Part shown: positions 1 through 64,000 of the stretch, one piece after another | How positions within the stretch are numbered: the first letter of the stretch is position 1 | Layout of the letters: the number at the start of each line of letters is the position of its first letter | NCBI GenBank assembly: GCA_903840385.1 | Contig: CAIMFT010000063.1 | Span: 1,620 to 65,619, forward strand | Length of the DNA stretch: 64,000 nt | Source: an uncultured Holophagaceae bacterium | GTDB lineage: Bacteria; Acidobacteriota; Holophagae; Holophagales; Holophagaceae | Direction: 5' to 3' | Notes under the pieces: model-generated | Database searches by the model: none | What the model saw: the letters and a program-made list of their open reading frames with translations, nothing else | Told to the model about the DNA's origin: nothing | Position numbers and translations under genes: made by a program

Positions 1-277
1 GGCTGTAGCGCAGGCCTGGGGGCAGCCCCGAGGCCAGGAGCCCCGCCGCCGCAAGCATGGCGTCCCGGTCCCGGCGCACCGTGGCCTGAGGCGGCGGCGG
101 GGGTTCCGGGATGTCGAGGGGTCTGGAGAGGGTCTCCTCCAGTGGGGGCAGCAGGGGATTGACCACCTCGAACACGTGGCTGCACTTCGGACACCGGAAG
201 CGCTTGCTCGGCGCGGCGCCGAACCGGGAGTCGTCGTACTGGAAGCGAGCCTGGCAGGCAGGGCACATCACGATCAT
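1..277 (-). CDS. Zinc-ribbon (MJ0042-like finger) domain protein; 3' part runs off the window
   Basis: Manual translation from ATG at 277: MIVMCPACQARFQYDDSRFGAAPSKRFRCPKCSHVFEV, i.e. CxxC...CxxC followed by a Pro-rich linker. Not in the supplied ORF track because it is truncated. Confidence 0.8.
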   Translation of the reverse strand, partial: MIVMCPACQARFQYDDSRFGAAPSKRFRCPKCSHVFEVVNPLLPPLEETLSRPLDIPEPPPPPQATVRRDRDAMLAAAGLLASGLPPGLRYS

Positions 278-310
278 CGAGCCCCCCGGGTTGGAGAAAA
301 CAGTCTACCC

Positions 311-994
311 CTACTTCTTGCGCGTGGCGAAGAAGCTGAACTCATTCCGCAGCGCAATGCCCTCGGGCAGCTTGAACCCTGTCACGGCGGCCGGGAGCGG
401 CTGGTTGATGCGCAGGGCACCCAACTCCAGCAGCCAGCTGTCCCCACTGCGCTCCACCCACAGGATCTGCCGGGGCAGCCAGGTCTCCCGGTCCACCCAC
501 AGGGCGACGGTCTGCATCCGCTTGCGGAGGGAGAGGGTGCGCGGGCTCAGGGTGAGGTGCCAGGTGCTGGGGACCTCCCGGGACTCGCCCAGGGCGATCT
601 GGAAGTACTCATCGAGGTAGCTGAGCTTCTGGCCCAGCCCGAGGAACTTGCGGTCGGCGTTGAGGATCATGCCGATCTTCAGCAGCTCGCCGGCCTTGGC
701 CTCCGGGCTGTAGGACACCAGGGCCTTGGGGGTGAGGTGGAGGATGAGGTCCTCCGGGGGCTGGAAGGCGAAGTGGGCAAAGTCGGAGCCCTGCAGGTAG
801 AGGGTTCCCTTGGTCACCGAGGGGGTCTTGAGCAGGGTGCGCCGCAGGGTCAGGGTGAAGGGGCACTGGAGGGTCCGCACCTGCCCCTGGGCCTTGTCGA
901 AGCGCTCGGCCACCTCTCGCAGGGGCGGCGGGGCCTGGGCCCGGAGGGCGGGGCCGCCAAGGAGGAGCAGGAGCAGGGCGAGGGTGCGGATCAC
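311..994 (-). CDS. Outer-membrane lipoprotein carrier LolA-family protein
   Basis: Signal peptide, then LolA-like pattern (F.LT....L......KGTLYLQ...F......PE; LWVD.ETWLP..I...E.SGD). Confidence 0.75.
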   Translation of the reverse strand: MIRTLALLLLLLGGPALRAQAPPPLREVAERFDKAQGQVRTLQCPFTLTLRRTLLKTPSVTKGTLYLQGSDFAHFAFQPPEDLILHLTPKALVSYSPEAKAGELLKIGMILNADRKFLGLGQKLSYLDEYFQIALGESREVPSTWHLTLSPRTLSLRKRMQTVALWVDRETWLPRQILWVERSGDSWLLELGALRINQPLPAAVTGFKLPEGIALRNEFSFFATRKK

Positions 995-1779
995 AGGGCG
1001 TTGCCTCCCGGTGCGGCCAGGGCCAGGGGCTGGCGCTGATGGGCGACACTCAGCGCGGTGCCCGAGCCCTTTAGGACCTCCTCGGCGGCGAAGCGGGCCA
1101 GGTCCGGGTGGTTGTTGGACTCACTGAGGTGAGCCAGGACCACCTGCCGCAGGCGGGGCGAAAGGACCCGGGCCAACAGACCGGCCATGGCCTCGTTGCT
1201 GAGGTGCCCCACCCGGCTGAGGATGCGGGCCTTCAGTTGGGGCGGGTAGCTGCCCTCCCGGAGCATCTCCACATCGTGGTTGGCCTCCAGCACCAGCAGA
1301 TCCAAGTCCTGCACATGGTCTGCCACCAGGGCCGTGGGGTGGCCCAGGTCCGTGACCACCGCACCGGCCCAGCCGGCGACCTCCACCCGGTAGGCCACGG
1401 GGTCGGCGGCGTCATGGGGCAGGGCGAAGGGCAGCACCCGCCAGCCCTCCCAGTTCGTGGCCTGGCCCGCCTTCAGCTCCACCCAGCGTGAGGCTTCGAT
1501 CTTCTCGGTTTGGCGCGCCTCCACCGCCCGCCGAGTCTCGGCGGTGGCCAGGATCACCCAGGTGGTGCGGCGGAGGATCACGTCCACAGCCGAGACGTGG
1601 TCCGAGTGCTCGTGGGTCAGGGCCAGGGCCCGGACGCTGCCGAAGTCGCCGCCGAACTGCTCCAGCCGAGCCAGGATCTGCTTCAGGGAGATGCCGGCGT
1701 CGACGAGGAGGGTGCGGTCACCGTCCGACAGGGCGTGGCAGTTTCCTTTGGATCCCGATGCAAGAGCGGCATAGTGCAT
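991..1779 (-). CDS. MBL-fold metallo-hydrolase (YycJ/WalJ-like)
   Basis: LASGSKGN start, THEHSDH metal motif, PHDA, TDLG, LEANHD, GHLSN, LAHLSE.N. Confidence 0.9.
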   Translation of the reverse strand: MHYAALASGSKGNCHALSDGDRTLLVDAGISLKQILARLEQFGGDFGSVRALALTHEHSDHVSAVDVILRRTTWVILATAETRRAVEARQTEKIEASRWVELKAGQATNWEGWRVLPFALPHDAADPVAYRVEVAGWAGAVVTDLGHPTALVADHVQDLDLLVLEANHDVEMLREGSYPPQLKARILSRVGHLSNEAMAGLLARVLSPRLRQVVLAHLSESNNHPDLARFAAEEVLKGSGTALSVAHQRQPLALAAPGGNAL

Positions 1780-1807
1780 GGCCCAGGATACCGCCTACAC
1801 TGGTTCC

Positions 1808-2308
1808 ATGAGCCCGACCCTTCGCACCTCCACCCACGCCGACCTTGAAACCCACGTGGCCCATCGCATGGCCATGTTCAGCGACATGGAAATGGGAACG
1901 GAGGAGGGCATCAAACGCATGGCTGACGCCTTCCGGCCCATGCTCCGTGCGTGGCTGGTGACGGGCCAGTGCCGCGGGCTGATCCTCGAGGAAGACGGCC
2001 GCCCCGTGGCCAGTGCCCTCATGCTCCTCAAGGACACCCTGCCCACACCGGTCACGCCCATGAGCGTGCGGGGCTACCTGTTCAACCTGTACACACTGCC
2101 CACCCACCGCCGGAAGGGCCTGGCGGCGCGCCTCACGGACGCCGCTCTGGACATGGCCCGGGACCTGGGCATCGAGATCATGGAGCTGCACGCGAGCCTG
2201 GAGGCCGAGGGCCTCTACCAGCGCATGGGCTTCGTTCCCACCAGCGAGATGCGCCTGGTGATGAGTGCCGGCATCAGGACCCCGAAGCAGTGGAAGCACC
2301 GCCGCTAG
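1808..2308 (+). CDS. GNAT-family N-acetyltransferase
   Basis: LYTLPTHRRKGLA acetyl-CoA motif and LHAS...GLYQRMGF. ATG 1808 preferred over 1778, which overlaps the divergent MBL start. Confidence 0.85.
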   Translation: MSPTLRTSTHADLETHVAHRMAMFSDMEMGTEEGIKRMADAFRPMLRAWLVTGQCRGLILEEDGRPVASALMLLKDTLPTPVTPMSVRGYLFNLYTLPTHRRKGLAARLTDAALDMARDLGIEIMELHASLEAEGLYQRMGFVPTSEMRLVMSAGIRTPKQWKHRR

Positions 2309-3161
2309 GACCTGCGTCCGAGCTGGCTCCCCAGCCCTGCCAGCGCCACAGCAACACGATGGCCGCGCCGCACACCAGGGCGCAGGGCAGGCTGGCCTCC
2401 AGGCCGAAGGTGCCCCCGGAGAGCCAGACGGGCCGCGCGTGGAAGAGGGGCGTGAGCCACCCCTGGCTGGTGGTGCCGCTGACGCCGAAGCCCAGCAGGC
2501 TGCCCTGGGTCCAGTTCCACCCCAGGTGTACCCCCACGGGTAAGGCGAGGCTCCCGGTACGCCGCCAGCAGAACCCCAGCAGCAGCGCCGCCAAGGCGAT
2601 GTTCAGGGTGCCCCAGGCCAGGCTCGCACCCGTCATGCCCGGGTTGCTCCAGTGGAGGAGCGCGAAGAGGAACGCGAACAGGATCTGAGCGCCGGTGAAG
2701 CCGAGGCCGTCCACGGCCCGCTGGAAGGGGTAGCCCCGAAAGAGCAGCTCCTCGTAGACAGCCACCGCCAGGAAGAACCAGGCGGCGGCCCCGAGGTCGC
2801 CGAGGCTCACCCCAGGCGTGCGCACCCAGTGCACGGCACCGGTCGCCGCCGCCAAGGTTGCGGCTGTTCCAATGAGGGCTGCTCCCCCAAGGGTGCCCAG
2901 CACCAGCTCCCCCAGGAAGCGGCGGTTGAGGCGCAGACCGAGGCTGGCCCAGGGGCGGTCTTCCAGGTGGAGGCCGAGCCAGGAGGCCGCCAGGACGCCG
3001 AGGACCGAGAGCCACCGGGTGGGCACATAGGGCCGCAGGGAGCGCGGCCAGAGGTGGGACAGCAACGAGACGGCCAGGCCGGCCAGAAACAGCAGGCCCA
3101 GAAAGCCGAGGACTCGCCACCCGTTGCGGAGGCGGCCGTCGGCGTCCAGGAGGGGCTGCAT
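2274..3161 (-). CDS. CPBP/Abi (CAAX protease-like) intramembrane metalloprotease
   Basis: EELLFRGY, FALLH and H.GWN motifs; multiple TM helices. Confidence 0.9.
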   Translation of the reverse strand: MQPLLDADGRLRNGWRVLGFLGLLFLAGLAVSLLSHLWPRSLRPYVPTRWLSVLGVLAASWLGLHLEDRPWASLGLRLNRRFLGELVLGTLGGAALIGTAATLAAATGAVHWVRTPGVSLGDLGAAAWFFLAVAVYEELLFRGYPFQRAVDGLGFTGAQILFAFLFALLHWSNPGMTGASLAWGTLNIALAALLLGFCWRRTGSLALPVGVHLGWNWTQGSLLGFGVSGTTSQGWLTPLFHARPVWLSGGTFGLEASLPCALVCGAAIVLLWRWQGWGASSDAGPSGGASTASGS

Positions 3162-3170
3162 GGCCTCTGC

Positions 3171-4709
<1,539 letters not shown>

Positions 4710-4827
4710 GGGGGACTCCCGTGTGAGTGCAAAGCGAGACTGTGGGGCTGGGATCAGCCCTTAAGTTTAGCCCACCCAGCGCACCATGGGTGAGGCAGAG
4801 GTCACCAATTCCCCCCCAGGGCGGCGC

Positions 4828-6687
4828 CTAGCGGATGGGCCGGGGCTGGGTCATGGCCTCCAGGCTGAAGGCCTCGTCCAGCTCGGCGGGGGTCAGGTAG
4901 CCCTTGCGCAGGATCAGCTCCCGCACAGGGATCCCGGTCTCCAGGGCCTCCTTGGCCACTTCGGTGGCCTTCTTGTAGCCGATGGCGGGCATGACGGCGG
5001 TGACGATGCCGATGCTGTGCTCCACCAGCTCCAGGCAGCGCTCGCGGTTGGCGGTGATGCCGACGATGCACTTCGTATTGAGCACGTTCACTGCGGCCGT
5101 GAGGGTGCGGAGGCTGGTGGCCAGGCTGTAGGCCAGGATGGGCTCCATGACGTTGAGCTGCAGCTGGCCTGCCTCGGCGGCCAGGGTGATGGTCAGATCG
5201 TTGCCGATGACCTGGTAGGCCACCTGGTTCACCACCTCGGGGATCACCGGGTTCACCTTGCCGGGCATGATGCTGCTGCCGGGCTGCATGGGGGGCAGGT
5301 TGATCTCGCCGAAGCCGCAGCGGGGGCCGCTGCTGAGCAGGCGCAGGTCGTTGCAGAGCTTACTGAGCTTCACCGCGGCGCGCTTGACGACGCCGGAGAA
5401 CATGACGAAGGCGCCGGTGTCCGGGGTGGCCTCCACCAGGTTCTCGGCCAGGACGATCTCCAGGCCGGTCACCTGGCGCAGCTCCTCCACCACCACCTGG
5501 GGGTAGCGGGGGTCGGCGCAGATGCCCGTGCCGATGGCCGTGCCACCCATGTTCACTTCCAGGAAGAGGCGGGCGGTCTCGCGCAGGCGCTGGATGTCCT
5601 CGCCGGTGGTGACGGCGTAGGCCTCGAACTCCTGGCCCAGGGTCATGGGCACGGCGTCCTGCAGCTGGGTGCGGCCCATCTTGATGACATCCGAAAACTC
5701 CCGGCCCTTGGCGTGGAGGGCGCCCTTCAGGCGGTCCATGGCGTCCAGCAGGTTCTGCAGCATGAAGATGGCACTCAGGCGCAGGACCGTGGGGTAGACG
5801 TCGTTGGTGCTCTGCCCCAGGTTCACGTGGTCGTTGGGGTGGCAGTGGGCGTACTCACCGCGCTTGTGGCCCAGCAGCTCCAGCGCCCGGTTGGCGATGA
5901 CCTCGTTGGCGTTCATGTTGGTGGAGGTGCCGGCCCCGCCCTGGACCATGTCGGTGGGGAAGTGGCCGTGCCAGTGGCCGTCGATGATCTCCTGGGAGGC
6001 CTGGTCGATGGCCTCGGCGACGATCGGCTCCAGCAGGCCCAGGCGGGCATTGGCCCGCGCCGCCGCCTGCTTGACCATGGCCAGGGCCCGGATCATGGCC
6101 GGGAAGTGGCTGGTGGGCGTACCTGTGATGGGGAAGTTGTGCACGGCCCGGAGGGTCTGGACGCCGAAGAGGGCGTCCTCCGGGACCTCCAGGGTGCCCA
6201 GCAGGTCCGTCTCGCGCCGGGTGCGGAGGCTGGCGAAGGCCTGCTCCCGGCCGGTGCGGGGCGTGGCCGAGTAGAGCAGGCGCTGGTGCAGCACGCTGGC
6301 CACCTTGCTCAGCACGGAGATGGCGGCGTTCCCATCCTGGGCAAGGCTGCCCAGCACGGCCTCGCGGTCCAGCTGCAGCAGGACCGTCGCCGACAGCGTG
6401 GTGCCGGTGGCGGAGTGGTTGCTCACACCCAGAAAGGCCTGCTCGCCCGCCACATCACCCGGGCCCAGGATGACCACCGGCTCGGGCCCATCCCCATTGT
6501 CCCGGGTGACCTCCACGCGGCCCTCGGCCACCACCGTGGCCCCGGTGCGCACCTCGCCCTGGGTGAAGAGGCAGGTCCCCGCCGGGACTTCGCGGCGGGT
6601 GGCGGCCCGGGCGATGAGGCTGAGGTCAGCGTCGGAGAGTCCCGAAAAGATCTCGCAGCGGCGCAGAACGGTGGTGATGGCATCCAT
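4828..6687 (-). CDS. aspA: Aspartate ammonia-lyase with N-terminal cyclic-nucleotide-binding (Crp-type) domain
   Basis: About 150-aa cNMP fold (LF.QGE...V.EGRVEV...GPGD..GE) joined to aspartase (GTSTNMNANEV, GRTQLQDA, GSSIMPGKVNP). Confidence 0.88.
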   Translation of the reverse strand: MDAITTVLRRCEIFSGLSDADLSLIARAATRREVPAGTCLFTQGEVRTGATVVAEGRVEVTRDNGDGPEPVVILGPGDVAGEQAFLGVSNHSATGTTLSATVLLQLDREAVLGSLAQDGNAAISVLSKVASVLHQRLLYSATPRTGREQAFASLRTRRETDLLGTLEVPEDALFGVQTLRAVHNFPITGTPTSHFPAMIRALAMVKQAAARANARLGLLEPIVAEAIDQASQEIIDGHWHGHFPTDMVQGGAGTSTNMNANEVIANRALELLGHKRGEYAHCHPNDHVNLGQSTNDVYPTVLRLSAIFMLQNLLDAMDRLKGALHAKGREFSDVIKMGRTQLQDAVPMTLGQEFEAYAVTTGEDIQRLRETARLFLEVNMGGTAIGTGICADPRYPQVVVEELRQVTGLEIVLAENLVEATPDTGAFVMFSGVVKRAAVKLSKLCNDLRLLSSGPRCGFGEINLPPMQPGSSIMPGKVNPVIPEVVNQVAYQVIGNDLTITLAAEAGQLQLNVMEPILAYSLATSLRTLTAAVNVLNTKCIVGITANRERCLELVEHSIGIVTAVMPAIGYKKATEVAKEALETGIPVRELILRKGYLTPAELDEAFSLEAMTQPRPIR

Positions 6688-6818
6688 GGGCGTGGCCTCC
6701 GGCCCGGGCTGCAGGCCGCCCACATGGTAATGGCTCCCCGCCGCCGTCCGGCGCGGAATCAGGGCCAGCGGCCTCTGGCTTTACGGAGTGTCGGAAAAGG
6801 CGGGGTGAGAGCCGGGGC

Positions 6819-7250
6819 TCAGGGCGCCTTCGGGGGCTCCGCAGAGATGGCGTCCTCCCGCAGCCGCTCGCCGCCGGCCACATGGAAGTGCAGGTGGAAG
6901 ACGCTCTGGTTGGCATCCTTGCCAGCGTTGGAAATGACCCGGAAGCCTTCCTCGAGGATGCCCTGGTCCTTGGCCACCTTCACGCAGGCGCTGAGCAGGG
7001 CGGCGCGGGCCTCGACGGAGAGCTCATCCAGCTCCTTGAGGCTCGCCACGTGCTGCTTGGGAATGACCAGGAGGTGCACCTTGGCCCGGGGCCGGATGTC
7101 CCAGAAGGCCAGGACGTGGTCGTTCTCGTAGACCTTCCGCGAGGGGGCCGTGCCCGCCACGATCTTGCAGAACACGCAGTCGGGGGCCTTGGCTGGGGCT
7201 GCCAGCAGGAGGCCCGGGACCAGGAGGAGGGCGAGGGCCCGGCGCAGCAT
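6819..7250 (-). CDS. HIT-family (Hint-like) nucleotide-binding protein with apparent N-terminal signal peptide
   Basis: DCVFCKI, DIRP.A..HLLVIPK.H, HLHFH triad; preceded by MLRRALALLLVPGLLLAAPAKA. Confidence 0.88.
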   Translation of the reverse strand: MLRRALALLLVPGLLLAAPAKAPDCVFCKIVAGTAPSRKVYENDHVLAFWDIRPRAKVHLLVIPKQHVASLKELDELSVEARAALLSACVKVAKDQGILEEGFRVISNAGKDANQSVFHLHFHVAGGERLREDAISAEPPKAP

Positions 7251-7261
7251 GGGTCGACGCC

Positions 7262-7909
7262 TCAGCGTCCGCTCTTCTTCCAGTCCGCCAGGAAGCCCTC
7301 GATGCCCTTGTCCGTGAGGGGGTGCTTCAGCATCTGGTCGAAGACCTTGGTGGGGATGGTGGCCACGTGCGCACCGGCGAGCGCGGAGTCAGTGACGTGC
7401 CGGGGGCTGCGGATGCTGGCCGCCAGGCACTGGGTGGCGAAGCCGTAGTTCTCGTAGATGGCGCAGATCTCGCGGATCAGCTCCATGCCGTCCAGGTTGA
7501 TGTCGTCCAGGCGGCCCACGAAGGGCGAGACATAGGTGGCGCCGGCCTTGGCGGCCATGAGGGCCTGGGTGGAGCTGAAGCAGAGGGTGACGTTGGTGTG
7601 GATGCCTTCGGCTGTGAGGGCCTTGCAGGCCTTCAGGCCCTCGGCGATGAGGGGCAGCTTCACCACCACGTTCTTGTGAATCTTGGCCAGGCGCCGGCCC
7701 TCCTCGATCATGCCCGGGGCCTCCAGGCCGATGACCTCGGCGCTGATGGGGCCGTCCACGATGGCGCAGATCTCAGCGATGATCTCCTCGAAGGGCTTGC
7801 CCGTCTCCTTGGCGATGAGGCTGGGGTTGGTGGTCACCCCATCCAGGACCCCCAAGGCGTTGATGCGCTTGATCTCGTCGATGTTGGCCGTGTCGATAAA
7901 AAAGCGCAT
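7262..7909 (-). CDS. tal: Transaldolase, small TalC/Fsa family
   Basis: [15 protein letters not shown], Schiff-base Lys in VVVKLP, ASIR. ISAEV (Glu) and SPFVGR (Phe) are transaldolase-type rather than FSA-type residues. Confidence 0.9.
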
Positions 7910-8005
7910 GGAGGCTCCTCTTGGCCCCCAGGATAGCAGGGGGGCCGGGCCCGAATGGGGACGGGGAAGCCCCTGCCGCGATACGCTGTTTCCCGGAGCA
8001 TTCCC

Positions 8006-8683
8006 ATGGCGAATCGCGAGATCAGGGTCCTCGACAAAGGCTTTGTGCGCCTCATTGACCACATGGGGTCCGACCTCAGCGTGGTGAATGCGGCCCGGGT
8101 CTCCTTCGGCAAGACCAAAGAGACCTTCGAGGAATCCGACGCCAAGCTGGTGGACTACCTGGCGGAGCACGAGCACACCTCCCCCTTCCGCCACACGGCC
8201 CTGACCCTCCACGTGAAGGCGCCGATCTTCGTGTTTAGACAATGGATGAAACACAGGATCGCATCGGAATTCAATGAAATTTCAGGACGTTATGTTGAAT
8301 TTCCCGAGGACGAATTCTTTGTGCCCGAGGCCTTCCGCCGGCAGGCGAAGGTGAACAAGCAGGGCAGCGAGGGGGCCATCGATGAGGCCAACCGGGAGCG
8401 GGCCATGGCCACCTACCTGGAGAGCTGCCGCGGTGCCGTGGCGCACTACAAGGAGCTGCTGTCGCTAGGCGTCTGCCGGGAGCAGGCCCGCTGCGTGCTG
8501 CCCCTGGGCCTCTACTCGGAGGTCTACTGGACCGTCAGCCTCCAGGCCGTGGCCCACTTCATCCGCCTCCGCTCCGACGGCCACGCCCAGTGGGAGATCC
8601 AGCAGTACGCCGCTGCCGTGCGGTCCGTGGTGGAGCCCCTCTACCCGGTGGGCCTCAAGGCCCTGCTGGCGACCGCTCGCTAG
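8006..8683 (+). CDS. thyX: Flavin-dependent thymidylate synthase
   Basis: [20 protein letters not shown]...[22 protein letters not shown]. Confidence 0.95.
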
Positions 8684-11109
8684 CGGAACAGCCAGCTGAT
8701 CTTGGCCTGGATCACATCGTCCGAGGGCAGGTGGCGCAGCACGGCCAGGTCCGGGCCTGGCACCAGGGCGGCGTGGTCGTTGGCGAGGGCGCTGCTGTTG
8801 GCCCCATGGGTGTAGACGAAGAAGAAGGTGGAGCCCGGCTGGAACTCCCAGCGGGTGATGAGGTTCAGGTTCCAGGCCCGGTAGCTGAAGGCGGTCTGGG
8901 GGGAGGTCCCCATGGGCTGATCCAAGGGCAGGCTGTCCCCCAGGGTGTGGTCATCCACGTAGTGCTGCAGGTCCCGGGACTGCCAACTGGCAGCGAGCCA
9001 CTGGCTGAAGAACTGCACCGTGAGGCGTGGCGTGAAGGCGTAGGCCACCCGCAGGGTCTGGTTGAGCTGGCTGAGGCGGCGCAGGCCCACGATGGGCGTG
9101 GCCAGGGGGGTCTCCAGCCAGCGGAGCCCGCCCTCCTCGCGGCTCAGGGAGGTGGACACCTGGAGCTCCAGGTTGGCGGCGGGCTTCACACTCTGGAACA
9201 GGGTGCCGTAGGTGGCGGGGCCGCCCTCGGCCCAGGCCCGGCTGGTGCTGAGGCGCAGGTACCAGGGCCGGTTGGCGGGGGTGTCAAAGCCCAGGTTGGC
9301 CGAGGGGATGGCGGGCCGCTGGAGGTACTTCTTCACGGGGTCGGTGTAGGTGCGCAGCTCTCGGTCATCTGCGGCGGGCAGATCCACATTGGCCCCGCCC
9401 CAGAGGGAGAAGAAGTTCACAAAATCCGTGCGGCCCCAGGAGCTGAAGCGGCGGAGGAAGGTGTGGCCCGCCTGGTCCTCGGCGCTGGTGTGGCTGAGGC
9501 CGGCGCTCCAGGCCAGGAGGGGTCCCCAGGAGCGGTCCCAGGCCTTGGTGAGGGCGGCGTAGGTGCGGCGCTCGTCGGCGCGGCCCAGGTAGCCCAGGTC
9601 GTTGGGGTTGTAGGCCCGGCCCGCCTGGATGGCCTGCACCTCCAGGGCCCAGCCGTCCTTCCACTCCTGGCGCAGGCGGAGGCGGCCCCGCCAGCCCTGG
9701 TCCTGGGCGGCCTGGGTGCCGGTTTGGCTGCGGCTGGCGGTGGCCTCAATGACCCTGCTCCGGTCCTCGCTCTTGAAGGCTGAGTCCAGGGCCTGGACCT
9801 GGGCCTCGCGCCCCAGGGGACCCGCCTGGTCCATGGCGGAGGCGAAGAGTCCCACATAGCTGCCGCGCTCGTCGACCACCTGCTGGACCCGGAGGATGCC
9901 GTAGGCCGTGTGGGGCCACAGCTCCCGGCGGATGTCCTGGCCGCTGGCGTCCAGCACCGTGGCCCGGGCCGGCTCCACCGAGGCGGCCAGCAGGCCCACC
10001 TGGGTGCCCGTGGGGTACTTGGCGGTGTACTTGGCCGCCGCCAGGATGTCCGTGGCGTTGGGCCGGTCCTTCAGGGTCTCCCCGGTGCCAAGAGCCGGGT
10101 CCGACAGCCCCTGGCCGATGCGGCGGGTGTAGAGCAGGTCCGGTCCCGCCACCCGGAAGATGTCCATGCCTTCCAGAAAGAAGGGGCGCTTCTCCGGGAA
10201 GAAGGTCTCCACCGTGCCCAGGTTCAGCACCGCCTGGTCCACCTCCACCTGCCCGAAGTCCGGTCGCACCGTGAGGTCGATCTGGGCGGCGGTGCTCAGG
10301 CCCCAGCGGGCATCCAGGCCCCCGCGACCCTCCCAGTGGCGGTCGTCGTAGCTGCGGGCGGTCTCGAACTTCCGGGCCGCCGAGAGGTAGGGCAGGACCT
10401 CCCGCCGGGGCTGGGGGCTGAGCCCCTCCAGGCCCTCCAGGGGCGGGAAGTGGCTGACGTAGCCTGTGCCACCCCGGGGGACCACCATCCAGCGGCTGGA
10501 CTCCCGCACCACGCCCTGGTCCACCCGGCTGAAGTTGATGCCCCAGGTCTGGGGCTGGTCGCCCGGCTTGAACCGGAGCAGGGAGAGGGGAATCTTCAGC
10601 TCGGCGGTCCAGCCACCCTCGTCGGAGCTGACGGCACTCTCCCAGACGCCGTCCCAGTTCACGTCGTAGGCGCCGTCGTTGTAGATCACCTGGTCCTTCT
10701 GGACCCCGGCGGCGTTGACCTCGAAGACCAGGGCGGTGCGGTGGTCATGGTTGGAGTCGATGGCCACGCCGAACCAGTCCCCCAGGCTGTCCTGGTCCCG
10801 CCGGTGGAGGCGCTTCACCACATCCGCAGGCCCCTTGTCCAGGGCGGGGTCGTGGTGCATCCGGGCCCCCACATAGAGGAAGCGCTCATCGAAGAGCACC
10901 CGCACCTCGGTACGCTGGTGGGCTGGTCGGCTGCGGATGGGCCACTCCTGGGTGAACCCCGTGGCCATGGGAGCCCTGGCCCAGTCCCGCTCGTCCAGGC
11001 GACCGTCCACCTGGATGCCCCCAGCCACCCGCACCGCCCGGAGCCCCTCCACAGGGGCCCCCAGGGCCGGCAGGCCGGCGCACAGGGTGATGGCGGCAGC
11101 CAGACGCAT
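8680..11109 (-). CDS. DUF5916 / CBM9-like domain outer-membrane protein
   Basis: Signal peptide, VDGRLDE.DW (CBM9-like), TVRPDFGQVEVD...LNL...ETFFPEKRPFFLEG, C-terminal KISWLF typical of beta-barrels. Confidence 0.8.
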   Translation of the reverse strand: MRLAAAITLCAGLPALGAPVEGLRAVRVAGGIQVDGRLDERDWARAPMATGFTQEWPIRSRPAHQRTEVRVLFDERFLYVGARMHHDPALDKGPADVVKRLHRRDQDSLGDWFGVAIDSNHDHRTALVFEVNAAGVQKDQVIYNDGAYDVNWDGVWESAVSSDEGGWTAELKIPLSLLRFKPGDQPQTWGINFSRVDQGVVRESSRWMVVPRGGTGYVSHFPPLEGLEGLSPQPRREVLPYLSAARKFETARSYDDRHWEGRGGLDARWGLSTAAQIDLTVRPDFGQVEVDQAVLNLGTVETFFPEKRPFFLEGMDIFRVAGPDLLYTRRIGQGLSDPALGTGETLKDRPNATDILAAAKYTAKYPTGTQVGLLAASVEPARATVLDASGQDIRRELWPHTAYGILRVQQVVDERGSYVGLFASAMDQAGPLGREAQVQALDSAFKSEDRSRVIEATASRSQTGTQAAQDQGWRGRLRLRQEWKDGWALEVQAIQAGRAYNPNDLGYLGRADERRTYAALTKAWDRSWGPLLAWSAGLSHTSAEDQAGHTFLRRFSSWGRTDFVNFFSLWGGANVDLPAADDRELRTYTDPVKKYLQRPAIPSANLGFDTPANRPWYLRLSTSRAWAEGGPATYGTLFQSVKPAANLELQVSTSLSREEGGLRWLETPLATPIVGLRRLSQLNQTLRVAYAFTPRLTVQFFSQWLAASWQSRDLQHYVDDHTLGDSLPLDQPMGTSPQTAFSYRAWNLNLITRWEFQPGSTFFFVYTHGANSSALANDHAALVPGPDLAVLRHLPSDDVIQAKISWLFR

Positions 11110-11225
11110 GGGTCTCCTGGAGGTCGGGCGCCCGCCTGGCCGCCACAGCCATGGTGGCACAGGCCGTGGGTATCATGTCCTGGGTGGCCCGCTCCAGCGG
11201 GTCGGCCCTGCATCAAGGAGTCCCC

Positions 11226-11705
11226 ATGCGCTTTTGGCTCGCCGTTCTGCTGTCCCTCCCCCTGCTGGCGGGAGGGGGCACCGTCACCTTCAAGCAGACG
11301 GCCTTCCTGACTGAGGTGGCCGCCACGGAGCCCGAGAAGGCCAAGGGCCTGATGTACCGCCAGAGCCTGGCCAGGGACCGCTGCATGTTCTTCGTCTACA
11401 GCGAGGACGGCTACCACGCCATCTGGATGAAGAACTGCCTCATCGCCCTGGATGTGGCCTGGGTGGATGTCGAGGGCCGGGTGCTGGAGACCGCCGAGTA
11501 CGTGCCGCCCTGCAGCCCCATGCGGGGGGACGACTGTCCGACCTATGGGGGGTCTGTGCCGGCCCGCCACTTCGTCGAGTTCGCCGCCGGGACCTTCAAG
11601 CGCCTGGGCCTCAAGAAGGGTGACCGCCTGGGCTGGGAGCTCACGCTGGACGATGGCCGGGTGGTGCGCGGCGGCCCAGCCGCAGCCCGGTCCCCCAAGA
11701 AGTAG
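11226..11705 (+). CDS. DUF192-family exported protein
   Basis: EVA.T......GLMYR.SL....MFFV, WMKN...LD..W; signal peptide. Confidence 0.85.
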   Translation: MRFWLAVLLSLPLLAGGGTVTFKQTAFLTEVAATEPEKAKGLMYRQSLARDRCMFFVYSEDGYHAIWMKNCLIALDVAWVDVEGRVLETAEYVPPCSPMRGDDCPTYGGSVPARHFVEFAAGTFKRLGLKKGDRLGWELTLDDGRVVRGGPAAARSPKK

Positions 11706-11711
11706 TCCGGC

Positions 11712-12488
11712 CTACCCTGCAGACCGGGTGGGCTCCTTGCCCTTGCGGGCGGGGCGGGTGAGGGTGCGCAGGTGCTCCGGGGAAGGTGGCAGCTCCGTCA
11801 GGTCCAGGGGGCTGATCCGGTCTGCCAGCAGCGTCCAGGCCCGCGCCTGGCGGGGGAGCCGCTCGGCCTGGATGACCTCGAAGCCCTGGGCATAGCTCAC
11901 GAAGGGCGGCATGACGAGGGCAAAGCCCGTGTAGAGGAAGGCCGGCAGGCGCAGCCAGTCGGGCTCGCCCTGGGTGCCCGGACCGGGCACGGCGAAGAGG
12001 GGGTGGACACCGCCGTTGATCCAGAAGCCGTGGGAGGGCTCGTGGCGGGGATAGACGAAGATCCGGCGGCGGTGCATCAGCGTGAAAGGACCCACCCGGT
12101 GCTGGTCCACAGGGGTGATGCCCGTGCCGTCCAGGGCTGGCCCCACGCTGCGGTCCGGGTGGCCCACGACCTGGACCACCTTGCGGCCCCCGCGGCTCAG
12201 CTTCCGGAAGACCGTCCGCAGCTCGTCCGCCTCGTCACCTTCCACGGTGCCCTGGCTGGGCTTCAAGTCCCCCAGCAGGGCGATCTGGGTGGGGGCAAAG
12301 TCGTCGATGAGGCTGAAGACCCGCTCCCAGATCTCCAGGTGCGGCGTGGCGGGCATGGGGTCAGGCCGACGGCGGCGCGCCGCCCCCAGCCCCAGGAAGA
12401 GATCCGCCAACACCAAGGTCCCGTGCCGAGGCAGCCAGACGGCCCGCCGGCTGTCCAGTACCACGTCCTCGCTGAGTTGCACCTGCAC
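11712..12488 (-). CDS. PdeM-like metallophosphoesterase-fold protein with degenerate metal motifs
   Basis: AVWLP..GTLVLADL.LG, GD, HP and .MP.F pattern of PdeM/ICC-like proteins; GTG start with GGAGG upstream. The 5' part of track ORF 11712..13628 is antisense to the next gene. Confidence 0.65.
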   Translation of the reverse strand: MQVQLSEDVVLDSRRAVWLPRHGTLVLADLFLGLGAARRRRPDPMPATPHLEIWERVFSLIDDFAPTQIALLGDLKPSQGTVEGDEADELRTVFRKLSRGGRKVVQVVGHPDRSVGPALDGTGITPVDQHRVGPFTLMHRRRIFVYPRHEPSHGFWINGGVHPLFAVPGPGTQGEPDWLRLPAFLYTGFALVMPPFVSYAQGFEVIQAERLPRQARAWTLLADRISPLDLTELPPSPEHLRTLTRPARKGKEPTRSAG

Positions 12489-12647
12489 GGCGACCTCCAG
12501 CCTCCATTGGACCACAGGGGGCCGCAGACCTCTCGGCAGAGGCACTTGGAAAATCAAAGGGCATTGCACCTGGAAGTCCAAGGGGAGTAAGGTCGCCTCA
12601 ACACAAAACCCCAACTCAGGCATCCCAAGTCTCGTCAGGAGGCGTTC

Positions 12648-13901
12648 GTGAACATTGCCCGCCCTTCGTTCCTCAAAGCCCTTTTGGCCGCCCTGGCGCT
12701 CCTGGCGGTGGGCCTCCCGGCCCAGGCGGCACCCCCCAAGGCCCGAGTCAGTGTCGGAGCCACCCTCCCCCTGACGGGCAGCGAGGCCCGCATTGGCGGC
12801 TTCGTCAAGGAGGGCTATGAGCTGGCCTTTGAGGAGGTGAACAAGGCCGGCGGCCTCCAGGTGGGCAACCAGAAGCTGCCCGTGGCCCTGACCCTGCTGG
12901 ATGACGCCACCAACCAGGCCACGGCGGTGAGCCTGGCCGACAAGCTGATCAACTCCGACAAGGTGGACTTCCTCCTGGGCACCTACAGCAGCCACCTCAT
13001 CGAGGCCCAGAGCACCGTGGCCGAGCAGTACAAGGTGCCCTACCTGCAGGGCGGCGGCGGAGCCACCAAGATCTTCAAGCGGGGCTTCAAGTACCTGTTC
13101 GGGACCATCTCCCCCGTGGAGCTGCTGGGCACCACCCTCATGACCTGGATCGACCAGCAGCAGAAGGCGGGCAAGCTCCCGAAGCCCGCCAAGATCGCCC
13201 TGCTCTGGGAGAACACGGCTCACGGCAAGGACTTCCGCAAGGGCGTGTCGGACTTCGTCGCCCAGAACAAGGGGGCCTACATCATCTCGGTGGACGAGTC
13301 CTTTGCCCTGGACGGCAAGGACTTCAGCGCCCTGCTCGGCAAGGTGAAGGCGGCCAAGGTGGACCTCTTCCTCGCCGACGCCCACCTTCCGGACTACATC
13401 ACGATGCACCGCCAGTACGTGGCCAGCGGCCTCTGCCACAAGGTGGTGAGCTATGGGGCCCGGGGCAGCGAGAAGGGCGCCATCGATGCCCTGGGTGTGG
13501 AGAACGTGAAGTACATCCTGTCCGGGGTGTGGTGGAGCTCCCAGCTGGCGGCCAAGCCCGGCCCCTCCCGGGACTTCGTCACCGCCTTCAAGGCCCGCTA
13601 CGGCGGCCGGGATCCCGAGTGGTTCCAAGCCCTGGCCTACCTCTCGGCCAAGACCCTCTTCGCCGCCATCCAGCAGGCGGGCACCGTGGACCGCGAGGCC
13701 GTGCGCCAGAAGCTGGCCACCATGAAGGTGAAGTCCCTGCTCCCGGGCGGCCCCCTGGAGTTCCCGGCGGCGCTGGGCCAGCAGGCCCAGAACCCCTTCG
13801 TGGTGCAGCAGAACACGCCGGACGGCAAGTCCCCCATCATCTTCCCGCAGGATGTGGCCACGGGCACGGGCGTCGCGGCGAATCCCAAGTGTCCTAACTA
13901 G
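12648..13901 (+). CDS. LIV-type (HAAT) ABC transporter substrate-binding protein
   Basis: Signal peptide, VGATLPLTG....G, DD...A......LI..DKVDFLLG.YSS; first gene of a 5-gene ABC operon. Confidence 0.9.
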   Translation: MNIARPSFLKALLAALALLAVGLPAQAAPPKARVSVGATLPLTGSEARIGGFVKEGYELAFEEVNKAGGLQVGNQKLPVALTLLDDATNQATAVSLADKLINSDKVDFLLGTYSSHLIEAQSTVAEQYKVPYLQGGGGATKIFKRGFKYLFGTISPVELLGTTLMTWIDQQQKAGKLPKPAKIALLWENTAHGKDFRKGVSDFVAQNKGAYIISVDESFALDGKDFSALLGKVKAAKVDLFLADAHLPDYITMHRQYVASGLCHKVVSYGARGSEKGAIDALGVENVKYILSGVWWSSQLAAKPGPSRDFVTAFKARYGGRDPEWFQALAYLSAKTLFAAIQQAGTVDREAVRQKLATMKVKSLLPGGPLEFPAALGQQAQNPFVVQQNTPDGKSPIIFPQDVATGTGVAANPKCPN

Positions 13902-13903
13902 GT

Positions 13904-14779
13904 ATGGAGCGCTTCATCGATCTGGCTCTGTCCGCCGTGCTCCTGGCGGGCCTCTACGCCACGATGGCCTACGGCCTGGGGATCATCTACGGCGTGCTCC
14001 GGGTGGTGAACCTTGCCCATGGCGGGGTGATCATGATGGGCGCCTACATGGGCTGGGTGCTCCACCGGAAGCTGGGGGTGGATCCCTACCTTTCGATTCC
14101 CATCGTGGTGGCGGCGTCCTATCTGCTGGGTGTCGCCATGTACCGGGTGCTGGTCCGGCACCTCCCTCGGGGGGCGGCCGGGGGCCCCGCCTCGCTGCTG
14201 CTGCTCTTCGGGTTCTGGCTGGTGCTGCGCAATGGGGCCTACCTGCTCTTCACGGGTGATGACCAGTCCATCACCACCGCCTGGTCCACCAGCTCCGTGG
14301 TGGTCCTGGGCTCCCAGCTGTCCGTGAGCCGCTTGGCCGTGCTGGCCATCGGCTCCGTGATCCCGGTGGGGCTGCACCTGTTCCTGCACCGCACCCACCT
14401 GGGCCGGGCCATCCGGGCTGTGGCCCAGAACCCCGACAGCTGCACCCTGGTGGGCGTTGATGTGGAGCGGATCTACGGCATCACCTTCGGCATCGGCACG
14501 GCCCTGGCGGGGGTGGCGGGCCTGCTCTCGGCAACACTCTTCGCCTTCAACCCCGGCTCGGGCTCCAGCGAGCTGCTCAAGTCCTTCGTGGTGGTGGTGC
14601 TGGGGGGCATGGGCAGCGTGCCGGGGACGGGCCTGGCGGCCCTGATCCTGGCGGTGGTGGAGGTCTTCGCCATCCTGGTCCTGCCCTCCTACCTCACCTC
14701 GGCGGTGGGGTTCGTCATGCTCGTGCTGGTGCTGGTCATCCGGCCGGGGGGCCTCTTCGGCCACCGGGTGCTGGGTTGA
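13904..14779 (+). CDS. LIV-type ABC permease (LivH-like)
   Basis: GLGIIYGVLRVVNLAHG, T.LGRAIRAVAQN, VVVLGGMGS. Confidence 0.9.
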   Translation: MERFIDLALSAVLLAGLYATMAYGLGIIYGVLRVVNLAHGGVIMMGAYMGWVLHRKLGVDPYLSIPIVVAASYLLGVAMYRVLVRHLPRGAAGGPASLLLLFGFWLVLRNGAYLLFTGDDQSITTAWSTSSVVVLGSQLSVSRLAVLAIGSVIPVGLHLFLHRTHLGRAIRAVAQNPDSCTLVGVDVERIYGITFGIGTALAGVAGLLSATLFAFNPGSGSSELLKSFVVVVLGGMGSVPGTGLAALILAVVEVFAILVLPSYLTSAVGFVMLVLVLVIRPGGLFGHRVLG

Positions 14780-15738
14780 GAAGTCGGATCCGGGGCCTTG
14801 CCCCCACGCCGATCCTGGCCGGCTTCCTCCTGACTGGTGCGGCGCTGGCGGTGCTGCCGCTGGTGCTGGAGCTGTCCATCTACACCCACAACCTCATGAC
14901 CCTCACCTTCCTGAGTGTGGCGGGGGCCCTGGCCTGGAACTGGATGGGCGGCTTCCTGGGCCAGGTGAGCTTCGGCCACGCCGCCACCTTCGGCGTCGGG
15001 GGCTTTGTCGCTGCTCGCATCGTCCTGTGGGCCCCGGTGCCGGCCCCCCTGGCCTGGCTGGTCGGGGGCCTGGTGGCGGGCGTCTTCGCCCTGGGGGCCC
15101 ACCCCGCCCTGCGGCTGCGGGGCCCCTACTTCTCCATCGCCACCATCGGCCTCGGGGAGGCCACCCGCCTGCTGTTTACCTACTGGGAGGACTTCACCGG
15201 CGGCTCGTCGGGCCTCTCTCTGCCCATCGAGACTGCCCTGAAGCATCGCCTCTACTGGTGGGGCCTGGGCCTGGTGGTGCTGGTGACTGCCGCCTCCTGG
15301 CTCATCCGCCGGTCCGGCCTGGGCCTGCAGCTGCTGGCCATCAAGGCCGATGTGGATGCCGCTGCAGACCTGGGGGTCTCGGCCACCTTCTACCAGGACC
15401 TGATGATTGCCCTGTCGGGTGCCGTGGTCGGCGTCACGGGGGGCATGTGGGCCTCCTACTTCAGCTTCATCGAGCCCAACGACATGTTCGGCTTCGACCG
15501 CTCCATCGGCTTCGTGCTGATGGCCGTCATCGGCGGGGTGGGCACGGTGCTGGGGCCCCTCCTGGGGGCGGTGGTCTTCGTGCTGCTCCGGCAGTACCTC
15601 TTGGCCTCCTACCCGCAGCTCTACCTGGGGGTCTACGGCCTGCTGCTGATCTTCATCATCCTCTTCGAGCCCTTGGGGCTCACAGGCCTGCTCCGCCGCC
15701 TGTGGCAACGGCTCTCTGCCCTGCGCGGCAAGGTCTGA
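14776..15738 (+). CDS. LIV-type ABC permease (LivM-like)
   Basis: WNWMGGFLGQVSFGHA, LRLRGPYFSIATI, MAVIGGVGT..GP..GA. Confidence 0.9.
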   Translation: MRSRIRGLAPTPILAGFLLTGAALAVLPLVLELSIYTHNLMTLTFLSVAGALAWNWMGGFLGQVSFGHAATFGVGGFVAARIVLWAPVPAPLAWLVGGLVAGVFALGAHPALRLRGPYFSIATIGLGEATRLLFTYWEDFTGGSSGLSLPIETALKHRLYWWGLGLVVLVTAASWLIRRSGLGLQLLAIKADVDAAADLGVSATFYQDLMIALSGAVVGVTGGMWASYFSFIEPNDMFGFDRSIGFVLMAVIGGVGTVLGPLLGAVVFVLLRQYLLASYPQLYLGVYGLLLIFIILFEPLGLTGLLRRLWQRLSALRGKV

Positions 15739-15740
15739 CC

Positions 15741-16474
<734 letters not shown>

Positions 16475-16478
<4 letters not shown>

Positions 16479-17191
16479 GCGATCCGCTGCTCCAGGTCGA
16501 GGCCATCGATGTCGCCTACGGGGATATCCAGGTGCTCTACGGGCTTTCCTTCGAGGTGCATGCCGGGGAGATCGTCACCCTCCTGGGCTCCAACGGCGCC
16601 GGCAAGACCACCACCCTGCGGGCCATCACGGGCCTGCGGCCGCCCCAGGCCGGGCAGGTCCGCTTCCGGGGCGAGTCCCTCGCCGCCGTGCCTGCCGCCG
16701 GCCGGGCGGGGCTGGGCATCGCCCTGGTGCCCGAGGGCCGGGAGCTCTGGCCCCAGCTCACGGTGAAGGAAAACCTGGAGCTGGGTGCCTACGGTCCCCA
16801 GGCCCGGCCCCACGCCAAGCAGAACCTCGAGAAGGTCTTCACGATGTTCCCCCGGCTGGAGGAGCGGCAGCAGCAGCTGGCCGGCAGCCTCTCGGGCGGC
16901 GAGCAGCAGATGTGCGCCATCGGTCGCGCCCTGATGTCCGAGCCGGTCCTGCTCATGCTGGACGAGCCCAGCCTGGGCCTGGCCCCCATCCTGGTGGACC
17001 AGGTGATGAGGACCATCTCCGACCTGCACGCCACGGGCATGACCATCCTGCTGGTGGAGCAGAACCTCCACCGGGCCCTGGAGGTCTCCCAGCGGGGCAT
17101 CGTCATCGAAACCGGGCGGCTCCGGCTGCACGGCTCCAGCGCCGAGCTGGCGGCGAGTCCTGAGATTCGTGCCGCCTACCTGGGGCTGTGA
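16475..17191 (+). CDS. LIV-type ABC ATP-binding protein (LivF-like)
   Basis: GSNGAGKTT, LSGGEQQM.AIGRALM..P.LLMLDEPSLGLAP, VEQN. Confidence 0.92.
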
Positions 17192-17200
17192 GGTGCTGCC

Positions 17201-18727
17201 ATGAACGTCGCCCAGGTCCTCTCTACCCAGGCCCGGAAGCAGGGCACCAGGGCGGCCATCATCTTCGAGGGCCAGGTGTGCACCTACGCCGACTTCGATG
17301 CCGCTGTAGAGCGTCGGGCTTCGGCCCTGCATGGCCTCGGGATTGGCCGGGGCGACCGGGTGGCCTATCAGGTGCCCAAAAGCCTGGAGGCCCTGTTCCT
17401 CCACTTCGCCATCCAGTCCCTCGGTGCCATCACCCTGCCGCTCAACCCGGACTACCGGCCCGAGGAGCTGGAGTACTTCCTGCGGGACTCCGGCAGCTGC
17501 CTCTTCATCGCCGACCGTAGGCTCTTCGCCCCGGTGCGGGCCCAGGTTCTTGAAATACCGGGCCTCCAAACCCTGCTCACCGGGGAGGGCGCCGATCCCG
17601 ACGCTGGCTCGTGGGCCGAAGCACTGGCCGCGGCGGTCCTCCCCTTCGAGCGGACCTACGCCGCCGCAGGCGATGACACAGCCATGTTCTGCTACACCTC
17701 GGGCACCACGGGCCGCTCCAAGGGGGCCATGATCACCCACCGGAACCTGCTGGCCAACGCCGAGGCGCTGCACCAGATGTGGGCCTGGACCGAGAGCGAT
17801 CGACTGCTACACGTCCTGCCCCTGTTCCATGTGCATGGGCTGAACGTGGCGGCCCTGGGCTGCCTCTACGCCGGGGCCACGATGATCATGCACGAGAAGT
17901 TCGACCCCAAGCGGGCCTGGACCGCCCTGGGGGCCGAGCGCTGCACCCTGATGATGGGCGTGCCCACCGTCTACCAGCGGCTCATGAACGAGTGGGAGAC
18001 CCTGGCGGACCGGCCGGATCTCGCTGCCATGAGGCTCTTCATCTCCGGGTCCGCCCCCCTGTCCGACACCCAGTTCCGCCGCTTCGAACAGCTGACGGGC
18101 TGGCGGATCCTCGAGCGCTACGGCATGACCGAGACGGGCATGATCGCCAGCAACCGCCTGGAGCCCGGGGGACGCAAGGAGAAGAGCGTGGGCTACCCCC
18201 TGCCCGGGGTCGCCATCCGCACCGTGGGTTCCGACGGCGAGGCGGTCCCGGCGGGCGAGGTCGGCGAGGTCTGGGTGCGGGGCGACAACGTCTTCAGCGG
18301 CTACTGGGGCCTGGAGGAGAAGACCCGGGAGTCCTTCGTGGCAGGCTGGTTCCGCACCGGCGACCTGGGCTGGTGCGACCCGGCGGATGGCGACCGCCTC
18401 TACCTGGTGGGTCGGGCCAAGGAGCTCATCATCTCCGGCGGGTTCAATGTCTATCCCAAGGAAGTGGAGAACGTGCTCGAGGCCCTGCCGGAGGTGCGGG
18501 AGGTGGCGGTGATCGGCCTCCCGGATGACGACTTTGGCGAGCGGGTGGTGGCTGTGGTGGTCGCGAAAGAGGGCGCCGGGACCGTCTCCGACGAGGCCCT
18601 GATGCGCCAGTGCCGGGACCGGCTCGCCGGCTACAAATGCCCCCGGCAGGTGCACTTCGTGGACGAGCTGCCGCGCAACGCCATGGGGAAGCTGCAGAAG
18701 AACCTGCTGGTGGAGCGGTATCGTTAG
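17201..18727 (+). CDS. matB: Acyl-CoA synthetase, malonyl/methylmalonyl-CoA synthetase (MatB)-like
   Basis: YTSGTTGRSKGAM, LP.FH.HGL, MGVPT.Y.RL, RLFISGSAPL, LERYGMTET, ISGG.NVYPKEVE, PRNAMGK.QK match MatB-type ligases. Confidence 0.75.
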   Translation: MNVAQVLSTQARKQGTRAAIIFEGQVCTYADFDAAVERRASALHGLGIGRGDRVAYQVPKSLEALFLHFAIQSLGAITLPLNPDYRPEELEYFLRDSGSCLFIADRRLFAPVRAQVLEIPGLQTLLTGEGADPDAGSWAEALAAAVLPFERTYAAAGDDTAMFCYTSGTTGRSKGAMITHRNLLANAEALHQMWAWTESDRLLHVLPLFHVHGLNVAALGCLYAGATMIMHEKFDPKRAWTALGAERCTLMMGVPTVYQRLMNEWETLADRPDLAAMRLFISGSAPLSDTQFRRFEQLTGWRILERYGMTETGMIASNRLEPGGRKEKSVGYPLPGVAIRTVGSDGEAVPAGEVGEVWVRGDNVFSGYWGLEEKTRESFVAGWFRTGDLGWCDPADGDRLYLVGRAKELIISGGFNVYPKEVENVLEALPEVREVAVIGLPDDDFGERVVAVVVAKEGAGTVSDEALMRQCRDRLAGYKCPRQVHFVDELPRNAMGKLQKNLLVERYR

Positions 18728-18774
18728 GAGCTGGAGCCTTCCGTGCCTTTCCCGACGACCCGCCGGACCCCCCG

Positions 18775-19557
18775 ATGATGCCGACCAACCTGCTGGCGGG
18801 CCTGGTGACAGGGCTGGGCGGGGGTGTGCTTGCCGGCCTCTTTGGCGTGGGCGGCGGCATCGTGATGGTGCCCCTCCTGGGCCTGATCCTGAACCTGGAC
18901 CAGCACCGCGCCCAGGGGGCCGCCCTGGCGGCCATGCTGCTGCCCACGGGCCTGCCGGCGGTCTTTGAGTACCACCGGCGGGGCATCCGCACGAGCCTGC
19001 CCCTGGTGGGCCTGCTGATCCTCGGCTTCCTGGTGGGCATCTACGGCGGCTCCCGGGTGGCCTCGCTGATCCCCTCCCAGGAGCTGCGCTGGGGGTTTGC
19101 GCTCTTCCTGGTGTTCCTCTCCCTGAAGACCTGGTTCCGCACCGAGCGCCCGGCGGTGGATCGCACCCTGGAGCCCATCACCTTCAGTGGGGGACAGATC
19201 CCCCTGGCGCTCCTCATCGGCTGCCTGGCGGGCATCCTGGCGGGCCTCACGGGCCTGGGGGGTGCGGTGATCGTGATCCCCATGCTGGCCAGCCGGTTCC
19301 GCATGACCCAGCACGAGGCCCAGCTCACCAGCCTGGCCATGCTGGTGCCGCCCATCGGCCTGCCCGGGGTCTACGTCTACGCCCAGACTCCCGGCGGCCT
19401 GCCGTGGCTGATCATCGGCTACGTGGCCGTGGGGTTCGCTGTGGGCGCCCTGGTCGGGGCCCGGGTGGCGACGCGCATGGCCAGCGCCCACCTCAAGCGG
19501 GTCTATGCCGGGGTGGTGATGCTCATGGCCATCCTGGTAGCAACCCGGGGCCGCTGA
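18775..19557 (+). CDS. TauE/SafE (TSUP) family membrane transporter
   Basis: Two repeats of G..AG..G.GG....VP/IP; about 8 TM helices. Confidence 0.85.
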   Translation: MMPTNLLAGLVTGLGGGVLAGLFGVGGGIVMVPLLGLILNLDQHRAQGAALAAMLLPTGLPAVFEYHRRGIRTSLPLVGLLILGFLVGIYGGSRVASLIPSQELRWGFALFLVFLSLKTWFRTERPAVDRTLEPITFSGGQIPLALLIGCLAGILAGLTGLGGAVIVIPMLASRFRMTQHEAQLTSLAMLVPPIGLPGVYVYAQTPGGLPWLIIGYVAVGFAVGALVGARVATRMASAHLKRVYAGVVMLMAILVATRGR

Positions 19558-19558
19558 A

Positions 19559-20893
19559 TCAGAGGAAGCCCAGGCGGGGGTAGGAGGCACCGAGGAGGGT
19601 GTCGGTGGCGGCGGTCGTCTGCCCCAGCCAGCGCTCGAGCACCGTCGCGTAGAGGCCCCTGAAGTCGTTGGTGTACTTCATGTTGCCATTGGCATCCAGG
19701 CTGGTCAGGTCGGGATAGCCACCGTAGAGGCCGCCCTTCACGGCCTTGCCGACACAGAAGGAGAGGCCGGCGGTGCCGTGGTCCGTGCCGCCATTGTTCT
19801 CTTGCACGCGCCGGCCGAACTCGCTGTAGGCCAGGATCAGGACGCGGTCCTGGGCAAGGCCGGCGCTGGTGGTGATGCTGGCCAGGTCGTCGTAGAACGC
19901 CTTGATGGCGCCGCCCAGGGCCCGCTGGAGGTTGGGATGGTCCACGGCCTGGTTGCTGTGGGTGTCCCAGCCCCCCAGGCGGGCGAAGTAGACCTGCCCG
20001 GGCAGGCCGGCTGAGATCATCTGCGCAATGAGCTTGAGCTGGGAGCTGAGGCTGCTGGAGAGCGCCGTGTTGTTGAGCTTGAGGACCGGGTAGGTCGCAT
20101 CACCGGGATAGGGGACCGTGGGGGTTCTGGTTGTGAGCGAGCCCCCGGTGCCGAAGGCGGGATTGTTCTGGGCATCGTGGAAGAGCCTGCCAGCCTGGGC
20201 CCCGGCCAGGTAGCCGACATCCGTGCTGCCGGCAGAGAGGGCAGAGGCCCAGCCGGTCTCCAGGAGGGCGGCATCCGGCACCGCGCTGGTGCTGAGCAGG
20301 TAGGCAGGGAACACATAGCCCCCGGCGCTGGTGATGGCCACGAAGGTCCGGCCCGAGCCCTTCAGCATCACCGGCAGGTCCGCTGTGACCGTGATGCCCC
20401 GCAGGACGTCCCCAGTGGGGCTGAAGGCCGTGTCGGCGAAGCGGCCCAGCCATCCGGTGCCAGCCGGCACGGCGGCACCCTGCCCCCACAGGTCGATGGT
20501 GGTGAAGTGGGACAGGTTCGGGTTGGGCATGCCGATGCCTGGAATCCAGGCCACCCGGCCCTGGGCGTGCAGCGCATCCATGCCGATGAGGTCCTTGTTC
20601 AGGGCCATGCCGCTGCCCAGGTCCGTGAGGAGAGCGGGGTCGGTGATGCCCAGCGTGGCCCGCTTGGTCTGGTAGACCCCAAGGTTGGCGCCGGCATTGG
20701 GCGGCGTCACATTCAGCCAGTCGTAGCCACCATCGATGTTCACGATGACGAGGATGGGGGCGGCTGGGGTGGGTGAGGGGGCGGGCAGGCCTCCGCCACC
20801 GGATGTCCCGCCCCCGCCCCCACAGGCGCTCAGCCCCGCCAGGGCGGCGCCGGTGGCGCCCAGGGTCTGAATGAACTCGCGGCGAGTGGTCAT
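19559..20893 (-). CDS. DUF1501-family protein, Tat-exported lipoprotein
   Basis: TRREFI twin-arginine motif plus LSAC lipobox; GG.DWLN, GGWDTH.NQ, YSEFGRR..EN.GGTDHG. Confidence 0.9.
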   Translation of the reverse strand: MTTRREFIQTLGATGAALAGLSACGGGGGTSGGGGLPAPSPTPAAPILVIVNIDGGYDWLNVTPPNAGANLGVYQTKRATLGITDPALLTDLGSGMALNKDLIGMDALHAQGRVAWIPGIGMPNPNLSHFTTIDLWGQGAAVPAGTGWLGRFADTAFSPTGDVLRGITVTADLPVMLKGSGRTFVAITSAGGYVFPAYLLSTSAVPDAALLETGWASALSAGSTDVGYLAGAQAGRLFHDAQNNPAFGTGGSLTTRTPTVPYPGDATYPVLKLNNTALSSSLSSQLKLIAQMISAGLPGQVYFARLGGWDTHSNQAVDHPNLQRALGGAIKAFYDDLASITTSAGLAQDRVLILAYSEFGRRVQENNGGTDHGTAGLSFCVGKAVKGGLYGGYPDLTSLDANGNMKYTNDFRGLYATVLERWLGQTTAATDTLLGASYPRLGFL

Positions 20894-20905
20894 AGGTGCT
20901 TCCCT

Positions 20906-22564
20906 TCAGTACAGCTGGCCAGAGGGCGAGCAGAGGATAAGGAAGGCGAGCTCCCGGGCCTTGGTCTGGGCAGCGGTGTCCCAGGTGAAGGCGGCTGGCC
21001 AGAGAGCGGCCAGCCATGCGGAAGAGACCGTGGCGGGGATGGGCGCGGGCTGGAGGAGCACCACGAGGCGGTCGTAGACGGCCTGGGGGGATGTTGGGGC
21101 GGTGGGGAACCAGTCCACCGTGATGGCTGCGGGGAAGAGGGGGTAGACAACGCTGTTGTAGGTGCGGGTCTCGTTCAAGGTCAGGGCAGCGGCGAGCTTC
21201 GCCCGGTAGCGCATGGTGTTGCTGTTCAGCCAGGCGGTGTGCTCCTTCCAGCCATTGGGCCCGCTGGGGTCCAGCACCTTCATGCCAGCTTCGTCGAAGG
21301 TGGTGGCACTGTTGGTCACCAGGCGCCAGGCCGGATAGCCCCTGGGGGTCTGTGCACTCGCAGCGCTCAAGGAGGGGCAGAGCATCCGGGCGGCTCGGAC
21401 CGTCCAGGACACCGGACCCTCGATGAGGGCATGGCGGTTGGCGGCGCTGAAGAAGTACTGGGACTTGAGGAGGGTCTTCAGGGCAGCCCGCAGGTCGAAG
21501 CCCGCAGCCTGGATCAGGGCGGCGACATCGGCGAGGTCCTGGGCGGAGAAGCCGGTGGTCACGAAGTGGGTGAGCAGCCGCCGGGCGAGGAACTGGGCGC
21601 AGTTGCTGCCCCGCAGGGAGACGATGCTGCGGATGGCATTCTCGCCCTTGGCCCAGCCATTGGCGGTGGTGGTGACATCGAGGGTCTGCCCGAAGAGGCT
21701 GATGGTGCCTGTGGCATGCATGCTGGAGCTGGCCGTTGCGACCCCACTCCACCAGAGGCGGGTGTCCGGGGCGATGGCGGTTCCGTCGTAGACCTTGAAG
21801 CGGGCGTCGGCAGGAAACTTCAGGTTCGGGTTCGCCGGGTTCTTGATGTAGTCCGCCTCGGCATAGGTGAAGCTCCAGCCGCTCAGCGCCTTGGCCAGCT
21901 GGGTGATGTCGGTCTGGTTGTAGCCATTGTCGGCACCCAGGCTGTAGAGCTCCATGACCTCCCGGGCGTAGTTCTCATTGGGGACATTGGTGCCGGAGGC
22001 ATTGTTGAGGACCGAGTCCAGCCAGAGGAGCATGGCCGGGTCCTTGCTGATGGCCACCAGGAGGTCGTCGAACTTCGCCAGTCCCTGGCTTCGGAGGAGC
22101 TGGAACTGCTTCAGCATCAGCGCGGCGTTGTTGACCTTGTGCCAGCCGGTGGCGAAGAGGTTGTGCCAGAAGAGCGCCATGCGCTCCTCGAAGGCGTGGG
22201 GGTTGTGCTGCATCCGCCAGGCCAGCAGGGCCTGGGCGGTGTTGAGGTTGTTTCGCCAGGCCTCGGCCCCCTGCACCAGGAAGGGGTGGGGGGCTGGTAC
22301 CGCCGGCACATCCACACTGCCCGCCACTGTGGTGCTGGCGCTCACCAGCGGCTCCGCCACCACGTCCGCTGTGGCCAGCGCCGCTGTGAAGGCCGTGGTG
22401 TCGTAGGCCGGCCCGGTGCCATCAATCCAGGCATCAATGGCGGCGCCTGGAAGCTGAGCCTGAAGGGCGGCGGCCTCGGCGGGGGTGAGGCCGAAGCCAG
22501 CCCGGCGTCCGAAGTGCTGGGCGTCGGCGAGGGTCCAGGTGCTGATGGCGGTGAGGTCGGCCAC
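20906..22564 (-). CDS. DUF1800-family protein
   Basis: H..RRAGFG, ERMALFWHN.FAT, DPAMLLWLD, PNENYARE.MELYSLG, PSGPNGW. Confidence 0.9.
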   Translation of the reverse strand: MADLTAISTWTLADAQHFGRRAGFGLTPAEAAALQAQLPGAAIDAWIDGTGPAYDTTAFTAALATADVVAEPLVSASTTVAGSVDVPAVPAPHPFLVQGAEAWRNNLNTAQALLAWRMQHNPHAFEERMALFWHNLFATGWHKVNNAALMLKQFQLLRSQGLAKFDDLLVAISKDPAMLLWLDSVLNNASGTNVPNENYAREVMELYSLGADNGYNQTDITQLAKALSGWSFTYAEADYIKNPANPNLKFPADARFKVYDGTAIAPDTRLWWSGVATASSSMHATGTISLFGQTLDVTTTANGWAKGENAIRSIVSLRGSNCAQFLARRLLTHFVTTGFSAQDLADVAALIQAAGFDLRAALKTLLKSQYFFSAANRHALIEGPVSWTVRAARMLCPSLSAASAQTPRGYPAWRLVTNSATTFDEAGMKVLDPSGPNGWKEHTAWLNSNTMRYRAKLAAALTLNETRTYNSVVYPLFPAAITVDWFPTAPTSPQAVYDRLVVLLQPAPIPATVSSAWLAALWPAAFTWDTAAQTKARELAFLILCSPSGQLY

Positions 22565-22572
22565 AGAGACTC

Positions 22573-23052
22573 CTAGTTGGCGGGGGCGCCGGCATTGATC
22601 CAGGCGGTGAGGGTGTCCACGGTGGCCTGGCAGAGGTTGGGCGCAGCCTGGGGCATCCGGGTGCCGTACCCCGACCCGCCGGGCTGGTCCTTGGTGACCT
22701 TCTCCAGGAGCCAGGAGTGGGCGGGATCGCCCGGCTTCACCAGGAGCCAGCCCTGGCCGGCGGGAGCGCTGGCGGGTACCCCATTGACGAGGCGGGCGTG
22801 GATCTCCGCCGCGGTTCCCGAATAGATCACGTGGCCGGTCGGGGCGCCGCCCCCATGACAGGAGGTGGCGGCGCTGCCACAGCTGCTCTGCAGGGCCGGG
22901 AGGAGGTCAGCCGCAAAGGAGGGGCTGGCCTTGGCGATGGGGATGGGGCAGGTGGTGGGGGTGGGGGCCGGCGGTGCTGGTGATGCACCCGAGCCACCCC
23001 CGCCACAGCCAAAGGGCAGCACCAGAAGCAGGACTGGGAGGAGCAGGCGCAT
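22573..23052 (-). CDS. Lipoprotein with Planctomycete-type cytochrome c-like domain and atypical CX6CH motif
   Basis: Lipobox PFGC; SF..D..P.L...CGSAATSCHG; VKPGDP..S.L..KV; distal RMP methionine. Confidence 0.6.
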   Translation of the reverse strand: MRLLLPVLLLVLPFGCGGGGSGASPAPPAPTPTTCPIPIAKASPSFAADLLPALQSSCGSAATSCHGGGAPTGHVIYSGTAAEIHARLVNGVPASAPAGQGWLLVKPGDPAHSWLLEKVTKDQPGGSGYGTRMPQAAPNLCQATVDTLTAWINAGAPAN

Positions 23053-23185
23053 GGGACTCCGGAGGGGTAGAACCAGGATGGATGCGGCCCGGAATAGGTC
23101 AAGGTCATAACAGGGAAAATTCCGGCCCCCAAAGGCACCGGTCCGGCCAGGAAGCCCTTGCGCTATCCTCGTCCTGGAGGTTGCC

Positions 23186-23533
23186 GTGCCCCTGGATGCC
23201 CCGACCCCCCTCTTTGTGGGGGAGCGCCTGCGAGATCTGATCCTGTGCTACGCCGGGCCCTGGGCGTTTGTGCCCTACATCCGCAGCCGGGAGGACAGCG
23301 AGCTGCTCTGGCATGCGCGGCAGGGCGTGATCCTGGCGTTTGCCGAGTGCGTGGTGGCTCTGGCCCTGGTCTTCATCGGCATCTTCCCCCTCTTTGGCTG
23401 GATCTTCGTCCGCTTCTTCCTGCCGGTGTGGCTGCTCTGGTGCCTGAGCATGGCCGTCACCAGCGTCCTGCAGGCCAGCAAAGGCAAGCGCCACAAGATC
23501 CCGGTGCTCCATCAGTTCATCGATTACCTCTGA
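23186..23533 (+). CDS. DUF4870-family small membrane protein
   Basis: Three TM segments, WHARQG, terminal KIPVL pattern. Confidence 0.7.
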   Translation: MPLDAPTPLFVGERLRDLILCYAGPWAFVPYIRSREDSELLWHARQGVILAFAECVVALALVFIGIFPLFGWIFVRFFLPVWLLWCLSMAVTSVLQASKGKRHKIPVLHQFIDYL

Positions 23534-23540
23534 TCCCTAG

Positions 23541-23588
23541 CGGGTCGCGGAGCAGGCGACTGAACGTCGCCTGCGGAGCGGGGACCCG
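23541..23588 (+). repeat. 48-nt covarying intergenic stem-loop element, copy A (REP-like or structured RNA)
   Basis: cgggt-cgc-gga-gcaggcgac-tgaac-gtcgcctgc-gga-gcg-ggg-acccg; same length and pairing as 63429-63476. Outer stem extends 23531-23597. Confidence 0.7.
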
Positions 23589-23616
23589 CTGGGATCAGAA
23601 TCATCTGCCGAGCGGG

Positions 23617-24684
23617 TCACCCCTGGGTCGGTCCCACGTTCAGGAGCAACATCGCATCCCCATAGCTGAAGAAGCGGTAGCGCTCGCGCACGGCCTCGGC
23701 GTAGGCGGCCTTGGCCAGGTCCAGGCCCAGCAGGGCTGAGACCAGCACGAACAGGGTGCTCTCGGGCAGGTGGAAGTTGGTGAGCAGGTGGTCGGCGGTG
23801 CGCAGGCGGTGGCCCGGCTGGATGAAGATGCGGGTGCTGCCCAGCCGGGCCAGAGCCTGCCCGTCCCAGGCACCCTCGAGGGTGCGCAGTGAAGTGGTGC
23901 CCACACAGAGCACCGGGCGCGAGCGGTCCCGCAGCACCGGCTCCAGGGCGGCGGCGGTGGCCTCGGGGACCTCGAAGCGCTCTTCGTGCATGGCGTGCTC
24001 GGCGAGGGTCTCGGCCGTCATAGGGCGGAAGGTTCCGAGGCCCACATGCAGACGCACCGGGTGCCACCCGCAGCCCCGGGCCTGGAGGTCGGCGATGAGC
24101 TCTGGGGTGAAGTGCAGGCCGGCGGTGGGGGCGGCGACGGCCTCGCCTTCCCGGGCCGCAAAGACTGTCTGGTAGCGAGTCTCGTCCTCGGCCTCCGCCA
24201 GGTGGTCGATGTAGGGCGGCAGGGGCAGGCGGCCGATGCGGTCGATCTCGTCCCAGTCGAGGCCGTGGTCGGAGCTGACCCGGACGGCCCGAAGGCCTTC
24301 GGGCAGGGTCTCCAGGATCTCGATCCGGGCCAGGGTCGCCCCGGACTGGGGCTCCACCACCGTGGCGGCAGCGCCGGGCTTGAGGCGGGCGCCCGGCTTC
24401 ACCATCGCCTCGAAGACACCGCCCCCGAGGTTGCGCAGCAGGAGCGCCTCGCCGGCGCCGCCCCCGGCCCGGCGCAGGAAGAGCCGGGCATGGCGCACCC
24501 GCACATCGTTGGGCACACAGAGGCTCTGGGGTGGCACCAGCTCCGGGAGGTCCCGGATGGTGCGGTGGGACCAGCTGCCGGTGCGGGCGTCCACCACCAG
24601 CAGGCGGGCGCCATCCCGCGCCGGGGCGGGGTGCTGGGCGATGAGTTCCTGGGGCAGGTCGAACCCGAATGCGGTGCGCTGCAT
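23617..24684 (-). CDS. queA: S-adenosylmethionine:tRNA ribosyltransferase-isomerase
   Basis: FDLP.ELIAQ.P, LPLPPYI, YQTVFA, AAPTAGLHF, LHVGLGTF.P, TNFHLP.STL, RYRFFSYGDAM. Confidence 0.97.
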   Translation of the reverse strand: MQRTAFGFDLPQELIAQHPAPARDGARLLVVDARTGSWSHRTIRDLPELVPPQSLCVPNDVRVRHARLFLRRAGGGAGEALLLRNLGGGVFEAMVKPGARLKPGAAATVVEPQSGATLARIEILETLPEGLRAVRVSSDHGLDWDEIDRIGRLPLPPYIDHLAEAEDETRYQTVFAAREGEAVAAPTAGLHFTPELIADLQARGCGWHPVRLHVGLGTFRPMTAETLAEHAMHEERFEVPEATAAALEPVLRDRSRPVLCVGTTSLRTLEGAWDGQALARLGSTRIFIQPGHRLRTADHLLTNFHLPESTLFVLVSALLGLDLAKAAYAEAVRERYRFFSYGDAMLLLNVGPTQG

Positions 24685-24693
24685 GGGTGTCGG

Positions 24694-26499
<1,806 letters not shown>

Positions 26500-26520
26500 G
26501 GACGAAGTCCAGCTTAACGG

Positions 26521-27318
26521 CTATTCGACCGTCACCGTCACCGTGCTCTTGCCGTCCGCCAGGCTGAAGAGCTCGGTGCCCTTGGGCGCGCTCAGGGCCT
26601 GCTCCATGAGGTGGTCGAGGTCCACACCGCGCTTCCCGGCCTGCTTCAGCTGTTCGTCCGAGAGGTAGCCCCCCACGGACCGCGCAAAGCCCAGGGCCAG
26701 GCGGATGGTCAGGGCCTCGGTCTTGCCCTGCTCCCGGATGCGGACCACCAGGAATCGCCCCTGGGCCGGGCCCGGGGCCTGGGGCTGGGCGCCCAGGGCG
26801 AGGATGGCGACGCGGCAGGCCTCGGCAGAGGTGCCCCCGGCCTGCAGGCCCGCCTGGAGCACGGGCAGGGCCCGGCTGTCCCGGCGGCGGGAGAGCTGCA
26901 GGGCCGCAGCGATGCGGACCTCCTCGCGCTCATCTTCCAGGGCACCCAGGAGACCCGCAGCAGCGGCGGGGCTGTCCCACTGGCGGATGCCCCAGCAGCG
27001 GACGCGGTTGCGGCGGGCCTCCTTGCCCAGCAGGCGCTGGTCGGGGTGGCGATTCAGAAAGTCCGTGTAGGCCTCGGCGGCCTCGTCCCAGCGCTGGTCC
27101 TGCTCCAGGCAGGAGGCCAGCCAGTAGCGGGCGTCGGCGGCCCGGGGGGAGCTGGGCGCGGTGCGCAGCAGGGCCCGGTAGGCCTCGGCGGCCTCCAGCC
27201 AGCGCTGGGCGTAGCGCAGGTCTCGGGCCGCCGTGAAGAGCCCCTCCGGCGAAGCCTCCGGTGCTGCGGGGGCCGGCATCCACAGGGCGGGCACCACCAG
27301 GGCGAGGGCCGGGATCAT
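26521..27318 (-). CDS. Exported TPR (BamD/YfiO-like) plus HEAT-repeat protein
   Basis: Signal peptide, TPR pairs (A.YWLA.CLE...WDEA..AY..F), HEAT (L.DE.EEVRIAAA..L). Start at ATG 27318, overlapping upstream stop. Confidence 0.65.
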   Translation of the reverse strand: MIPALALVVPALWMPAPAAPEASPEGLFTAARDLRYAQRWLEAAEAYRALLRTAPSSPRAADARYWLASCLEQDQRWDEAAEAYTDFLNRHPDQRLLGKEARRNRVRCWGIRQWDSPAAAAGLLGALEDEREEVRIAAALQLSRRRDSRALPVLQAGLQAGGTSAEACRVAILALGAQPQAPGPAQGRFLVVRIREQGKTEALTIRLALGFARSVGGYLSDEQLKQAGKRGVDLDHLMEQALSAPKGTELFSLADGKSTVTVTVE

Positions 27319-28007
27319 GCGCCAGCCTTGGTGAGGAGGCGCTCCATCCGGTCGGTCTGGCCCTCCAGGTTGTGGGTGGCAGCCCACTGGCGCAGCTCAC
27401 GAGCCCGCTGGACATCGAGGCAGTCGCTCTCGAAGGCGAGCTCCGACAGCCAGCCGTGCAGCGAGGCGCGGATGGCTTCGGCCTCCTGGACCGGGGCGCC
27501 CTGGGCGGCCAGCTGGTGGCTCACCTCCAGCAGGGCCACGGCCATCTCGTGCTCCTGGCGGCGGTCTTCCTCACCCTTGCGGCACAGGTCCGGGTTCTGC
27601 TGGAAGTCCTTCAGGAGGGTCGTGCTCTGGCGGAAGAAGGCGATCCAGGCGCGGTCCTGGTTTCGCTTCTGGGCCAGGGTCTCCATGCGGGCCGTGTCCT
27701 GGGCCAGGGCCCGCATGGACTGCTGGCGCTGGATGGCGATGCCGGCGGGGACCAGGGCGACGAGAAGGACGGCGGCGGCGGCCAGGGCCCAGGTGCCGGT
27801 CCAGCGGGCGCGGGCCGGGGGGGCCAAGGCGGGGGCCAGGCCCGGGCCGTGGCTCTCCAGGGCCAGGTGGAGCTCCAGCAGGGCCGCCAGCTCGGCCTGG
27901 GCCGCGGGATCGTCCGGCCAGAGCTCAGGGCTCTCCAGCAGGTCAAACAGCCGGGCGTCGTCCTGGGGGGCGGCGGCGGGGCGCTGGGGGTCGAGGGGCG
28001 TGGTCAT
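27315..28007 (-). CDS. Putative anti-sigma factor (single TM)
   Basis: Directly downstream of and overlapping an ECF sigma; about 70-aa N-terminal domain, one TM helix, helical C-terminal domain. Confidence 0.55.
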   Translation of the reverse strand: MTTPLDPQRPAAAPQDDARLFDLLESPELWPDDPAAQAELAALLELHLALESHGPGLAPALAPPARARWTGTWALAAAAVLLVALVPAGIAIQRQQSMRALAQDTARMETLAQKRNQDRAWIAFFRQSTTLLKDFQQNPDLCRKGEEDRRQEHEMAVALLEVSHQLAAQGAPVQEAEAIRASLHGWLSELAFESDCLDVQRARELRQWAATHNLEGQTDRMERLLTKAGA

Positions 28008-28594
28008 GGGAGGGATCCAAGGGTCTTGCGGAGCTTCTGGAGGCTTTGAAAGAGGGTGGCCTTGACGGTTCCTTCGGCGCAGCCCAGGTCCAGGGCGATC
28101 CGCTTGACCGGATGTTCGTGGACGTAATAGGCCAGGACCATGGAGCGCTGCCGGGGGGTCAGACCCTCCAGGGCCCCATGCAGGGCCTGGATCCGGCGGC
28201 TTTGGTCCACGGACTCCCAGGGTGAAGGCTGATGAGGGTCCGGCGCGTCAAAGGTCTCGGAAGGACTGACCTCCCTGCCTCTTCTACGCAGATGGTCGGT
28301 TGCCGCATTAGCCGCCAGCGTAAAAAGCCAGGCAGCCACCGGCCGACCCTCTTCAAAGCGATGACAGTGCTGGAGGCACTTAAGAAAAACTTCTTGGGCC
28401 AGCTCCTGCACGACCCCCGCCTCACCCTGGAGGCGGCGGTGCAGGAAGGCGAAGAGGGGGCGCTCGAAGCGGGCCATGAGGTGGGCCAGGGCCTCCTCCT
28501 GACCCGCCTTCAGCTGGGTCATCCAGTACTCAGGGGTGCGCTCCTCCGCCGGGGGCAGGCCCCCGGCTGCAGTCAGGGCGAGGGACGCACTCAT
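28004..28594 (-). CDS. ECF RNA polymerase sigma-70 factor
   Basis: ELAQEVFLK, F.AWLF..A.N...DHLRR (region 2); L..LTPRQR.......IA..LG.AEGTVK..L (region 4). Confidence 0.93.
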   Translation of the reverse strand: MSASLALTAAGGLPPAEERTPEYWMTQLKAGQEEALAHLMARFERPLFAFLHRRLQGEAGVVQELAQEVFLKCLQHCHRFEEGRPVAAWLFTLAANAATDHLRRRGREVSPSETFDAPDPHQPSPWESVDQSRRIQALHGALEGLTPRQRSMVLAYYVHEHPVKRIALDLGCAEGTVKATLFQSLQKLRKTLGSLP

Positions 28595-29604
28595 GCCTTC
28601 GGGCCGCTCGGCTGCCGGAGCAGCGAGATGCCGGGCTGGCCCAGCTTCTCCATGACCAGCTTGAGCTGCTCGGGGGTGAGGGCACAGCGCAGGCCCACCC
28701 GCCGCTTCTCCTGCATCAGCTCTGGGGCCGCACCGGGGGCGGACTGCACCGCATTGGCGGCGGCCACCAGGCGCTGCAGCCAGGGCGCCACCTGGGAGAT
28801 GCCCTCGGGCTTGCCGGCCATGGCCAGCTCAAACCGCACGGGATCGTCCTTGCCGGCCCCGGGGGTGACACTCCAGAACATGGCCTTGACCCCCTGGGGG
28901 AGCTCCTTGGCCAGGGAGGCATCCAGGCCCTTGCGCAGCCCTCCCAGCAGGGCCTCGGGCTGCAGGTAGCCCTGGATGGGGGCGCGCTTGCTGATCCACT
29001 CGGCGGCCAGGGCCATGTCCTCCTGGGCGGCCAGGGAGGGCTGGCTGGCCAGGCGGTGGAGGGACTCCAGGGAGCCGATCCAGACCTGCCCCTTCTCATC
29101 GCTGGCGGCGCGGATGTGGGCCTTGATGCCGCCGGCTTCGACATCCAGGATCACGTGCAGCGGCCAGTCCCGGCCCTGGAGGCGGAGGCTCCCCTCCTGG
29201 GGAAAGGCCTCGGCCAGGGCTGAGACCAGGGCGGCGGGGTCCTTGAAGTCCTGGAGCTGGACCAGGCCCATGCCCAGGCCCTTCTGCACCGAAAGCTCGC
29301 CACCGGTGGGGGCGCCCATGATGTGCAGGGTCACCCGGCCGGTCTCGGTGCGGGGGTTGATGTGGGCCTTCTGCAGGAACAGGTCCAGGGCCCGGTCCAC
29401 CGCAGGGTCCCGGGCCAGCAGGGCGCGGATCTCGCCGTGGGCCAGGATCCAGCCGGCCTCGCCGGAGACGGCACCCAGGCTCTCGCCGGGGGCGGCCTGG
29501 ACCCAGGCCGGAACCCGGGCCTTGGGGCGGCAGGCGGTGGTGAAGGGCAGGCAGACCAGGGCCACCACGGCGGGCAGGAGGATGGCGGTGGCTGGGATTC
29601 GCAT
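28591..29604 (-). CDS. Hypothetical lipoprotein
   Basis: Hydrophobic N-terminus with TTAC lipobox; GC-rich coding-like codon use; 4-nt overlap with the sigma gene. Confidence 0.6.
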   Translation of the reverse strand: MRIPATAILLPAVVALVCLPFTTACRPKARVPAWVQAAPGESLGAVSGEAGWILAHGEIRALLARDPAVDRALDLFLQKAHINPRTETGRVTLHIMGAPTGGELSVQKGLGMGLVQLQDFKDPAALVSALAEAFPQEGSLRLQGRDWPLHVILDVEAGGIKAHIRAASDEKGQVWIGSLESLHRLASQPSLAAQEDMALAAEWISKRAPIQGYLQPEALLGGLRKGLDASLAKELPQGVKAMFWSVTPGAGKDDPVRFELAMAGKPEGISQVAPWLQRLVAAANAVQSAPGAAPELMQEKRRVGLRCALTPEQLKLVMEKLGQPGISLLRQPSGPKA

Positions 29605-29660
29605 GAAGGCTCCAAGGGGGCTACGGAACCCCGAGCCGGGTGTTTATCCCAAGGTTACGA

Positions 29661-31502
29661 TCAATTGGGGCTGCCGGGGCCCAGGGTGCGGAGGATGGCT
29701 GGCAGATGGGGGCTGCGCAGCAGCTGGCGGCGCTCCGCGCCAGGCAGGCGCTCCCAGAGGCGGGTGGCGGTCTCCCGGGGGGTCTTGGGGTTCAGCAGCA
29801 GCTCCGCCGAGATGGGGGGATGGTGCGTCCGGGCGGGATGGCGGGCGATCTCCCTCAGCACCGGCTGGGGGGTCAGCTTGTTCCGGGCCAGGCGCAGGAG
29901 GATGCCGGGATCCAGGAGGGGGTCGGCCACCAGGGCCAGCAGGGTCTCGCTGTCCTGGAGGACCTCCTGGGGCAGGTGTCGCAGCAGCTCTCCGCCGGAG
30001 GCCTGGAGGGCGGTGATGCGGTCCGGGATGCGCAGGGCCAGGTACCGCCGCCGCAGGTGGTCCAGGGCCCGGCGCCGGACCTCCAGGTGGGGGATGCCGG
30101 GGTCCCGCAGGATCTCCACGAAGGGCTTGAGGCCGGGCAGGCGGTCCACCAGGCGCAGGGCCGAGGCCTCGGACAGGGCCGGGTGGTGGGTCAGGGCCTC
30201 GGCCACCAGGGGGTCCAGCGGCCAGATGCCGTGGGTCGCCAGGGCCTCGACGCGGTCCGCATCCAGGGTGGGCAGCGCCGCCGCCAGCAGGCCCGGGCTC
30301 AGGGCCGGGTTCTCCAGGGCGATGCGGAAGGCCCCGGGGGTGGGGTCCCGCAGGATCTGGCCGATGCGCTCCTCCTGGGTGGACCGGGCGGCCTGAGCGA
30401 CCCGTGCCTCCAGGGAGGACCAGCGTCCCCCTTCAGCCCGCTCCGGGGGGTCGGTGGTCGGCTCGGCCTCCCGGCGGGGGAGGCGGTCGTAGAAGTGCTT
30501 CACCACCCGCAGCAGGTGGGGGGCGTGGCGCCGCACCCAGTGGGTGATGAAGTGGTACTCATCCTCGTCCAGCTGGGTGAAGAGGCAGACAATCCGCTGC
30601 AGGGTGCCCGGGTCCCGCAGGTCCAGGGCCAGGGTCGCCACCAGCAGGCGGGTCCGCCCGATGCGGCGCGCCAGGCCTTCCGGGGAGGCGGGCGCGGCCA
30701 GCAGGCTCTCCCGGACCTCGGTGCGGAAGTACCACTTGGCCTCCGCATAGACCTCGCCGAAGAAGCCCGGAGTCGTGCAGGGGAGCAGGGCCCGGCAGAG
30801 CAACTCCTCGGACACGAGGGGGTTCTGGAGGGCCGTGCGCCGGACCTCGGGGTCCGGATCCACCAGGGCGCTGAGCAGCTCCTCGGGCTGGAGGGTGTGG
30901 CGGGCCCGGGCCAGGCGGCTGCCTTGGTCCAGGGGGGAGGGCTCCGGCGCACGGACCGGGTCCGCTGGGAGCTGGGTCAGGGCCTCCCAGTCCGGGTGGT
31001 CCGGCGGCAGGGGGGGCAGCTCCTGGGTGGTGCCCGTGGAGGCCACCGGGCGGGCCAGCTGCTTGGCCAGGCGCTTGGCCACCGGGCGGAGGTCCGGGCC
31101 CAGCTGGGCGTGGAGGGCTCTGACGGCCGCTTCCCGCTCGGGCTTTTCTGGTGCGGGGGCCTGGTCCAGCTCCCGCATCTGGTCGAAGAGGGACACCACC
31201 AGCTCCAGGTCCCGCCGGATGACCTCTGGGGTGGCTTCGTTGCCGGCCAGGGCCAGGAGGATGGGCCAGTGGCAGAGCCAGTGCGGCGTGCGGGCCATGA
31301 GGGTGAGGAGCCTGGGCGAGGCCAGGGCCCCGGCCAGACCCTCCAGCAGCCGCAGCTGGGACTCGGAGGGCAGCTGGGGGCGCACCAGGGCCAGGTGGCG
31401 GAAGTGCAGCTGGTCCGGTTCCGGGAGCGAGGCCAGGAACGAGGCGTCCCGTGAGGCCAGCAGGCCCCCGGGATCAGGCGCAGGCGGCCTGGAGGATGGC
31501 AA
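29661..31502 (-). CDS. Hypothetical alpha-helical repeat protein (LRV/HEAT-like A..NP..P repeats)
   Basis: 613-aa ORF with recurring ALQNPLVS, ALENPALS, LARNKLTP, LLLNPKTP motifs. Confidence 0.6.
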   Translation of the reverse strand: MPSSRPPAPDPGGLLASRDASFLASLPEPDQLHFRHLALVRPQLPSESQLRLLEGLAGALASPRLLTLMARTPHWLCHWPILLALAGNEATPEVIRRDLELVVSLFDQMRELDQAPAPEKPEREAAVRALHAQLGPDLRPVAKRLAKQLARPVASTGTTQELPPLPPDHPDWEALTQLPADPVRAPEPSPLDQGSRLARARHTLQPEELLSALVDPDPEVRRTALQNPLVSEELLCRALLPCTTPGFFGEVYAEAKWYFRTEVRESLLAAPASPEGLARRIGRTRLLVATLALDLRDPGTLQRIVCLFTQLDEDEYHFITHWVRRHAPHLLRVVKHFYDRLPRREAEPTTDPPERAEGGRWSSLEARVAQAARSTQEERIGQILRDPTPGAFRIALENPALSPGLLAAALPTLDADRVEALATHGIWPLDPLVAEALTHHPALSEASALRLVDRLPGLKPFVEILRDPGIPHLEVRRRALDHLRRRYLALRIPDRITALQASGGELLRHLPQEVLQDSETLLALVADPLLDPGILLRLARNKLTPQPVLREIARHPARTHHPPISAELLLNPKTPRETATRLWERLPGAERRQLLRSPHLPAILRTLGPGSPN

Positions 31503-32190
31503 GGAGCCTCGGATCTCCCTCGAAGAGCAGGGCGTCGACCAGGGCGCCCTTCACTTCGCGGTGGCTGTGGATGGCCTCGAGGTGGGCCGGGCGGGTGATG
31601 CTGCCACCCATGATGAGGGGGAGGCCTGTGGTGGTGGCCACCGCACAGGCGGTGGTGAAGTCCGGGGCGGCCTCGGCGGACTCGGGAATATCCACGAACA
31701 GCAGGCGCAGGAACCCATACTCCTTGGCGCGCTGGGCCAACTCCAGGGCGGAGAGGGGCGAGGCTTCGGCCCAGCCAGAGTGGCGGGTCATGCCGCTGCG
31801 GGCATCGATGGCGGCGATGAGGAAGGTCTGGAAGCGGGCCATGAGCTGCTCGGCGGCCATGGGGGACTTATGGAGGATGGTCCCCGCCACCAGCCAGTTG
31901 GCCCCCTGGTCGATGAAGAACTGGGCCTGATCGGAGCTGCGGATGCCTCCGGCCACCTGGACGCAGACCTTGCGCTCCCGCGACCGGACTCCCTTGAGAA
32001 TCTGGGAGATGAGGTCCCGGTTGTTGCCCTTGCCCAGGGCGGCGTCCACGTCCACCAGCGCCAGGCGGGTGGCTCCGCCATCCACCATGCGCATGGCCAG
32101 CTCCAGGGGCTCCTCTGGCGAGATGGCCATCTGTCCGGCAGTGGAGACCACGCGGCCGCACTGGAGGTTGAGGGTCGGATAGATCTTCAA
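31474..32190 (-). CDS. HisA/HisF-family TIM-barrel protein, apparently degenerate
   Basis: LVDVDAA, QVAGGIRS, AIDAR, SGW; TTG start at 32190 with GGAG upstream. First-strand catalytic Asp replaced (IYPTLNL versus IIPAIDL). Confidence 0.75.
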   Translation of the reverse strand: MKIYPTLNLQCGRVVSTAGQMAISPEEPLELAMRMVDGGATRLALVDVDAALGKGNNRDLISQILKGVRSRERKVCVQVAGGIRSSDQAQFFIDQGANWLVAGTILHKSPMAAEQLMARFQTFLIAAIDARSGMTRHSGWAEASPLSALELAQRAKEYGFLRLLFVDIPESAEAAPDFTTACAVATTTGLPLIMGGSITRPAHLEAIHSHREVKGALVDALLFEGDPRLLAILQAACA

Positions 32191-32234
32191 GCGTGAGCTC
32201 CAGGCAATGGCCATGGTGCAGTGTAACCCAAGGG

Positions 32235-33014
32235 TCACGGCTCGGTGACAGGGCAGAGGGTTTTCAGGAGGCGCTGGGCAGCCTCCCCCTCGGCCTGCTT
32301 GCGGCTGCTGCCCTCGGCCTCCGCTGCTGCGGCGGCCACGGCCACCCGCACGGTGAAGCGCGGGGCGTGGCCGGGCCCACGCTGGTCCAGCGAGGTGTAG
32401 ACCGGGGCGGGCAGGCCCAGGCGGGCCGCTGTTTCCTGCAGGTGGGTCTTGGGGTCCAGGCGGGTGAGGGTCTCGGGCCGGGCGGCCAGGATGGCGGGCA
32501 GGAAGCGCGCCTCGATCAGGGTGCGCAGGACGCCCGTCGCATCCGCTCCGGCGCGCTGGGCGTCCAGGAAGACCGCTGCCAGAAGGGCCTCCAGGGCATC
32601 GGCCAGGGGCTTCTGGCCCATGGGCTGCGCCTTCCGGGGGCGCAGGGCGCTGAGGGCTCCGGCGAGGCCCAGATCCACGGCCCAGGCGTACAGGGTCTGG
32701 GTGCGGACCAGCTGGCCCCGGAGCTTGCTCATGGACCCCTCCTGCCAGTCCGGCCGGGTCTCGAAGAGGAGCTGCGACACCGTGAAGTTGAGCAGGGCGT
32801 CCCCCAGGAACTCCAGCCGCTGGTTGTCCGAGGCGGCCCCGGCGGAGGCATGGGTCAGGGCCTCGTCCAGCAGGGTGCGGTTGCAGAAGTCATAGCCCAG
32901 GCGGGTCTCCAGCGCCAGGCGCTCCCGGACCTGCGGGGCGGACGGCCCCTTGGGGCGGGCCTTGGCCCGGGTGCGCCGGGCCGGCCGGGGTTGAAATGGG
33001 GGAAGCTTGGTCAT
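32235..33014 (-). CDS. rnc: Ribonuclease III
   Basis: ALTHAS, NQRLEFLGDALL signature, ADALEA, C-terminal dsRBD (DPKT.LQE....P.Y...GP.H...F). Confidence 0.95.
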   Translation of the reverse strand: MTKLPPFQPRPARRTRAKARPKGPSAPQVRERLALETRLGYDFCNRTLLDEALTHASAGAASDNQRLEFLGDALLNFTVSQLLFETRPDWQEGSMSKLRGQLVRTQTLYAWAVDLGLAGALSALRPRKAQPMGQKPLADALEALLAAVFLDAQRAGADATGVLRTLIEARFLPAILAARPETLTRLDPKTHLQETAARLGLPAPVYTSLDQRGPGHAPRFTVRVAVAAAAAEAEGSSRKQAEGEAAQRLLKTLCPVTEP

Positions 33015-33173
33015 GAAGGCCCATCCGGAGCGCGGGAACGGTCAGGGGAACAGGATAGGTCCTGTGCCAGGACTGACCAAGCGGCCTGGAAAAATAAGAC
33101 CTTTCCTACACTCTTCTGGGGCTGGCATCTCGGCCCGGACTGTGCAAACTAAGACACCCCCTTCGGAGCCGCA

Positions 33174-34607
33174 TTGCCTGCCGTCCGATTCCACCCCTGC
33201 CTGCCGGCCCTCATGGGTTCCCTCCACCAGCGGAAGGGAACTGGGGAGCTGCTGCTCGAACAGAACGATGGGAACCGCCGCCTCTACTGGTCGAAGGGGG
33301 AGCTGGCCTACATCCGCAGCGATGCCGTGGGCGAGCAGTTCGGCAACTTCCTCATCCGCAGGGGCGTGCTGGACATGGCCACGCTCCGGTCGCTCCTGGA
33401 GGAAGACCAGGGTGCCCGCCTGGGGGACCGCGTGGTGCAGCTGGGCCTGATCACAGAGGAAGCCCGGGATGCCCACCTCCACGAGCTGCTGAGTTCGGTG
33501 CTCCTCCACGCACTGGAGCACCCCATCCTGCGAGGCACCTGGATTCCGGGTGATCCCGACGTGGCCAGCCTGGACTCCCTCCAGTTCCGCCTGAACCACC
33601 GCACCCTGATCTGGGGCGCCGTCCGGGATGCCAACATCGACCGGGAGCTGCAGGACATGTACCGGCGCGATCCCGAGTGGCGCTGGCGGGCGCCGTCGGG
33701 CGTGCTGGACAGCATCAGCGACCTGCCGCTCACCCCCACCCTCGCTTATGCCATCTCCCTGCTGGGGACGGAGCCCATCAGCTGCGCCACCTTCGCCGCC
33801 CTGTCGGGCCTGCCGGCCGAGGAGATCAACCGCCTGGTGGCCGCCCTCTGGGCCCTGGGGGGCTTGGTCCAGGTGCAGGGCCGTGAGCCCTCCGTGCAGG
33901 AGGAGGCGGTGCCACCGCCGGTGGAGCCTGTCAGTGGGCCACACGAGACCTACACCCCTGTGCCACCCCCACCCCCGGAGCCACCGCGCCCCCCAGCGCC
34001 ACCCTCCCGGCCGCAGCCCCCGGCCCGGCTGGAACCTGAGCCGGTCTGGCACATCGAGATTTCAGACGAGGAACCCCTGGCCTCTCCCTCTCCGGACCTG
34101 ACCCCGCTCCCCACCCCCACAGGCCTGCCCCTGGTCATGTCCACCGAGGAGGAGGGCCTCTCGGTGACCGAGCGGGCCCGGCGCCTGCTGGTCAAGGCCA
34201 AGAGCTACCTCATGCAGGACCGCACCAGCGAGGCCATCCGGGCCCTGGAGCAGGCCATCAAGCTGGATGGCGACTCCCCCTGGGCTTATGAGGTGTGGCT
34301 GCTGCTGGGCCGCCTGCGCCTGAGCAACCCCGCCTGGTCCACCCGTGCCGTCGAGGCCCTGCAGATGGCCTCCCGCCTCAACCCGCGCTCCGCCGACCCC
34401 TGGGCCCTCATGGGTGACCTGTACCACCGCAAGGGCTACCACGCCAACGCCCAGGGCTGCTTCCGCCGCGCCCTCGAGCTCGACCCCAGCGTCGCCGTCC
34501 CCGCCGGCTGGGTCCAGCAGCCCCTCCCCGGCACCCCCAACACCTCCGAAGACACCCCCGGCCTCATGGGCCGGATCAAGGGGCTGTTTGGGCGGGAGAA
34601 GGGCTAG
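33174..34607 (+). CDS. DUF4388-domain, Pro-rich linker, TPR protein
   Basis: N-terminal TG.L.L.......LYW.KGEL...S....FG.FL.RRG (DUF4388/PatA-N-like); C-terminal TPRs. Confidence 0.7.
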   Translation: MPAVRFHPCLPALMGSLHQRKGTGELLLEQNDGNRRLYWSKGELAYIRSDAVGEQFGNFLIRRGVLDMATLRSLLEEDQGARLGDRVVQLGLITEEARDAHLHELLSSVLLHALEHPILRGTWIPGDPDVASLDSLQFRLNHRTLIWGAVRDANIDRELQDMYRRDPEWRWRAPSGVLDSISDLPLTPTLAYAISLLGTEPISCATFAALSGLPAEEINRLVAALWALGGLVQVQGREPSVQEEAVPPPVEPVSGPHETYTPVPPPPPEPPRPPAPPSRPQPPARLEPEPVWHIEISDEEPLASPSPDLTPLPTPTGLPLVMSTEEEGLSVTERARRLLVKAKSYLMQDRTSEAIRALEQAIKLDGDSPWAYEVWLLLGRLRLSNPAWSTRAVEALQMASRLNPRSADPWALMGDLYHRKGYHANAQGCFRRALELDPSVAVPAGWVQQPLPGTPNTSEDTPGLMGRIKGLFGREKG

Positions 34608-35329
34608 CGCAGAATGGCCTTTGCAGCTTCAAAGTCCTCAGGGGTTCCCAGGCCAACCATCTGGTCCACGGGGTAGGCCAACACCTTCAAGCCATCCTCG
34701 ATGAGCTCATTGAACACAGGGCAGACATAAAACTCACCATTGACCCGCTTGTTCGCCTCGATCAAACGGTTCCCGTACTTGATGAAGTCTGTCCCACGCT
34801 TGAAATAATAAATACCGACCACAGCGTGGGGCGTGAATGCATCCTTGGCGCGGACCTCGGTGATGCGACGGGCATCATCCATCGCCACAAAGGACCATTT
34901 GTTCTCGCGTTTCGTGTCTGTGAAGATGGGCATTGCCCCCTCGGCATCCGCTTCCCGCATCGCTTCAAGGAACGCATCGAGACTCCACGCCACCCACTGA
35001 TCGGAGTTTGCGATAATAAGCGTGTCGGTCTGGTCGATATGATGAGCGGCAATCAATGCTGTGTTGACGGCTCCATCGGTAAGCTCGTTGATAACGATGA
35101 GTTGATAGTCGATTTGTGCATTTTGTAATAATGCATCGATCTCCGCTCTGTAATTTTCAATATGTTTTTTCTGGAATATGAAATAAAACCGCGCGTCATA
35201 ACGGCGAAAATTATCAATCACATGACCTAGGATGGGTTTGCTATTGACCAATAGCAATTGTTTGATCGTGTCGTAACCTTGATCGAAAAACCGCTTGCTC
35301 TCACCAGCACACGGAATGATGACTTGCAT
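34604..35329 (-). CDS. Nucleotidyltransferase / GT2 BcbE-like protein
   Basis: IIP.AG.SKRF...GY...K.LL, NSDQ, KWSF, VGIYYF, NGEFYV.PVFN, GLGTPED. Confidence 0.8.
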   Translation of the reverse strand: MQVIIPCAGESKRFFDQGYDTIKQLLLVNSKPILGHVIDNFRRYDARFYFIFQKKHIENYRAEIDALLQNAQIDYQLIVINELTDGAVNTALIAAHHIDQTDTLIIANSDQWVAWSLDAFLEAMREADAEGAMPIFTDTKRENKWSFVAMDDARRITEVRAKDAFTPHAVVGIYYFKRGTDFIKYGNRLIEANKRVNGEFYVCPVFNELIEDGLKVLAYPVDQMVGLGTPEDFEAAKAILR

Positions 35330-35332
35330 GGG

Positions 35333-36310
35333 TTATGCTCCTAAATGGTGCTGGATCGCCTGGTACATCACTTGGTGATAATGTTTTAAATCGACCCCGA
35401 TCAAGGCCGGGTGAATGACATGTGCCCGTCGTATCATCAGTGGTGTCTTGTTGTTGAATTTTGAATACCAATTAATTTCCGTCTCATCGATCAAGCCGCG
35501 CGGGATGTTTCCTTGATCAACCAACCCTTGAATGTGAAACCACACGTCACTGCGCATAACATAGAATTGCGCCTGATAGAATCCGGGATACGGCGTTACG
35601 ACATAGTCCTGTGGTGCAAAGATGCGTTTGATATGATCAATAATGTATGTGTTGAGTTTTGTAATGGCGGGATTTGAGTGGCGGATAGGGTGCTCGCCAC
35701 CATTGAAATATTGGGCGTCTAGCATGTACTGACGCAAAGCACCGGCATCCCACGCACCCATATTTAAAAAGAAACGTTTAAGCGGAACCAAGTCGTCGGT
35801 CCCGTTGCTGTTTGGATACTGGTTGTAATCGAAGGCTGTGAAGTCCTGATATATCCCCTGGCGAACCGAAGCGTCCTCTACAAAGTCCTCGATAAATAGG
35901 TCCGTTGTAAGGGAGTTGATGCTACTGACAGGGAAGAGCCAGAGGTTGCCAGGGTCCTCTAGGAGGTCTGCTTTCTCGATGAAGCAATCGAGGATGTGGT
36001 GGCCATAGAACAAGTCATCGTCACACTTGATGAAGTACTCATATTTACCAATGATGGCGGCCAATTTTTTCTTATATCCATGCCAACTGGTGTCATTGAC
36101 ATTGAGGGTGCGGATGGCCATCCCCTTGTAGGGCGAATTCCGAAGGTGGGCCAGGATTCGCCACTCAATCTCGGCCGTCGAGGCGGCCACCCAAATATCC
36201 AGTCGGTCTTTGTGCTTGCATTGACTGATGGCGTGGAGCGTGGCATTGAGCCCCACTAACCGCTCGGTGGTATTCACCATCCATATGAAGGCTATCTTTG
36301 GGTGCACCAT
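35333..36310 (-). CDS. Putative GT-A fold glycosyltransferase
   Basis: YEYFIKCDDDLF DxD-type motif after a Rossmann-like N-terminus; AT-rich; operonic with neighbours. Confidence 0.5.
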   Translation of the reverse strand: MVHPKIAFIWMVNTTERLVGLNATLHAISQCKHKDRLDIWVAASTAEIEWRILAHLRNSPYKGMAIRTLNVNDTSWHGYKKKLAAIIGKYEYFIKCDDDLFYGHHILDCFIEKADLLEDPGNLWLFPVSSINSLTTDLFIEDFVEDASVRQGIYQDFTAFDYNQYPNSNGTDDLVPLKRFFLNMGAWDAGALRQYMLDAQYFNGGEHPIRHSNPAITKLNTYIIDHIKRIFAPQDYVVTPYPGFYQAQFYVMRSDVWFHIQGLVDQGNIPRGLIDETEINWYSKFNNKTPLMIRRAHVIHPALIGVDLKHYHQVMYQAIQHHLGA

Positions 36311-36367
36311 TGTCTCCCTGCTTGTGATCCCTAGTAGATGGACCTATTTGCTAATCGGCGTCACTTC

Positions 36368-37768
36368 CTAAAACCAGGTGTCCTCCGGTGTCAGAATCTG
36401 CTTGAGCCCATCGACCGGTCGCATGTCCCTATGGATGGCTAGCATGTTGATGGAGCAGATCCTTGAGAAGTGATCTACCCGATTGCCTTTGAAGTTGTTC
36501 CGGTTGAACAACTGGGGCGTGTGCCACCAGAGTCGATAGCCAAGGTCGAACAGCCGCTGAATAAGCTCTGCCGAATGCTCAAACCGGCTGTTTTCGATGT
36601 ACATAATGGGGTGGCACCGGGCGATGGTACCGGCGGCTCCCGCAAGCACCTTCGACTCGTAACCCGTCACGCTCAGTTTGATGAAGTCCACCCGATCTAG
36701 GTTGAAGGTGTCGAGCCTGTCCATGGGCACCGCCTCGCCCTCTTCGACGGTATCCACGCCGATGCCGTCGAAGTCGATGGCCTGGGAATAATCCAGGACG
36801 GGGATCAGGCATTCGCCCTCGGTGTCCCCCAGGGCCATGGCGTAGGTAAAAACGTTGGTGATGCTGTTGAGCACAAGGTTGGCGCCGAGGATCTGGTGGA
36901 GGACTGTCTGAGGCTCGAATGCAACCACGATGCCATCCGGGCCCACCAAGTGGGCGAGAGGTATCGTGTGGACTCCAATGTTGGCCCCGATGTCGAGCAC
37001 AACAGCCTCTTTCTGGATGAATTGAGCCATGAAGTCCATCTCGCTCTGGCAGTACTGTCCGTACTCCTTGAGAGAGAGGCCTATCTTCGGGTCCTTGGGG
37101 GGATAGAGCATTCGCCCGTGGTTGCAATCAGCTAGGGCAGTGAAGGCCGGGAAGGCCGGTTGGGGTGGTTCTACCTCACCCGCCCCTTGTTTTTTCCTGA
37201 GAACGATCTCTATGGAGCATTCTGCGGGGGCACTCTCCAGGGCCGTCTGGTCGATGTCTCCCAGGTCATAGCGAAAGCCGGCCTCGATGCGTTCGATCTT
37301 GATGATCTCCACTCTGTTCCAAAACGGCATGAGCAGGTCGAAGACATTGACTGACTTGGGCAGCAGGGGTGCCCCACGGTAGATGGTGAAGGACCACTTG
37401 TGGTCGCTGTTGAAGCGGCTGGGCCAGTGAAGGTGCTCGTAGAGTTCCTCGTCCGGGATCACGATGACCAAGTGGCCCCCGCCGCGCACAACCCGGATCC
37501 AGTTCATCAGAGCAACGGTGGGGTCCACCATGTGCTCCAGGCTGTGGGAACTGTACAGGTAGTCATAGGTCTCATCAGGCACGCTGGCCAGGTATTGGGC
37601 ATCTCCATCTGGCAGGTCCCAGTTCCTGCAACTGTCGAAGCCCAGCAAAGCGGCATACCGGGCAAGGGGATCCCCCCCGCCGCCGACATCAAGGCCAGCG
37701 CCAACAAAATAGGGCTGACCCTCGAGGACGCGCCGTTTCATGCTGCGGGAGGTTCCGCCTTGTTTCAT
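36368..37768 (-). CDS. Double methyltransferase: class I SAM-MT fused to FkbM-family MT
   Basis: GAGLDVGGG...DAQ...YD..YSSHSLEH (domain 1) and VLDIGANIGVH...AFEPQ...DFIKL (domain 2); start MKQGG at 37768. Confidence 0.82.
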   Translation of the reverse strand: MKQGGTSRSMKRRVLEGQPYFVGAGLDVGGGGDPLARYAALLGFDSCRNWDLPDGDAQYLASVPDETYDYLYSSHSLEHMVDPTVALMNWIRVVRGGGHLVIVIPDEELYEHLHWPSRFNSDHKWSFTIYRGAPLLPKSVNVFDLLMPFWNRVEIIKIERIEAGFRYDLGDIDQTALESAPAECSIEIVLRKKQGAGEVEPPQPAFPAFTALADCNHGRMLYPPKDPKIGLSLKEYGQYCQSEMDFMAQFIQKEAVVLDIGANIGVHTIPLAHLVGPDGIVVAFEPQTVLHQILGANLVLNSITNVFTYAMALGDTEGECLIPVLDYSQAIDFDGIGVDTVEEGEAVPMDRLDTFNLDRVDFIKLSVTGYESKVLAGAAGTIARCHPIMYIENSRFEHSAELIQRLFDLGYRLWWHTPQLFNRNNFKGNRVDHFSRICSINMLAIHRDMRPVDGLKQILTPEDTWF

Positions 37769-37900
37769 GGTTGTATTCCTCGTCCAGGTTCTTTTGGGCA
37801 CATGTTTCGCGGGGGCTTCATAACCATGTCTTATCGTGTGCCCTGGGTCGGGCATGTGTTTTGGCACAGGCCCCCTGGTGGCTCCTCCAAAAAAAATAAA

Positions 37901-37928
37901 TAAAGGTTTCTGGCAGGGGATCCGAAAG
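37901..37928 (+). promoter_or_regulatory. Putative sigma28 (FliA) promoter of flagellin
   Basis: TAAA-N16-TCCGAAAG versus consensus TAAA-N15-GCCGATAA, preceded by an A-tract; a similar motif occurs before fliS-2. Confidence 0.55.
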
Positions 37929-37960
37929 AGGAAAGGTCGGGGGTTCCCCCCACACAACCA

Positions 37961-37999
37961 GGCAGCACGGATGCTGCCAACCTACATCACGGAGGATGT
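37961..37999 (+). promoter_or_regulatory. Two CsrA/RsmA-type hairpins in flagellin 5' UTR
   Basis: GGCAGC-ACGGAU-GCUGCC and ACAUC-ACGGAG-GAUGU, both with ANGGAN loops; the second sequesters the Shine-Dalgarno. Confidence 0.7.
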
Positions 38000-38000
38000 T

Positions 38001-38603
38001 ATGGTTACCATTCTTTCCAACATCAACGCCCTGGCCGCCAGCCGCCAGTTGGGCATCACGAAGATCGGTCTGAACACGACCATCACGCGGCTCACCACCG
38101 GTCGGCGGGTCAATACCGCCTCGGACGATGCCGACAGCCTCACCAAGGGCAATACTGCCCAGGCGGCGGCCCGTAAGGCTGGGGCTGAGGTCTATGCGGC
38201 GCAGGCCGCTTACTTCACCGCCCTGAATACCGACGGTGCGAACCAGGAAGCAACGCAGGCAGCCTACAAGATGGCCGAGATGGAAGGTGGCGGCAACGAT
38301 ACCTCCGCTGAATACACTGCGCTGGGCGTCATTGCGGGTGGCGCGACTTCGACCCTGGCCCTGGCCGTCATCGAAACCGATCAGGCCACCAACGCCAAAA
38401 CCATGACCGACAACTTGTCCAAAGCCAACAAGAGCGGCATCGAGGCAGAAACCCAGCAGGGCATCGCTGATGCTTACCTGGGTGCTGACATGGGCGCCGA
38501 GATGGCGAACCTCAGCAAGTTCCAGATCATGATGCAGGCGGGCACCAGTGCGCTGAACAACGCGAACCAGTCCACCCAGACGATCCTCGGCCTCTTCCGG
38601 TAA
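38001..38603 (+). CDS. fliC: Flagellin, unusually short (200 aa) and diverged
   Basis: N-terminal I.SNINAL.A.RQL......L...ITRL.TGRRVN.ASDDA; C-terminal ADMGAEMANLSKFQI..QAG.SAL..ANQ..Q.IL.LFR; no Pro/Trp/Cys/His; followed by flaG-fliD-fliS. Confidence 0.88.
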   Translation: MVTILSNINALAASRQLGITKIGLNTTITRLTTGRRVNTASDDADSLTKGNTAQAAARKAGAEVYAAQAAYFTALNTDGANQEATQAAYKMAEMEGGGNDTSAEYTALGVIAGGATSTLALAVIETDQATNAKTMTDNLSKANKSGIEAETQQGIADAYLGADMGAEMANLSKFQIMMQAGTSALNNANQSTQTILGLFR

Positions 38604-38621
38604 GTAGGTAGTCTCTGACTT

Positions 38622-38654
38622 CTGGAGGGGGCGGATCCCATCTGCCCCCTCCAG
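38622..38654 (+). terminator. Stem-loop after flagellin (terminator/attenuator or stability element)
   Basis: ctggagggggcgga-tccca-tctgccccctccag, 14-bp stem with one G-U; only a weak U-tract (ccgttt). Confidence 0.55.
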
Positions 38655-38682
38655 CCGTTTGAAACCGGAGAGGAGGTCCATC

Positions 38683-39027
38683 ATGGCCAGTCAAATCACA
38701 GCTATCCCCGGCACGCCCGTCCTGGCGACGGGACCAGCGCCAGTAGCCCCAGCGCGTACCGTGGCGACCAGGGCGTCCGCAACTAAAGCCAGTGCTTCCG
38801 GTAGCCCGGAGGCCGCTGTGGCCCACGTAAACCAGCACCTAGAGCAGGGCCAGACGGACCTAAAACTGCAGGTGGACGCCGGCTCTGGCCGCACCGTCTT
38901 CCGGGTGGTCCAGCAAGGCACTGGCGAGGTGGTGTTGCAAGTGCCTTCCGAGGAAGTCCTGGGGATGTCACGCCGGGTACGGGAAATCGAAGGCCAGACG
39001 GGTGGCCTGGTGGACAAGAAAGGCTAG
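38683..39027 (+). CDS. flaG: Flagellar protein FlaG
   Basis: AV..VN..L......L...VD..SGR..F.VV...TGEV..Q.PSEE.L; located between fliC and fliD; GAGGAGG RBS. Confidence 0.85.
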   Translation: MASQITAIPGTPVLATGPAPVAPARTVATRASATKASASGSPEAAVAHVNQHLEQGQTDLKLQVDAGSGRTVFRVVQQGTGEVVLQVPSEEVLGMSRRVREIEGQTGGLVDKKG

Positions 39028-39060
39028 GCCATCCGGTAAGCAGGCGTCTCGAGGTGAGTC

Positions 39061-40794
39061 ATGGCTACGACATCGGGCACTTCGATCAGTGGTGTCGCTA
39101 CGGGTGTGGACACCACATCCCTGATCAATGCCATCATTGCGCAGAAGGGTACAAACCTGACGCGGTTGCAGGCCCGCAGGGACCTCAATGACAAGAAAAC
39201 CGCCGCCCTGACGGCTCTGAGGACCAGCCTGACTGCCCTAAATGTTAGCCTGGCGGTCATTCAGGACAAGTTCAACAGCCGCACGGTGAGCAGCACCGAC
39301 GTCAACAACACCAACGTCACGGCCACGGCCTCCGGTGCCCTGGCGGACACCTACGACATTTCGGTCAAGACGGTGGCCACCAAAGGGCGGATCTCAGCGA
39401 CCTTGGACTCAAAGGGCTGGACCACCAACCTGGCTGTGGCCAGTCCCACGGACTCAGTCAACTCAGGGATCTTCACCGCTGGAACCCCAGCCAGCTTCGC
39501 CATCCAGGGAACCGACGGCGTGATCAAGACGATCACCCTGGACGCCAGCTCCAACACCTTGAATGGCCTGCGCGATAAGATCAACGCTTCCGGGGCTGGG
39601 GTCACGGCCTCGGTTGTGAACATGGGCAAGGGCGACAAGCCCTATCAGCTGGTACTCACTGCCAAGGCAACCGGAACCGGCGTCACCCAGGGGGTGGTCA
39701 CGCTGGTTGATATCACCGACCCTGTGCCAACGGACCCGGCCACCGGCCTTCCAATTGCCACAAACAGCCTGGGAATTGCGGCGGGTACCGTAGATCTGGT
39801 GGCCAAGGCCCTTACGGGAGGGCTCAGGTCCTCGGTGGCGGGAACAGCCACAGACGCGGACTTTACCCTCAATGGCATTGAGCTCACTCGCTCGACCAAC
39901 GTGGTCAAGGATGCGGCAGAGGGTATGACCTTCACCCTCAAGCAGGGGGGGCAGACGGGTACAACGACCCTGACGGTGGGCCTGGATAAGGCCGGCGCCA
40001 CGGCCGCCATGGCGGACTTCATCAGCAAGTACAACCAGCTGCTGAAGGACTATAAGGCGGCGTCCACCTCCACCAAGAATGCGGATGGTTCCGTCAACCA
40101 AGCCGCCCTGGCGGGTGACGCCGCCACGATCGCGTTGATGAGCACCCTCAAGTCCAGCCTGGCGGGTGCGTCTGCCGGCTTGCCCGGCACCGCCACCTAC
40201 CAATCCCTGGCCGGCGTGGGCATCACCAACATGGCAGATGGCAGTCTGTACCTAAACACCAACGCGTTTCAGACAGCAATGGCCAATGACCTTGGGTCTG
40301 TTCAAAAATTATTCAGCTTTTCGGGAGTCTCCACTAACCAGGGTGTCACCTTCAAAAGCGCGGGGCCCAAAACGGCCACGGGCACCGTGGATGTCACTAT
40401 CACCAAGGATGAATCCGGGACCCTTTGGGGAACCCTGATGCGGAACAACGTGGCCAGTGCGCCCATCCAGGTCACCAATGGGGTCCTGATTGGTACTGGG
40501 GACCTGGAAGGGTTGAACCTGACTGTGACTGATACTGGCAGTGGGACCTTGACCCTTAGCCGCGGTGCGGGCCAAGCGGGGTCGGACTTGCTCACCAAGT
40601 TCACCGGTCTGGGCGGGGGCATCACCACTGGGTTGAACACTGTTTTTGCTCAGAACAAGAACCTGGCCACTCAGATCATCCAGGCCCAGACAATGCTGGA
40701 CCGGGAAAAGGAAGTCTTGAAACAAAAGTTCGCCAAGATGGAAGCTGCCGTGGGTGCCATGAAAGCATCTGCCGGTTCGCTAACCGGGGCGTAA
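39061..40794 (+). CDS. fliD: Flagellar filament cap protein FliD
   Basis: SG..TGVDT.SLI.AII, DA.FTLNGI...RS.N.V.D, C-terminal L.Q.FAKMEA....M. Confidence 0.92.
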   Translation: MATTSGTSISGVATGVDTTSLINAIIAQKGTNLTRLQARRDLNDKKTAALTALRTSLTALNVSLAVIQDKFNSRTVSSTDVNNTNVTATASGALADTYDISVKTVATKGRISATLDSKGWTTNLAVASPTDSVNSGIFTAGTPASFAIQGTDGVIKTITLDASSNTLNGLRDKINASGAGVTASVVNMGKGDKPYQLVLTAKATGTGVTQGVVTLVDITDPVPTDPATGLPIATNSLGIAAGTVDLVAKALTGGLRSSVAGTATDADFTLNGIELTRSTNVVKDAAEGMTFTLKQGGQTGTTTLTVGLDKAGATAAMADFISKYNQLLKDYKAASTSTKNADGSVNQAALAGDAATIALMSTLKSSLAGASAGLPGTATYQSLAGVGITNMADGSLYLNTNAFQTAMANDLGSVQKLFSFSGVSTNQGVTFKSAGPKTATGTVDVTITKDESGTLWGTLMRNNVASAPIQVTNGVLIGTGDLEGLNLTVTDTGSGTLTLSRGAGQAGSDLLTKFTGLGGGITTGLNTVFAQNKNLATQIIQAQTMLDREKEVLKQKFAKMEAAVGAMKASAGSLTGA

Positions 40795-40852
40795 GTATTC
40801 TTGGATTCATGGGCAGGTGGAACTTGCCGAAACAATAGGGGGGGGGTTACCC

Positions 40853-41278
40853 ATGAACGCCTATGCCCGATCAGCTGACACTTACCTCCGCCAGCGCATC
40901 CTGGGGGCCGGTCCGGAACAACAGGCGGCCCTGATCATGGAGGCAGGCCAACTGCATTTAGGGAAAGCCATCCAGGCCTTGCGTAGTAATGACCTGCCCG
41001 CAGCTACCCGTAGCTTTCTTCGGGTCTCAGAGGTTCTCTTGGAGGCGAACATTCGGCTGAACCATGAGGCTGGAGGTGAGGTCGTCGAGAACCTAAACAA
41101 ATTGTATGAGTGGTGGACCAAGGAAATCATGGTCGCCAGCGCGACCAAGGATACGGTCCGGCTAGCAGCAGTGGTGCACGGCATGGGTGAGATCCGCCAG
41201 GCCTGGGAACAGCTGCACGAGCAGACCGTGTTGTCTGCCAAGGTGTCCACCCTTCAGTTCAGGGAACAGGTCGTATGA
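40853..41278 (+). CDS. fliS: Flagellin export chaperone FliS
   Basis: AY...Y....I..A.PEQ...L.M....L, LNHEAGGE..ENL..LY, L.EIR.AWEQ. Confidence 0.88.
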   Translation: MNAYARSADTYLRQRILGAGPEQQAALIMEAGQLHLGKAIQALRSNDLPAATRSFLRVSEVLLEANIRLNHEAGGEVVENLNKLYEWWTKEIMVASATKDTVRLAAVVHGMGEIRQAWEQLHEQTVLSAKVSTLQFREQVV

Positions 41279-41574
41279 GTGATGCCCAACTCGGCACAAC
41301 CATCCTGCAGATGGAAGCTTGGCTGGCAGATGCGACCTGGGAGCCCGACCCCGATGCACTGATGCGCTGGGATGCAGAATTTAAGGAAGCCCTGGCCTGT
41401 GCGGAAAAGGGACCGGGGTGGGTAGGGTTGATCGCCCGGGCGCATTCGGCAGGCCGGGAGTTGGAAAACAGGATTGCCGCAGTGTCCGCAGAGCGGGACC
41501 AAGTGAGGGCAGCGCTTGAGGGCCATGCACGGGGGAATCGGGCCCTCAAAGGCTATGGGGCCATTTCCCGCTAA
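41275..41574 (+). CDS. FliT-like small helical protein
   Basis: 99 aa, overlaps the fliS stop, coiled-coil C-terminus ending N.ALKGY; assignment mainly positional. Confidence 0.5.
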   Translation: MSDAQLGTTILQMEAWLADATWEPDPDALMRWDAEFKEALACAEKGPGWVGLIARAHSAGRELENRIAAVSAERDQVRAALEGHARGNRALKGYGAISR

Positions 41575-41588
41575 AACAGGAGGCTGGC

Positions 41589-43373
41589 TTAGGGCCCTTG
41601 TGTCAGGTCTGCGACCACCTTCCGGATCACCGATTTCCAATCCCCGTAGGACGGTTGCCGATAGAGGTGCAGGGAGGGGTACCAGGGGCTGTCCTCTCGG
41701 CCCAGAAGCCAGCGAAAATCTGGCTGGAAGGTGAGGAGCAGCAGGGTCGGAATCCCCAAGGCCCCGGCGAGATGGGCCACGGAGGTATCCACCGTGATCA
41801 CCAAGTCCATGCCGCTCAGCGCGTAGGCAGTATCCGAAAAATCCAGCAACAGAGGGGCTAACGACACCAACTCGGGCAGGGGAGGCAGCTCCCGCGCGCC
41901 CAACTGAAAACTGAACCATGTCACCCCCGATAGGGCCGCCAGCGGCCCCAAGGCGCTTGGGGGCAAGGAGCGTTCGAGATCCCGTTTGTGTCCCGGGCTG
42001 CCCGCCCATACCAAGCCAATTCGGGTACTTTCCTTGGCCGAAGCCAGGGCTTCCTGGATCGCCTGACGATGGGGGACCACTGCTGGTACATCCAGGTAGG
42101 GGATCTCAGCCGGAATGGATGCCAACTCCGTCCGAAGAAGAAAGGGGAGGGAAAGCAGGGAGGCCTGGAGGTCGTGCTGGGGCAGGGAGGCACCCCTGGG
42201 GATCACCTCGTCCGCACCGCCGCAAGTAGCAGCCACCGCCAACAAGGAGGGTTGGACCTCCAGAAGTACCCGCCCTCCCAGGGCCTTCACCAATGGGAGG
42301 TACCGGACAAACATCAAGGTATCTCCGAATCCCTGCTCACACCAAAGCAGCAGGGTTTTCCGCGCAAAGGCTTCACCGCGCCAAGCCGGTTGAGCAAAGG
42401 CCCGCTGGGGCTTGATCTCATTGGGGACCCGCAACCGTGCTTCGTATCCTTCCCACCCGCGGGCCATGTCGCCGAAAAGCAAATCGACAAAGCTCTGCTC
42501 GTATTCGGCAAGAGCCGAGGTGGGATTCAGCCCATGGAACCGTTCGCTCTCCATCCGGTACTCAGCCCAGCGTCCAAGTGCAGTGTAGATGCCCCCCACG
42601 CAGGAGTGAACGAGGTAACTGTCGGGCTCATCACGGATGACCCTGGCTATTTCCTGGTCGGCTAGGTCCACCTCCAGCCTCCGGGTCAGGCACACAATCA
42701 GTAGTAACCGAGCATTGATGTCACGCGGGTGCTCAAGCAGCAGCTTCCGGAAGGCCCCTTCCGCCTCGATTAGGTGGCCCTGGGCCATCTGGATGGAGCC
42801 GAGGGTGGCCTGCGCCATGAGGTTGCGTGGATTGGTTAGCAGTGACCGCTCAGAGGCTTCCTTGGCCTCTTTGAACCTCTGAACCTCGAGCAGTGCCAAT
42901 CCGAAAATCGCCCAAAGCTCTGCGTGCCGGAGTTCCAACCTAGCTGGGTTCCCAACGGCGACGCCAGTTCGGTCGTGTTCACCAGCGACCTTCCAGACAC
43001 CGTCCAGGTCCCCCCTTCTCAGGAGGCACTCCATCAAGCCCAACCGCCCATCGAGTCGGTGAGGCTCTGACTCTAGAACGGCTCCAAAAGGGTGTTCTGC
43101 CTCCCGCAGACGGCCTTGACGCATGAGGGCGAAGCCGAGGTGGAGGCTGGCCGATGAATGCCCAGGACTCAAGCGGAGCGTGGTCTCGCAAGCGGCCCGC
43201 GCATCCTCGAAGCGACCAAGCGCCAACAGGTGGCCAGCGTAGTCCGACCAGGCATCGGCGTGTTGGGGCTCTTTATCCAGGAACATCTGGTAGGCCTTCG
43301 CAGCCCCAGGGTGGTCGCCAGAACGGTCTAAGCCCCGCGCCCTTCTGAGCAACCGCATGTGGTCTGGATTCAT
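41589..43373 (-). CDS. TPR-repeat plus GT-B (GT9-like) glycosyltransferase, paralog 1
   Basis: N-terminal TPRs; LLWCEQGFGDTLMF.RY, IGLVWAG, DLVITVDTSVAHLAGALG, WLL.R.DSPWYPS..LYRQ; start MNPDH. Confidence 0.82.
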   Translation of the reverse strand: MNPDHMRLLRRARGLDRSGDHPGAAKAYQMFLDKEPQHADAWSDYAGHLLALGRFEDARAACETTLRLSPGHSSASLHLGFALMRQGRLREAEHPFGAVLESEPHRLDGRLGLMECLLRRGDLDGVWKVAGEHDRTGVAVGNPARLELRHAELWAIFGLALLEVQRFKEAKEASERSLLTNPRNLMAQATLGSIQMAQGHLIEAEGAFRKLLLEHPRDINARLLLIVCLTRRLEVDLADQEIARVIRDEPDSYLVHSCVGGIYTALGRWAEYRMESERFHGLNPTSALAEYEQSFVDLLFGDMARGWEGYEARLRVPNEIKPQRAFAQPAWRGEAFARKTLLLWCEQGFGDTLMFVRYLPLVKALGGRVLLEVQPSLLAVAATCGGADEVIPRGASLPQHDLQASLLSLPFLLRTELASIPAEIPYLDVPAVVPHRQAIQEALASAKESTRIGLVWAGSPGHKRDLERSLPPSALGPLAALSGVTWFSFQLGARELPPLPELVSLAPLLLDFSDTAYALSGMDLVITVDTSVAHLAGALGIPTLLLLTFQPDFRWLLGREDSPWYPSLHLYRQPSYGDWKSVIRKVVADLTQGP

Positions 43374-43383
43374 CGCCAGGTCC

Positions 43384-45171
43384 TCAGGAGCTACTAGAGA
43401 GGTCTGCAAGCACCTCCCGGATGACGGAATCCCAGTCCCCATAACTCGGTTGCCGGTAGAGGCGGAGGCTCGGATACCAGGGACTATCCTCTCGCTCCAG
43501 CATCCATCGGTAATCAGGCTGATATGTGAGCAGTAGAAGCGTGGGAACACCCAGGGCACCCGCAAGGTGGGCCACGGCCGTGTCCACCGTGATCAAGAGA
43601 TCCAGCCCGCTCAGGGCATAGGCTGTGTCTGAGAAGTTCGCTAGAAAAGGAGCCATGGACGTCAGGCCTGGCAGGGGCGGGACCTCCTCTCTCCTGAGCT
43701 GAAGGCTGTACCAGGACACCCCTTGCAGGTCACCCAGCGGTGCCAGGGATGCTGCGGACAGCGACCGCTCCGCGTCTCTGGAATGGAGAGGGCTGCCAGC
43801 CCACACCAAACCGATGCGGACGTTTTCACCGGCCAGGGACAGGGTCGCCAGCAGTTCCTGCCTGTGAGGCACCTCCGCGGGGACCTGCAGGTAGGGGATC
43901 TCGGCAGGGATGGTGGCCAGCTCCGTCCGGAATATCCACGGCAGGGACTGGAGGGACACCTGAAGGTCAAATGCCTGCAAGCCGGTGTTCTGGGGGATCA
44001 CCACATCGGCGCCTTCACAGGTGGCCGCCAGCTCCGTCAATGCCGACTGGGCCTCCACGATGACCTGGCCCCCCAGGGCTTTCACCATGGGGAGGTAGCG
44101 AAGAAACATCAGGGTGTCGCCAAAGCCTTGCTCGGCCCAGAGCAGGAGCGTCTTTCCCCGGAAGGGCTCACCAGTCCAGGTAGGTTGCGAAAAAGACCGA
44201 TAAGCGGGCCTAAGGTCCTTGGGGATCCTGAACCTAGCCTCGTGCCGTTCCCAGCCCTGGCGGAAGTCGCCAAAGAGAAGGTCCACGAAGCTCTGTTCGT
44301 AGTCGGGATGGGGTGAGGCTGGATCCAGCGCACGAAACCGGGCGATTTCCGCGGCGAATTCAGGCCAGCGCCCATGGGCGTAGTGAGTCCCCTTCACTCC
44401 CCTGTGAACAGTGAGGTTTGTAGGCGCCTCCTGGATAGCCTTAGCGGCTTCCTGGTCGGCCAAACGGAAATTCCCACGCCTGGCCAGGCAGTCAATCAGT
44501 TGCAGGCGCAACCTCATGTTGTGCGCATGTTCCTCGACCAACTTTCGAAGCATTCCCTCAGCTTCTTCTGCGCGCTCCTGGGCCATTCGGATGCTCGCGA
44601 GGCTGGAGTGCGCACTCAGGTTTCGGCTGTTGTACCGGAGGGCGGTGGCACAGGCCGCTTCCGCCGCAGTGGTGTTTTGCTCTTCGAGCAGTCCCATGCT
44701 GAGGATGGCCCAGAGTTCTGCATGGTAGGCCAGCAGGGCCGGAGATCTGCCAGGCATGCTGGAAAGGGGCCCCGCTGAATCTAGCGCCCGCTGGGCACCC
44801 TTCAGGTCCCGTTTCTGCAATAAACACTCAGCCAGGAACAGATGCGCATCCAGGCGCTTTCCATCCGACCTCAGGGCGGATCGGAAATGGCTTTCGGCCT
44901 CCTCTGTCTGATCACATCGCATCAGGGCCCTCCCCAGGTTGACCCGGGCGGCGAGGTGGTTTGGTTCGTTCAAGAGCGCAGCACGGGCGGCTCTTTGGGC
45001 CTCTTGGAGGTCCCCGAGGTTCAGCATCTTTCCGGCGAGGCTGGACCATGCGTCCGCATGCCTGGGCTCGCGGGCCAGGAACGCACGATAGGCCACAGCG
45101 GCTTCCTGAGGCTTCTGGGCCCGGTCCAGGGCCTGGGCCTTCTTCAACAGCTTTATGTGGTCTGGATGCAT
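43384..45171 (-). CDS. TPR-repeat plus GT-B (GT9-like) glycosyltransferase, paralog 2
   Basis: Same architecture (LLWAEQGFGDTLMF, DLLITVDTAVAHLAGALG); start MHPDH at 45171. The upstream extension in the track is antisense to fliS-2. Confidence 0.82.
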   Translation of the reverse strand: MHPDHIKLLKKAQALDRAQKPQEAAVAYRAFLAREPRHADAWSSLAGKMLNLGDLQEAQRAARAALLNEPNHLAARVNLGRALMRCDQTEEAESHFRSALRSDGKRLDAHLFLAECLLQKRDLKGAQRALDSAGPLSSMPGRSPALLAYHAELWAILSMGLLEEQNTTAAEAACATALRYNSRNLSAHSSLASIRMAQERAEEAEGMLRKLVEEHAHNMRLRLQLIDCLARRGNFRLADQEAAKAIQEAPTNLTVHRGVKGTHYAHGRWPEFAAEIARFRALDPASPHPDYEQSFVDLLFGDFRQGWERHEARFRIPKDLRPAYRSFSQPTWTGEPFRGKTLLLWAEQGFGDTLMFLRYLPMVKALGGQVIVEAQSALTELAATCEGADVVIPQNTGLQAFDLQVSLQSLPWIFRTELATIPAEIPYLQVPAEVPHRQELLATLSLAGENVRIGLVWAGSPLHSRDAERSLSAASLAPLGDLQGVSWYSLQLRREEVPPLPGLTSMAPFLANFSDTAYALSGLDLLITVDTAVAHLAGALGVPTLLLLTYQPDYRWMLEREDSPWYPSLRLYRQPSYGDWDSVIREVLADLSSSS

Positions 45172-45267
45172 GGGTGGTTCTTGCCCCCTGCTGTCTCTTC
45201 GATCCACTGGGGGGCGCTCTTGAATTGGGGTCCCCGAAGGGCCCGCGTGAATTTGCAGGGTCGAAAT

Positions 45268-45295
45268 TACATCAGCCCGTGGCTTCTGCCGAAAG
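45268..45295 (+). promoter_or_regulatory. Putative sigma28 promoter of second fliS-like gene
   Basis: TACA-N16-GCCGAAAG, same spacing as the flagellin promoter. Confidence 0.45.
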
Positions 45296-45363
45296 GAGAG
45301 CTGACGGGGTTGACCTTCTTTACTCTCTGCCCCTCCTGCCACCTCTTGATCACGGACCTGCCC

Positions 45364-45762
45364 ATGTCTCCCGAGCTGGCCACCTCGCTTCCCACTCAAC
45401 CTGAAGCCCCTGCCATCCCCGAGCACATGGTGGTGCTGCTGCTGGAGGCGGGGCAGCGGTTTGTGGTGAAGCTGCAGGAAGTGGTCGCTCTGGATGACCC
45501 GCGGCCCCGGGCGCACTTCAGCAGGAAGGTCCTCGCCATCCTCGAAGAGCTGGACCGCCGCCTGAACCACGAGCAGGGCGGGGAGCTGGTGGACAACCTC
45601 ACTTGGATGCACGCCTGGTGGCGCAAGGAGGTGCTGCAGGCCAGTGAGACGGGCGACCTGGAGAGACTGGGCCGGGTGCATGCGCAGATGGGCGAGATCC
45701 GCTACGCGTGGGAGCAGGTGCTGTTCCGCGGCACCGGCATGACGAGCAATCCCTCGTACTAG
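45364..45762 (+). CDS. Second FliS-like chaperone
   Basis: RLNHEQGGELVDNL...WW and GEIRYAWEQ align with FliS-1 (RLNHEAGGEVVENL...WW, GEIRQAWEQ). Confidence 0.75.
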   Translation: MSPELATSLPTQPEAPAIPEHMVVLLLEAGQRFVVKLQEVVALDDPRPRAHFSRKVLAILEELDRRLNHEQGGELVDNLTWMHAWWRKEVLQASETGDLERLGRVHAQMGEIRYAWEQVLFRGTGMTSNPSY

Positions 45763-46385
45763 GCCGTGCCGTAGAGGCGGTCCCCGGCGTCGCCGAGGCC
45801 GGGCAGGATGTAGCCCTTCTCGTTGAGCTGCCGGTCCACCGCACCCACCACGATCGTCAGGTCTGGATGGTCGGCCTGCAGGCGGGCGATGCCCTCGGGC
45901 GCGGCGAGGAGAGACACCAGCGTGAGGTTCACAGCTCCCGCGGCCTTGAGTTGCCGCACGGCCTCGGAGGCACTGCCGCCGGTGGCCAGCATGGGATCGA
46001 GGATGAACACTGGGCGCGCCTCGAGGAGGGGCGGGAAGTTGCGGTAGTAGGGCACGGGTACCAGCGAGTCATGGTCGCGGTAGAGACCGAGGTGGCCGAC
46101 CTTGGCCGTGGGCATCAGCTGCAGGAAGGCGGGCAGGAAGCCGAGGCCTGCGCGGAGGACGGGCACCAGCACCGGATCGAGCGCACCGAGGCGCCGCGTC
46201 TCGGTGCGCTCGAGAGGCGTTTCCACCACGGCGGACACAGTGGGAAGGCTGCGCGTGGCCTCTGCGGCGAGCAGCAGTCCAGTCTCTTCGATGAGGGCTC
46301 GAAAGAGGCTGCCAGCGGTTTTGCGGTCGCGGATGAGGGAGAGCTTGTGGTGGACCAGCGGGTGGTCGAGCACGTGGACGGACAT
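45759..46385 (-). CDS. upp: Uracil phosphoribosyltransferase
   Basis: HPLV.HKL..IRD, VPVLRAG, GH.GLYRD, LDPMLATGGS, LN.KGYI.PGLGDAGDR.YGT. Confidence 0.97.
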   Translation of the reverse strand: MSVHVLDHPLVHHKLSLIRDRKTAGSLFRALIEETGLLLAAEATRSLPTVSAVVETPLERTETRRLGALDPVLVPVLRAGLGFLPAFLQLMPTAKVGHLGLYRDHDSLVPVPYYRNFPPLLEARPVFILDPMLATGGSASEAVRQLKAAGAVNLTLVSLLAAPEGIARLQADHPDLTIVVGAVDRQLNEKGYILPGLGDAGDRLYGTA

Positions 46386-46613
46386 GGGAACGCCTCCTGT
46401 CTGATGCTGCAAGTGTGGCGCACTGCGCAGGGTCAGAGGAGGGAAATGAATGGGGTGCTGGTGGAGAGGTAGCGTCAAAAAAAATGACGATTTTTTGAAT
46501 TTCTCTGTTGACCTCATCCCGATCGCTGGTTTTATGTTGAATCAGAGGAATATTGGCCAACCATCTTCCCCATAGGGCCTGCAGCGAGGTATCTGAGATT
46601 TGGAGCGTGGTAA

Positions 46614-48065
46614 ATGCTAAAGAAAGTCGCCATATTCAAGGCCCTCGATGTGGAAATCAAGAAGCAGAGGGGACCCGTGGCGGTTAAGGACGGCTACAAG
46701 GGCCATCACTCCCTCAAAGAAGAGCTCAGCCAGCCTGGAATCACCATCTTGGGCGAAGTGGCCGGGGGTGACCCTGGCCGTGGTCAGGTGCGGGAATCCT
46801 ACAAGGCCTCCACCCACGCCAAGAGTCTGGCGGAAAACGGTGCCAAGGCGCTCTCCATCGCCACGGACAAGTTCCTCTACTACGGCGAGGACAAGCACCT
46901 CTCCGAGGTGCGCGCTCAGGTGAAGGTGCCCCTCATCCGTCGGGACTTCATCTTCGAGGAGTACCAGGTCGAGGAGAGCAAGATCCTCGGTGCCGATGCC
47001 ATCTACCTCATGCCGGCCATGCTCCCCCAGGAGCGGCTGCAGACCCTGCTGAAGTTCGCCATGAGCAAGGGTCTCGACGTGGTGGTGGAAGTGACCTCCG
47101 AGCTGGAGCTGGCCCGGGCCGTGGAGGCCGGGGCTGACATCGTGTGTGCCGTGGGCCGCAACCTCGACACCTGGGAAGCCTCCTGGGACCTGGCGCTCGC
47201 CCTCGTGAAGAAGGTGCCCAAGAGCTGTCTCCGCATGATCGAGGGCGGCGTCCTGCGCCTCGAGCAGATCAAGCAGGCCGAGGCCCTCGGGGTCCACGGT
47301 CTCCTCATCGGGGACGCCCTCCTCGACGACTACTATCCCGGCAAGCGCCTGGCCCAGATCCTGGCCGGCGTCGAGCCCCCAAAGAAAGCCGTGAAGCCCA
47401 AGGGCAAGACCGGCTCTGCCGCAGCAGCGGCGTTAGCCCCCACGGCCGCTCCTGCGGCCAAGGAATCCATCCCCACCCCGCGGGAAGTGCCTGCCCCCAC
47501 CGGCGCCAAAAGCGCCAAGGGCAAGGTCGCCACCCCCGCTCTTCCTTCCACCCCCGCCCTTAAGGGCAAAAAGGAGCCAAAAATGGCTGATCTGACCCCT
47601 CCGGCCGCCGCGCCGACCCCCGCCGCCCCGAAGAAGGCCGCCGCCAAGAAGGCCGCCCCCAAGAAGGCTGCTGTGAAGAAGGCCGCTGCCCCCAAGAAGG
47701 CCGCCGCCAAGAAGCCCGCCGCCAAGAAGGCCGCTGCCCCCAAGAAGGCCGCCGCCAAGAAGCCCGCCGCCAAGAAGGCCGCTGCCCCCAAGAAGGCCGC
47801 CGCCAAGAAGCCCGCCGCCAAGAAGGCCGCCCCCAAGAAGGCCGCCGTGAAGAAGGCCGCTGCCCCCAAGAAGGCCGTTGCCAAGAAGGCCGCCCCCAAG
47901 AAGGCTGCCGTGAAGAAGGCTGTTGCCCCGAAGAAGGCCGTTGCCAAGAAGGCCGCCGCCCCCAAGAAGGCTGTTGCCAAGAAGGCCGCCCCCAAGAAGG
48001 CCGCCGCTCCCAAGAAGGCCGCCGCCAAGAAGCCGGCTGCCAAGAAGGCCGCTGCCAAGAAGTAG
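46614..48065 (+). CDS. TrpC (IGP synthase)-like barrel with degenerate active site fused to histone-H1-like Lys/Ala/Pro tail
   Basis: LS..TD, P..R.DFI...YQ..E....GADA, VEV, LIG.AL pattern of IGPS, then about 145 aa of KKAAAPKK repeats in the same frame. Confidence 0.8.
   Translation: MLKKVAIFKALDVEIKKQRGPVAVKDGYKGHHSLKEELSQPGITILGEVAGGDPGRGQVRESYKASTHAKSLAENGAKALSIATDKFLYYGEDKHLSEVRAQVKVPLIRRDFIFEEYQVEESKILGADAIYLMPAMLPQERLQTLLKFAMSKGLDVVVEVTSELELARAVEAGADIVCAVGRNLDTWEASWDLALALVKKVPKSCLRMIEGGVLRLEQIKQAEALGVHGLLIGDALLDDYYPGKRLAQILAGVEPPKKAVKPKGKTGSAAAAALAPTAAPAAKESIPTPREVPAPTGAKSAKGKVATPALPSTPALKGKKEPKMADLTPPAAAPTPAAPKKAAAKKAAPKKAAVKKAAAPKKAAAKKPAAKKAAAPKKAAAKKPAAKKAAAPKKAAAKKPAAKKAAPKKAAVKKAAAPKKAVAKKAAPKKAAVKKAVAPKKAVAKKAAAPKKAVAKKAAPKKAAAPKKAAAKKPAAKKAAAKK
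47631..48062 (+). repeat. Coding low-complexity repeat (PKKAAAKK)n, including three perfect 48-bp tandem copies at 47676-47819
   Basis: Unit aagaaggccgctgcccccaagaaggccgccgccaagaagcccgccgcc starts at 47676, 47724 and 47772. Confidence 0.95.
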
Positions 48066-49714
<1,649 letters not shown>

Positions 49715-49715
49715 G

Positions 49716-50519
49716 TTGAGGCTCCACGTGGCAGCGGCCTCCGGGAACCGCTTCGGATACGTCTGGGCGAATGAGCTTAATTCTTGCGATGTATCGGCTT
49801 GTGCCAAAAGCATCTGCCAGCAGGAATGGAATCCCGGATTAGATGGCCTTTTTTTGATGCAAAGGCCCGACGATGGCCCATGGCGTCTGGATCACTGGGA
49901 CTCTGATGGATCCAAGTCCTTTTGTTCCAATGGAAGCAGGGCCGCGCTGGCGGTCCCGGGGGCGCCTGAAGGGACCCTGGTGGAGGCCACTTCCAACGGC
50001 GAGCGGATCCTCCTGAAGCGAACGGATTCGGGCGCTGCGATCCGCATGCCGGAGGGCGAAGGCTGCGGCCTGCATGCCGTGCCCATGCCTGTACCAGCGC
50101 CTGCGGGCTTCGGCTGGATCGGCAATCCGCAACTGATCCTGCGCGTGCCCTCCGTGGCGGCGGTGGACCTTGCGGCGCTCGCGCCGCCGCTGCGCCACCA
50201 CGTCTCGCTGCCTGGCGGGACCAACGTGAGCGTGGTGGAAGTGCTCGCCCCCGGCGAGGCCCGCATCCGCTCCTGGGAGCGCGGCGTGGAAGGCGAGACG
50301 CTCTGCTGCGGGACCGGCTGTGCCGTCGCCGCGGCCTGGCTGGCGGCGGAGGGTGGTCCCTCGGAGTGGACGCTGCACCCGACGGGCGGTGAGGCCGTGA
50401 CCCTCTCCATCGGCGCCCTCGAGGGGGGCCGCTGGCGGGATCTCTGGCTCTGCGGGCCGGTCCATCTGCTGGGCACCCGCCATCGGGATGTCCCGCCCTC
50501 ACAAGGGATCCATTCCTGA
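49716..50519 (+). CDS. dapF: Diaminopimelate epimerase-like protein
   Basis: SGN.F, G.DGL, DGS...CSNG, GNP, GTNV, WERGVEGETL.CGTG; both catalytic Cys present; probable TTG start. Confidence 0.75.
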   Translation: MRLHVAAASGNRFGYVWANELNSCDVSACAKSICQQEWNPGLDGLFLMQRPDDGPWRLDHWDSDGSKSFCSNGSRAALAVPGAPEGTLVEATSNGERILLKRTDSGAAIRMPEGEGCGLHAVPMPVPAPAGFGWIGNPQLILRVPSVAAVDLAALAPPLRHHVSLPGGTNVSVVEVLAPGEARIRSWERGVEGETLCCGTGCAVAAAWLAAEGGPSEWTLHPTGGEAVTLSIGALEGGRWRDLWLCGPVHLLGTRHRDVPPSQGIHS

Positions 50520-50633
50520 CCACCTGGCCCCTTCGCCGTGGAACCGCACCTGATAGACTGGAGTGTTCCACACCCGAGAGGAAACCGAAATGCTAGGTCT
50601 GGCCAACGCCTGCGCAACACGGAAGGACGCCTG

Positions 50634-51413
50634 ATGCGCGCCCGGGTAGTGGTGTTGGCAAACCAGAAGGGCGGGGTCGGCAAGACGACCACGGCCATCA
50701 ACCTGGCGGCCTCGCTGGCCATGATGGAGAAGATGGTGCTGCTGGTGGACTTCGATCCCCAGGGGCACAGCACCACCGGCCTCGGCTTCCCCAAGCCCGA
50801 TCACCGCGCCGGTGCCTACGCCTTGATGAAGGGCGCCCCCGCCGAGGCCCTGGTGCTCACCACCGAGGTGCCGATGCTGCAGGTGATCCCCGCCGGCAAG
50901 GACCTCGCCCAGCTGGAGTTCGAGCTCTACGAGATGCCTCAGCTCCAGGTGCTGCGCCAGGCCCTGGCTCCGCTTGTGGACCGCTACGACTACATCATCA
51001 TCGACCCGCCCCCCAGCCTGGGCATGATCACGCTGAACGCCCTCACCGCCGCCGACGAGGTCATCGTCCCCATGCCCTGCGAGTTCTTTGCGCTGGACGG
51101 ACTGGCTGAGCTGACCGAGACGCTGCGCCGCATCCAGACCGGCGCCAACCCGCGCCTGCAGCTGGGCGGCATCCTGCTCACCATGGCCGACGAGCGCACC
51201 AACCTGGGCCAGGCCGTGGCCAACGAGGTGCGCCAGGCCTTCCCGGGCAAGGTGTTCCAGACCACCATCCCGAGGAACATCCGCCTCGCCGAGGCGCCGA
51301 GTCACGGCAAGCCCGTGGCCTTCTATGACATCCGCTCCCGGGGTGCCCAGGCGTACCTGAGCCTCGCCAAGGAGTGGGTCAGCATGGAAGATACTGCGAG
51401 GAGGGAAGCCTGA
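50634..51413 (+). CDS. parA: Chromosome partitioning ATPase ParA/Soj
   Basis: [49 protein letters not shown]. Confidence 0.95.
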
Positions 51414-52279
51414 TGACCCAGCCGAAGCGTCCGGCCCTCGGCCGCGGCCTGACCTCGCTCATGAGCCAGATGGCGCCGGAGAATGCGACGCCGCGGGAGC
51501 TGCCCCTGGGCAACCTGGTGCCCAACCGCGCCCAGCCTCGCACCTACTTCGACGAGACCGCCCTGCAGGAGCTGGCCGACAGCCTGAAGCAGCATGGGAT
51601 GGTGCAGCCCATCGTGGTGCGCAAGGTCGGGCAGCAGTACGAGATCATCGCTGGTGAGCGGCGCTGGCGGGCGGCCCGCAAGGCCGGCCTGGCCATGGTC
51701 CCGGTGGTCATCAAGGAGGTCCCGGACGATCGCCTCCTGGAGTTCGCCCTGGTGGAGAACATCCAGCGCGAGGAGCTGAACCCCATCGAGGAGGCCTCGG
51801 CCTACTGGCAGCTGGGCGAGCACCTGCGGCTCACCCAGGAGCAGGTGGCAGACCGCGTGGGCAAGTCCCGCCCCCAGGTTGCCAACACCCTGCGTCTGCT
51901 CCGCCTGCCCGCCACCCTCCGCGCCGAGGTGGCCTGCGGTCACCTGAGCGTCGGCCATGCGAAGGTGCTGCTCGGCGTGACCGAGCCCCGGCGCCAGGAA
52001 GAGCTGGCCCTTGAGGTGGTGGCCCAGCAACTGAGCGTCCGTGCCCTCGAGGCCCGCGTCCAGCGTCTGCAGAAGAAGGACCGGCCCCACAGCCGGAAGA
52101 AGCACCCCCAGGACATCTTCATCAAGGCCGCCGCCGAGGAGCTGACCCAGTCCTGGGGCACCCGGGTGGAGATCAAGGCCCGCGGCAAGGCCGGTGCCCT
52201 CGTCCTGCACTACGGCAGCGAGGCCGAGCTGGATCGTCTGTTCGAAGCCCTCAAGCACGGTCCGTCCAAGCGCCGCTAG
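51413..52279 (+). CDS. parB: Chromosome partitioning protein ParB/Spo0J
   Basis: LGRGL, PN..QPR..F, IIAGERRWRAA, ENIQRE.LNPIEEA, HTH with GKSR..VANTLRLL. Confidence 0.95.
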   Translation: MTQPKRPALGRGLTSLMSQMAPENATPRELPLGNLVPNRAQPRTYFDETALQELADSLKQHGMVQPIVVRKVGQQYEIIAGERRWRAARKAGLAMVPVVIKEVPDDRLLEFALVENIQREELNPIEEASAYWQLGEHLRLTQEQVADRVGKSRPQVANTLRLLRLPATLRAEVACGHLSVGHAKVLLGVTEPRRQEELALEVVAQQLSVRALEARVQRLQKKDRPHSRKKHPQDIFIKAAAEELTQSWGTRVEIKARGKAGALVLHYGSEAELDRLFEALKHGPSKRR

Positions 52280-52305
52280 GCCCCAGCCACCGGAAGGAGC
52301 CCACC

Positions 52306-53163
52306 ATGTCGTCCTGGTTCGTGAAGAAGCGCCAACAGAAGACCGCGGTCGAGGAGAAGACTGTCCGGGTGCCGGAGGGTCTCTGGATCAAGTGCGACGC
52401 CTGCAAGGAGCTGATCTACCGCAAGGAGCTGGTGAACACGCACAACGTCTGCCCCAAGTGCGGCTACCACTTCCGGATCGGTGTCCCTGAGCGGCTGGAA
52501 AACCTGCTGGATCCGGGCTGGACAGGTCTCTTCAGTCACCTCCAGAGCGCGGACCCCCTAGGCTTCGTCGCCCAGAAGAGCTACAAGGAGCAGCTGAGCC
52601 GCCTGGCGGCAGCGGGCCAGACCGAGGACGCCGTGGTGGTGGTGGAGGGCACCATCTCCGGGCATCCCGTGGTGGTCTCCATCATGAACTTCGACTTCCT
52701 GGCCGCCAGCATGGGCAGCGTGGTGGGGGAGAAGCTGCGCCTGGGCGTGGAGCGCGCCCTCGAGAAGAGCTGCCCCTACATCATCGTCAGCTGCAGCGGC
52801 GGTGCCCGCATGCAGGAAGGCACCCTCTCCCTGATGCAGATGGCCAAGGTGAGTGCCGCCCTCGCCAAGCTCGACAAGGCTGGCCTGCCCTACCTCAGCA
52901 TCCTCACGGACCCCACCACCGGCGGCGTCAGTGCCAGCTACGCCATGCTGGGCGACCTCAACATCGCCGAGCCCAAGGCCCTCATCGGCTTCGCGGGTCC
53001 CCGCGTCATCGAGCAGACCATCAAGCAGAGCCTGCCCGAAGGCTTCCAGCGCTCCGAGTTCCTCCAGGCCCACGGCATGGTGGACAAGGTGGTGAACCGC
53101 GACAACCTCAAGGACTTCATCGCCGCCACCCTGGCGTGGATGACGAACCCCGCCGGAGCGTGA
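52306..53163 (+). CDS. accD: Acetyl-CoA carboxylase carboxyltransferase beta subunit
   Basis: PEGLW.KC..C...Y.......CPKC zinc finger, SGGARMQEG, DPTTGGVSAS, IGFAGPRVIEQT. Confidence 0.96.
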   Translation: MSSWFVKKRQQKTAVEEKTVRVPEGLWIKCDACKELIYRKELVNTHNVCPKCGYHFRIGVPERLENLLDPGWTGLFSHLQSADPLGFVAQKSYKEQLSRLAAAGQTEDAVVVVEGTISGHPVVVSIMNFDFLAASMGSVVGEKLRLGVERALEKSCPYIIVSCSGGARMQEGTLSLMQMAKVSAALAKLDKAGLPYLSILTDPTTGGVSASYAMLGDLNIAEPKALIGFAGPRVIEQTIKQSLPEGFQRSEFLQAHGMVDKVVNRDNLKDFIAATLAWMTNPAGA

Positions 53164-54389
53164 TGAGCGGCGGCGGCACCGGCAACCTGGCGCGGCTCCA
53201 CGGGCGGGGAAACTTCGGCATCAAGTGCGGCCTGGAGAACATCCGGACCCTGCTCATGGGCCTGGGTCGACCGGATGACGGCTACCCCGTGGTGCTCATC
53301 GCCGGGACCAACGGCAAGGGCAGCACCGGGGCCTTCCTCGCCCACATGCTGCAGGCTGCGGGCCTGGTGGTGGGGTGGACCACCTCGCCCCACCTGACAG
53401 ACGTCCGGGAGCGCATCTGGATCGACGGCCAGCCCATCGGCGAGGGTGCCTTGGAGCTGCTGCTGGGCGAGGCCTTTGAGGCCGAGGCCCGGGCGGGCAT
53501 CCAGGCCACCTACTTCGAGCTGATGATCACCGCGGCCCTGCTGGCCTTCCGCATGACGGGCGTGGAGGTGGCTCTGCTGGAGGTGGGCATGGGGGGTCGC
53601 TGGGATGCCACCAATGCCACGGACCCGCTGCTCACCGTGCTCACCACCGTGGGCCTGGACCATCAGCAGTACCTGGGTGACACCCGGGAGGCCATCGCCC
53701 GGGAGAAGCTCTGCACCGCCCGGGCGGGCCGCCCGCTGGTGCTGGGGCCTGCCCTGGATCCTGCCTGGGTCCGCTCCCTGCTGCCCTGCGAGGCGGTCCT
53801 GCGGCCGGCCTCCCGCCTGGGTCCGGCGGAGGTGCGCTGGGACCACTCCGGCCTCGGTGGCCGGCGGGTGGGACTGCCGGGTCTGCATCAGCTGGACAAC
53901 CTCGCCACCGCATTCGAGGCAGCCCACTGCCTGCGAGAGCTGGGCTTCCCGCTGCCCTTGGATCGCCTCTGGGAGGGCGTGGTGGCCACCCACTGGCCCG
54001 GCCGCCTCTGGCAGGTTCCGGGTCTGGAAGCCGTGTGGATGGACGGCGCCCACAACCCCGAGGGCGCCCGAGCCTTGGCGGAGCACGCCCTGGCTTGCAG
54101 GGTTCGGCCACACCTCTTCTTTGGGGCCATGGGCGACAAGGACCTGGCGGGCGTGGCCAGCGAGCTAAAGCGGATGGAGCCCCTCTCGGTCACCTTCGTG
54201 TGGGGCGACGCCGAGCGCTATGCCACGGCCGAGCGGCTGGGGGCGGCCTGGGGCCTCCCTGCCCAGGTCCTGGACCTGCGGGAAGCCGCCGCCCTCCTGC
54301 GCCAGCCCGGGCAGGGTCCCCGCCTGGTGACAGGGTCCCTGTACCTGCTGGGGGACCTCCTGGGGACCCTGGGCATTCGGCCGTTCTAA
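53163..54389 (+). CDS. folC: Folylpolyglutamate synthase / dihydrofolate synthase
   Basis: IAGTNGKGST, TSPHL...RERI, TYFE, LEVGMGGRWDATN, DH..YLG.T...IA.EK, WPGR, DGAHNP. Confidence 0.92.
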   Translation: MSGGGTGNLARLHGRGNFGIKCGLENIRTLLMGLGRPDDGYPVVLIAGTNGKGSTGAFLAHMLQAAGLVVGWTTSPHLTDVRERIWIDGQPIGEGALELLLGEAFEAEARAGIQATYFELMITAALLAFRMTGVEVALLEVGMGGRWDATNATDPLLTVLTTVGLDHQQYLGDTREAIAREKLCTARAGRPLVLGPALDPAWVRSLLPCEAVLRPASRLGPAEVRWDHSGLGGRRVGLPGLHQLDNLATAFEAAHCLRELGFPLPLDRLWEGVVATHWPGRLWQVPGLEAVWMDGAHNPEGARALAEHALACRVRPHLFFGAMGDKDLAGVASELKRMEPLSVTFVWGDAERYATAERLGAAWGLPAQVLDLREAAALLRQPGQGPRLVTGSLYLLGDLLGTLGIRPF

Positions 54390-54422
54390 GGGGCCGCCCA
54401 GGCAGGTGCCGATGGGATACCC

Positions 54423-55091
54423 ATGCGGATCTCGTTGCTCCTCCTTGGCCTCGGCCTGGCCAGCGCCCTTGGTGCCCAGGAGGCTCTCCGGGTGGTTGCC
54501 GTGGTGCGCCAGGGGCTGCCGCCCTACGAGGCCGCTGACCGCATCTATGTCCTGGAGGGTGCCCCGGCACCCCAGGTGGGGGACCGCCTGACGGTGCGCC
54601 GGCCCGGTGTCCGGGGGATCCTCGCCCGCCTGCGGGTGACGGCACTGCACGATGGGCGTACGGAGGCCCGCCTGGTGCCGCCCCTGGAGCACAGCCCCAT
54701 GAAGGGTGACCTCGCCACCACCGAGGTCGCCTCGCCGCTGCTGGCCCTGGCAGCACCGGCGTTCCAGCCCCTGCCGGCGCTGACCGCACCCCGGCCTCTG
54801 CCCCAGGCTCCGCCCCGGGAGGGCCTGCTGTTCTTCCTGCCGCAGCGTTCGGACCTCAGCCTGGCAGGCATGAAGAAGGTGGAAGCCTGGGCCGAGGCCT
54901 GGGGCACCGGTGGCCACTATGTCATCCACATGCCGACGGCGAAGGCCCTGCGGGCGGAGCTCCAGAAGGACCGCATCGAGGCCCTGCGTGCGGCCCTGCG
55001 CTCCGTGGGCATCGCCGAGGCCACGGTGGATACCACGCCCCGGACCACCGAGGGCCGGAACGACCCCGCCTGGATCCGCCGGCTGGACTGA
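54423..55091 (+). CDS. Exported hypothetical protein with degenerate OmpA-like C-terminal domain
   Basis: Signal peptide; C-terminal LFF...S.LS..G...V..W......I......L...R.EA.R.AL..VGI resembles the OmpA fold. Confidence 0.45.
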   Translation: MRISLLLLGLGLASALGAQEALRVVAVVRQGLPPYEAADRIYVLEGAPAPQVGDRLTVRRPGVRGILARLRVTALHDGRTEARLVPPLEHSPMKGDLATTEVASPLLALAAPAFQPLPALTAPRPLPQAPPREGLLFFLPQRSDLSLAGMKKVEAWAEAWGTGGHYVIHMPTAKALRAELQKDRIEALRAALRSVGIAEATVDTTPRTTEGRNDPAWIRRLD

Positions 55092-55149
55092 AGGGGCCAC
55101 GTTTTTCCCGGGCAAGGTCTGGACTCCTGCCCCACACTGATACCCCGAT

Positions 55150-56187
55150 ATGTTCATGCCCTTTCTCCCCGCACTCCTTTTGACCCAGACCCCGCCTGCG
55201 GTGGTCCGGCCTGCGGCAGAGGCGGTACCCCCCGCTCGCATCGAGCTGACGACGCCCTTCCCGGTGCGCCTCGGCAGCGTGGGTCCCCGGGAGGTCAAGG
55301 AGGCGGTGTTCGGCCTCCGCAGCACCCATGACCGACCCTTCCACTTCCGGCTTCTGGACCTCTCCCTCGGAGCGAGCCTCGACCCGGCGCAGCTGGCGGC
55401 CCCCCTGGCCCCGGGTGAGGTGCGCCTCCTGAAGGTGCGCCTGGACCCCAGTGGCCTGCTGGGCCTTGTGAAGGGTGCCGTGCGCCTGGGCACCGATGAT
55501 CCGACCCAGCCCAGCTACATCCTCCGCTGGGAGCTGGAGGTCCGCCCCGAGGTGGCGGTGGACAGCCTGCGGAAGAGCCTGGGCGACGTGGCCCCCCACG
55601 AGCGTCCCGAGGCCCGCTTCCGGTTCACCCGCGAGGGCGGCGAGCCGCTGAAGCTGGTGGTGGTGGGGACCCTGCCCGGCCACCTGGAGGGAGGCCTGGT
55701 GCACGAGGGCACCGCTGCGGACCTCCGCCTGGCCCTGCGGCCGGAGCGCCTGGAGCCGGGTGTCACCGCCGGTCTGGAGGTGGTGAAGGTCGCCACCAAT
55801 GGGCCGCAGCAGCCGCTGTTCACCCTCTACCTGGACTGGCGCATCGCCACGGCGGTGCTCCCCTCTCCGTCCCGGCTGGTCTACACCGATCCCAAGACCA
55901 CGCTCCTGGCCCTGGAGCTGAAGGCCAGGGATGGCCAGCCCTTCCGCATCACCGGGGTCCGGGTGGTCGGCCCAGGCTATGAGGTCATCGATGTGCCGGG
56001 GCCAGCAGCCGCCGAGCAGGTGCTCCGCATCCGGCGCACAGGCACCGAGCCTGGAGCCGTGCTGGAAGTGGCGTGCTCCAATATGGAAGGCCCGCTCAAG
56101 GTGCCTCTGAAGTACCTGGACCCCGGGGTCCGCCCCGCCGCCAGCGCCCTCCCCGCACCGACCCCGATCGCTCCGCATGCCCACTAG
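55150..56187 (+). CDS. Exported Ig-like (DUF1573-like) hypothetical protein
   Basis: F..GSV.......F...S, L.PGE...L.V.LD..G..G.....V...TDDP..P pattern, repeated. Confidence 0.55.
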   Translation: MFMPFLPALLLTQTPPAVVRPAAEAVPPARIELTTPFPVRLGSVGPREVKEAVFGLRSTHDRPFHFRLLDLSLGASLDPAQLAAPLAPGEVRLLKVRLDPSGLLGLVKGAVRLGTDDPTQPSYILRWELEVRPEVAVDSLRKSLGDVAPHERPEARFRFTREGGEPLKLVVVGTLPGHLEGGLVHEGTAADLRLALRPERLEPGVTAGLEVVKVATNGPQQPLFTLYLDWRIATAVLPSPSRLVYTDPKTTLLALELKARDGQPFRITGVRVVGPGYEVIDVPGPAAAEQVLRIRRTGTEPGAVLEVACSNMEGPLKVPLKYLDPGVRPAASALPAPTPIAPHAH

Positions 56188-56209
56188 ACCGCTTCTCCCG
56201 GAGGTTCCC

Positions 56210-57121
56210 ATGGTCCTGATTGCCATTCTGCTGCTTGCTGCCGCTGCCATCGCCTGGCGCTGGAAGACCCGCGTCCCCTTCCCGCTGTCCGCCCGCCTGG
56301 CGGGCCTGCAGTGGGTGGGTCTGGGCCTGGGAACGGTCATCTTCCTCGGCTCCATGGCCGTTGTGGTGCCCCCGGGCCAGGCCGGTGTTGTGGTGCTCTT
56401 CGGCACGGTGCGCGACCAAGTGCTGCCGGCCGGACTGCACTTCATCAACCCCTTCTGCCAGGTGGTCCAGCTGGAAGTCCGAACCCGGAACTACACCATG
56501 TCGGGCATCGCCGACGAGGGCCAGAAGCGGGGCGACGACTCCATCCCGGTCATCACCTCGGACGGCCTCACCGTGAAGCTGGATGCCACCGTCTTCTACC
56601 ACCTGGACCAGGACCGCTGCGCCAAGATCTACGAGAAGATCGGCACCGACGTGGAAGGCCAGATCCTGCGCAGCCAGATCCGTACCTCCCTGCGGGATGC
56701 CGCTGCGGGCCTGTCCGCCACGGAGCTCTACACCACCCACCGCATGGGCTTCGTGGACAATGTCTCCAAGACCCTCACCACGGCCTTCAAGGAGCGCGGC
56801 ATCGTGATGGAGCAGGTGCTCCTGCGCAACGTGCTGCTGCCCGACCAGATCACCAAGGCCATCAACGACAAGATCGCCGCCGACCAGGATGCCCAGAAGA
56901 TGGCCTTCGTGCTCCAGAAGGAGAAGCAGGAAGCCGAGCGCAAGCGCATCGAGGCCGAGGGCCAGGCCAAGGCCCAGCAGATCGTCAGCCAGAGCCTCAC
57001 GCCCCAGATCATCGAGTACCAGCGCATCCAGGCCCTGCGCGACATCGGGGCCAAGGGCAACCTGATCATCACGCCCATGGGCGGGGCGACCCCCATGATC
57101 CAGGTACCGGCCCGGAAGTAA
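56210..57121 (+). CDS. SPFH/prohibitin-family membrane protein
   Basis: VVVPPG..GV...FG.V, GLHF.NPF, ITSDGL.V.LDATV, VLLRNV.LP, EKQEAERKRIEAEG.A. Confidence 0.92.
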   Translation: MVLIAILLLAAAAIAWRWKTRVPFPLSARLAGLQWVGLGLGTVIFLGSMAVVVPPGQAGVVVLFGTVRDQVLPAGLHFINPFCQVVQLEVRTRNYTMSGIADEGQKRGDDSIPVITSDGLTVKLDATVFYHLDQDRCAKIYEKIGTDVEGQILRSQIRTSLRDAAAGLSATELYTTHRMGFVDNVSKTLTTAFKERGIVMEQVLLRNVLLPDQITKAINDKIAADQDAQKMAFVLQKEKQEAERKRIEAEGQAKAQQIVSQSLTPQIIEYQRIQALRDIGAKGNLIITPMGGATPMIQVPARK

Positions 57122-58291
57122 TCAGAGCTTGGGGAGCGGCTTTCGGCCCTTCCTCAGGTTCAGCGTGATCTGGATGGTCTTGCCGTCCCGGAGCACGTCG
57201 AAGACCACCAGCTCCTCCGGGGGCTCCAGCTCCAGCATGGCCATGAGCTGGCCATTGCTCTCGATGGGAACCCCCTGGTAGGCCACCAGCACATCCCCCA
57301 GGCCCAGGAGGGCCCCCTGGGGGTCGACCTTCAGGGGGAGGAGGCCCGCCCGGCCAGCGGGTGTATCGGGTTCCACCATGGAGACCACCAGGCCCCGCTG
57401 GATGCCGAAGCTTTGCAGGGCCACCGCCGCGTTGAGGGTCTCGAAGCCCATGCGGGGCAGCTCGAGCCGGCCCCGGGCGATGAGCTGGGGTACCACCCTG
57501 TTGAGGGTGTCTACGGGAATGGCGAACCCCACGCCCACGGAGCCTTCTCCGCGGGTGGCCACGATGGCCGTGTTCATGCCGATGAGGCGTCCACCGCTGT
57601 CCAGCAGGGGGCCCCCGGAGTTGCCGGGGTTCACCGCAGCGTCCGTCTGGATGGCGTTGGGGATCTGGTTGCCATAGCCCGTATCGATCTTCCGCTGCAG
57701 GGCCGAGATCACGCCGCGGCTGAGGGAGTGGTCCAGGCCGAAGGGGTTGCCGATGGCCAGCACCGTCTGGCCCTCGTGCAGCTTGTTGCTGTTGCCCAGG
57801 GGCATCGGCCGCATGGCCTCCAGGGGGGCGAAGGCCTGGATCACGGCGATGTCGAAGGCGAAGCTGTAGCCGATGACGCGGCCCTTGTAGGTCTTGCCGT
57901 CCGCCAGGGTGATCTCAACCTCTTCCACGTCGGCCACGCGCTTGCCGCCGTCTTCCAGGGTGATGATGTGGTGGTTGGTGACGATGTGACCCCACTCGTC
58001 CCACACGAACCCGGTGCCGGAGCCCGCCGGGAGCTTGAGGGGCTCCAGGGTCTTGGTGTCCTGGGCCGGGCTCACGGCGGAGAGGAAGACCACGCTGGAC
58101 TTGGCCTCCTTGAAGCGGCGGATGGTGTTGCGCTCCTCGGGGCTGAGGGGGGCTGCCGGGGCCACGGGGCGGGGCTTGGCGTTCTTGCGGAAGCGCGCGA
58201 TGGTGGCATCTTCCGTGGGTGGCGCAGGCTTGACCGCGGTCTGGGCGGCCAGGGGCAGGACCAGCAGGGCGGCAAGGGCGACACGGATCAT
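57122..58291 (-). CDS. HtrA/DegP-family (S1C) serine protease with one PDZ domain
   Basis: GSGTGFVWD..GHIVTNHH, DIAV, QTDAAVNPGNSGGPL, GFAIP; triad intact; signal peptide. Confidence 0.92.
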   Translation of the reverse strand: MIRVALAALLVLPLAAQTAVKPAPPTEDATIARFRKNAKPRPVAPAAPLSPEERNTIRRFKEAKSSVVFLSAVSPAQDTKTLEPLKLPAGSGTGFVWDEWGHIVTNHHIITLEDGGKRVADVEEVEITLADGKTYKGRVIGYSFAFDIAVIQAFAPLEAMRPMPLGNSNKLHEGQTVLAIGNPFGLDHSLSRGVISALQRKIDTGYGNQIPNAIQTDAAVNPGNSGGPLLDSGGRLIGMNTAIVATRGEGSVGVGFAIPVDTLNRVVPQLIARGRLELPRMGFETLNAAVALQSFGIQRGLVVSMVEPDTPAGRAGLLPLKVDPQGALLGLGDVLVAYQGVPIESNGQLMAMLELEPPEELVVFDVLRDGKTIQITLNLRKGRKPLPKL

Positions 58292-58415
58292 GGGGGCTCC
58301 CGCCTTGATTATGGGCCGGCGGGCCCCGGCCGGCGACCCGGGGTTCCACCGATATGCAAGGTGGACCTGGAAGAGGTGATGCCATCCCTGGCCCCGCACC
58401 CTATCCTGGAGGGCC

Positions 58416-59921
58416 ATGGCCTTCCCCCTTCTTACATCCAGACGCACGCCCCTTGTGCTGGGGGCGGCCCTTGTCTTGCTCCTGATTGGTGCCCTGGCCT
58501 GGGGCCTGGGGCGGTTCCGTGGCCCCCTGCGCATCCTGCTGGTGACCCAGGCCCTCCCGCTGGGCCAGACCGGCCTGGAGCCCTACGAGGAGCGGGCCAT
58601 CGGAACCCTGGCCCAGGATGCGCTCGAGGTGGCCGGCGGGCAGGCCGTGACCCTGGTGAGCCGCCTGCCCCAGGGCCTCGGCTCTCTGCAAGGCCAGTCC
58701 AATGTGCTGGTGGTCCTCCTGGAGCCCCGCCGCAGTGGCGAGAGCCTCAGCCTGAGCTACCGCTTTGTCCGGGGTGGTGGGATCGGCAAGGATGGCTCGC
58801 TGGCCTGGACACTTCGCCCCATGGAGCCCACCGTTCCCGCTCAGGCCTTCGAGGCCTTCCTGCGGAGCTTCCCCGAGGCCAGTCGAGGGAGCGCCTCCAG
58901 CCTGGTTCCGAAAGCCCCAGGGACCTTCTGGCAGGTGATTCGTGCGGGCGCCTGGCGCCTGCAGAACCTCCACCTGGAAGAGGCCCTGGCCCTAGCTGAG
59001 CGCACCGTGCGGGAGGAGCCCGACTGTGCCAGCGCCTGGATCCTGTTAGGCAACCTCCGCTACCGCTGGATGCTCAACAGTCCGGCGGCGTTCCGGCAGG
59101 AGCAGGCGGAGACCGAGGTGCACCTCCAGCGGGGCCTGGCCCTGCTTCCCAACCATCCGCGCGGGGCCTTCCTGCTGTCCCTGCTCAAGGCCGACAACGG
59201 CAACCAGCGCGAGGCCCTGGACATCCTGATCCAGGCGCGGCGACGCCAGCCCAACAATCCCACGCTGCTGACCGGCGTCGCCTATGCAGCCCGCGGGGCG
59301 GGCCTGCTGCCCCTGGCCCGCAAGGCCATGGACATCCGGGACCGACTGGCCTTCTCGGAGTTCCAGCCCCAGGCCCTGGACATCACCTGCCTGTACACCG
59401 GGGAGCTCCCGCGCTTCGCTGCCAGCCTCCAGGATCAGCCCGGGCACCTGCGGAACACCTCTGGCGTGACACCGTTCTACCGGGGCTACCTGGCTCTGGT
59501 GCAAGGGAACACGGCCGTGGCCCGCGAGGAGTTCCACCGGGCGACAACCTCCGCCAACGGCTACCCCAACATCACCCGCCTGAGCCGGATCTTTGAGCTG
59601 ATCCTCGAGGGGCAGCGCGACGAAGCCTGGCAGCAGTTGCGGGAGTACGACCAGGAGCGCATCGGGATGCGCGAGCCCGATGGCGAGTTCACCATCCGCC
59701 TGGCGGAGGCCTACGCCATGCTCGGTGACCGTGCCAGTGCCATGGAGATGGCAGCCCGTGCCTTCTCCCGGGGCTTCGGCTGCACGGCCTGGTATGAGCG
59801 CAGTCCCATGCTGGAGCCCCTGCGCGGCCTGCCCAAGTGGAAGGCCCTGATCCAGCACCTGAAGGAGCGCCAGTCGCTCATGGAGGACCGCTTCCCGCTG
59901 AGCCTGCTCGACGAGAGGTAA
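58416..59921 (+). CDS. Membrane-anchored TPR-like hypothetical protein
   Basis: N-terminal TM; TPR-like helices (AL.LAE......PD.ASAW..LG; L...P.H..). Confidence 0.55.
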   Translation: MAFPLLTSRRTPLVLGAALVLLLIGALAWGLGRFRGPLRILLVTQALPLGQTGLEPYEERAIGTLAQDALEVAGGQAVTLVSRLPQGLGSLQGQSNVLVVLLEPRRSGESLSLSYRFVRGGGIGKDGSLAWTLRPMEPTVPAQAFEAFLRSFPEASRGSASSLVPKAPGTFWQVIRAGAWRLQNLHLEEALALAERTVREEPDCASAWILLGNLRYRWMLNSPAAFRQEQAETEVHLQRGLALLPNHPRGAFLLSLLKADNGNQREALDILIQARRRQPNNPTLLTGVAYAARGAGLLPLARKAMDIRDRLAFSEFQPQALDITCLYTGELPRFAASLQDQPGHLRNTSGVTPFYRGYLALVQGNTAVAREEFHRATTSANGYPNITRLSRIFELILEGQRDEAWQQLREYDQERIGMREPDGEFTIRLAEAYAMLGDRASAMEMAARAFSRGFGCTAWYERSPMLEPLRGLPKWKALIQHLKERQSLMEDRFPLSLLDER

Positions 59922-59944
59922 GTCCTGAATAACCCTGCTTCTGA

Positions 59945-59967
59945 ACAGACCAATCGGTCGGTAGAAT
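59945..59967 (+). promoter_or_regulatory. Imperfect palindrome (TetR-like operator) abutting a -10 box upstream of icmF
   Basis: ACAGACCAA|TCGGTCGGT (7/9 symmetric) immediately followed by TAGAAT. Confidence 0.45.
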
Positions 59968-59994
59968 AGGGTCTGCCCAAAGGGGGTCTTTGCC

Positions 59995-62900
59995 ATGACC
60001 ACTGCGCCCGCACCCGCCACGCTCCAGCAGGAAGGAACCGCACCCCGCCACAAGGTGCGCTTCGTCACGGCCGCCAGCCTCTTCGATGGGCACGACGCCA
60101 GCATCAACATCATGCGGCGCATCCTGCAGTCCACGGGCTGCGAGGTCATCCACCTGGGCCACAACCGGGCCGTGCAGGACATCGTGGAGACCGCCCTCCA
60201 GGAGGATGCCCAGGGCATCGCTGTCTCCAGCTACCAGGGTGGCCACGTGGAGTACTTCAAGTACATGGTGGACCTGCTGCGGGAGCGCGGCGCTGGCCAT
60301 GTGCAGATCTTCGGCGGCGGCGGCGGCGTGATCTCCCCCGAGGAGATCGCCGAGCTCGAGGCCTACGGCGTAGCGCGCATCTACAGCCCCGAAGACGGCC
60401 GCCAGATGGGCCTCCAGGGCATGATCGACGACATGGTCCAGCGCTGCGACAGGGACCCCCGCAGCACGCCCGCCGCCCACGACCTGGCCCGCCGCATCAC
60501 CGAGATCGAGCTGGCCGATGGCCAGCAGGCTGCGACCAGGCAACCCGCCGCCAACGGCGTAGCCCAGGCCGTGCTCGGCATCACCGGGACCGGTGGCGCC
60601 GGCAAGTCCTCCCTCATCGATGAGCTGCTGCGTCGCTTCCTGGTGGACTTCCCGGACAAGCGGGTGGCCGTGCTCAGCGTGGATCCCACCAAGCGCAAGA
60701 CCGGCGGCGCCCTGCTGGGGGACCGCATCCGCATGAACTCCCTGTACCACCCGGAGCTCCGGGACCGCGTCTTCATGCGCAGCCTGGCCACCCGGAGCGC
60801 CGCGCACCGTGCCACCAGCGAGGCCCTGTCTGCCAGCATCGGTGCCGCCCGCGATGCGGGCTATGACCTGGTGATCGTGGAGACCGCCGGCATCGGCCAG
60901 AGCGACAGCGAGATCGCGGACCTGGTGGATCTCTCCATGTACGTGATGACGCCGGAGTACGGTGCCGCCAGCCAGCTTGAGAAGATCGACATGCTCGACT
61001 TCGCCGACCTGGTGGTGCTGAACAAGGCCGACAAGCGCGGTGCCGAGGATGCCCTGCGGGATGTGCGCAAGCAGGTCCAGCGGGCCCGCAAGGCTTTCGA
61101 TGTCCCCCTCGAGGAGATGCCGGTCTTCGCCACCTGCGCCAGCCAGTTCAACGACCCTGCCACCGACTGGCTCTTCGTGAACCTGGTGCGCCTGCTGTCG
61201 GACCGCACCGGCGCCGGCTGGGTGACCCAGCTGGCCGCCGCACCGACACCCCCGAAGCAGGCCGCCATCATCCCCCCCGCCCGGGTCCGCTACCTGGCGG
61301 AGATCGCCGACACCGTGCAGAGCTACAAGGCCTGGGCCGGTCGCCAGGCCGACACCGCCGAGGCGGCCCACGCCCTCTGGACCAGCCTGCAGGTGCTGGG
61401 CGACAAGGTGCCGCCCGCCGGGACCTTCTATGACGTCGCCCACCTCACCGAGCGCGGCGAGGGCGACCAGGGCCTGGCCCTGCTGGTGCTGCGCCAGCGC
61501 TACCAGGAGCACCTGGGCGAGCTGCACGCCGAGAGCCGCCGCCTGATCCACGACTGGGCCGGGGTGAAGCGCTGCTACACCGAGCCCGAGAACATCTACG
61601 TGGTCCGGGGCAAGGAGATCCGCACCGCCAACTACACCGTGTCCCTCAGTGGGTCGATGATCCCCAAGGTGGCCCTGCCCTCCTTCCGGGGCTGGTCCGA
61701 CCTGCTGCGCTGGCAGCTGCTGGAGAATCTGCCGGGCCGCTTCCCCTACACCGGCGGCGTCTTCGAGTACAAGCGCGCCGGTGAGGACCCCACCCGCATG
61801 TTTGCCGGCGAGGGTACCCCTGAGCGCACCAACAAGCGCTTCCACTTCGTCAGCAAGGGCCAGCCCGCCGTGCGCCTCAGCACGGCCTTCGACAGTGTGA
61901 CCCTCTATGGCGAGGACCCCCATGTCCGCCCCGACATCTTCGGGAAGATCGGCAACAGCGGCGTGTCCGTGTGCACCGTGGACGATGCCAAGAAGCTCTA
62001 CTCCGGCTTCGACCTGCTCTGTCCCACCACCAGCGTGAGCATGACCATCAACGGCCCTGCGCCCACCATGCTGGCCTTCTTCCTCAACGCCGCCATGGAC
62101 CAGAAGGCCGAGCAGTGGCTCAAGGAGCACGGCCAGCTTGAGGCTGCCGTGGCCCGGGTGGATGCGGACTGCGCGGCCCTGGGCGTGCCCCGGCCCCGCT
62201 ACGAGGGCGGCCTGCCCGAGGGCAATGATGGCCTGGGGCTGGCCCTGCTGGGGGCCTCTGCCGCCGAGGTGCTGCCCCCGGACGTCTATGCCAAGGTGCG
62301 GGCCGAGGCCCTGCAGACCGTGCGCGGCACCGTCCAGGCCGACATCCTCAAGGAAGACCAGGCCCAGAACACCTGCATCTTCAGCGCCGAATTCAGCCTC
62401 AAGGTCATGGGCGACATCCAGCAGACCTTCATCCAGGAGAAGGTCCGCAACTTCTACTCGGTGAGCATCAGCGGGTACCACATTGCCGAGGCTGGGGCGA
62501 ACCCCATCAGCCAGCTGGCCTTCACCCTGGCCAACGGCTTCACCTTCGTGGAGTACTACCTCTCCCGGGGCATGCACATCGACGACTTTGCGCCGAACCT
62601 GTCGTTCTTCTTCAGCAACGGCCTCGACGCGGAGTACAGCGTCATCGGCCGGGTGGCGCGGCGCATCTGGGCCGTGGCCATGAAGGAGCGCTATGGGGCC
62701 AATGACCGCAGCCAGAAGCTCAAGTACCACATCCAGACCTCGGGGCGCTCCCTGCACGCCCAGGAGATCGACTTCAATGACATCCGCACCACGCTCCAGG
62801 CCCTCTACGCCATCTACGACAACTGCAACAGCCTGCACACCAACGCCTACGATGAGGCCATCACCACCCCCACCGAGGCCAGCGTGCGTCGGGCCATCGC

Positions 62901-63420
62901 CATCCAGCTCATCATCAACCGGGAGCTGGGCGGGGCCAAGAACGAGAACCCCCTGCAGGGTGCCTACCTGATTGAGCAGATGACAGAGCTGGTGGAGGAG
63001 GCCGTGCTGGCCGAGTTCCGCCGCATCGCGGACCGGGGCGGCGTGCTGGGTGCCATGGAGACCATGTACCAGCGCGGCAAGATCCAGGAAGAGTCCATGC
63101 ACTACGAGCACCTCAAGCACAGCGGGGAGCTGCCCATCGTGGGCGTGAACACCTTCCTGAATCCCGATCCCCCACCCGCCGGGAAGCCTGAGCTGATCCG
63201 CAGCACCGAGGCGGAGAAGCAGCAGCAGATCGACAACCTGGCCGCCTTCCATGCCCGCAATGCCCACCGCTCCCCGGCCGCCCTGGCGCGCCTGAAGGAA
63301 GTGGCACAGGGAGGTGGCAACCTCTTCGAGGAGCTGCTGGACGCCGCCAAGGTCTGCAGCCTCGGCCAGATCAGCCAGGCCCTCTACGAAGTCGGCGGGC
63401 AGTACAGAAGGAACATGTAA
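59995..63420 (+). CDS. icmF: Fused isobutyryl-CoA mutase (B12-binding, MeaB-like GTPase, mutase domains)
   Basis: [13 protein letters not shown] (DxH B12 motif), [29 protein letters not shown] (Phe specificity residue), [13 protein letters not shown]. Confidence 0.93.
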
Positions 63421-63428
63421 GCGACCGT

Positions 63429-63476
63429 CGGGTGGCGAAGTGGAGGACTTAATGTCCTCCACGAAGCCGGGACCCG
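63429..63476 (+). repeat. 48-nt covarying intergenic stem-loop element, copy B
   Basis: cgggt-ggc-gaa-gtggaggac-ttaat-gtcctccac-gaa-gcc-ggg-acccg; the structure matches 23541-23588. Confidence 0.7.
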
Positions 63477-63546
63477 ACGAGGAGCTTATGCCACGCACGC
63501 CGCTCGATGGAGCCCTCGGCCTTCGTCGGCGTATCATGGTCCTTCC

Positions 63547-64000
63547 ATGTTTCGCCCCGCCCTGACCCTTGCCCTCGCCGCCCTGGCCCTCTCGGCCGGG
63601 TCGCCGAGGTCTGCCGCGAAGGCAGGCACCACCTACCTCTACACCTACTACGACAAGCAGGGCGGCCTCGTCATCAACAACCTCCCGCCCAGCTACATGA
63701 AGGGGCAGGGCCTGACCCTCAAGAGCGTGGGCGTAGGCAAGGTGCGGCTGGCGGTGACTGTCACCGAGATGGCCCGCGCCCTGAAGAGCCCTGAGCTCAT
63801 TGCGATGGTGGACGAGATCACCCAGACAGAGGGCGTGGACACCCACCTGGCGCGGGCGGTGATCCAGGCGGAGAGCGCCTTCAACTACCGGGCCCGCTCC
63901 CGAGCCGGGGCCCTGGGCCTCATGCAGCTCATGCCCTCCACCGCCGAGCGCTTCGGTGTTCTGGATCCCTTCGACCCCCGGCAGAACATCACGGGCGGCG
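63547..64000 (+). CDS. Lytic transglycosylase (SLT family), truncated by the window end
   Basis: Manual translation: signal peptide, then AVIQAESAFN..A.S.AGALGLMQLMP.TA..FGV.DPFDP.QNI.GG. Confidence 0.92.
   Translation, partial: MFRPALTLALAALALSAGSPRSAAKAGTTYLYTYYDKQGGLVINNLPPSYMKGQGLTLKSVGVGKVRLAVTVTEMARALKSPELIAMVDEITQTEGVDTHLARAVIQAESAFNYRARSRAGALGLMQLMPSTAERFGVLDPFDPRQNITGG

Follow-up and report, generated by a model that had tools for sequence, protein, structure and literature searches.

Two long stem-loops, termed copies A and B, in a 64,000-nt stretch of DNA from an uncultured Holophagaceae bacterium (the window, i.e. the whole of the stretch analysed here) are confirmed as belonging to a hitherto undescribed family of structured hairpins, each about 70 nt long, which Geothrix-like bacteria (Holophagaceae) carry at the stop codons of a few housekeeping genes. 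The structure of the element is shown to be under selection, its orientation and position relative to genes are shown to be constrained, and its loci have been gained, lost and tandemly duplicated. As far as function can be read from sequence, there is about an even chance that the element is a transcribed 3′-end hairpin serving as a terminator, insulator or exonuclease barrier, analogous to the TRIT motif and to the REPs; action as RNA, a role in termination or stabilisation and the binding of any factor are what we infer from these data.

How high-GC phyla without U-tract terminators define and protect the 3′ ends of their mRNAs is poorly understood. With this family the Acidobacteriota (Holophagaceae) gain a well-defined, covariation-rich element that has few loci and a cultured host, Geothrix fermentans. 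It merits an entry of the Rfam type, by which it could be annotated and kept from being confused with coding sequence or assembly noise.

Two copies in the window

Both stem-loops lie on the plus strand where a preliminary description of this DNA had placed them (cores in Table 1), share one architecture and fold as drawn there, with minimum free energies of -48.7 (A) and -39.1 (B) kcal/mol and folding z-scores against dinucleotide shuffles of -6.9 and -7.3, respectively. The pattern CGGGT-N-GC-GRA-N23-GRA-GC-N-GGG-ACCCG has exactly two matches in the 64-kb window, namely A and B, compared to a mean of 0.01 matches in shuffled windows (n = 100), none of which (0/100) had two or more. The five compensatory changes noted earlier between A and B, of which the 9-bp stem has four and the 3-bp stem one, were verified. 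However, the length of 48 nt originally assigned to the element is too short: the helix extends outwards to about 70 nt and includes the stop codon of the upstream gene, and this outer extension adds two compensatory changes (G-C vs U-A and A-U vs G-C), bringing the total between A and B to seven. The stop codon, which had been described as close by, precedes CGGGT by 7 nt in copy A (TGA) and by 8 nt in copy B (TAA), and the element follows a co-oriented gene, in line with the 3′ region placement suggested at the time.

No other hairpin that follows a gene in the window comes close to A and B in stability. Hairpins followed by a U-tract, as expected of canonical terminators, number 10 in the window vs 8.0 ± 2.9 in shuffles and hence are not enriched. 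Copy B sits between the gene for an icmF-type mutase and a lytic transglycosylase gene. Orthologous copies were found for A at seven loci (L016, L023, L024, L031, L046, L099 and L183) and for B at another seven (L006, L015, L019, L043, L047, L028 and L054).

Table 1. Position and parts of copies A and B and of the adjoining genes in the window
Feature	Position	Strand	Remarks
Gene upstream of copy A	23186..23533	+	encodes a small membrane protein (115 aa) that matches DUF2306 and MamF_MmsF weakly; stop codon in hairpin base
Copy A, full hairpin	23529..23599	+	core of 48 nt inside hairpin of ~70 nt
Copy A, core	23541-23588	+	
Copy A, outer stem		+	TCTGATCCC/GGGATCAGA; contains stop TGA 23531-23533; unpaired T at 23538
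Copy A, lower stem, bulge and 3-bp stem	bulge 23581-23583	+	lower stem AGCGGGT/ACCCGCT; 3′ bulge GGG; 3-bp stem CGC/GCG
Copy A, 3x3 loop	23549-23551 / 23575-23577	+	GGA / GGA
Copy A, apical part	23552-23560 / 23566-23574	+	9-bp stem; loop TGAAC 23561-23565
Copy A, 3′ tail	23599..23603	+	AATCA after the hairpin; AATCA or AATAA in frr-type and other copies
queA	23617..24684	-	convergent with the gene upstream of copy A; stop 18 nt past hairpin base
icmF-type fused isobutyryl-CoA mutase gene	59995..63420	+	upstream of copy B; stop codon pairs in hairpin base
Copy B, full hairpin	63418..63488	+	outermost stem TAAGC/GCTTA; TAA 63418-63420 is the icmF stop
Copy B, core	63429-63476	+	
Copy B, between outer stem and core	63423-24 / 63482-83		tandem G.A; then pair C-G and 1x2 loop C/GA
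Copy B, stem, bulge, 3-bp stem and 3x3 loop	bulge 63469-63471		stem GTCGGGT/ACCCGAC; bulge GGG; 3-bp stem GGC/GCC; 3x3 loop GAA/GAA
Copy B, apical part	63440-63448 / 63454-63462	+	9-bp stem; loop TTAAT
Copy B, 3′ tail	63487..63495	+	TATGCCACG after the hairpin; ATGCCA or AGGCCA at icmF locus and in ffs-adjacent class

Several other features of the window are of note. Between 32000 and 46000 the G + C content is 0.59-0.64 vs about 0.69, and this stretch, which looks like a flagellin-glycosylation island, carries genes for flagellin (37836-38603), FliD (39061-40794), an FkbM-type methyltransferase, a nucleotidyl transferase and two TPR + glycosyltransferase-9 proteins. A perfect 15-bp hairpin without a U-tract, CTGGAGGGGGCGGAT-CCC-ATCTGCCCCCTCCAG, directly follows the flagellin gene (38620-38658), and a plain GC hairpin, CAGAGGGGCGCGC-TGG-CGCGCCCCTCTG, stands after the gene at 46614-48065. 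At the edge of the low-GC island (46473-46496) stands CGTCAAAAAAAATGACG with ATTTTTT after it, the one AT-rich terminator of textbook form seen.

Downstream of copy B, the transglycosylase gene has the sequence CGTATCAT (63524-63537) 11-13 nt ahead of its start codon, conserved in the L019 and L028 orthologues. This is possibly the -10 box of a promoter that is nearly leaderless; a promoter here would agree with copy B insulating icmF from the next gene. In addition, the transglycosylase start shares the reading frame of the icmF stop codon, and no further stop lies between the two (63418-63540); as the spacing is not conserved in other species, this match is probably due to chance.

Extent and distribution of the family

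A scan of 185,579 species genomes with the pattern GGGT-N-GC-GRA-N21-25-GRA-GC-N-GGG-ACCC returned 57 loci, 46 of which have a complementary inner stem. These 46 genuine loci come from Geothrix, Holophagaceae or Holophagales, together with a few records labelled only Acidobacteria or Solibacteraceae. The remaining 11 belong to other phyla and lack the inner stem, so that they were set aside as chance matches. A covariance model built from A and B, as the preliminary description had proposed, identified 52 copies with E < 0.001 in the loci of relatives, including neighbouring copies missed by the pattern; the absence of further copies or of covariation, which would have spoken against the element, is thus clearly not what was found. 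With filters off, neither this model nor a broader one (R2) derived from the 52 copies found any copy in the window other than A and B.

Further copies of the family are present in metagenomes, and the window itself recurs in lake metagenomes; a pattern scan of viral contigs gave zero copies. With one to five exact-pattern copies per species genome, the family is a low-copy one. It matches no family in Rfam 15 and no hairpin family described in the searchable literature, although a conceptual analogue, TRIT, is known (see below): the window gave no Rfam hit, 18 related loci gave only tRNA and SRP RNA at places other than the elements, and permissive scans of the elements themselves produced only chance matches to miRNA and sRNA models (E ≥ 0.03, far under the gathering scores).

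Structure and covariation

In an alignment of 50 distinct copies, 97.6% of the cells in the core structure are paired, whereas shuffling of columns gives 75.7% and sliding of partners 36-44%; 13 of the 19 core pairs show double changes (covariation score 0.593 vs 0.194). Covariation is seen in the apical stem of 9 bp, in the three pairs below GGGU/ACCC and, within the 3-bp stem, in the S-S′ pair; the apical loop is variable and has 3-5 nt. Covariation thus reaches well beyond A and B and bears out the earlier proposal of a structure-selected, dispersed element. It also includes the outermost five pairs and with them the stop codon: helix 1 is 97.6% paired in the 22 copies with one shared outer register, and double changes occur in every pair from 10-80 to 14-76. 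At the icmF site the stop codon and its partner change jointly, as TAAGC/GCTTA, TGAGC/GCTCA, TAGCC/GGCTA and TAACC/GGTTA. Outer stem and core are joined by a tandem G.A (C-GA-C / G-GA-G), which is replaced by Watson-Crick pairs in the frr and A classes, plus a small loop or bulge.

The coordinated switch from GGA/GGA to GAA/GAA, which had been read from a comparison of A with B, is no rule of the family. The two loop strands do not always change together among the 50 members (5′/3′ combinations GGA/GGA 24, GGA/GAA 13, GAA/GAA 10 and GAA/GGA 3), and given so loose an association the paired switch is a coincidence of the two copies.

While the invariance of the GGG bulge in the pattern-derived set is built in by the search pattern, a metagenome scan that serves only to test the conservation of the bulge, as most of its matches were due to chance, left the bulge free at 0-5 nt of any sequence and found the inner stem in 15 of the 121 matches listed; 14 of these 15 were true members and one was a chance match, and the bulge was GGG (10) or GGGC (4) in all 14 true members. 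Likewise, copies found by model or synteny and not by the pattern (L054a, L021b, L050b and L183) retain both the GRA/GRA loop and the GGG bulge. The maintenance of a one-sided bulge and of a non-complementary loop argues for a folded single strand and against a duplex palindrome, and a palindromic protein-binding site in double-stranded DNA was ruled out on the grounds of the conserved mismatched loops and the one-sided bulge. Which strand is folded is not identified by the ratio of wobble pairs, as in the 50 copies the proposed RNA strand has 14 G.U pairs vs 10 A.C mismatches.

Related forms exist at the icmF locus, where in several species a type 1 copy is followed on its 3′ side by a "type 2" hairpin, whose loop is 2x2 (GA/GA) and whose bulge is GGGC; in one species this type 2 hairpin is fully Watson-Crick paired (L006b).

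Two other structural assignments were rejected. A kink-turn does not fit, because the GGG bulge is followed by Watson-Crick paired ACCC/GGGU and not by tandem sheared G.A, and because the outer tandem G.A has Watson-Crick flanks and gives way to C-G pairs in copies of the frr and A classes. Two GCGRAGC mini-hairpins in place of the 3x3 loop are likewise not supported by the alignment, as column 33 covaries with column 53 and is not kept complementary to column 27.

Gene context

Read on their G-rich strand, the copies nearly always lie downstream of a co-oriented gene. The distance from stop codon to core is 5-12 nt in at least 12 different genes, with the element on the coding strand in all these cases: GGGT follows after 7 nt at frr, at the gene for an EngB-type GTPase (engB) and at that for riboflavin synthase, after 8 nt at the membrane protein gene of the A locus and one further gene, after 9 nt at icmF, topA, recA and at least two further genes, and after 5 and 12 nt at two more genes. 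Other copies are found 16 nt past a tRNA (L003) or 50-70 nt past a hemerythrin-like or GGDEF gene, with distances to co-oriented genes of 50-260 nt overall. No copy was found between divergent genes, with the possible exception of L009, which lies upstream of a co-oriented gene. Two copies, L050b and L051, are seemingly antisense to their neighbouring genes. The family hairpins are not followed by U-tracts and have tails such as AATCA or ATGCCAC, the only T-run being that of the tRNA copy L003, which is also the sole copy with A and T tracts.

At L051 (5300-5620) the element is flanked on the opposite strand by a pair of repeats, each about 65 nt long; each repeat starts a small ORF (MSTQQERSAT...GWRT), and the two may represent tandem small-peptide genes.

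A distinct class of copies is adjacent to ffs. Here the family hairpin is part of a conserved non-coding unit of about 155 nt located between a DUF2400 gene and the convergent SRP RNA gene (L007, 3376-3670; also L011, L021, L067, L004, L013, L017, L027 and L041). The unit comprises three hairpins, one of them a member of the family. In several Geothrix species it occurs as a tandem pair; it folds with -110 kcal/mol (z-score -6.8), and may be an sRNA gene or a 3′ region common to both transcription units. Paralogy with the SRP RNA was considered and rejected, the local alignment score being 20 vs 15.9 ± 2.3 with 29 of 300 shuffles scoring at least as high, and the Rfam scan gave no hit of an SRP model in the unit.

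Further roles that the position next to stop codons might bring to mind were also rejected. As TGA, TAA and TAG are all used and no extension is conserved, the element is no bacterial SECIS and no other recoding or read-through signal; the in-frame continuation past the stop codon ends after nine codons at copy A and has no conserved spacing at copy B. A CsrA (GGA) site or an SD-like GGAG was dismissed on sequence, GAA variants being common, and a promoter role of the TCAGAAT tail on the lack of a convincing -35 box by eye.

Gain, loss and duplication

The synteny of the A locus, comprising the membrane protein gene, the convergent queA and an ABC transporter gene, is kept across Holophagaceae, with varying occupancy of the site. 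The element is absent from L182, L178, L185 and L186, in which the protein is 65-72% identical, ends in ...DYL or ...DYI and has TAG or TAA as stop codon. The window has one copy, L183 has two and the start of a third, and L184 has an unrelated long hairpin instead, which likewise starts at the stop codon. In this more distant Holophagaceae lineage the hairpin (L184, 1552-1615) is AT-richer, comprises about 23 bp from the stop codon onwards (TAGGTGGCGTTACGAAATGACCTG...CAGGTCATTTTGTTACGCCACCT) and is followed by TATGCC, a tail as found at icmF-type copies.

In lake populations copy A is partially duplicated in tandem as a polymorphism, with a junction leading from 23604 back to 23547 via GCAGCGGTGTGGCAAT. 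The read depth in these populations is two- to fourfold higher across 23547-23604, and the MAG locus L024 has the same duplicated form. The icmF locus has one to three copies, tail-only repeats and one nested insertion. In tandem duplicates the 3′ half is better kept than the 5′ half, and the AATCA or AATAA tail is carried along.

At orthologous sites the inner stems turn over, and identical inner stems recur at different loci of different genomes. In addition, the copies at three unrelated loci, frr, engB and riboflavin synthase, have identical outer arms, TCTGACCCCGCC...GGCGAGGGTCAGAATAA, which include TCTGA...TCAGAATAA, so that TGA is evidently part of the repeat unit. Taken together, gain and loss, duplication and stem turnover indicate that the family spreads and is remodelled over evolutionary time with the pairing at each site maintained.

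Possible functions

If the element is a 3′-end hairpin, it would be transcribed as the 3′ end of the mRNA of the upstream gene. The transcript would then carry the conserved core GGGU-S-GC-GRA-(variable 9-bp stem-loop)-GRA-GC-S′-GGG(bulge)-ACCC on a variable outer stem that would usually pair the stop codon. In a lineage without U-tract terminators, such a 3′-terminal stem-loop might terminate the transcription unit or insulate it, and the hairpin would block 3′-to-5′ exonucleases and so keep the ORF complete. The purine-rich bulge and loop could be the site of a putative factor, or else stable non-Watson-Crick interruptions of a long helix. A role at RNA 3′ ends is favoured by the co-orientation with the upstream gene, by the position at the ends of genes, tRNAs and operons, and by the replacement of the element by other hairpins. 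In particular, the plain hairpins found at the same loci elsewhere, as in L184 and in the Watson-Crick form L006b, suggest that the hairpin itself is the selected feature.

Several observations speak against this interpretation. One low-depth metatranscriptome contig spans copy B into the next gene (63386-63566); the metatranscriptome contigs as a whole are sparse, of low depth or from divergent relatives, so that 3′ ends are unreadable in them, and G. fermentans frr has no usable coverage. Two copies (L050b and L051) seem to be antisense, and the 14 G.U pairs are not clearly in excess of the 10 A.C mismatches. A U-tract at intrinsic terminators is reported to be required by mycobacterial RNA polymerase (PMC3993855), and this makes termination by the hairpin alone doubtful. 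Moreover, two observations are left unaccounted for by a plain terminator: unlinked loci share a conserved core sequence, and tandem duplicates preserve their 3′ half better than their 5′ half.

As a plain hairpin also leaves unexplained the spacing of 7-9 nt, the covarying paired stop codon and the invariant bulge and loop, a second reading has to be weighed, which we consider unlikely: a factor-binding RNA module coupled to translation termination, whose GGG bulge and GRA/GRA loop would be recognised by a dedicated protein or by the ribosome. With its core 7-9 nt past the stop codon, such a module would lie in the mRNA entry channel of the terminating ribosome, and it could modulate termination, recycling, stalling or rescue, or the local decay of a small regulon (frr, engB, recA, topA, icmF and others). 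REPs at ≤15 nt from a stop codon are said, following work by Liang, Rudd and Deutscher in 2015, to cause ribosome stalling. The very narrow spacing (7, 8 or 9 nt in 11 independent genes) and the pairing and covariation of the stop codon are consistent with such a module, as are a bulge that is invariant even when left free, a core sequence that is kept across unlinked loci and species with varying stems, and the translation-related hosts (frr, engB and a tRNA) and neighbours (ffs and queA). However, some members lie away from stop codons (the ffs-adjacent class, the post-tRNA copy and the copies at 50-70 nt), loop or bulge can be replaced by Watson-Crick pairs at orthologous sites (L006b), and products of in-frame read-through are not conserved; we know of no candidate protein.

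A more specific proposal, which appears quite unlikely, is that the GGG bulge and the GRA/GRA loop form a dock for a Holophagaceae factor or for the terminating ribosome and would thereby couple termination at the paired stop codon to 3′-end formation or decay. One possible route would be cleavage in the basal stem, which might turn the messages of frr, recA, topA and icmF into non-stop messages. If this were true, the family, and by analogy the TRITs too, would not be a passive terminator but a module for regulated control at the post-transcriptional level.

It is very unlikely that the element is a REP-like mobile hairpin of single-stranded DNA, i.e. a substrate of an HUH enzyme (RAYT or IS200/IS605-type) or of another hairpin-recognising enzyme, with effects on RNA as by-products. 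The gain and loss between related genomes, the tandem and partial duplicates, the nested copy at icmF and the polymorphism in lake populations are all consistent with such an element, and so are the identical outer arms at the frr, engB and riboflavin synthase loci and the similar counts of G.U and A.C. The heptamer GCGRAGC in both arms corresponds to d(GCGNAGC), reportedly a very stable mini-hairpin according to Hirao and co-workers. However, the mini-hairpin pair G27-C33 is not maintained, column 33 covarying with column 53 instead; the orientation of the copies tracks the upstream gene; and copies persist at orthologous loci across the genus, where they change by compensatory substitution. 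In addition, there are only one to five exact-pattern copies per genome and two in the 64-kb window, no GTAG/CGTC tag is present and no copy was found in viral contigs, so that the preliminary description's alternative of a REP-like HUH-nuclease substrate is left unsupported. A tblastn search with E. coli RayT gave no credible hit in 1.15 Mb of loci plus the window, which is weak evidence, as the query is distant.

Finally, a processing site for RNase III or another endonuclease, at which the interrupted helix of about 27 bp would be cleaved to a defined 3′ end or, in a variant, cut in its basal stem at the stop codon to yield a non-stop mRNA handled by tmRNA, is highly improbable: a long helix with conserved internal loops between cistrons, the stop codon within the double-stranded region and the contig running through copy B are compatible with processing, but RNase III cleavage could just as well be hindered by the bulge and by the three purine-purine pairs in a row, and the post-tRNA and ffs-adjacent copies are explained no better than by a 3′-end hairpin. 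The RNase III sites of phage T7, the RNase III-cleaved arfA hairpin and the Correia elements are comparable cases.

Comparison with known systems

The family is a lineage-specific conserved hairpin at gene 3′ ends, a kind of element already known but undescribed for the Acidobacteriota. Similarities to the attC sites of integrons comprise an imperfect hairpin directly 3′ of an ORF in fixed orientation, conservation of structure over that of sequence, extrahelical bases, an internal unpaired spacer and a variable apical part. However, this identity was rejected, since the R″ (RYYYAAC) and R′ (GTTRRRY) boxes are absent in 60 copies and an integrase context was not seen; furthermore, the hosts in Holophagaceae are core housekeeping genes at syntenic positions (frr, recA, topA, icmF and queA) and not cassettes.

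The RNase III hairpins of phage T7 and the Correia elements (NEMIS) also form families whose members are related hairpins between cistrons, share conserved internal loops and shape mRNA ends and stability. In contrast to these, the Holophagaceae element is chromosomal and lineage-wide and neither a phage element nor a MITE, and has no terminal inverted repeats with target-site duplication. With intrinsic terminators it shares a strong GC-rich hairpin directly past the stop codon of a co-oriented gene or past a tRNA, but the U-tract of 7-9 nt is absent except in L003, the hairpin has about 27 bp with internal loops, and its sequence is shared by unlinked loci.

REPs are found mainly after genes and are able to supply stop codons (PMC3733652). 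Like the REP/BIME and REPIN sequences, the Holophagaceae copies are imperfect palindromes after genes, between unidirectional or convergent ORFs, overlap stop codons and form tandem clusters; in both cases the families are lineage-specific and a role in mRNA stabilisation or termination has been proposed. In contrast, REPs have 20-40 bp, tens to hundreds of copies, a GTAG/CGTC tag and a RAYT gene, none of which was found for the Holophagaceae family: its tandem copies are arranged head-to-tail and not inverted, and in place of the tag, which is absent from the sequence listings of the copies, these have ends such as TCTGA...TCAGA, TAAGC...GCTTA and similar.

The closest likeness in kind is to TRIT, the Tuberculosis Rho-independent terminator motif, a genus-restricted conserved hairpin of Mycobacterium with a narrow position overlapping stop codons, described in the RNIE paper by Gardner et al. 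2011 as lacking a canonical tail and with a suspected binding factor (PMC3152330). Both are lineage-restricted, conserved in sequence and structure and confined to a narrow, stop-codon-overlapping position at gene termini, both occur in high-GC lineages that are poor in canonical U-tract terminators, and for both a binding factor is suspected. However, M. tuberculosis carries 147 copies of TRIT, a palindromic motif that is bidirectional for the most part, whereas the Holophagaceae family has one to five copies per genome, is asymmetric owing to its 3′-strand GGG bulge and non-complementary GRA loops, and is orientation-specific. As the two belong to different phyla and have no sequence similarity, the resemblance is one of kind only; yet since the paired stop codon and the narrow spacing are features of TRITs too, a common principle of stop-overlapping hairpins becomes testable in a second phylum.

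What the first reader, a model, noticed from the sequence alone, without database searches (positions are those of the whole stretch)
38001..38603. A 200-aa flagellin: D0 intact, D1 apparently halved, no outer domains
Seen: both D0 termini are recognisable, but only about 110 residues lie between DDADSL and ADMGAEM. By eye the ND1a helix is present yet diverged (ATQAAYKMAEM in place of ..ILQRMRELAVQ). ND1b stops after SAEYTAL, and the beta-hairpin and the start of CD1 are missing. Known: natural D0-D1-only flagellins are typically about 270-300 aa, and D1 contacts govern supercoiling. The gene keeps a strong RBS, promoter, CsrA sites, full-size FliD, FlaG, two FliS and five transferases, which argues against decay. 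Inference: a minimal, thinner, heavily modified filament, possibly with altered mechanics or a non-swimming role such as adhesion or phage evasion. This is the best candidate for an undescribed system here.
Basis: partly seen in the sequence, partly recalled or inferred. Interest (0 to 1): 0.82.

Follow-up and report, generated by a model that had tools for sequence, protein, structure and literature searches.

The report
Minimal 200-residue flagellin of Holophagaceae
This is a real, conserved and transcribed flagellin gene of a freshwater Holophagaceae (Acidobacteriota) bacterium that has lost the outer part of the normally invariant D1 core domain, which makes it about 60 residues shorter than any flagellin whose filament structure has been solved.

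Summary
Window 38001-38603 (+) encodes a 200-aa protein with both flagellin termini. AlphaFold2 and profile alignment show a full ND1a helix, a 10-residue ND1b stub, no FNG motif, no beta-hairpin, and a near-complete CD1.

It is not an assembly error or a decaying gene:
- More than 120 protein clusters of 195-224 aa exist, and 31 species-level genomes carry intact copies. These include cultured Geothrix limicola (211 aa).
- The operon is conserved: flagellin, FlaG, FliD, FliS.
- A sigma-28-type promoter and a two-site CsrA-type leader are conserved, and the leader hairpin shows compensatory changes.
- An orthologue is the most abundant transcript of its locus in four peat or wetland metatranscriptomes.

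Other Geothrix and Holophagaceae genomes carry a canonical 264-266-aa flagellin, with FNG motif and hairpin, in the same chromosomal slot. The 200-aa gene is therefore the positional orthologue of a normal filament flagellin, at the short end of a natural D1 deletion series (276 to 200 aa).

The most likely reading is that it is the main filament subunit, probably glycosylated by two FlmG-like TPR-glycosyltransferases. A non-swimming role has no support. Filament assembly, motility and the absence of another flagellin elsewhere in the genome were not tested. This is a new variant of a known kind, of moderate to high structural interest.

The parts
37901..37929 (+). Sigma-28 (FliA)-type promoter motif, TAAAGGTT-N13-CCGAAAGA
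   Evidence: It is the only match in 64 kb against 0.01 expected. TAAAG and CCGAAA are conserved upstream of the flagellin in 29 of 31 related loci and in the long-flagellin orthologue L058. L059 has the related TCAAGG ... CCGAAA. Function is inferred from the motif.
37937..37952 (+). GC hairpin near the 5' end of the leader (GGGGG-TT-CCCCC)
   Evidence: It is conserved with compensatory changes in the alignment of 27 leaders (pairs in columns 11-22). Fragment ends in the orthologue lie about 60-65 nt upstream of the ATG.
37961..37978 (+). Leader hairpin GGCAGC-ACGGAT-GCTGCC, which shows a GGA in its loop (CsrA-type site 1)
   Evidence: It has 7 pairs, 4 of them with changes on both sides that keep the pairing. 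The loop is invariant.
37986..38000 (+). ATCACGGAGGATGTT: Shine-Dalgarno sequence overlapping a second GGA site (CsrA-type site 2)
   Evidence: It is nearly invariant in 27 leaders.
38001..38603 (+). 200-aa flagellin. ND0 is roughly residues 1-39, ND1a 40-96, the ND1b stub 103-112, the tip loop 113-116, CD1 117-160 and CD0 161-200.
38622..38654 (+). Perfect 11-bp inverted repeat (stem-loop) just after the stop codon
   Evidence: The MFE is -36.3 kcal/mol with z -3.1. There is no T-run, so the simple terminator scan did not call it.
38683..39027 (+). FlaG
   Evidence: Pfam FlaG, E 7e-12.
39061..40794 (+). FliD filament cap, 577 aa
   Evidence: Pfam FliD_N and FliD_C.
40817..41278 (+). FliS export chaperone
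   Evidence: Pfam FliS, E 3e-19.
41275..41574 (+). Conserved 99-aa ORF after fliS, with no family match
   Evidence: A 96-99-aa gene holds the same position in L025, L055, L058 and L059. Pfam and NCBIfam give no match.
41589..43565 (-). TPR plus GT9-like (GT-B) protein with FlmG-like architecture; candidate flagellin glycosyltransferase
   Evidence: Pfam gives TPR repeats at aa 70-250 and Glyco_transf_9 at aa 567-608. The FlmG architecture is described in PMC7591256.
43384..45681 (-). Second TPR plus GT9-like protein. The true start is probably near 45290, because the 5' part of this ORF overlaps fliS2.
45364..45762 (+). FliS paralogue, 132 aa
   Evidence: It is 46% identical to FliS over 102 aa, E 2e-20.
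36368..37768 (-). Dual methyltransferase (Methyltransf_23 plus FkbM), divergent from the flagellin
35333..36310 (-). 325-aa ORF of the island with no domain match
34604..35329 (-). Sugar-1-phosphate nucleotidyltransferase (RmlA/GlmU-like)

Best explanation
The gene encodes the main flagellar filament subunit of a freshwater Holophagaceae bacterium.

Shown:
- It is a flagellin-family protein with intact D0 termini, a full-length ND1a helix and a full-length CD1 helix.
- Of the rest of D1, only a 10-residue ND1b stub and a 4-residue tip loop remain. The distal part of ND1b, the FNG motif and the beta-hairpin are gone.
- It is conserved at 199-227 aa in at least 31 species.
- It heads a FlaG-FliD-FliS operon.
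- It has a conserved sigma-28-type promoter and a conserved leader with two GGA sites.
- It occupies the chromosomal slot that holds a canonical 264-266-aa flagellin in sister genomes.
- An orthologue is transcribed in nature.

Inferred:
- FliA drives transcription late in flagellar assembly.
- A CsrA-like protein gates translation.
- FliS holds CD0 for export through the flagellar type III system.
- FliD caps polymerisation into an 11-protofilament tube. The inner tube (D0) is normal. The outer tube is built from a two-helix D1 with a small cap helix, so the filament should be thinner.
- The Ser/Thr-rich, hypervariable tip (residues 101-130) is the exposed surface. The two FlmG-like TPR-glycosyltransferases of the island probably glycosylate it there.
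- The strong divergence of ND1a and CD1 from the canonical sequence is read as repacking of the subunit interfaces after ND1b and the hairpin were lost.
For: Family and structure:
- Both Pfam termini score above threshold.
- Two AF2 models were made. The window protein has helices 40-96, 103-112 and 117-199, with D1 pLDDT 92-95. The 211-aa G. limicola protein has helices 40-96, 103-118, 128-171 and 175-210. Neither has a strand.
- HHalign to canonical flagellins gives 99.8%, with gaps at distal ND1b, FNG and the hairpin.

Conservation:
- 320 homologue clusters were found, and the best 120 are all 195-224 aa.
- All 31 copies in genomes are intact.
- dN/dS is 0.40 overall and 0.17 in CD0.
- All length changes and the highest entropy fall at the tip.

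Context:
- FlaG, FliD and FliS follow the gene.
- G. limicola and a 5.7-Mb contig show the same synteny.
- Some genomes carry tandem copies, all of them short.

Regulation:
- The sigma-28 motif is unique in the window.
- Promoter and leader are conserved.
- The hairpin has compensatory pairs.

Orthology:
- The 264- and 266-aa flagellins of L058 and L059 lie between the same RNase III and UPRTase/IGPS/enolase/ParAB flanks, with the same leader.
- They keep TKFNG and the hairpin.

Expression:
- An orthologue occurs in 20 metatranscriptomes.
- It is the deepest transcript of an 8-kb locus in 4 of 4 runs.
- One identical 173-nt RNA contig lies on the window gene.

Background from papers:
- Mesoterricola, of the Holophagaceae, are motile rods (PMC13064192).
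- Holophaga and Geothrix MAGs carry more than 30 flagellar genes (PMC11748539).
Against: - No filament, motility or proteomic evidence exists for any organism with this flagellin type. The species description of G. limicola was not available, so I could not confirm that it is flagellated.
- ND1b and the beta-hairpin take part in the 5-start, 11-start and 16-start interfaces of solved filaments (PMC5643327). Whether a lattice without them can assemble and supercoil is unknown.
- I could not scan a whole genome for a further, canonical flagellin.
- The window holds no basal-body or motor genes (ORFs between 16 and 32 kb were not scanned).
- dN/dS in D1 (0.4-0.6) is only moderately low.
- RNA evidence for the window's own gene is a single short contig, and contig depth is a poor measure of expression.
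- No CsrA or FliW gene was seen in the window or the loci.
Confidence: 0.75

Rival explanations
1. It is an accessory or minor flagellin. A canonical D0/D1 flagellin encoded elsewhere in the genome builds most of the filament, and the short protein is a minor, segment-specific or condition-specific subunit, as in multi-flagellin bacteria.
For: Whole genomes could not be searched. Two Holophaga MAGs (L007, L015) carry a divergent 261-264-aa flagellin-family gene with a complete D1 directly upstream of the short one. Several genomes have 2-3 flagellin copies.
Against: - That longer paralogue is rare, with 4 clusters in 5.8 billion proteins against 320 for the short family. It also lacks the conserved N-terminal GxRxN/DDAAG motif.
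- All other extra copies are short.
- The short gene sits in the filament operon slot that holds the canonical flagellin in sister genomes.
- No contig length is shared between the lists for the short and long families.
- The short gene is the top transcript of its locus.
Confidence: 0.13
2. It is a filament or secreted protein with a role other than swimming. It might act as an adhesin, as a scaffold for extracellular electron transfer, or as a regulatory flagellin that titrates a translational regulator. Caulobacter FljJ is an example of a regulatory flagellin. On this reading the reduced D1 gives straight or non-switching filaments.
For: - The parts of D1 tied to inter-protofilament contacts and L/R switching are missing (PMC5643327).
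- Flagellated but apparently non-motile acidobacterial isolates have been described (PMC13362970), although those belong to other lineages.
- Holophagaceae are iron reducers.
Against: - The gene has the promoter, leader, chaperone and cap of a normal filament gene.
- It is a positional orthologue of canonical flagellins.
- Related Holophagaceae isolates are reported as motile rods.
- No adhesin or cytochrome domain is attached.
- In most genomes a single gene of this type is present at the locus, which leaves no structural partner for a purely regulatory paralogue.
Confidence: 0.1
3. It is an artefact or a decaying gene, produced by an internal deletion from misassembly or by a pseudogene under neutral drift.
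For: None beyond the unusual length.
Against: - An identical sequence appears in independent DNA assemblies.
- There are 31 intact orthologues and more than 120 clusters of the same length.
- dN/dS is below 1 in every segment.
- The regulatory leader is conserved with compensatory changes.
- The gene is transcribed.
Confidence: 0.01

Closest known systems
D0/D1-only flagellins of Firmicutes (Bacillus subtilis Hag, 304 aa; B. cereus flagellin, described as the smallest natural flagellin)
   Same: They have no outer D2/D3 domains, so the filament core is the whole filament. The conserved D0 termini are shared.
   Different: They keep the complete D1, with three helices plus the beta-hairpin (PMC5643327). 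They are 60-100 residues longer. The window protein keeps only a 10-residue ND1b stub and has no hairpin. It scores 45 bits or less against NCBIfam flagellin models whose cutoffs are 311 bits or more.
Canonical 264-276-aa flagellins of other Geothrix/Holophagaceae genomes (for example P0364 and P0323)
   Same: They share the chromosomal slot, operon, promoter and leader and the family-specific termini (RLTTGKRIN..., NLTKFQIL.Q.G.SAL).
   Different: They keep the TKFNG motif, a full ND1b and the beta-hairpin. They are 33-41% identical to the window protein. ND1a and CD1 of the short form have lost canonical motifs such as RNANDGIS.
Caulobacter crescentus flagellins with the glycosyltransferase FlmG
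   Same: They are small (about 273 aa) flagellins without outer domains. A cytoplasmic enzyme with N-terminal TPR repeats and a C-terminal GT-B domain glycosylates them on Ser/Thr (PMC7591256). The window island encodes two proteins with that architecture.
   Different: Caulobacter flagellins have a complete D1. No pseudaminic or legionaminic acid synthesis genes were recognised in the island. The nucleotidyltransferase is RmlA/GlmU-like, so the sugar is probably different. Homology to FlmG itself was not tested.
Engineered D2/D3-deleted flagellins (for example CBLB502) and laboratory D1 deletion or swap mutants
   Same: They are flagellins reduced to their conserved parts.
   Different: The engineered forms keep all of D1. 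In P. aeruginosa, five of six swaps of single D0/D1 helices or of the hairpin for the Salmonella equivalent abolished filaments (PMC10256154). Here nature has removed the hairpin and most of ND1b and kept the gene conserved.

Membership tests
Bacterial flagellin (FliC/Hag; Pfam Flagellin_N + Flagellin_C) | N-terminal conserved region (ND0 plus ND1a) above the Pfam gathering score | tested here: met
   Flagellin_N scores 34.1 bits against a cutoff of 26.6, but only profile positions 1-91 of 139 are matched.
Bacterial flagellin (FliC/Hag; Pfam Flagellin_N + Flagellin_C) | C-terminal conserved region (CD1 plus CD0) above the gathering score | tested here: met
   Flagellin_C scores 27.8 bits against a cutoff of 23, matching profile positions 48-85 of 86. 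HHalign aligns CD1 as well.
Bacterial flagellin (FliC/Hag; Pfam Flagellin_N + Flagellin_C) | Complete D1 domain: three helices (ND1a, ND1b, CD1) plus a beta-hairpin (PMC5643327) | tested here: not met
   ND1b is cut to 10 residues, there is no FNG motif and there is no strand.
Bacterial flagellin (FliC/Hag; Pfam Flagellin_N + Flagellin_C) | Encoded with the filament cap FliD and the flagellin chaperone FliS | tested here: met
   FlaG, FliD and FliS lie directly downstream. The arrangement is conserved in related genomes.
Bacterial flagellin (FliC/Hag; Pfam Flagellin_N + Flagellin_C) | Polymerises into the flagellar filament | not testable with these tools
   This needs EM or mass spectrometry of filaments.
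NCBIfam curated flagellin families (equivalog and subfamily models) | Whole-protein score above the family cutoff | tested here: not met
   The best score is 45.3 bits (PRK12802, cutoff 332). All 20 hits fall far below their cutoffs.
FlgL (hook-filament junction protein 3), considered because JGI labels some members 'flagellin-like hook-associated protein FlgL' | Match to FlgL models and a position next to flgK | tested here: not met
   No FlgL model appears among the NCBIfam hits. The neighbours are FlaG, FliD and FliS, not FlgK. The JGI label appears on only 4 of the 120 listed clusters, and many others are labelled flagellin.
hag-type CsrA-controlled flagellin leader | Two GGA sites, one in a hairpin loop and one overlapping the Shine-Dalgarno sequence | tested here: met
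   The sites lie at 37961-37978 and 37986-38000. Both are conserved, and the hairpin has compensatory pairs.
hag-type CsrA-controlled flagellin leader | CsrA and FliW genes present in the genome | tested here: inconclusive
   A simple pattern search found no CsrA in the window or the loci. The rest of the genome could not be searched.
FlmG-type flagellin O-glycosyltransferase | N-terminal TPR domain plus C-terminal GT-B glycosyltransferase domain, encoded next to flagellin genes | tested here: met
   Two such proteins lie at 41589-43565 and 43384-45681. Their Glyco_transf_9 hits (22.4 and 22.5 bits) are only just above the cutoff of 22. The architecture is described in PMC7591256.
FlmG-type flagellin O-glycosyltransferase | Sequence homology to FlmG and transfer of a nonulosonic acid to flagellin | not tested
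   No FlmG sequence was at hand. No pse/leg biosynthesis genes were recognised in the island.

The most novel reading that the evidence does not exclude
The Holophagaceae filament built from this 200-aa subunit has a new outer-tube architecture. With ND1b and the beta-hairpin gone, the 5-, 11- and 16-start D1 contacts are rebuilt from ND1a and CD1 alone. O-glycans added by the TPR-glycosyltransferases might partly replace them. The result would be the thinnest known flagellar filament. It might have a changed lattice or a different, or absent, polymorphic L/R switch. The 276-to-200-aa orthologue series would then be a natural dissection of what D1 needs for supercoiling.
Probability: 0.2. Interest if true: 0.8.

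Novelty: new variant of a known kind. Interest (0 to 1): 0.6.

Why it matters
The D0/D1 core is treated as the invariant, minimal unit of the bacterial flagellar filament. One paper gives it as about 263 residues. All solved filaments contain ND1a, ND1b, CD1 and the beta-hairpin, and ND1b and the hairpin take part in the contacts used to explain supercoiling and switching.

A conserved, expressed flagellin without them shows that the real minimum is smaller. Canonical orthologues sit at the same locus in sister species, and graded intermediates exist at 256, 243, 227 and 211 aa. Together these offer a natural experiment on which D1 elements are needed for assembly, rigidity and polymorphic switching. 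A cultured carrier (Geothrix limicola Red804, 211 aa) makes this directly testable by cryo-EM.

There are two practical points:
- Length filters and equivalog models miss these proteins. NCBI names several of them 'hypothetical protein'.
- A minimal self-assembling flagellin could be useful as a scaffold.

Tried and rejected
- **Foldseek against the PDB.** The best hits are flagellin cores (5wk6, 9hpz, 8cvi and others), but none reaches E <= 0.001. The monomer model has low-confidence, freely oriented D0 helices, so I used this only as consistency.
- **Rfam on the leader and gene.** No match.
- **Sigma-70 promoter and intrinsic terminator scan.** Nothing found. The promoter is of the sigma-28 type, and the 3' stem-loop has no T-run.
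- **Pattern search for CsrA in the window and loci.** Nothing found.
- **Species description of Geothrix limicola (IJSEM 2023).** It was not held, so I could not confirm motility or flagellation for that strain.
- **Literature search for short, smallest or minimal flagellins.** These found only B. subtilis, B. cereus and Arcobacter flagellins, described as small or short flagellins with D0 and D1. Nothing near 200 aa turned up.
- **FlgL identity.** Rejected (and synteny).
- **Assembly deletion.** Rejected.
- **The 261-264-aa divergent paralogue of L007 and L015 as the 'real' flagellin of the family.** Rejected because it is confined to about 4 clusters.
- **Not possible here.** I could not enumerate all flagellin-family genes of one complete genome, model a multimer or lattice, or obtain a full length distribution of all Flagellin_N+C proteins. 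Only the best 150 representatives were seen.
Full report
**1. The observation**

Window 38001-38603 (+) is an ORF of 200 codons that starts at an ATG 4 nt after GGAGGA. Pfam finds Flagellin_N at aa 4-94. That covers only the first 91 of 139 profile positions. Pfam also finds Flagellin_C at aa 161-198, the last 38 of 86 positions. Both score above the gathering threshold. NCBIfam flagellin models match only at the two ends, and no score exceeds 45 bits against cutoffs of 311 bits or more. The protein is 20.6 kDa and acidic. It is 19.5% Ala and 12.5% Thr and has no Cys, His, Pro or Trp.

AlphaFold2 with a 65-sequence alignment gives three helical elements after the low-confidence N-terminal D0:
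- residues 40-96
- residues 103-112
- a continuous helix 117-199

The model has no beta strand, and pLDDT is 92-95 over residues 51-150.

A profile-profile alignment with 24 ordinary 270-290-aa flagellins (probability 99.8%) puts the missing columns in five places:
- the ND1a/ND1b turn (about 10 residues)
- the distal part of ND1b
- the FNG motif
- the beta-hairpin
- the variable loop

By register, S117-T-L-A-L121 and I124 fit the canonical 'iD.Ai..v' start of CD1, and E150 fits the conserved 'eN'. CD1 is therefore essentially full length at 44 residues.

**2. The surroundings**

The gene lies in a low-GC island (0.56-0.64, against 0.69-0.73 elsewhere) that spans about 34.6-45.8 kb.
- Upstream, on the minus strand, are an RmlA/GlmU-like nucleotidyltransferase, a 325-aa ORF with no domain match, and a dual methyltransferase.
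- Downstream are FlaG, a 577-aa FliD, FliS and a conserved 99-aa ORF.
- After those come two minus-strand proteins with N-terminal TPR repeats and a C-terminal GT9-like (GT-B) region.
- A second FliS paralogue lies at 45364-45762.

The TPR plus GT-B layout is that of FlmG, the Caulobacter flagellin O-glycosyltransferase (PMC7591256). All other ORFs I scanned are housekeeping genes, and none is a basal-body gene. ORFs between 16 and 32 kb were not scanned.

**3. Not an artefact, and not alone**

The same DNA occurs in many lake and freshwater metagenome runs. One independent 1828-bp contig is identical across 37640-39467.

The protein has 320 homologue clusters. The best 120 are all 195-224 aa, mostly 199-201 aa, and 64-85% identical. 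Where named, they come from Geothrix, Holophaga or Holophagaceae.

A scan of one genome per species found 31 full-length copies of 199-227 aa. All are intact. They include cultured Geothrix limicola Red804 (211 aa, WP_285573894.1). G. limicola and a 5.7-Mb contig show the same order: flagellin, FlaG, FliD, FliS, then a 97-99-aa gene (in the 5.7-Mb contig a TPR gene lies between FliD and FliS). TPR-glycosyltransferase genes lie nearby. The 5.7-Mb contig also has the same chromosomal flanks: UPRTase, IGPS, enolase, ParAB, ACC and Mur ligase on one side, and RNase III on the other (RNase III seen on the related contig L057). Some genomes have two or three tandem copies, all short.

Nei-Gojobori dN/dS is 0.40 overall, 0.17 in CD0 and 0.4-0.6 in D1. 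These values are probably overestimates, because GC3 bias compresses dS.

Entropy and Ser/Thr content peak at residues 101-130. Every insertion in family members lies after residue 111 or 113, which is the topological site where other flagellins insert D2/D3. AF2 of the G. limicola protein gives the same fold, with a 16-residue ND1b.

**4. Regulation**

TAAAGGTT-N13-CCGAAAGA (37901-37929) resembles the sigma-28 consensus. That consensus is cited from general knowledge. The motif is the only such match in 64 kb, against 0.01 expected.

In 29 of 31 related loci the following are all conserved:
- the promoter
- a 5' GC hairpin
- a hairpin GGCAGC-ACGGAT-GCTGCC
- the block ATCACGGAGGATGTTATG

In the GGA-loop hairpin, 4 of 7 pairs show changes on both sides that keep the pairing, and the loop is invariant. 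One GGA in a hairpin loop and one over the SD is, from my knowledge of the literature, the layout of the CsrA-controlled B. subtilis hag leader. No CsrA gene was found in the sequence at hand, and no Rfam family matches. A strong stem-loop follows the stop codon.

**5. Expression**

A 173-nt contig from a small lake metatranscriptome matches the window gene exactly. It is the only RNA hit in 5.1 kb.

The orthologue of a fen Holophagaceae MAG (L030) occurs in 20 peat and wetland metatranscriptomes. In four of four runs its 5' half has the greatest contig depth of the 8-kb locus. Fragment ends lie 60-65 nt upstream of the ATG, where the promoter predicts the transcript start. Contig depth is a rough measure.

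**6. The key comparison**

A search with the nearest longer relative (P0134, 256 aa) found a sister family of 251-276-aa flagellins. These too are named Holophaga, Geothrix or Holophagaceae.

Two of them (264 and 266 aa) lie in exactly the same slot as the window gene. Their neighbours run in this order:
- RNase III, a TPR protein and TPR-glycosyltransferases
- the flagellin, then FlaG, FliD, FliS and a 96-99-aa ORF
- UPRTase, IGPS (its counterpart in L058 has no Pfam hit on record), enolase, DivIC, ParA, ParB and ACC

They have the same leader, and L058 has the same promoter motif (L059 has the related TCAAGG ... CCGAAA). They keep the TKFNG motif, a full ND1b and the hairpin.

The 200-aa gene is therefore the positional orthologue of a canonical filament flagellin. 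The family holds a graded series at one locus (276, 264, 256, 243, 227, 211, 200 aa), with all length change at the D1 tip. The short forms have also lost canonical ND1a motifs such as RNANDGIS. This fits repacking after ND1b and the hairpin were lost.

No contig length is shared between the lists for the short and long families. That is what one gene per slot would predict.

**7. How it most likely works**

The most likely reading is that this is the main filament subunit. It would be made late under FliA, gated by a CsrA-like regulator, chaperoned by FliS and assembled under FliD. The filament would have a normal D0 inner tube and a slimmer D1 outer tube. The exposed Ser/Thr-rich tip is probably glycosylated.

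In solved filaments, ND1b and the hairpin contribute to the 5-start, 11-start and 16-start interfaces (PMC5643327). Those contacts must be rebuilt or dispensed with here. That is the interesting, untested part.

As a lead only: by my recollection of the Hag sequence, the invariant E104 at the start of the stub corresponds to Hag E115. Mutation of E115 to Gly gives straight L-type filaments (one search lists E115G). I did not verify that alignment with tools.

**8. Rivals**

A canonical flagellin elsewhere in the genome cannot be excluded, because no tool could scan a whole genome. A divergent 261-264-aa paralogue with a complete D1 lies next to the short gene in two Holophaga MAGs. It is confined to about 4 clusters and has a degenerate N-terminus.

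A non-swimming or regulatory role has no positive evidence. Artefact and decay are excluded.

**9. What is known**

- One paper gives the D0/D1 core as '263 or a bit more residues' (PMC11532411).
- B. cereus flagellin has been called the smallest, and B. subtilis flagellin one of the shortest.
- The 'minimal filament' is described as D0 plus D1 (PMC10256154).
- No PDB flagellin is shorter than 265 aa.
- In a 1.84-billion-protein representative library, only 7 representatives match the family profile at E <= 1e-30.
- A few unrelated singletons of 220-232 aa also match end to end.
- The text searches found no paper on flagellins of about 200 aa, or on Holophagaceae flagellins.
- Mesoterricola, of the Holophagaceae, are motile rods.
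- G. fermentans is non-motile and lacks most flagellar genes. This fits its absence from the scan.

**10. Verdict**

This is a new variant of a known kind: a naturally minimised flagellin core. It is conserved across a bacterial family and a cultured carrier is available for testing. It is not a new system. Interest is 0.6.

Noticed in passing
L015:8975-9769 and L007:7938-8723: Two Holophaga MAGs carry a divergent 261-264-aa flagellin-family gene directly upstream of the short flagellin. It has a complete D1 (FNG motif and hairpin region), but its N-terminus lacks the GxRxN/DDAAG motif. Only about 4 clusters of it exist in 5.8 billion proteins. Its role is unknown.
   Followed up: partly
window 41275-41574 (+): A 99-aa ORF overlaps the fliS stop codon. 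A 96-99-aa gene holds the same position in G. limicola, L055, L058 and L059. Pfam and NCBIfam give no match. It is a candidate unrecognised flagellar chaperone or regulator (a FliT-like position).
   Followed up: partly
window 45364-45762 (+) and 43384-45681 (-): A second FliS paralogue (132 aa, 46% identical to FliS) lies antisense to the 5' end of the longest minus-strand ORF. The TPR-glycosyltransferase therefore probably starts near 45290, and mechanical ORF calling would hide fliS2.
   Followed up: partly
window 34001-46000: GC content drops to 0.56-0.64 across the flagellin and glycosylation island, against 0.69-0.73 in the flanks. Gene content between the conserved flanks (RNase III and UPRTase) differs between genomes in its transferases. 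The region looks like a variable surface-modification island at a fixed site.
   Followed up: partly
window 35333-36310 (-): A 325-aa ORF inside the island matches no Pfam or NCBIfam family. It may be an unrecognised sugar-modifying enzyme or transferase.
   Followed up: no
P0157, P0162, P0227, P0269, P0242: Other short flagellins (201-232 aa) with canonical termini (GLRVNSAKDDAAGLA ... QILQQAG) match the profile end to end. They are singletons on short metagenome contigs. They may be independent D1 reductions in other lineages, or assembly artefacts. P0242 seems to lack CD1 instead.
   Followed up: no
window 46614-48065 (+); also L059 14751-16223: Indole-3-glycerol-phosphate synthase carries a C-terminal tail of about 150 aa that matches histone H1-like HC2. 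The fusion is also present in a related genome.
   Followed up: no
window 4828-6723 (-): A fumarase/aspartase-type lyase (Lyase_1 plus FumaraseC_C) has an N-terminal cyclic-nucleotide-binding domain.
   Followed up: no
L021 (JBAXHE010000242.1, 2436 bp): A contig binned as 'Betaproteobacteria bacterium' carries a Holophagaceae-type 227-aa flagellin with the family's promoter and leader. It is probably a mis-binned contig.
   Followed up: no
L002 8678-10600; L010; L011; L024: Some Holophagaceae genomes carry two or three copies of the short flagellin within about 1-2 kb. In L002 and L010 the copies are separated by only about 50-60 nt. In L024 and L011 at least one further copy has its own copy of the leader.
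   Followed up: partly

Follow-up and report, generated by a model that had tools for sequence, protein, structure and literature searches.

An in-frame Shine-Dalgarno element and start codon conserved at the histone-H1-like tail of an indole-3-glycerol phosphate synthase-like gene in the Holophagaceae

Does a gene of freshwater Holophagaceae in which an enzyme-like barrel is fused to a histone-H1-like tail give rise to one protein or to two? The question is raised by an open reading frame (ORF) at 46614..48065 of the window, by which is meant the whole 64,000-nucleotide stretch of DNA that was analysed, and on the + strand of which all features named here lie. The ORF encodes 483 aa (50.0 kDa, pI 10.2) and ends in a TAG stop codon (48063-48065). 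Residues 1-255 (46614..47378) correspond to a (beta/alpha)8 barrel resembling indole-3-glycerol phosphate synthase (IGPS) without the canonical TrpC catalytic residues, and residues 256-323 (47379..47582) to a Pro/Ala/Lys/Thr-rich linker predicted to be disordered. The remainder (47583..48065) begins at Met324 and would, as the product of an internal start, be a putative protein of 160 aa, 15.5 kDa and pI 11.4, composed of 45% Ala, 35% Lys and 12% Pro. The gene has upp and eno as its neighbours on either side, with the trp cluster located elsewhere, and its orthologs have the MLKK start in common (ATG, or TTG in L069).

The first-pass annotation of this DNA had described the sequence AAGGAG, six nucleotides and an ATG inside the ORF, and these are indeed present, in frame with the ORF and precisely where the tail begins. 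The Shine-Dalgarno (SD) sequence AAAGGAG occupies 47570..47576, with its core AAGGAG (47571-47576) formed by the codons of Lys322 and Glu323, and is followed by the two-codon, 6-nt spacer CCAAAA (47577..47582) and by ATG GCT GAT from 47583. The 3′ end of 16S rRNA reads CCUCCUUUCU in two congeners (G010 and G020), from which the anti-SD sequence was taken, the 16S rRNA gene not having been found in the window's own assembly, nor in G002 or G017. This end, ...CCTCCTTTCT, is complementary to the internal SD, with the start codon placed at 6 nt, and since the 16S rRNA of both congeners ends in GGATCACCTCCTTTCT, AAAGGAG pairs over 7 nt. The primary start, by direct reading, is preceded only by a weak GGAG (46602..46605) with an 8-nt spacer, so the earlier description of the internal SD as the better of the two is valid for this window; among orthologs the primary SD is variable (GGAG, GGAGG, GAGG or GGGGG).

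Such an arrangement is not unique within the genome, where 13 of the 11,022 internal in-frame ATGs counted across 1,672 GC3-filtered ORFs have AAGGAG at 5-8 nt spacing, and one lone case could have arisen by chance. The conservation of the element, judged from the loci compared, cannot be chance. Among 133 Holophagaceae genomes 117 have the fused gene, which occurs in all 16 of the genera sampled (16/16), and of 60 readable junctions 57 have AAGGAG-N6-ATG, one has GTG and one CTG in place of ATG, and one has no motif. Compared among orthologs, as the first-pass annotation had suggested, the ribosome-binding site proved to be conserved, AAG GAG being kept in 59/60 loci. In Geothrix the element occurs in 23/23 loci plus 16/17 further readable ones, the CTG (Leu) being found in a single Geothrix genome (L041), while in the 15 other genera ATG is present in 18/20 loci and GTG, also a start codon, in one; in L058, from one genome of genus g18, the motif is lost and the tail is different.

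Eight Geothrix genomes have no match to the gene. In three of these (G017, G084 and G077) the eno contig begins inside the tail repeat, and the missing gene reflects assembly breaks, not losses. G068 has no eno match, and the sole eno match of G016 is 61% identical.

Which features of the junction are held constant, and which are free to vary, bears on the level at which selection acts. The spacer is always 6 nt long and differs in sequence (CCACCC, CCAAAA, CCAATC, CCAATT, TTCCCC, AACCTC, ACATCA and others), so that its codon pairs encode PP, PK, PI, FP, FQ, NL, SP, PQ, PS, PR, TS or LP. The internal Met is followed by A, E, G or V, in each case specified by a G-first codon, with G directly following the start codon in 36/36 distinct sequences. 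Lys, Glu and Met and their spacing are fixed, and this combination of fixed positions with variable neighbours fits an RNA signal and would not fit a peptide. Synonymous sites behave in the same way. At the junction Lys is encoded by AAG in 42/42 loci and Glu by GAG in 42/42, never by AAA or GAA, whereas each of the barrel's 23 conserved Lys/Glu columns, which served as controls, is polymorphic in codon (23/23), with pooled counts of 418/539 for AAG and 253/419 for GAG; both are preferred codons in this genome anyway (94.6% and 84%, respectively). Among 23 Geothrix orthologs synonymous-site entropy is 0-0.15 bits over residues ~306-335 around Met324, against mostly 0.6-1.2 bits in the barrel, the lowest barrel window of which reaches 0.25-0.31 bits. 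Codons that are rare, CAA, GTA, CCA and GAA, are fixed around the internal start in Geothrix; in genome usage CCA accounts for 6% of Pro, GTA for 2.1% of Val and CAA for 4.1% of Gln codons. Within this genus conservation at the nucleotide level reaches ~50 nt 5′ of the SD.

Because the element lies within the coding frame, selection at the protein level may formally have acted on K-E-x-x-M, and the alternative that survives best, though we consider it unlikely, is that only the full-length fusion is made and that A-x-K-G-x-K-E-x-x-M serves the disordered linker as a short linear motif of the peptide, for example one for processing or binding, the likeness of which to an SD plus start codon is incidental. 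Such a motif would account for an element that is in frame and translated within the long ORF at every locus, for the use of AAG and GAG, for the Leu tolerated at the Met position in one genome, and for the conservation of the upstream residues A-[RQLH]-K-G. It does not account for the suppression of synonymous change and the fixing of rare codons, for a junction pair that never varies in codon where every control column does, or for the free variation of both spacer residues and of the residue after M; moreover, the Met position is otherwise occupied only by GTG or CTG, each one base from ATG. Structure prediction by AF2 likewise speaks against the peptide motif: with 42 orthologs residues 258-336 have pLDDT below 50 and are predicted to be disordered, the motif being undocked on a barrel whose own pLDDT is mostly 70-97 (residues 31-250), and a protein-level reason for an invariant Met in a stretch predicted to be disordered is not evident.

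If the signal acts in RNA, it need not be a start signal, and the surroundings of the SD were considered in this respect. Upstream of the internal start lies a 33-nt G-poor, C/A/T-rich leader (47523..47555), the mean G fraction of which over 42 loci is 0.080 compared with 0.315 in the barrel. It is followed by a small hairpin, GCCC-UUAA-GGGC (47556..47567), which ends 3 nt 5′ of the SD and is a possible element on weak evidence. This is the sole consensus helix returned by RNAalifold, which leaves the SD and start codon unpaired; 99.3% of its cells are paired, and a compensatory G-C to C-G change occurs in 2/36 sequences, although the helix could alternatively be explained by the Ala-x-Lys-Gly codons. 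Predicted folding (50-nt windows, 41 loci) is weakest at about -50 (-5.1 kcal/mol), equals the gene average at -20 and -10 (-13.6 and -14.3 kcal/mol), and is weak again at +10 and +20 (-9.4 and -9.3 kcal/mol); the weakest fold is thus not at the start codon, and mRNA accessibility is neutral as evidence on the internal start.

Transcripts of the region were sought as well. The search of metatranscriptome runs gave 8 runs with small shares. In 4 freshwater metatranscriptomes portions of the barrel and of the tail are represented by contigs, which also extend across the internal start (X1 record 4 at 47420-47590 and X4 record 26 at 47400-47668); at the repeats the RNA depth includes a contribution from other organisms. 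One RNA contig, from one run, starts at 47400 in the linker after adapter sequence, which is a weak hint of a transcript end; a further contig end was seen at 46564. Neither starts nor strand nor level can be read from assembled contigs, and the RNA contigs are not counted as evidence.

It is very unlikely, in our estimation, that the conserved RNA element acts only on the long mRNA, as a site at which elongating ribosomes pause between barrel and tail or, through hairpin and G-poor tract, as a processing or stability signal, with no second protein being made. The hairpin kept beside the SD with its two compensatory changes, the nucleotide conservation that extends ~50 nt 5′ of the SD in Geothrix and, weakly, the contig beginning at 47400 would all suit such a role. 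A pause or processing signal, however, needs no ATG at a fixed distance of 6 nt, and yet a start codon is found in 58/60 loci (57 ATG, 1 GTG) with G as the next base in 36/36 distinct sequences, while the hairpin consists of just 4 pairs that Ala/Pro and Gly codons can explain.

The history of the fusion bears on a further alternative. An unfused state was encountered neither in 133 Holophagaceae genomes nor among 1.84 billion representatives, and in two sister families (5 genomes) the 1.5 kb 5′ of eno contain no H1-like or IGPS-like genes. In all readable loci the frame runs from barrel into tail without an intervening stop, and between genera the linker varies in length and sequence with the frame always kept; these in-frame indels indicate selection on the fusion itself. 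A promoter scan of 46300-48250 gave no sigma-70-like site; two terminator-like matches in the same interval were judged unconvincing. The least probable explanation is that of a relic of two genes, barrel and then H1-like, fused by stop loss, with the tail as a nested gene mainly under its own internal promoter. In its favour, the junction shows every part that a gene start should have (a G-poor leader, a strong SD, an ATG, G at +4 and Ala or Glu as second codon), the tail alone matches HC2 and an RNA contig ends, as a weak hint, at 47400; it is opposed by the missing unfused arrangement, the missing promoter and the in-frame linker indels.

The reading that we prefer, a conserved internal start that would free the tail, leaves the question of what the two parts of the fusion are. 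The barrel matches the Pfam IGPS family (PF00218) over residues 29-239 with 159.5 bits against a cut-off of 27 (1e-46), and in fold and sequence its homology to canonical TrpC is clear, whereas 14/14 NCBIfam TrpC equivalog models fall under their cut-offs, the best being NF001377 with 173.3 bits against 260. It differs from TrpC at invariant columns, with K to A at residue 50, K to R at 110, N to V at 180 and S to G at 211. The Lys of E-x-K is K in 124/124 canonical TrpC sequences and A in the paralog clade, the Lys of R-K-D-F is K in 123/124 and R in the clade, the Asn of G-I-N is N in 122/124 and V in the clade, and the Ser of E-S-G is S in 123/124 and G or A in the clade; these four we take to be catalytic residues of TrpC. 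The best PDB match of the barrel, 6bma (8e-35), shows the same residue changes in pairwise alignment. A second IGPS with canonical motifs is encoded on contig C43, between TrpD-like and PRAI genes, and the clade of the fused gene, which stands outside the trp cluster, is confined to Holophagaceae and set apart by a gap in identity from at least 59% to at most 38%. The barrel probably does not represent a TrpC.

The tail, taken alone, scores 45.3 bits with Pfam HC2 (PF07382) against a cut-off of 40, the full-length protein 40.3, and it is the sole HC2 match in the genome; as the match is of low complexity, HC2 membership is compositional. The NCBIfam H1-like models NF038053 and NF038052 remain below cut-off (40.4 against 80 and 17 against 135). 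With chlamydial Hc2 and bacterial H1-like proteins the tail shares Ala/Lys/Pro repeats, high pI and the HC2 score, but that likeness is compositional, given how far the NCBIfam models are under their cut-offs, and those proteins are encoded by stand-alone genes whereas the tail is nested in a larger ORF. Its repeats form a tandem array of 15/18-nt units (47622..48062), to which TRF fits a period of 48 best, with 9.3 copies. The three perfect 48-bp copies noted at first reading correspond to a perfectly periodic 155-nt run (47676..47830) of about 3.2 copies, with 107 nt as the longest exact self-match at period 48. The variation in length suspected at the same time is borne out between species, the tail after the Met measuring 66-176 aa in Geothrix and 33-235 aa across the family. 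The shortest of the tails in Geothrix were read from fragmented assemblies, in which repeats may have collapsed. In genus g13, with its ~1-Mb genomes, the short product would measure only 33 aa. A shift to highly biased codon use after the internal ATG had also been described, and this holds in part: the tail uses AAG in 56/56 and GCC in 58/72 cases, but tail and barrel are alike in GC3 (0.88 and 0.87), and the odd region is the linker, with 0.72.

Long and short in-frame proteoforms with a common C-terminus are familiar from ClpB-79, CheA-S and SafA-C30, where both forms have a catalytic or functional core. The closest precedent is ArcB-C of E. coli, for which an SD-preceded in-frame start exactly at a domain boundary has been described, demonstrated by Ribo-RET and western blot, with the site conserved and synonymous variability reduced (10.1101/520783). 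As far as that account goes, the locus described here shares with it the SD and in-frame start placed towards the 3′ end of the gene where one domain gives way to the next, the predicted freeing of a C-terminal domain, conservation of the site among orthologs and lowered synonymous variability. It differs in that the ArcB-C product is a folded phosphotransfer domain shown experimentally and the host protein a sensor kinase, whereas here the product is a putative low-complexity basic tail and the host an enzyme-like barrel. The same source cites infB, which yields isoforms of IF2 (10.1101/520783). There, too, long and short in-frame proteoforms of one gene share a C-terminus, but both IF2 forms keep the functional core, and the short form here would miss the whole folded domain.

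Basic tails on folded proteins have precedents of their own, and mycobacterial HupB carries one of the PAKKA type. In Mycobacterium smegmatis Ku a lysine-rich PAKKA-type C-terminal tail modulates DNA binding (PMC3553676). Ku thus shares a lysine-rich low-complexity C-terminal tail on a folded domain; the folded partner there is DNA-binding, and the abstract does not describe an internal start releasing the tail (PMC3553676). Our searches found no literature linking Geothrix with histone H1 or joining indole-3-glycerol phosphate synthase with lysine-rich histone-like proteins, and for histone H1-like proteins in Acidobacteria they returned unrelated matches only; among the Geothrix fermentans proteome papers in the matches listed, none concerns the fused protein by title or abstract.

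With a ribosome-binding site and start codon kept family-wide at the start of the tail, the gene therefore probably makes both a long protein and a free tail, and on comparative grounds we regard it as reasonably likely that the internal start, conserved and in frame, gives rise to a separate H1-like protein of ~15.5 kDa beside the 50-kDa fusion. Initiation at 46614 would yield the 50-kDa protein, with its catalytically altered IGPS-like barrel, disordered linker and H1-like Ala/Lys/Pro tail, and ribosomes binding AAAGGAG (47570-47576) in frame, on the full-length mRNA or on a shorter transcript, would start at the ATG at 47583 and make the 160-aa tail alone. The two isoforms that the first-pass annotation had proposed have strong support on the comparative side, with SD, spacing and start in 57/60 junctions and synonymous variation suppressed; for the short form we infer initiation at 47583, accumulation and, from its 45% Ala, 35% Lys and pI of 11.4, DNA binding. 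By analogy with H1/Hc2-like proteins the free tail would most likely coat DNA or another polyanion. A bolder proposal, which we hold to be decidedly unlikely, is that the family's only HC2/H1-like nucleoid protein arises from a start nested in a pseudo-enzyme gene, the IGPS-derived barrel having lost catalysis and kept its ligand pocket, so that long and short isoforms would mix on DNA and a metabolite sensed by the barrel would tune chromatin compaction through their ratio or behaviour.

The case for a free tail lends itself to testing, since in a cultivable and harmless genus a synonymous change of AAG GAG to AAA GAA would abolish the SD. If the short protein is made, the current annotation of the gene as 'indole-3-glycerol-phosphate synthase' hides both a barrel that is probably no TrpC and an H1-like tail. 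The gene is also a warning to annotation pipelines in which proteins with fused low-complexity tails are named solely after their enzyme-like domain. A true internal start would bring to the few bacterial genes that free a C-terminal module by internal initiation a further, clean case conserved throughout the family, and the locus would, if the short protein is made, be the source of histone-H1-like protein for the family.

The gene under study is a 483-residue open reading frame on the + strand (46614..48065), in which an IGPS-like barrel is followed by a disordered linker and an H1-like tail. At the start of the tail, and in frame with the ORF, the sequence reads AAGGAG (47571-47576), CCAAAA and ATG GCT GAT (from 47583, Met324), while the primary start is preceded by GGAG alone, 8 nt before its ATG. 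The first-pass annotation, which had pointed to this stronger Shine–Dalgarno (SD) sequence at the repeat-domain boundary and to perfect 48-bp copies beyond it, was correct in these observations, since the junction, the weak primary GGAG and the repeat run can all be read directly in the window as described. Perfect 48-nt periodicity extends over 155 nt (47676-47830, approximately 3.2 copies) of a + strand repeat array at 47622-48062, inside the ORF. The first-pass statement that codon usage becomes biased after the internal ATG holds in part; AAG (56/56) and GCC (58/72) do dominate the tail, but GC3 there (0.88) equals that of the barrel (0.87), and it is the linker, at 0.72, which deviates. 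Two minus-strand open frames opposite the repeat (47333-48304, 323 aa; 47560-48084, 174 aa) were rejected as genes and merely reflect its low-complexity, GC-rich sequence. Between the tail stop and the eno start (48138) lies a 12-bp G+C-rich hairpin with a CTGG loop and no U-tract (48097-48124), which a terminator scan did not list; three congeners (L079-L081) have near-identical hairpins in the corresponding position.

Over its last 146 residues the protein scores 40.3 bits with Pfam HC2, the family of histone H1-like nucleoproteins, where the cut-off is 40; the tail alone passes with 45.3 bits, and this is the sole HC2 match in the assembly. A composition scan of the genome found three further ORFs with Ala/Lys-rich stretches (contigs C12, C64 and C119), none of the tail's kind: a protein of 824 aa whose C-terminus is basic and rich in Ala/Lys/Pro, a frame of 218 codons that combines Ala/Lys/Glu repeats with what looks like a signal peptide, and one of 180 codons whose N-terminal half is rich in Ala/Lys/Val.

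Pfam IGPS (PF00218) covers residues 29-239 with 159.5 bits; all 14 NCBIfam TrpC models score the protein below cut-off (best 173.3 versus 260). Twelve members of its clade were aligned with 124 canonical TrpC representatives of 240-290 aa, drawn from the best 150 matches of a representative-protein search. In the clade, the Lys of E-x-K (124/124 canonical sequences) is replaced by Ala, the Lys of R-K-D-F (123/124) by Arg, the Asn of G-I-N (122/124) by Val and the Ser of E-S-G (123/124) by Gly or Ala; the four residues are known to be catalytic in IGPS. The same replacements are visible when the protein is aligned to PDB 6bma. An AF2 model built with 42 orthologs shows a confident fold for residues ~30-255 and pLDDT below 50 for 258-336. 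A second IGPS gene with canonical motifs lies on contig C43 between genes for a TrpD-type phosphoribosyltransferase and PRAI, and the studied gene is flanked by upp and eno. Among 1.84 billion representatives, eight proteins are at least 59% identical to it; below this group identity falls to 38% or less, where ordinary TrpC enzymes begin. The close relatives, whose sources are named as Geothrix fermentans, G. alkalitolerans, G. rubra, Geothrix sp. and Holophagaceae bacterium, carry the annotation ‘indole-3-glycerol-phosphate synthase’ or ‘histone H1/5’.

The barrel occurs in 117/133 Holophagaceae genomes and 16/16 genera (E 1e-40 or better), and in 72 of the 76 high-quality genomes, while beyond Holophagaceae the matches were confined to canonical TrpC or TrpC-TrpF proteins. 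In three inspected of the eight Geothrix genomes lacking a match, the eno contig begins within the tail repeat, so there the gene is broken by assembly rather than absent. Six genomes (G021, on C98 and C52, G061, G065, G075, G119 and G139) have two barrel matches each, partly at contig ends, which may represent duplicates, mixed strains or split genes; G119 has its barrel in two adjacent pieces.

The best-supported reading of these sequence comparisons is that the gene carries a conserved in-frame internal translation initiation site. SD and ATG are kept in 57 of the 60 readable loci, the others having GTG, CTG or no motif, one locus each. A first Geothrix set has A AAG GAG CCA NNN ATG GC in 23/23 loci, as do 16 of 18 further loci, the remaining two being one genome with CTG for ATG (L041) and one locus that stops short of the junction (L042); across 15 other genera, AAG GAG N6 ATG is present in 18 of 20 loci. 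Both remaining loci belong to genus g18, in which L058 (G089) has lost the SD-ATG element, L072 (G087) has GTG, and the tail is replaced by acidic, proline-rich repeat units, e.g. PTPVPDSDPTPAKTPAKKTAVAKKAD. Two genus g13 loci (L053, L070) from genomes of ~0.9-1.2 Mb (G042, G041) keep barrel, linker and AAG GAG CCA ATC ATG, with a tail of only 33 residues after the Met. The two codons between GAG and ATG vary enough to encode no fewer than 12 residue pairs; the Met is followed by Ala, Glu, Gly or Val, with a codon that begins with G in 36/36 distinct sequences.

Constraint at the RNA level is suggested by synonymous-site entropy in 23 Geothrix orthologs (10-codon windows), which ranges from 0.6 to 1.2 bits across most of the barrel, with 0.25 bits at the gene's own 5′ end and 0-0.15 bits at residues ~306-335 around Met324, an invariant block in which the genome-rare codons CAA (4.1% of Gln), GTA (2.1% of Val), CCA (6% of Pro) and GAA (16% of Glu) are fixed. 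Two further linker blocks (47379-47425 and 47457-47490; residues 256-270 and 281-292) also vary little in Geothrix (0.07-0.38), with rare codons AAA AAA, TCT and ATA in relatives, and, as far as could be seen, are not nucleotide-conserved across genera. The junction Lys is AAG and the junction Glu GAG in 42/42 loci, whereas all 23 barrel Lys/Glu columns conserved as amino acid vary to AAA or GAA in the same loci (pooled, AAG 418/539 and GAG 253/419); that AAG and GAG are the genome's preferred codons is a point against the internal-start reading, or a neutral one. The 16S rRNA 3′ end of two congeners, GGATCACCTCCTTTCT, would pair with AAAGGAG over 7 nt. The 33 nt 5′ of the internal start are G-poor (0.080 versus 0.315), and RNAalifold leaves SD and start unpaired; the only hairpin that it predicts has 4 bp (47556-47567) and stops 3 nt short of the SD. 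Although 99.3% of its cells are paired and two G-C to C-G changes in it are compensatory, this evidence is weak because the four pairs are made of Ala/Pro and Gly codons. Folding energy in 50-nt windows is average for the gene at -20 and -10, and weak only at -50 and +10/+20. Thirteen of 11,022 internal in-frame ATGs in the genome have AAGGAG at 5-8 nt, so the single-genome observation alone would not be significant.

Four metatranscriptome runs from a single freshwater study yielded contigs that cover parts of both barrel and tail and span the internal start; such contigs cannot reveal a start or a level. A scan found no sigma-70-like promoter within the gene. In an X3 contig, sequencing-adapter letters come immediately before 46564, which lies 50 nt 5′ of the primary ATG, and in an X4 contig they come before 47400, which lies 183 nt 5′ of the internal ATG; these positions, with one contig each, could mark RNA 5′ ends.

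That the locus is two genes mis-annotated as one is less likely. Linker length and sequence vary between genera, yet barrel and tail share one frame without a stop in every locus readable throughout; linker indels are always in frame, which indicates that the long form is likewise under selection and makes two products from one gene the more likely reading. The first-pass annotation had proposed two isoforms or capture by stop loss. An unfused state was not found among the 133 family genomes, upstream of eno in 5 sister-family genomes or among the 1.84 billion representatives. The two-isoform proposal gains comparative support (57/60 loci, the synonymous dip and the 42/42 codon control), the short product itself being putative.

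The release of C-terminal modules by in-frame internal starts is already known, IF2 being the classical case named in one report (10.1101/520783), which also describes ArcB-C of E. coli, where an SD-preceded start codon lies exactly at a domain boundary and conservation with reduced synonymous variability was followed by western blot. The studied gene resembles ArcB-C in the boundary position of the putative start, in conservation and in reduced synonymous variability. A basic PAKKA-type tail fused to a folded protein is described for mycobacterial Ku (PMC3553676). Literature searched at title and abstract level contained no account of this gene in Holophagaceae, of the eroded barrel or of an internal start in it. 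Internal initiation, which is easy to test in this gene, would yield a free H1-like protein, with a predicted 160 aa, 15.5 kDa and pI of 11.4, alongside the 50-kDa fusion.

Follow-up and report, generated by a model that had tools for sequence, protein, structure and literature searches.

Gene context and predicted fold

Within the window (the whole 64-kb stretch of DNA analysed here), the icmF gene is followed, 5 nt past its TAA stop codon, by a structured element referred to below as copy B, which lies upstream of a co-directional SLT/DUF4124 gene. A second element, copy A, is flanked by a + strand gene for a small membrane protein and by the convergent queA gene (Table 1). This is the arrangement described in the first-pass annotation, which had copy B separating co-directional genes and copy A separating convergent ones. 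The native C-terminus of IcmF (...GGQYRRNM) is intact, and relatives, whether or not they carry the element, have IcmF proteins ending in ...GGQYRR(N/S)M. The icmF frame is open into that of the SLT gene; this was not seen at other loci, and chance is its simplest reading. A consensus scan detected neither a promoter nor a terminator between copy B and the SLT gene. One metatranscriptome contig, covering positions 63386-63566, crosses copy B into the SLT gene; it is a single contig of depth 3 that could represent DNA carry-over, and the RNA evidence as a whole consists only of low-share metatranscriptome contigs, with no usable signal at frr in G. fermentans.

The core of copy B (63426-63479) corresponds to the minimum-energy fold predicted by RNAfold, with a free energy of -48.2 kcal/mol, and not one of 200 dinucleotide shuffles was as stable (mean -23.9 +/- 3.1 kcal/mol; z = -7.7); the reverse strand is also stable (-41.1 kcal/mol). 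The stems, loops and bulge of this fold are where the first-pass annotation had drawn them, but the full unit exceeds the element that it described: an extra basal helix, P0, takes in the stop codon, and the 3' end carries a conserved TGCCACG tail. The 3' flank, GAGGAGCTTATGCC, contains no U-tract and the consensus scan revealed no intrinsic terminator at copy B, in agreement with the earlier view that this is not a standard terminator. The flanking sequence GAGGAGCTTATGCCACG of copy B is common to copies located at unrelated genes (L036, L083, L032, L074 and L068) and is still present in the remnant at L055 (see below). A search of Rfam 15 gave no match in the window at the gathering score, and a permissive E-value returned only sub-threshold miRNA and snoRNA noise.

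Copy A proved to be a genuine counterpart, having the layout of copy B with other stem letters (cmsearch score, 68.5 bits). When the window and two extension loci were scanned with a descriptor of the layout only, full marks, with 9, 3 and 7 pairs, were obtained at copies A and B only, and cmsearch of the 64-kb window with filters off recovered these two copies and no others. The near-identical strain L081 carries three tandem units at the position of copy A, where the window has one. The internal GRA/GRA loop could form sheared G-A pairs around an R-R mismatch. A kink-turn was rejected by inspection: a 3-bp helix intervenes between the GGG bulge and the GRA/GRA loop, which is a symmetric 3x3 loop.

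Table 1. Features of the icmF locus and of copies A and B, flanks of the subfamilies and direct repeats at individual copies
Feature	Position in window (strand)	Sequence or description
icmF	59995..63420 (+)	Fused isobutyryl-CoA mutase (IcmF type), 1141 aa; Pfam B12-binding, MeaB and MM_CoA_mutase
icmF stop codon	63418-63420 (+)	TAA; first three bases of P0 5' arm
Copy B, P0 basal helix, 5' arm	63418..63422 (+)	TAAGC; pairs with GCTTA at 63484-88 in minimum-energy fold
Copy B, P1 outer stem (8 bp), 5' arm	63426..63433 (+)	CGTCGGGT
Copy B, P2 helix (3 bp)	63434-36 / 63466-68 (+)	GGC / GCC
Copy B, internal 3x3 purine loop (GRA)	63437-39 opposite 63463-65 (+)	GAA opposite GAA
Copy B, P3 apical hairpin	63440..63462 (+)	9 bp; GTGGAGGAC (63440-48) / GTCCTCCAC (63454-62)
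Copy B, P3 loop	63449-53 (+)	TTAAT
Copy B, bulge	63469-71 (+)	GGG; 3' side; invariant in family
Copy B, P1 outer stem, 3' arm	63472..63479 (+)	ACCCGACG
Copy B, 3' end of unit	63480..63495 (+)	Spacer AGGA; P0 3' arm GCTTA (63484-88); subfamily II tail TGCCACG
Copy A, full unit (subfamily III)	23530..23603 (+)	Core 23539-23590; tail AATCA
Copy A, basal helix	3' arm 23591-98 (+)	CTGATCCC (contains stop TGA, 23531-33) pairs with GGGATCAG
Copy A, stems, loops and bulge		AGCGGGT/ACCCGCT; CGC/GCG; GGA/GGA loop; GCAGGCGAC/GTCGCCTGC; loop TGAAC; bulge GGG
Subfamily I, flanks		TCTGACCCCGCC ... GGCGAGGGTCAGAATAA
Subfamily II (copy B), flanks		TAAGCGACCGYC ... GRCGAGGAGCTTATGCCACG
Subfamily III (copy A), flanks		CTGATCCCTAGC ... 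GCTGGGATCAGAATCA
Subfamily IV, flanks		GCGCGACCTAAGT ... ACTGGGAGCGTAGGCCAGTGCC
Subfamily V, flanks		TCGCGACCATGT ... ACAGRRAGCGAATCA, plus tail
Element ends		TCGCGACC ... GAGCGA
L019, direct repeat		19 nt
L047, direct repeats (two copies)		25 and 27 nt
L061, direct repeat		31 nt
L076, direct repeat		32 nt
L053, direct repeat		44 nt
L048, direct repeat		49 nt
L013, direct repeat		51 nt

A covarying repeat family in Geothrix and its relatives

Related elements were sought in one genome per bacterial or archaeal species with a pattern that specified only the flanks, GGGTSGCGRA-N21-25-GRAGCSGGGACCC, leaving the apical 21-25 nt free. This identified 52 genome loci, approximately 45 of which were in Geothrix species and Holophagaceae MAGs (Acidobacteriota); the few matches in other phyla lack the central hairpin and are chance matches. 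The same pattern gave 24 loci in metagenomes, and in all it yielded approximately 65 copies, almost all of them from Geothrix/Holophagaceae. The resemblance between the two copies in the window is no coincidence. The window, too, belongs to a Geothrix-like MAG. Extra diverged and tandem copies were found with a covariance model, only beside primary ones. Isolate genomes contain 1-4 copies that match the strict pattern, a lower bound in which diverged copies are uncounted genome-wide. The flanks that distinguish subfamilies I to V (Table 1) recur at non-orthologous loci. No description of the element was found in the literature on Geothrix or on Acidobacteria palindromic repeats, and this 75-100-nt palindromic repeat of Geothrix and relatives is apparently an undescribed family.

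The description of the element as covarying is fully upheld by an alignment of 47 copies. In the apical stem P3, which the search pattern left free, 96.8% of positions are paired, with changes on both sides in eight of the nine pairs. Taken across the entire structure, pairing occurs in 98% of cells, compared with 35-42% when the partners are slid by 1-3 columns; double changes are found in 12 of 19 pairs, and the observed covariation score was reached by 0 of 500 shuffles. The two S positions of the pattern are complementary in 46 of the 47 copies, even though the pattern did not demand complementarity, and P2 is GGC/GCC or CGC/GCG, each occurring 22-23 times, with one exception. In P1, GGGT is invariant and the outer 3 bp covary, while the R on either side of the GRA/GRA loop varies independently. 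The invariant core can be written GGGT-SGC-GRA ... GRA-GCS-GGG-ACCC, although the invariance of GGGT, GC, G.A and GGGACCC was partly built in by the search pattern; in the diverged copies recovered with the covariance model those positions covary too, as in L051 (GGGGTGAC...GTCGGGCCCCC). Mismatches within the stems comprise nine G-U and seven A-C, with no sense-strand bias, and neither RNA nor DNA is therefore singled out as the selected molecule.

The stop codon of the upstream gene lies in the basal helix

Every copy located directly after a gene has the stop codon of that gene as the opening triplet of its basal helix. The first copy begins 0-7 nt past the stop of a co-oriented gene, and the upstream genes, of which there are at least 13, are unrelated: they include icmF, frr, recA, topA, a gene for an EngB-type GTPase, ribE (riboflavin synthase), genes for a membrane protein, for small proteins and for a protein that we take to be YceI-like from its sequence by eye rather than from a family search, and others. 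In the minimum-energy folds of 29 stop-adjacent copies, 74 of the 87 stop-codon nucleotides are paired with the 3' flank (all three in 22 of the 29), and 27 copies have 7-9 nt between the stop codon and GGGT. In icmF orthologues, changes in the stop codon are matched in its partner approximately 65 nt downstream, the combination being TAAGC/GCTTA in most, TGAGC/GCTCA in L027 and TAGCC/GGCTA in L051. In the recA orthologue L032, TAACC pairs with GGTTA in the fold; in a second recA orthologue, L025, TGACC and a downstream GGTCA are evident by reading, while the minimum-energy fold pairs the stop differently. Copies A and B had been noted to share an orientation relative to the upstream gene, and this holds for all stop-adjacent copies; it does not hold for copies placed against the end of a gene on the other strand, nor for one that lies antisense within an ORF.

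Several candidate identities were considered and set aside. A bacterial SECIS or other recoding signal is at odds with the TAA that precedes copy B, with the lack of conservation of the downstream frames and with the free covariation of the stems, and a conserved extension peptide produced by read-through was rejected on finding no frame conservation. A connection with B12/cobalamin riboswitches, suggested by the B12 dependence of icmF and by the likeness of the SRP-adjacent copies to a cobalamin riboswitch leader preceding a large gene, was likewise rejected: Rfam identifies the RNA next to the SRP-adjacent copies as the SRP RNA gene, encoded on the other strand, and the upstream genes share no theme.

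Sequence constraint at the icmF locus

Nine orthologues of the icmF locus were compared. Among copies that share an apical type, the 80-nt element shows an identity of 0.84-0.94, against 0.62-0.82 at four-fold degenerate sites in the last 600 nt of icmF and approximately 0.45-0.67 over the next 120 nt downstream of the element. The element at icmF is more conserved than synonymous sites, and the differences that do occur in its stems are compensatory (GTGGAGGAC/GTCCTCCAC, GCGGAGGAC/GTCCTCCGC and GTGGGCGAC/GTCGCCCAC). The icmF copy of L027 has the same apex as the topA copy of L021. Judging from such sequences, some apical hairpins appear to have been swapped between loci, and gene conversion would thus be part of the picture. 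Quasi-palindrome correction or gene conversion could give rise to both the covariation and the slow divergence without any host function.

Insertion, tandem arrays and loss

The first-pass annotation had also raised the possibility that copy B marks the past insertion of a non-autonomous element. The dispersed family, its lineage-specific copies, duplications of 19-51 nt, an intragenic copy, variable arrays and a remnant at L055 all speak for this. Direct repeats of target DNA, 19-51 nt in length (Table 1), abut eight of the younger copies, none of which is at a same-strand stop, and control flanks offset by 200-500 nt gave a maximum of 16 nt; these long duplications at the ends of protein genes come from MAG or metagenome assemblies. 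At L047, L053, L061 and L076 the repeat consists of the final 7-12 codons of an opposite-strand gene. L053 represents an independent insertion into the intergenic region that copy A occupies in the window; here queA reads into the element tail and ends at a TGA, which the GAATCA motif supplies as the complement of its TCA. Direct repeats of 16-19 nt accompany a subfamily IV copy beside the SRP RNA terminator in isolates of G. terrae, G. campi and G. alkalitolerans and in one complete MAG. In the G. fuzhouensis isolate, one copy is inserted antisense and in frame within the N-terminal region of nuoD, where it would add 18-20 residues to the protein. Other copies are lineage-specific, namely those at engB and ribE in one MAG, at topA in two datasets and at recA in two MAGs. 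Many loci carry head-to-tail arrays of full or right-half units, with a spacing of 60-171 nt, that vary between close strains. Half-elements were considered as possible ends of a larger autonomous element and rejected, as the left-arm 10-mer was too noisy and solitary right arms are partial tandem duplications.

The icmF orthologue in L055 (83% identity, same synteny) keeps ...GCCGCC|ACCCGGCGAGGAGCTCATGCCACGAG and is without the 40-nt centre. A simple microhomology deletion does not account for this remnant: the junction GCC|ACCC, without GGG, misfits a clean deletion between GCC or CGGG repeats. More distant relatives have, after icmF, a canonical U-tract terminator (L056), a plain hairpin (L057) or nothing (L059 and L060), and cmsearch was negative at the icmF loci of L055, L056, L057, L059 and L060. 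The element is mobile or repetitive DNA, as is evident from the target duplications, the in-frame copy in nuoD and the strain-variable arrays. New copies insert at the very 3' ends of genes and in doing so duplicate 19-51 nt of target sequence; the element can also form tandem arrays and be lost.

Possible function of the element

It is very probable that copy B belongs to a mobile, structured repeat family that is under structural constraint. A role at the 3' end of the sense transcript, proposed in the first-pass annotation in the form of a stabilizer or a site for RNase III or a protein, is compatible with the sequence data. In favour of a sense-transcript role are the position relative to the stop codon, conservation above that of synonymous sites and the strand-asymmetric invariant purines; against it is the lack of a strand bias among the mismatches. 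That the mechanism is one of RNA stabilization, as demonstrated for REPs and a number of MITEs, is the most parsimonious reading; it is suggested tentatively, by that analogy, and we would rate its chances at somewhat below even. The reading that we prefer overall, albeit with modest confidence, is that copy B is a vertically inherited subfamily II copy of a REP/MITE-like element kept by the host, probably in the form of an mRNA 3'-end hairpin. The tail of the icmF mRNA would then carry the element as a three-helix hairpin of approximately -48 kcal/mol, starting where the entry channel of the terminating ribosome would end. Such a hairpin would most likely protect the upstream ORF, by barring 3'-to-5' exonucleases and/or by offering a site for processing or protein binding, without being an efficient terminator in its own right; some read-through into the SLT gene would still be allowed, and the benefit to the host, possibly along with the structural needs of a mobilizing enzyme, may be what keeps the shape under purifying selection. 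A bolder proposal, which we regard as improbable, is that a mobile RNA-structure module targets the 3' ends of genes or transcripts and takes the host stop codon into its basal helix, so that termination (the ribosome unwinding P0/P1, with the core docked at the mRNA entrance) would be mechanically coupled to folding of the 3' hairpin and, through it, to the decay or processing of the mRNA or to expression downstream, with a Holophagaceae-specific protein reading the GRA/GRA loop and GGG bulge.

The main rival is a purely selfish or neutral repeat that brings the host no gain, its shape being kept by the recognition needs of a mobilizing enzyme (folded ssDNA or inverted ends) together with self-correction of the palindrome by template switching and gene conversion, and gene ends being simply the sites at which it is tolerated. 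The target duplications, the intragenic copy, the strain-variable arrays and the remnant fit such a repeat, as do the apical hairpins common to non-orthologous loci and the absence of a G-U bias, and the presence of stops at both ends (TGA or TAA at the 5' end; GAATCA at the 3' end, giving TGA on the other strand, as used by queA in L053) is expected of an element that minimizes damage. We nevertheless think this explanation unlikely, given that orthologous copies persist across Geothrix species with conservation above that of four-fold sites, that palindrome self-correction should have erased the asymmetries of the invariant GRA/GRA loop and GGG bulge, and that a stop-to-core spacing of 7-9 nt with stop covariation at 13 or more genes is hard to obtain from tolerance alone. 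Invariant unpaired purines on one strand only, confinement to one family and a narrow position relative to stops, as with TRIT (PMC3152330), would be in keeping with a dedicated cis-acting RNA signal that is read by a lineage-specific factor, be it a factor-dependent terminator, a 3'-UTR protein-binding site or an RNase III site, and that spread by being useful, its mobility being incidental. The canonical terminator found at the equivalent place after icmF in L056 is consistent with this, as is the copy after tRNA-Val in L004, where the element lies inside A-tract and U-tract arms. However, the latter is the only copy with a T5 run after the basal helix and nearly all copies are without a U-tract; the RNA contig reads through copy B; L067 has its own, separate canonical terminator past the element, so that termination is probably not the work of the element itself; some copies run antisense relative to the closest gene end, with one inside nuoD; and TRIT predictions themselves overlap poorly with mapped 3' ends (bioRxiv 10.1101/2022.06.01.494293). 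A dedicated signal of this kind consequently seems to us a doubtful explanation with a small chance of being correct.

When the stop codon occupies the A site, the core lies at the mRNA entrance of the ribosome, and the element might instead act at the level of translation, modulating termination or recycling, promoting read-through, or linking termination of the upstream gene to initiation downstream by freeing the 3' arm (with GAGGAG..ATG in subfamily II). The fixed 7-9-nt distance from stop codon to core is that of known recoding stimulators, the stop is sequestered in P0, and many copies present TGA-C, which is a weak stop context. Yet the read-through frames are unconserved (that of copy A reaches a TGA in the loop after 10 codons), the stems covary freely and hence specify no conserved peptide, subfamilies I, III and V have no SD-ATG-like 3' arm, and the copies after tRNA-Val and beside the SRP RNA gene cannot act via translation, all of which makes a translational device very unlikely. 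As for a GC-rich hairpin that arose by chance or a conventional intrinsic terminator, the genome is indeed GC-rich (67%) and hairpins after genes are common, but the z score of -7.7, the approximately 65 covarying homologous copies and the absence of a U-tract have already refuted this explanation, to which we attach virtually no weight.

The iron-reducing Geothrix/Holophagaceae, a widespread environmental lineage, carry a structured repeat family found neither in Rfam nor in the literature searched, and the covariance model, which finds it reliably, should aid both annotation and the reading of breaks in MAG assemblies. The family provides a clean natural case of a hairpin whose foot holds the stop codon, the identity of which covaries with bases approximately 65 nt downstream, after many unrelated housekeeping genes. 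As the carriers include the cultured species G. fermentans, G. limicola, G. paludis and G. fuzhouensis, the question whether such hairpins are terminators, stabilizers or selfish DNA should be directly testable.

Comparison with known systems

REP/REPIN sequences resemble the element in being short, extragenic, imperfect palindromes found mainly at the 3' ends of genes, with termini that can supply stop codons, in-frame intragenic copies, clusters or arrays and compensatory stems (PMC3733652), and the roles proposed for them are mRNA stabilization and termination. The conserved, unpaired GTAG/CGTC tag by which REPs are defined (PMC3733652) is, however, absent from the 47 aligned copies, which have NGYC, AAGT or TAGC at that position, and paired; the CGTC of copy B is paired and unconserved, unlike the REP tag. 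Whereas a REP is a simple hairpin of 20-40 nt, usually present in more than 100 copies, the element is a three-helix hairpin of at least 54 nt with an invariant purine loop and bulge and has few copies per genome (1-4 by the strict pattern, a lower bound; two in the 64-kb window). Its arrays are head-to-tail, in contrast to the inverted dimers of REPINs, and it has long target duplications, where REP/RAYT transposition leaves none.

Mycobacterial TRIT hairpins are conserved in sequence and structure, are without a U-tract, are reported only within Mycobacterium and cluster at position -8 from stops (PMC3152330). They share with the element this restriction to a genus, a narrow distribution over annotated stops, a suspected dedicated factor and an unproven function. 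The likeness is functional and positional only. The two belong to different phyla and are presumably unrelated in sequence; TRIT is largely symmetric and bidirectional, with approximately 147 copies, and the element is strand-asymmetric and low-copy and carries insertion signatures. Predictions of TRIT overlap poorly with mapped 3' ends (bioRxiv 10.1101/2022.06.01.494293). The present family thus bears on a never-settled question, namely whether lineage-specific hairpins on stop codons, such as TRIT, are terminators, stabilizers or selfish DNA.

Bacterial MITEs (Correia/NEMIS, ERIC, RPE, YPAL and others) are, like the element, non-autonomous, with terminal inverted repeats that give long RNA hairpins and with target duplications, and in-frame insertion into genes is likewise seen with the rickettsial RPEs. 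The stability or processing of co-transcribed mRNA is affected by several MITEs. The arms of P0 and P1 constitute terminal inverted repeats in the element (e.g. TCGCGACCATGTGGGT ... ACCCACAGGGAGCGA), and target-site duplications are present too, though their variable length is atypical: they are long (approximately 17-51 nt) and situated at gene ends, in contrast to the fixed 2-10 bp of MITEs. We know of no parent insertion sequence for the element. IS1549/IS1634 are the only insertion sequences reported with long variable direct repeats (8-514 bp; PMC2266710), and their likeness to the element is confined to this footprint. Duplications of this kind, long, variable and centred on the ends of genes, suggest an unfamiliar mode of insertion.

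Integron attC sites are also reminiscent of the element in their conserved outer stem, extrahelical bases, unpaired central loop and variable apex, in being conserved in structure more than in sequence, and in lying directly after an ORF in the same orientation. They are unlike it in that the RYYYAAC/GTTRRRY boxes are absent from the 47-copy alignment, and the neighbours here are core housekeeping genes, not cassettes, with no integron context. The element is REP/MITE-like and embodies no new principle; it constitutes a new family within the known class of small palindromic repeats, of which it is an unusual variant in several respects, and is notable for its coupling to the stop codon and for its insertion footprint.

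Copies of the element at other loci

Where near-identical strains were compared at the locus of copy A (the subfamily-III copy beside queA), the single unit present in the window was matched by two or three tandem units, and this difference is a copy-number polymorphism. In the extra tandem units the 5' outer arm is degenerate. Tandem duplication was also seen among the subfamily-IV copies that lie antisense to the SRP (4.5S) RNA gene, ~77 nt beyond its 3' end and 58–124 nt downstream of a DUF2400 gene. In some species this unit has been duplicated once or twice, the duplicated segment comprising the element and ~100 nt, which includes half of the SRP terminator hairpin.

A related second hairpin type, GGCGGGTGGC-TCG-GGACGCTGC...GCAGCGTTCC-AA-GCC-GGG-CACCCGCC, often stands in tandem behind the copy at icmF or at a small-protein gene. 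It scores 31–40 bits with cmsearch, and its GRA/GRA loop is almost shut into one continuous helix.

Coordinates of element copies, related hairpins and neighbouring features (L-numbers denote compared loci)
Feature	Position	Remark
Tandem units, copy A locus	L081:2955-3149; L069:2780-2909	Compared with window 23537-23603
SRP-adjacent subfamily-IV copies	L013:6137-6362; L008:3280-3657	Also L011, L016, L020, L026, L040, L005
Second hairpin type	L014:4389-4443; L051:7630-7684; L042:1358-1412; L007:4010-4060; L083:9106-9160	
Copy in nuoD	L039:7466-7519	- strand, within + strand ORF 7286-7999
Element remnant, icmF orthologue	L055:6457-6500	83% identity
Target duplications with differing copies	L061:129-240; L047:1693-1800	
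Open icmF frame	window 63421-63546	SLT/DUF4124 ATG at 63547
25-codon ORF	window 63488-63565	
~48-nt tandem repeats	window 47674-47995	- strand reading
12-bp palindromic hairpin	window 48097-48124	
Separate strong hairpin	window 38611-38665	
Copy directly 3' of tRNA-Val(CAC)	L004:744-899	Geothrix alkalitolerans

The element and reading frames

In the Geothrix fuzhouensis SG12 isolate, nuoD (Complex1_49kDa) contains a full copy, antisense and in frame, within its N-terminal part, where ~18–20 residues (ATGPRSEGSTGSSSATRH) are added immediately ahead of the conserved ...MIVNLGPSHPTTHG segment. At one icmF orthologue a remnant retains the GCCGCC and ACCCGGCGAGGAGCTCATGCCACGAG flanks and has lost the 40-nt centre; simple microhomology deletion was rejected as its source, the junction sequence being a poor match for such an event. 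In the window itself, the icmF frame meets no stop across copy B, the copy directly after icmF, up to the ATG and frame of the SLT/DUF4124 gene, and a 25-codon ORF that overlaps the SLT start begins at the ATG of the conserved GAGGAGCTTATG in the 3' arm of copy B; both are probably due to chance.

In two target duplications (direct repeats of the target-gene end flanking younger copies), the two repeat copies differ close to the stop-codon end, but the gene on the opposite strand encodes the same residues from either version (RGVL* in one case; HYE*, as GAGTGA versus GAATAA, in the other). The differences may be due to chance, to selection acting on the functional copy, or to the duplication having been longer and since diverged.

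Other repeats and terminator-like hairpins

The ~48-nt tandem repeats (TTGGCGGCGGGCTTCTTGGCGGCGGCCTTCTTGGGGGCAGCGGCCTTCTT) appear to encode, on the + strand, a Lys/Ala/Pro-rich repeat ending in ...AAKK* at 48064, downstream of which lies the perfect palindromic hairpin CAGAGGGGCGCG-CTGG-CGCGCCCCTCTG, without a U-tract. Immediately past a gene end, the separate strong hairpin CTGGAGGGGGCGGAT-CCC-ATCTGCCCCCTCCAG, followed by CCGTTTGAAA, is not related to the element family; it resembles an ordinary terminator with a weak U-tract. In the copy after tRNA-Val(CAC), the basal helix is AAAACCCC/GGGGTTTTT. These sequences correspond to a canonical intrinsic terminator, its two arms and U-tract included, in which the element takes the position of the loop.
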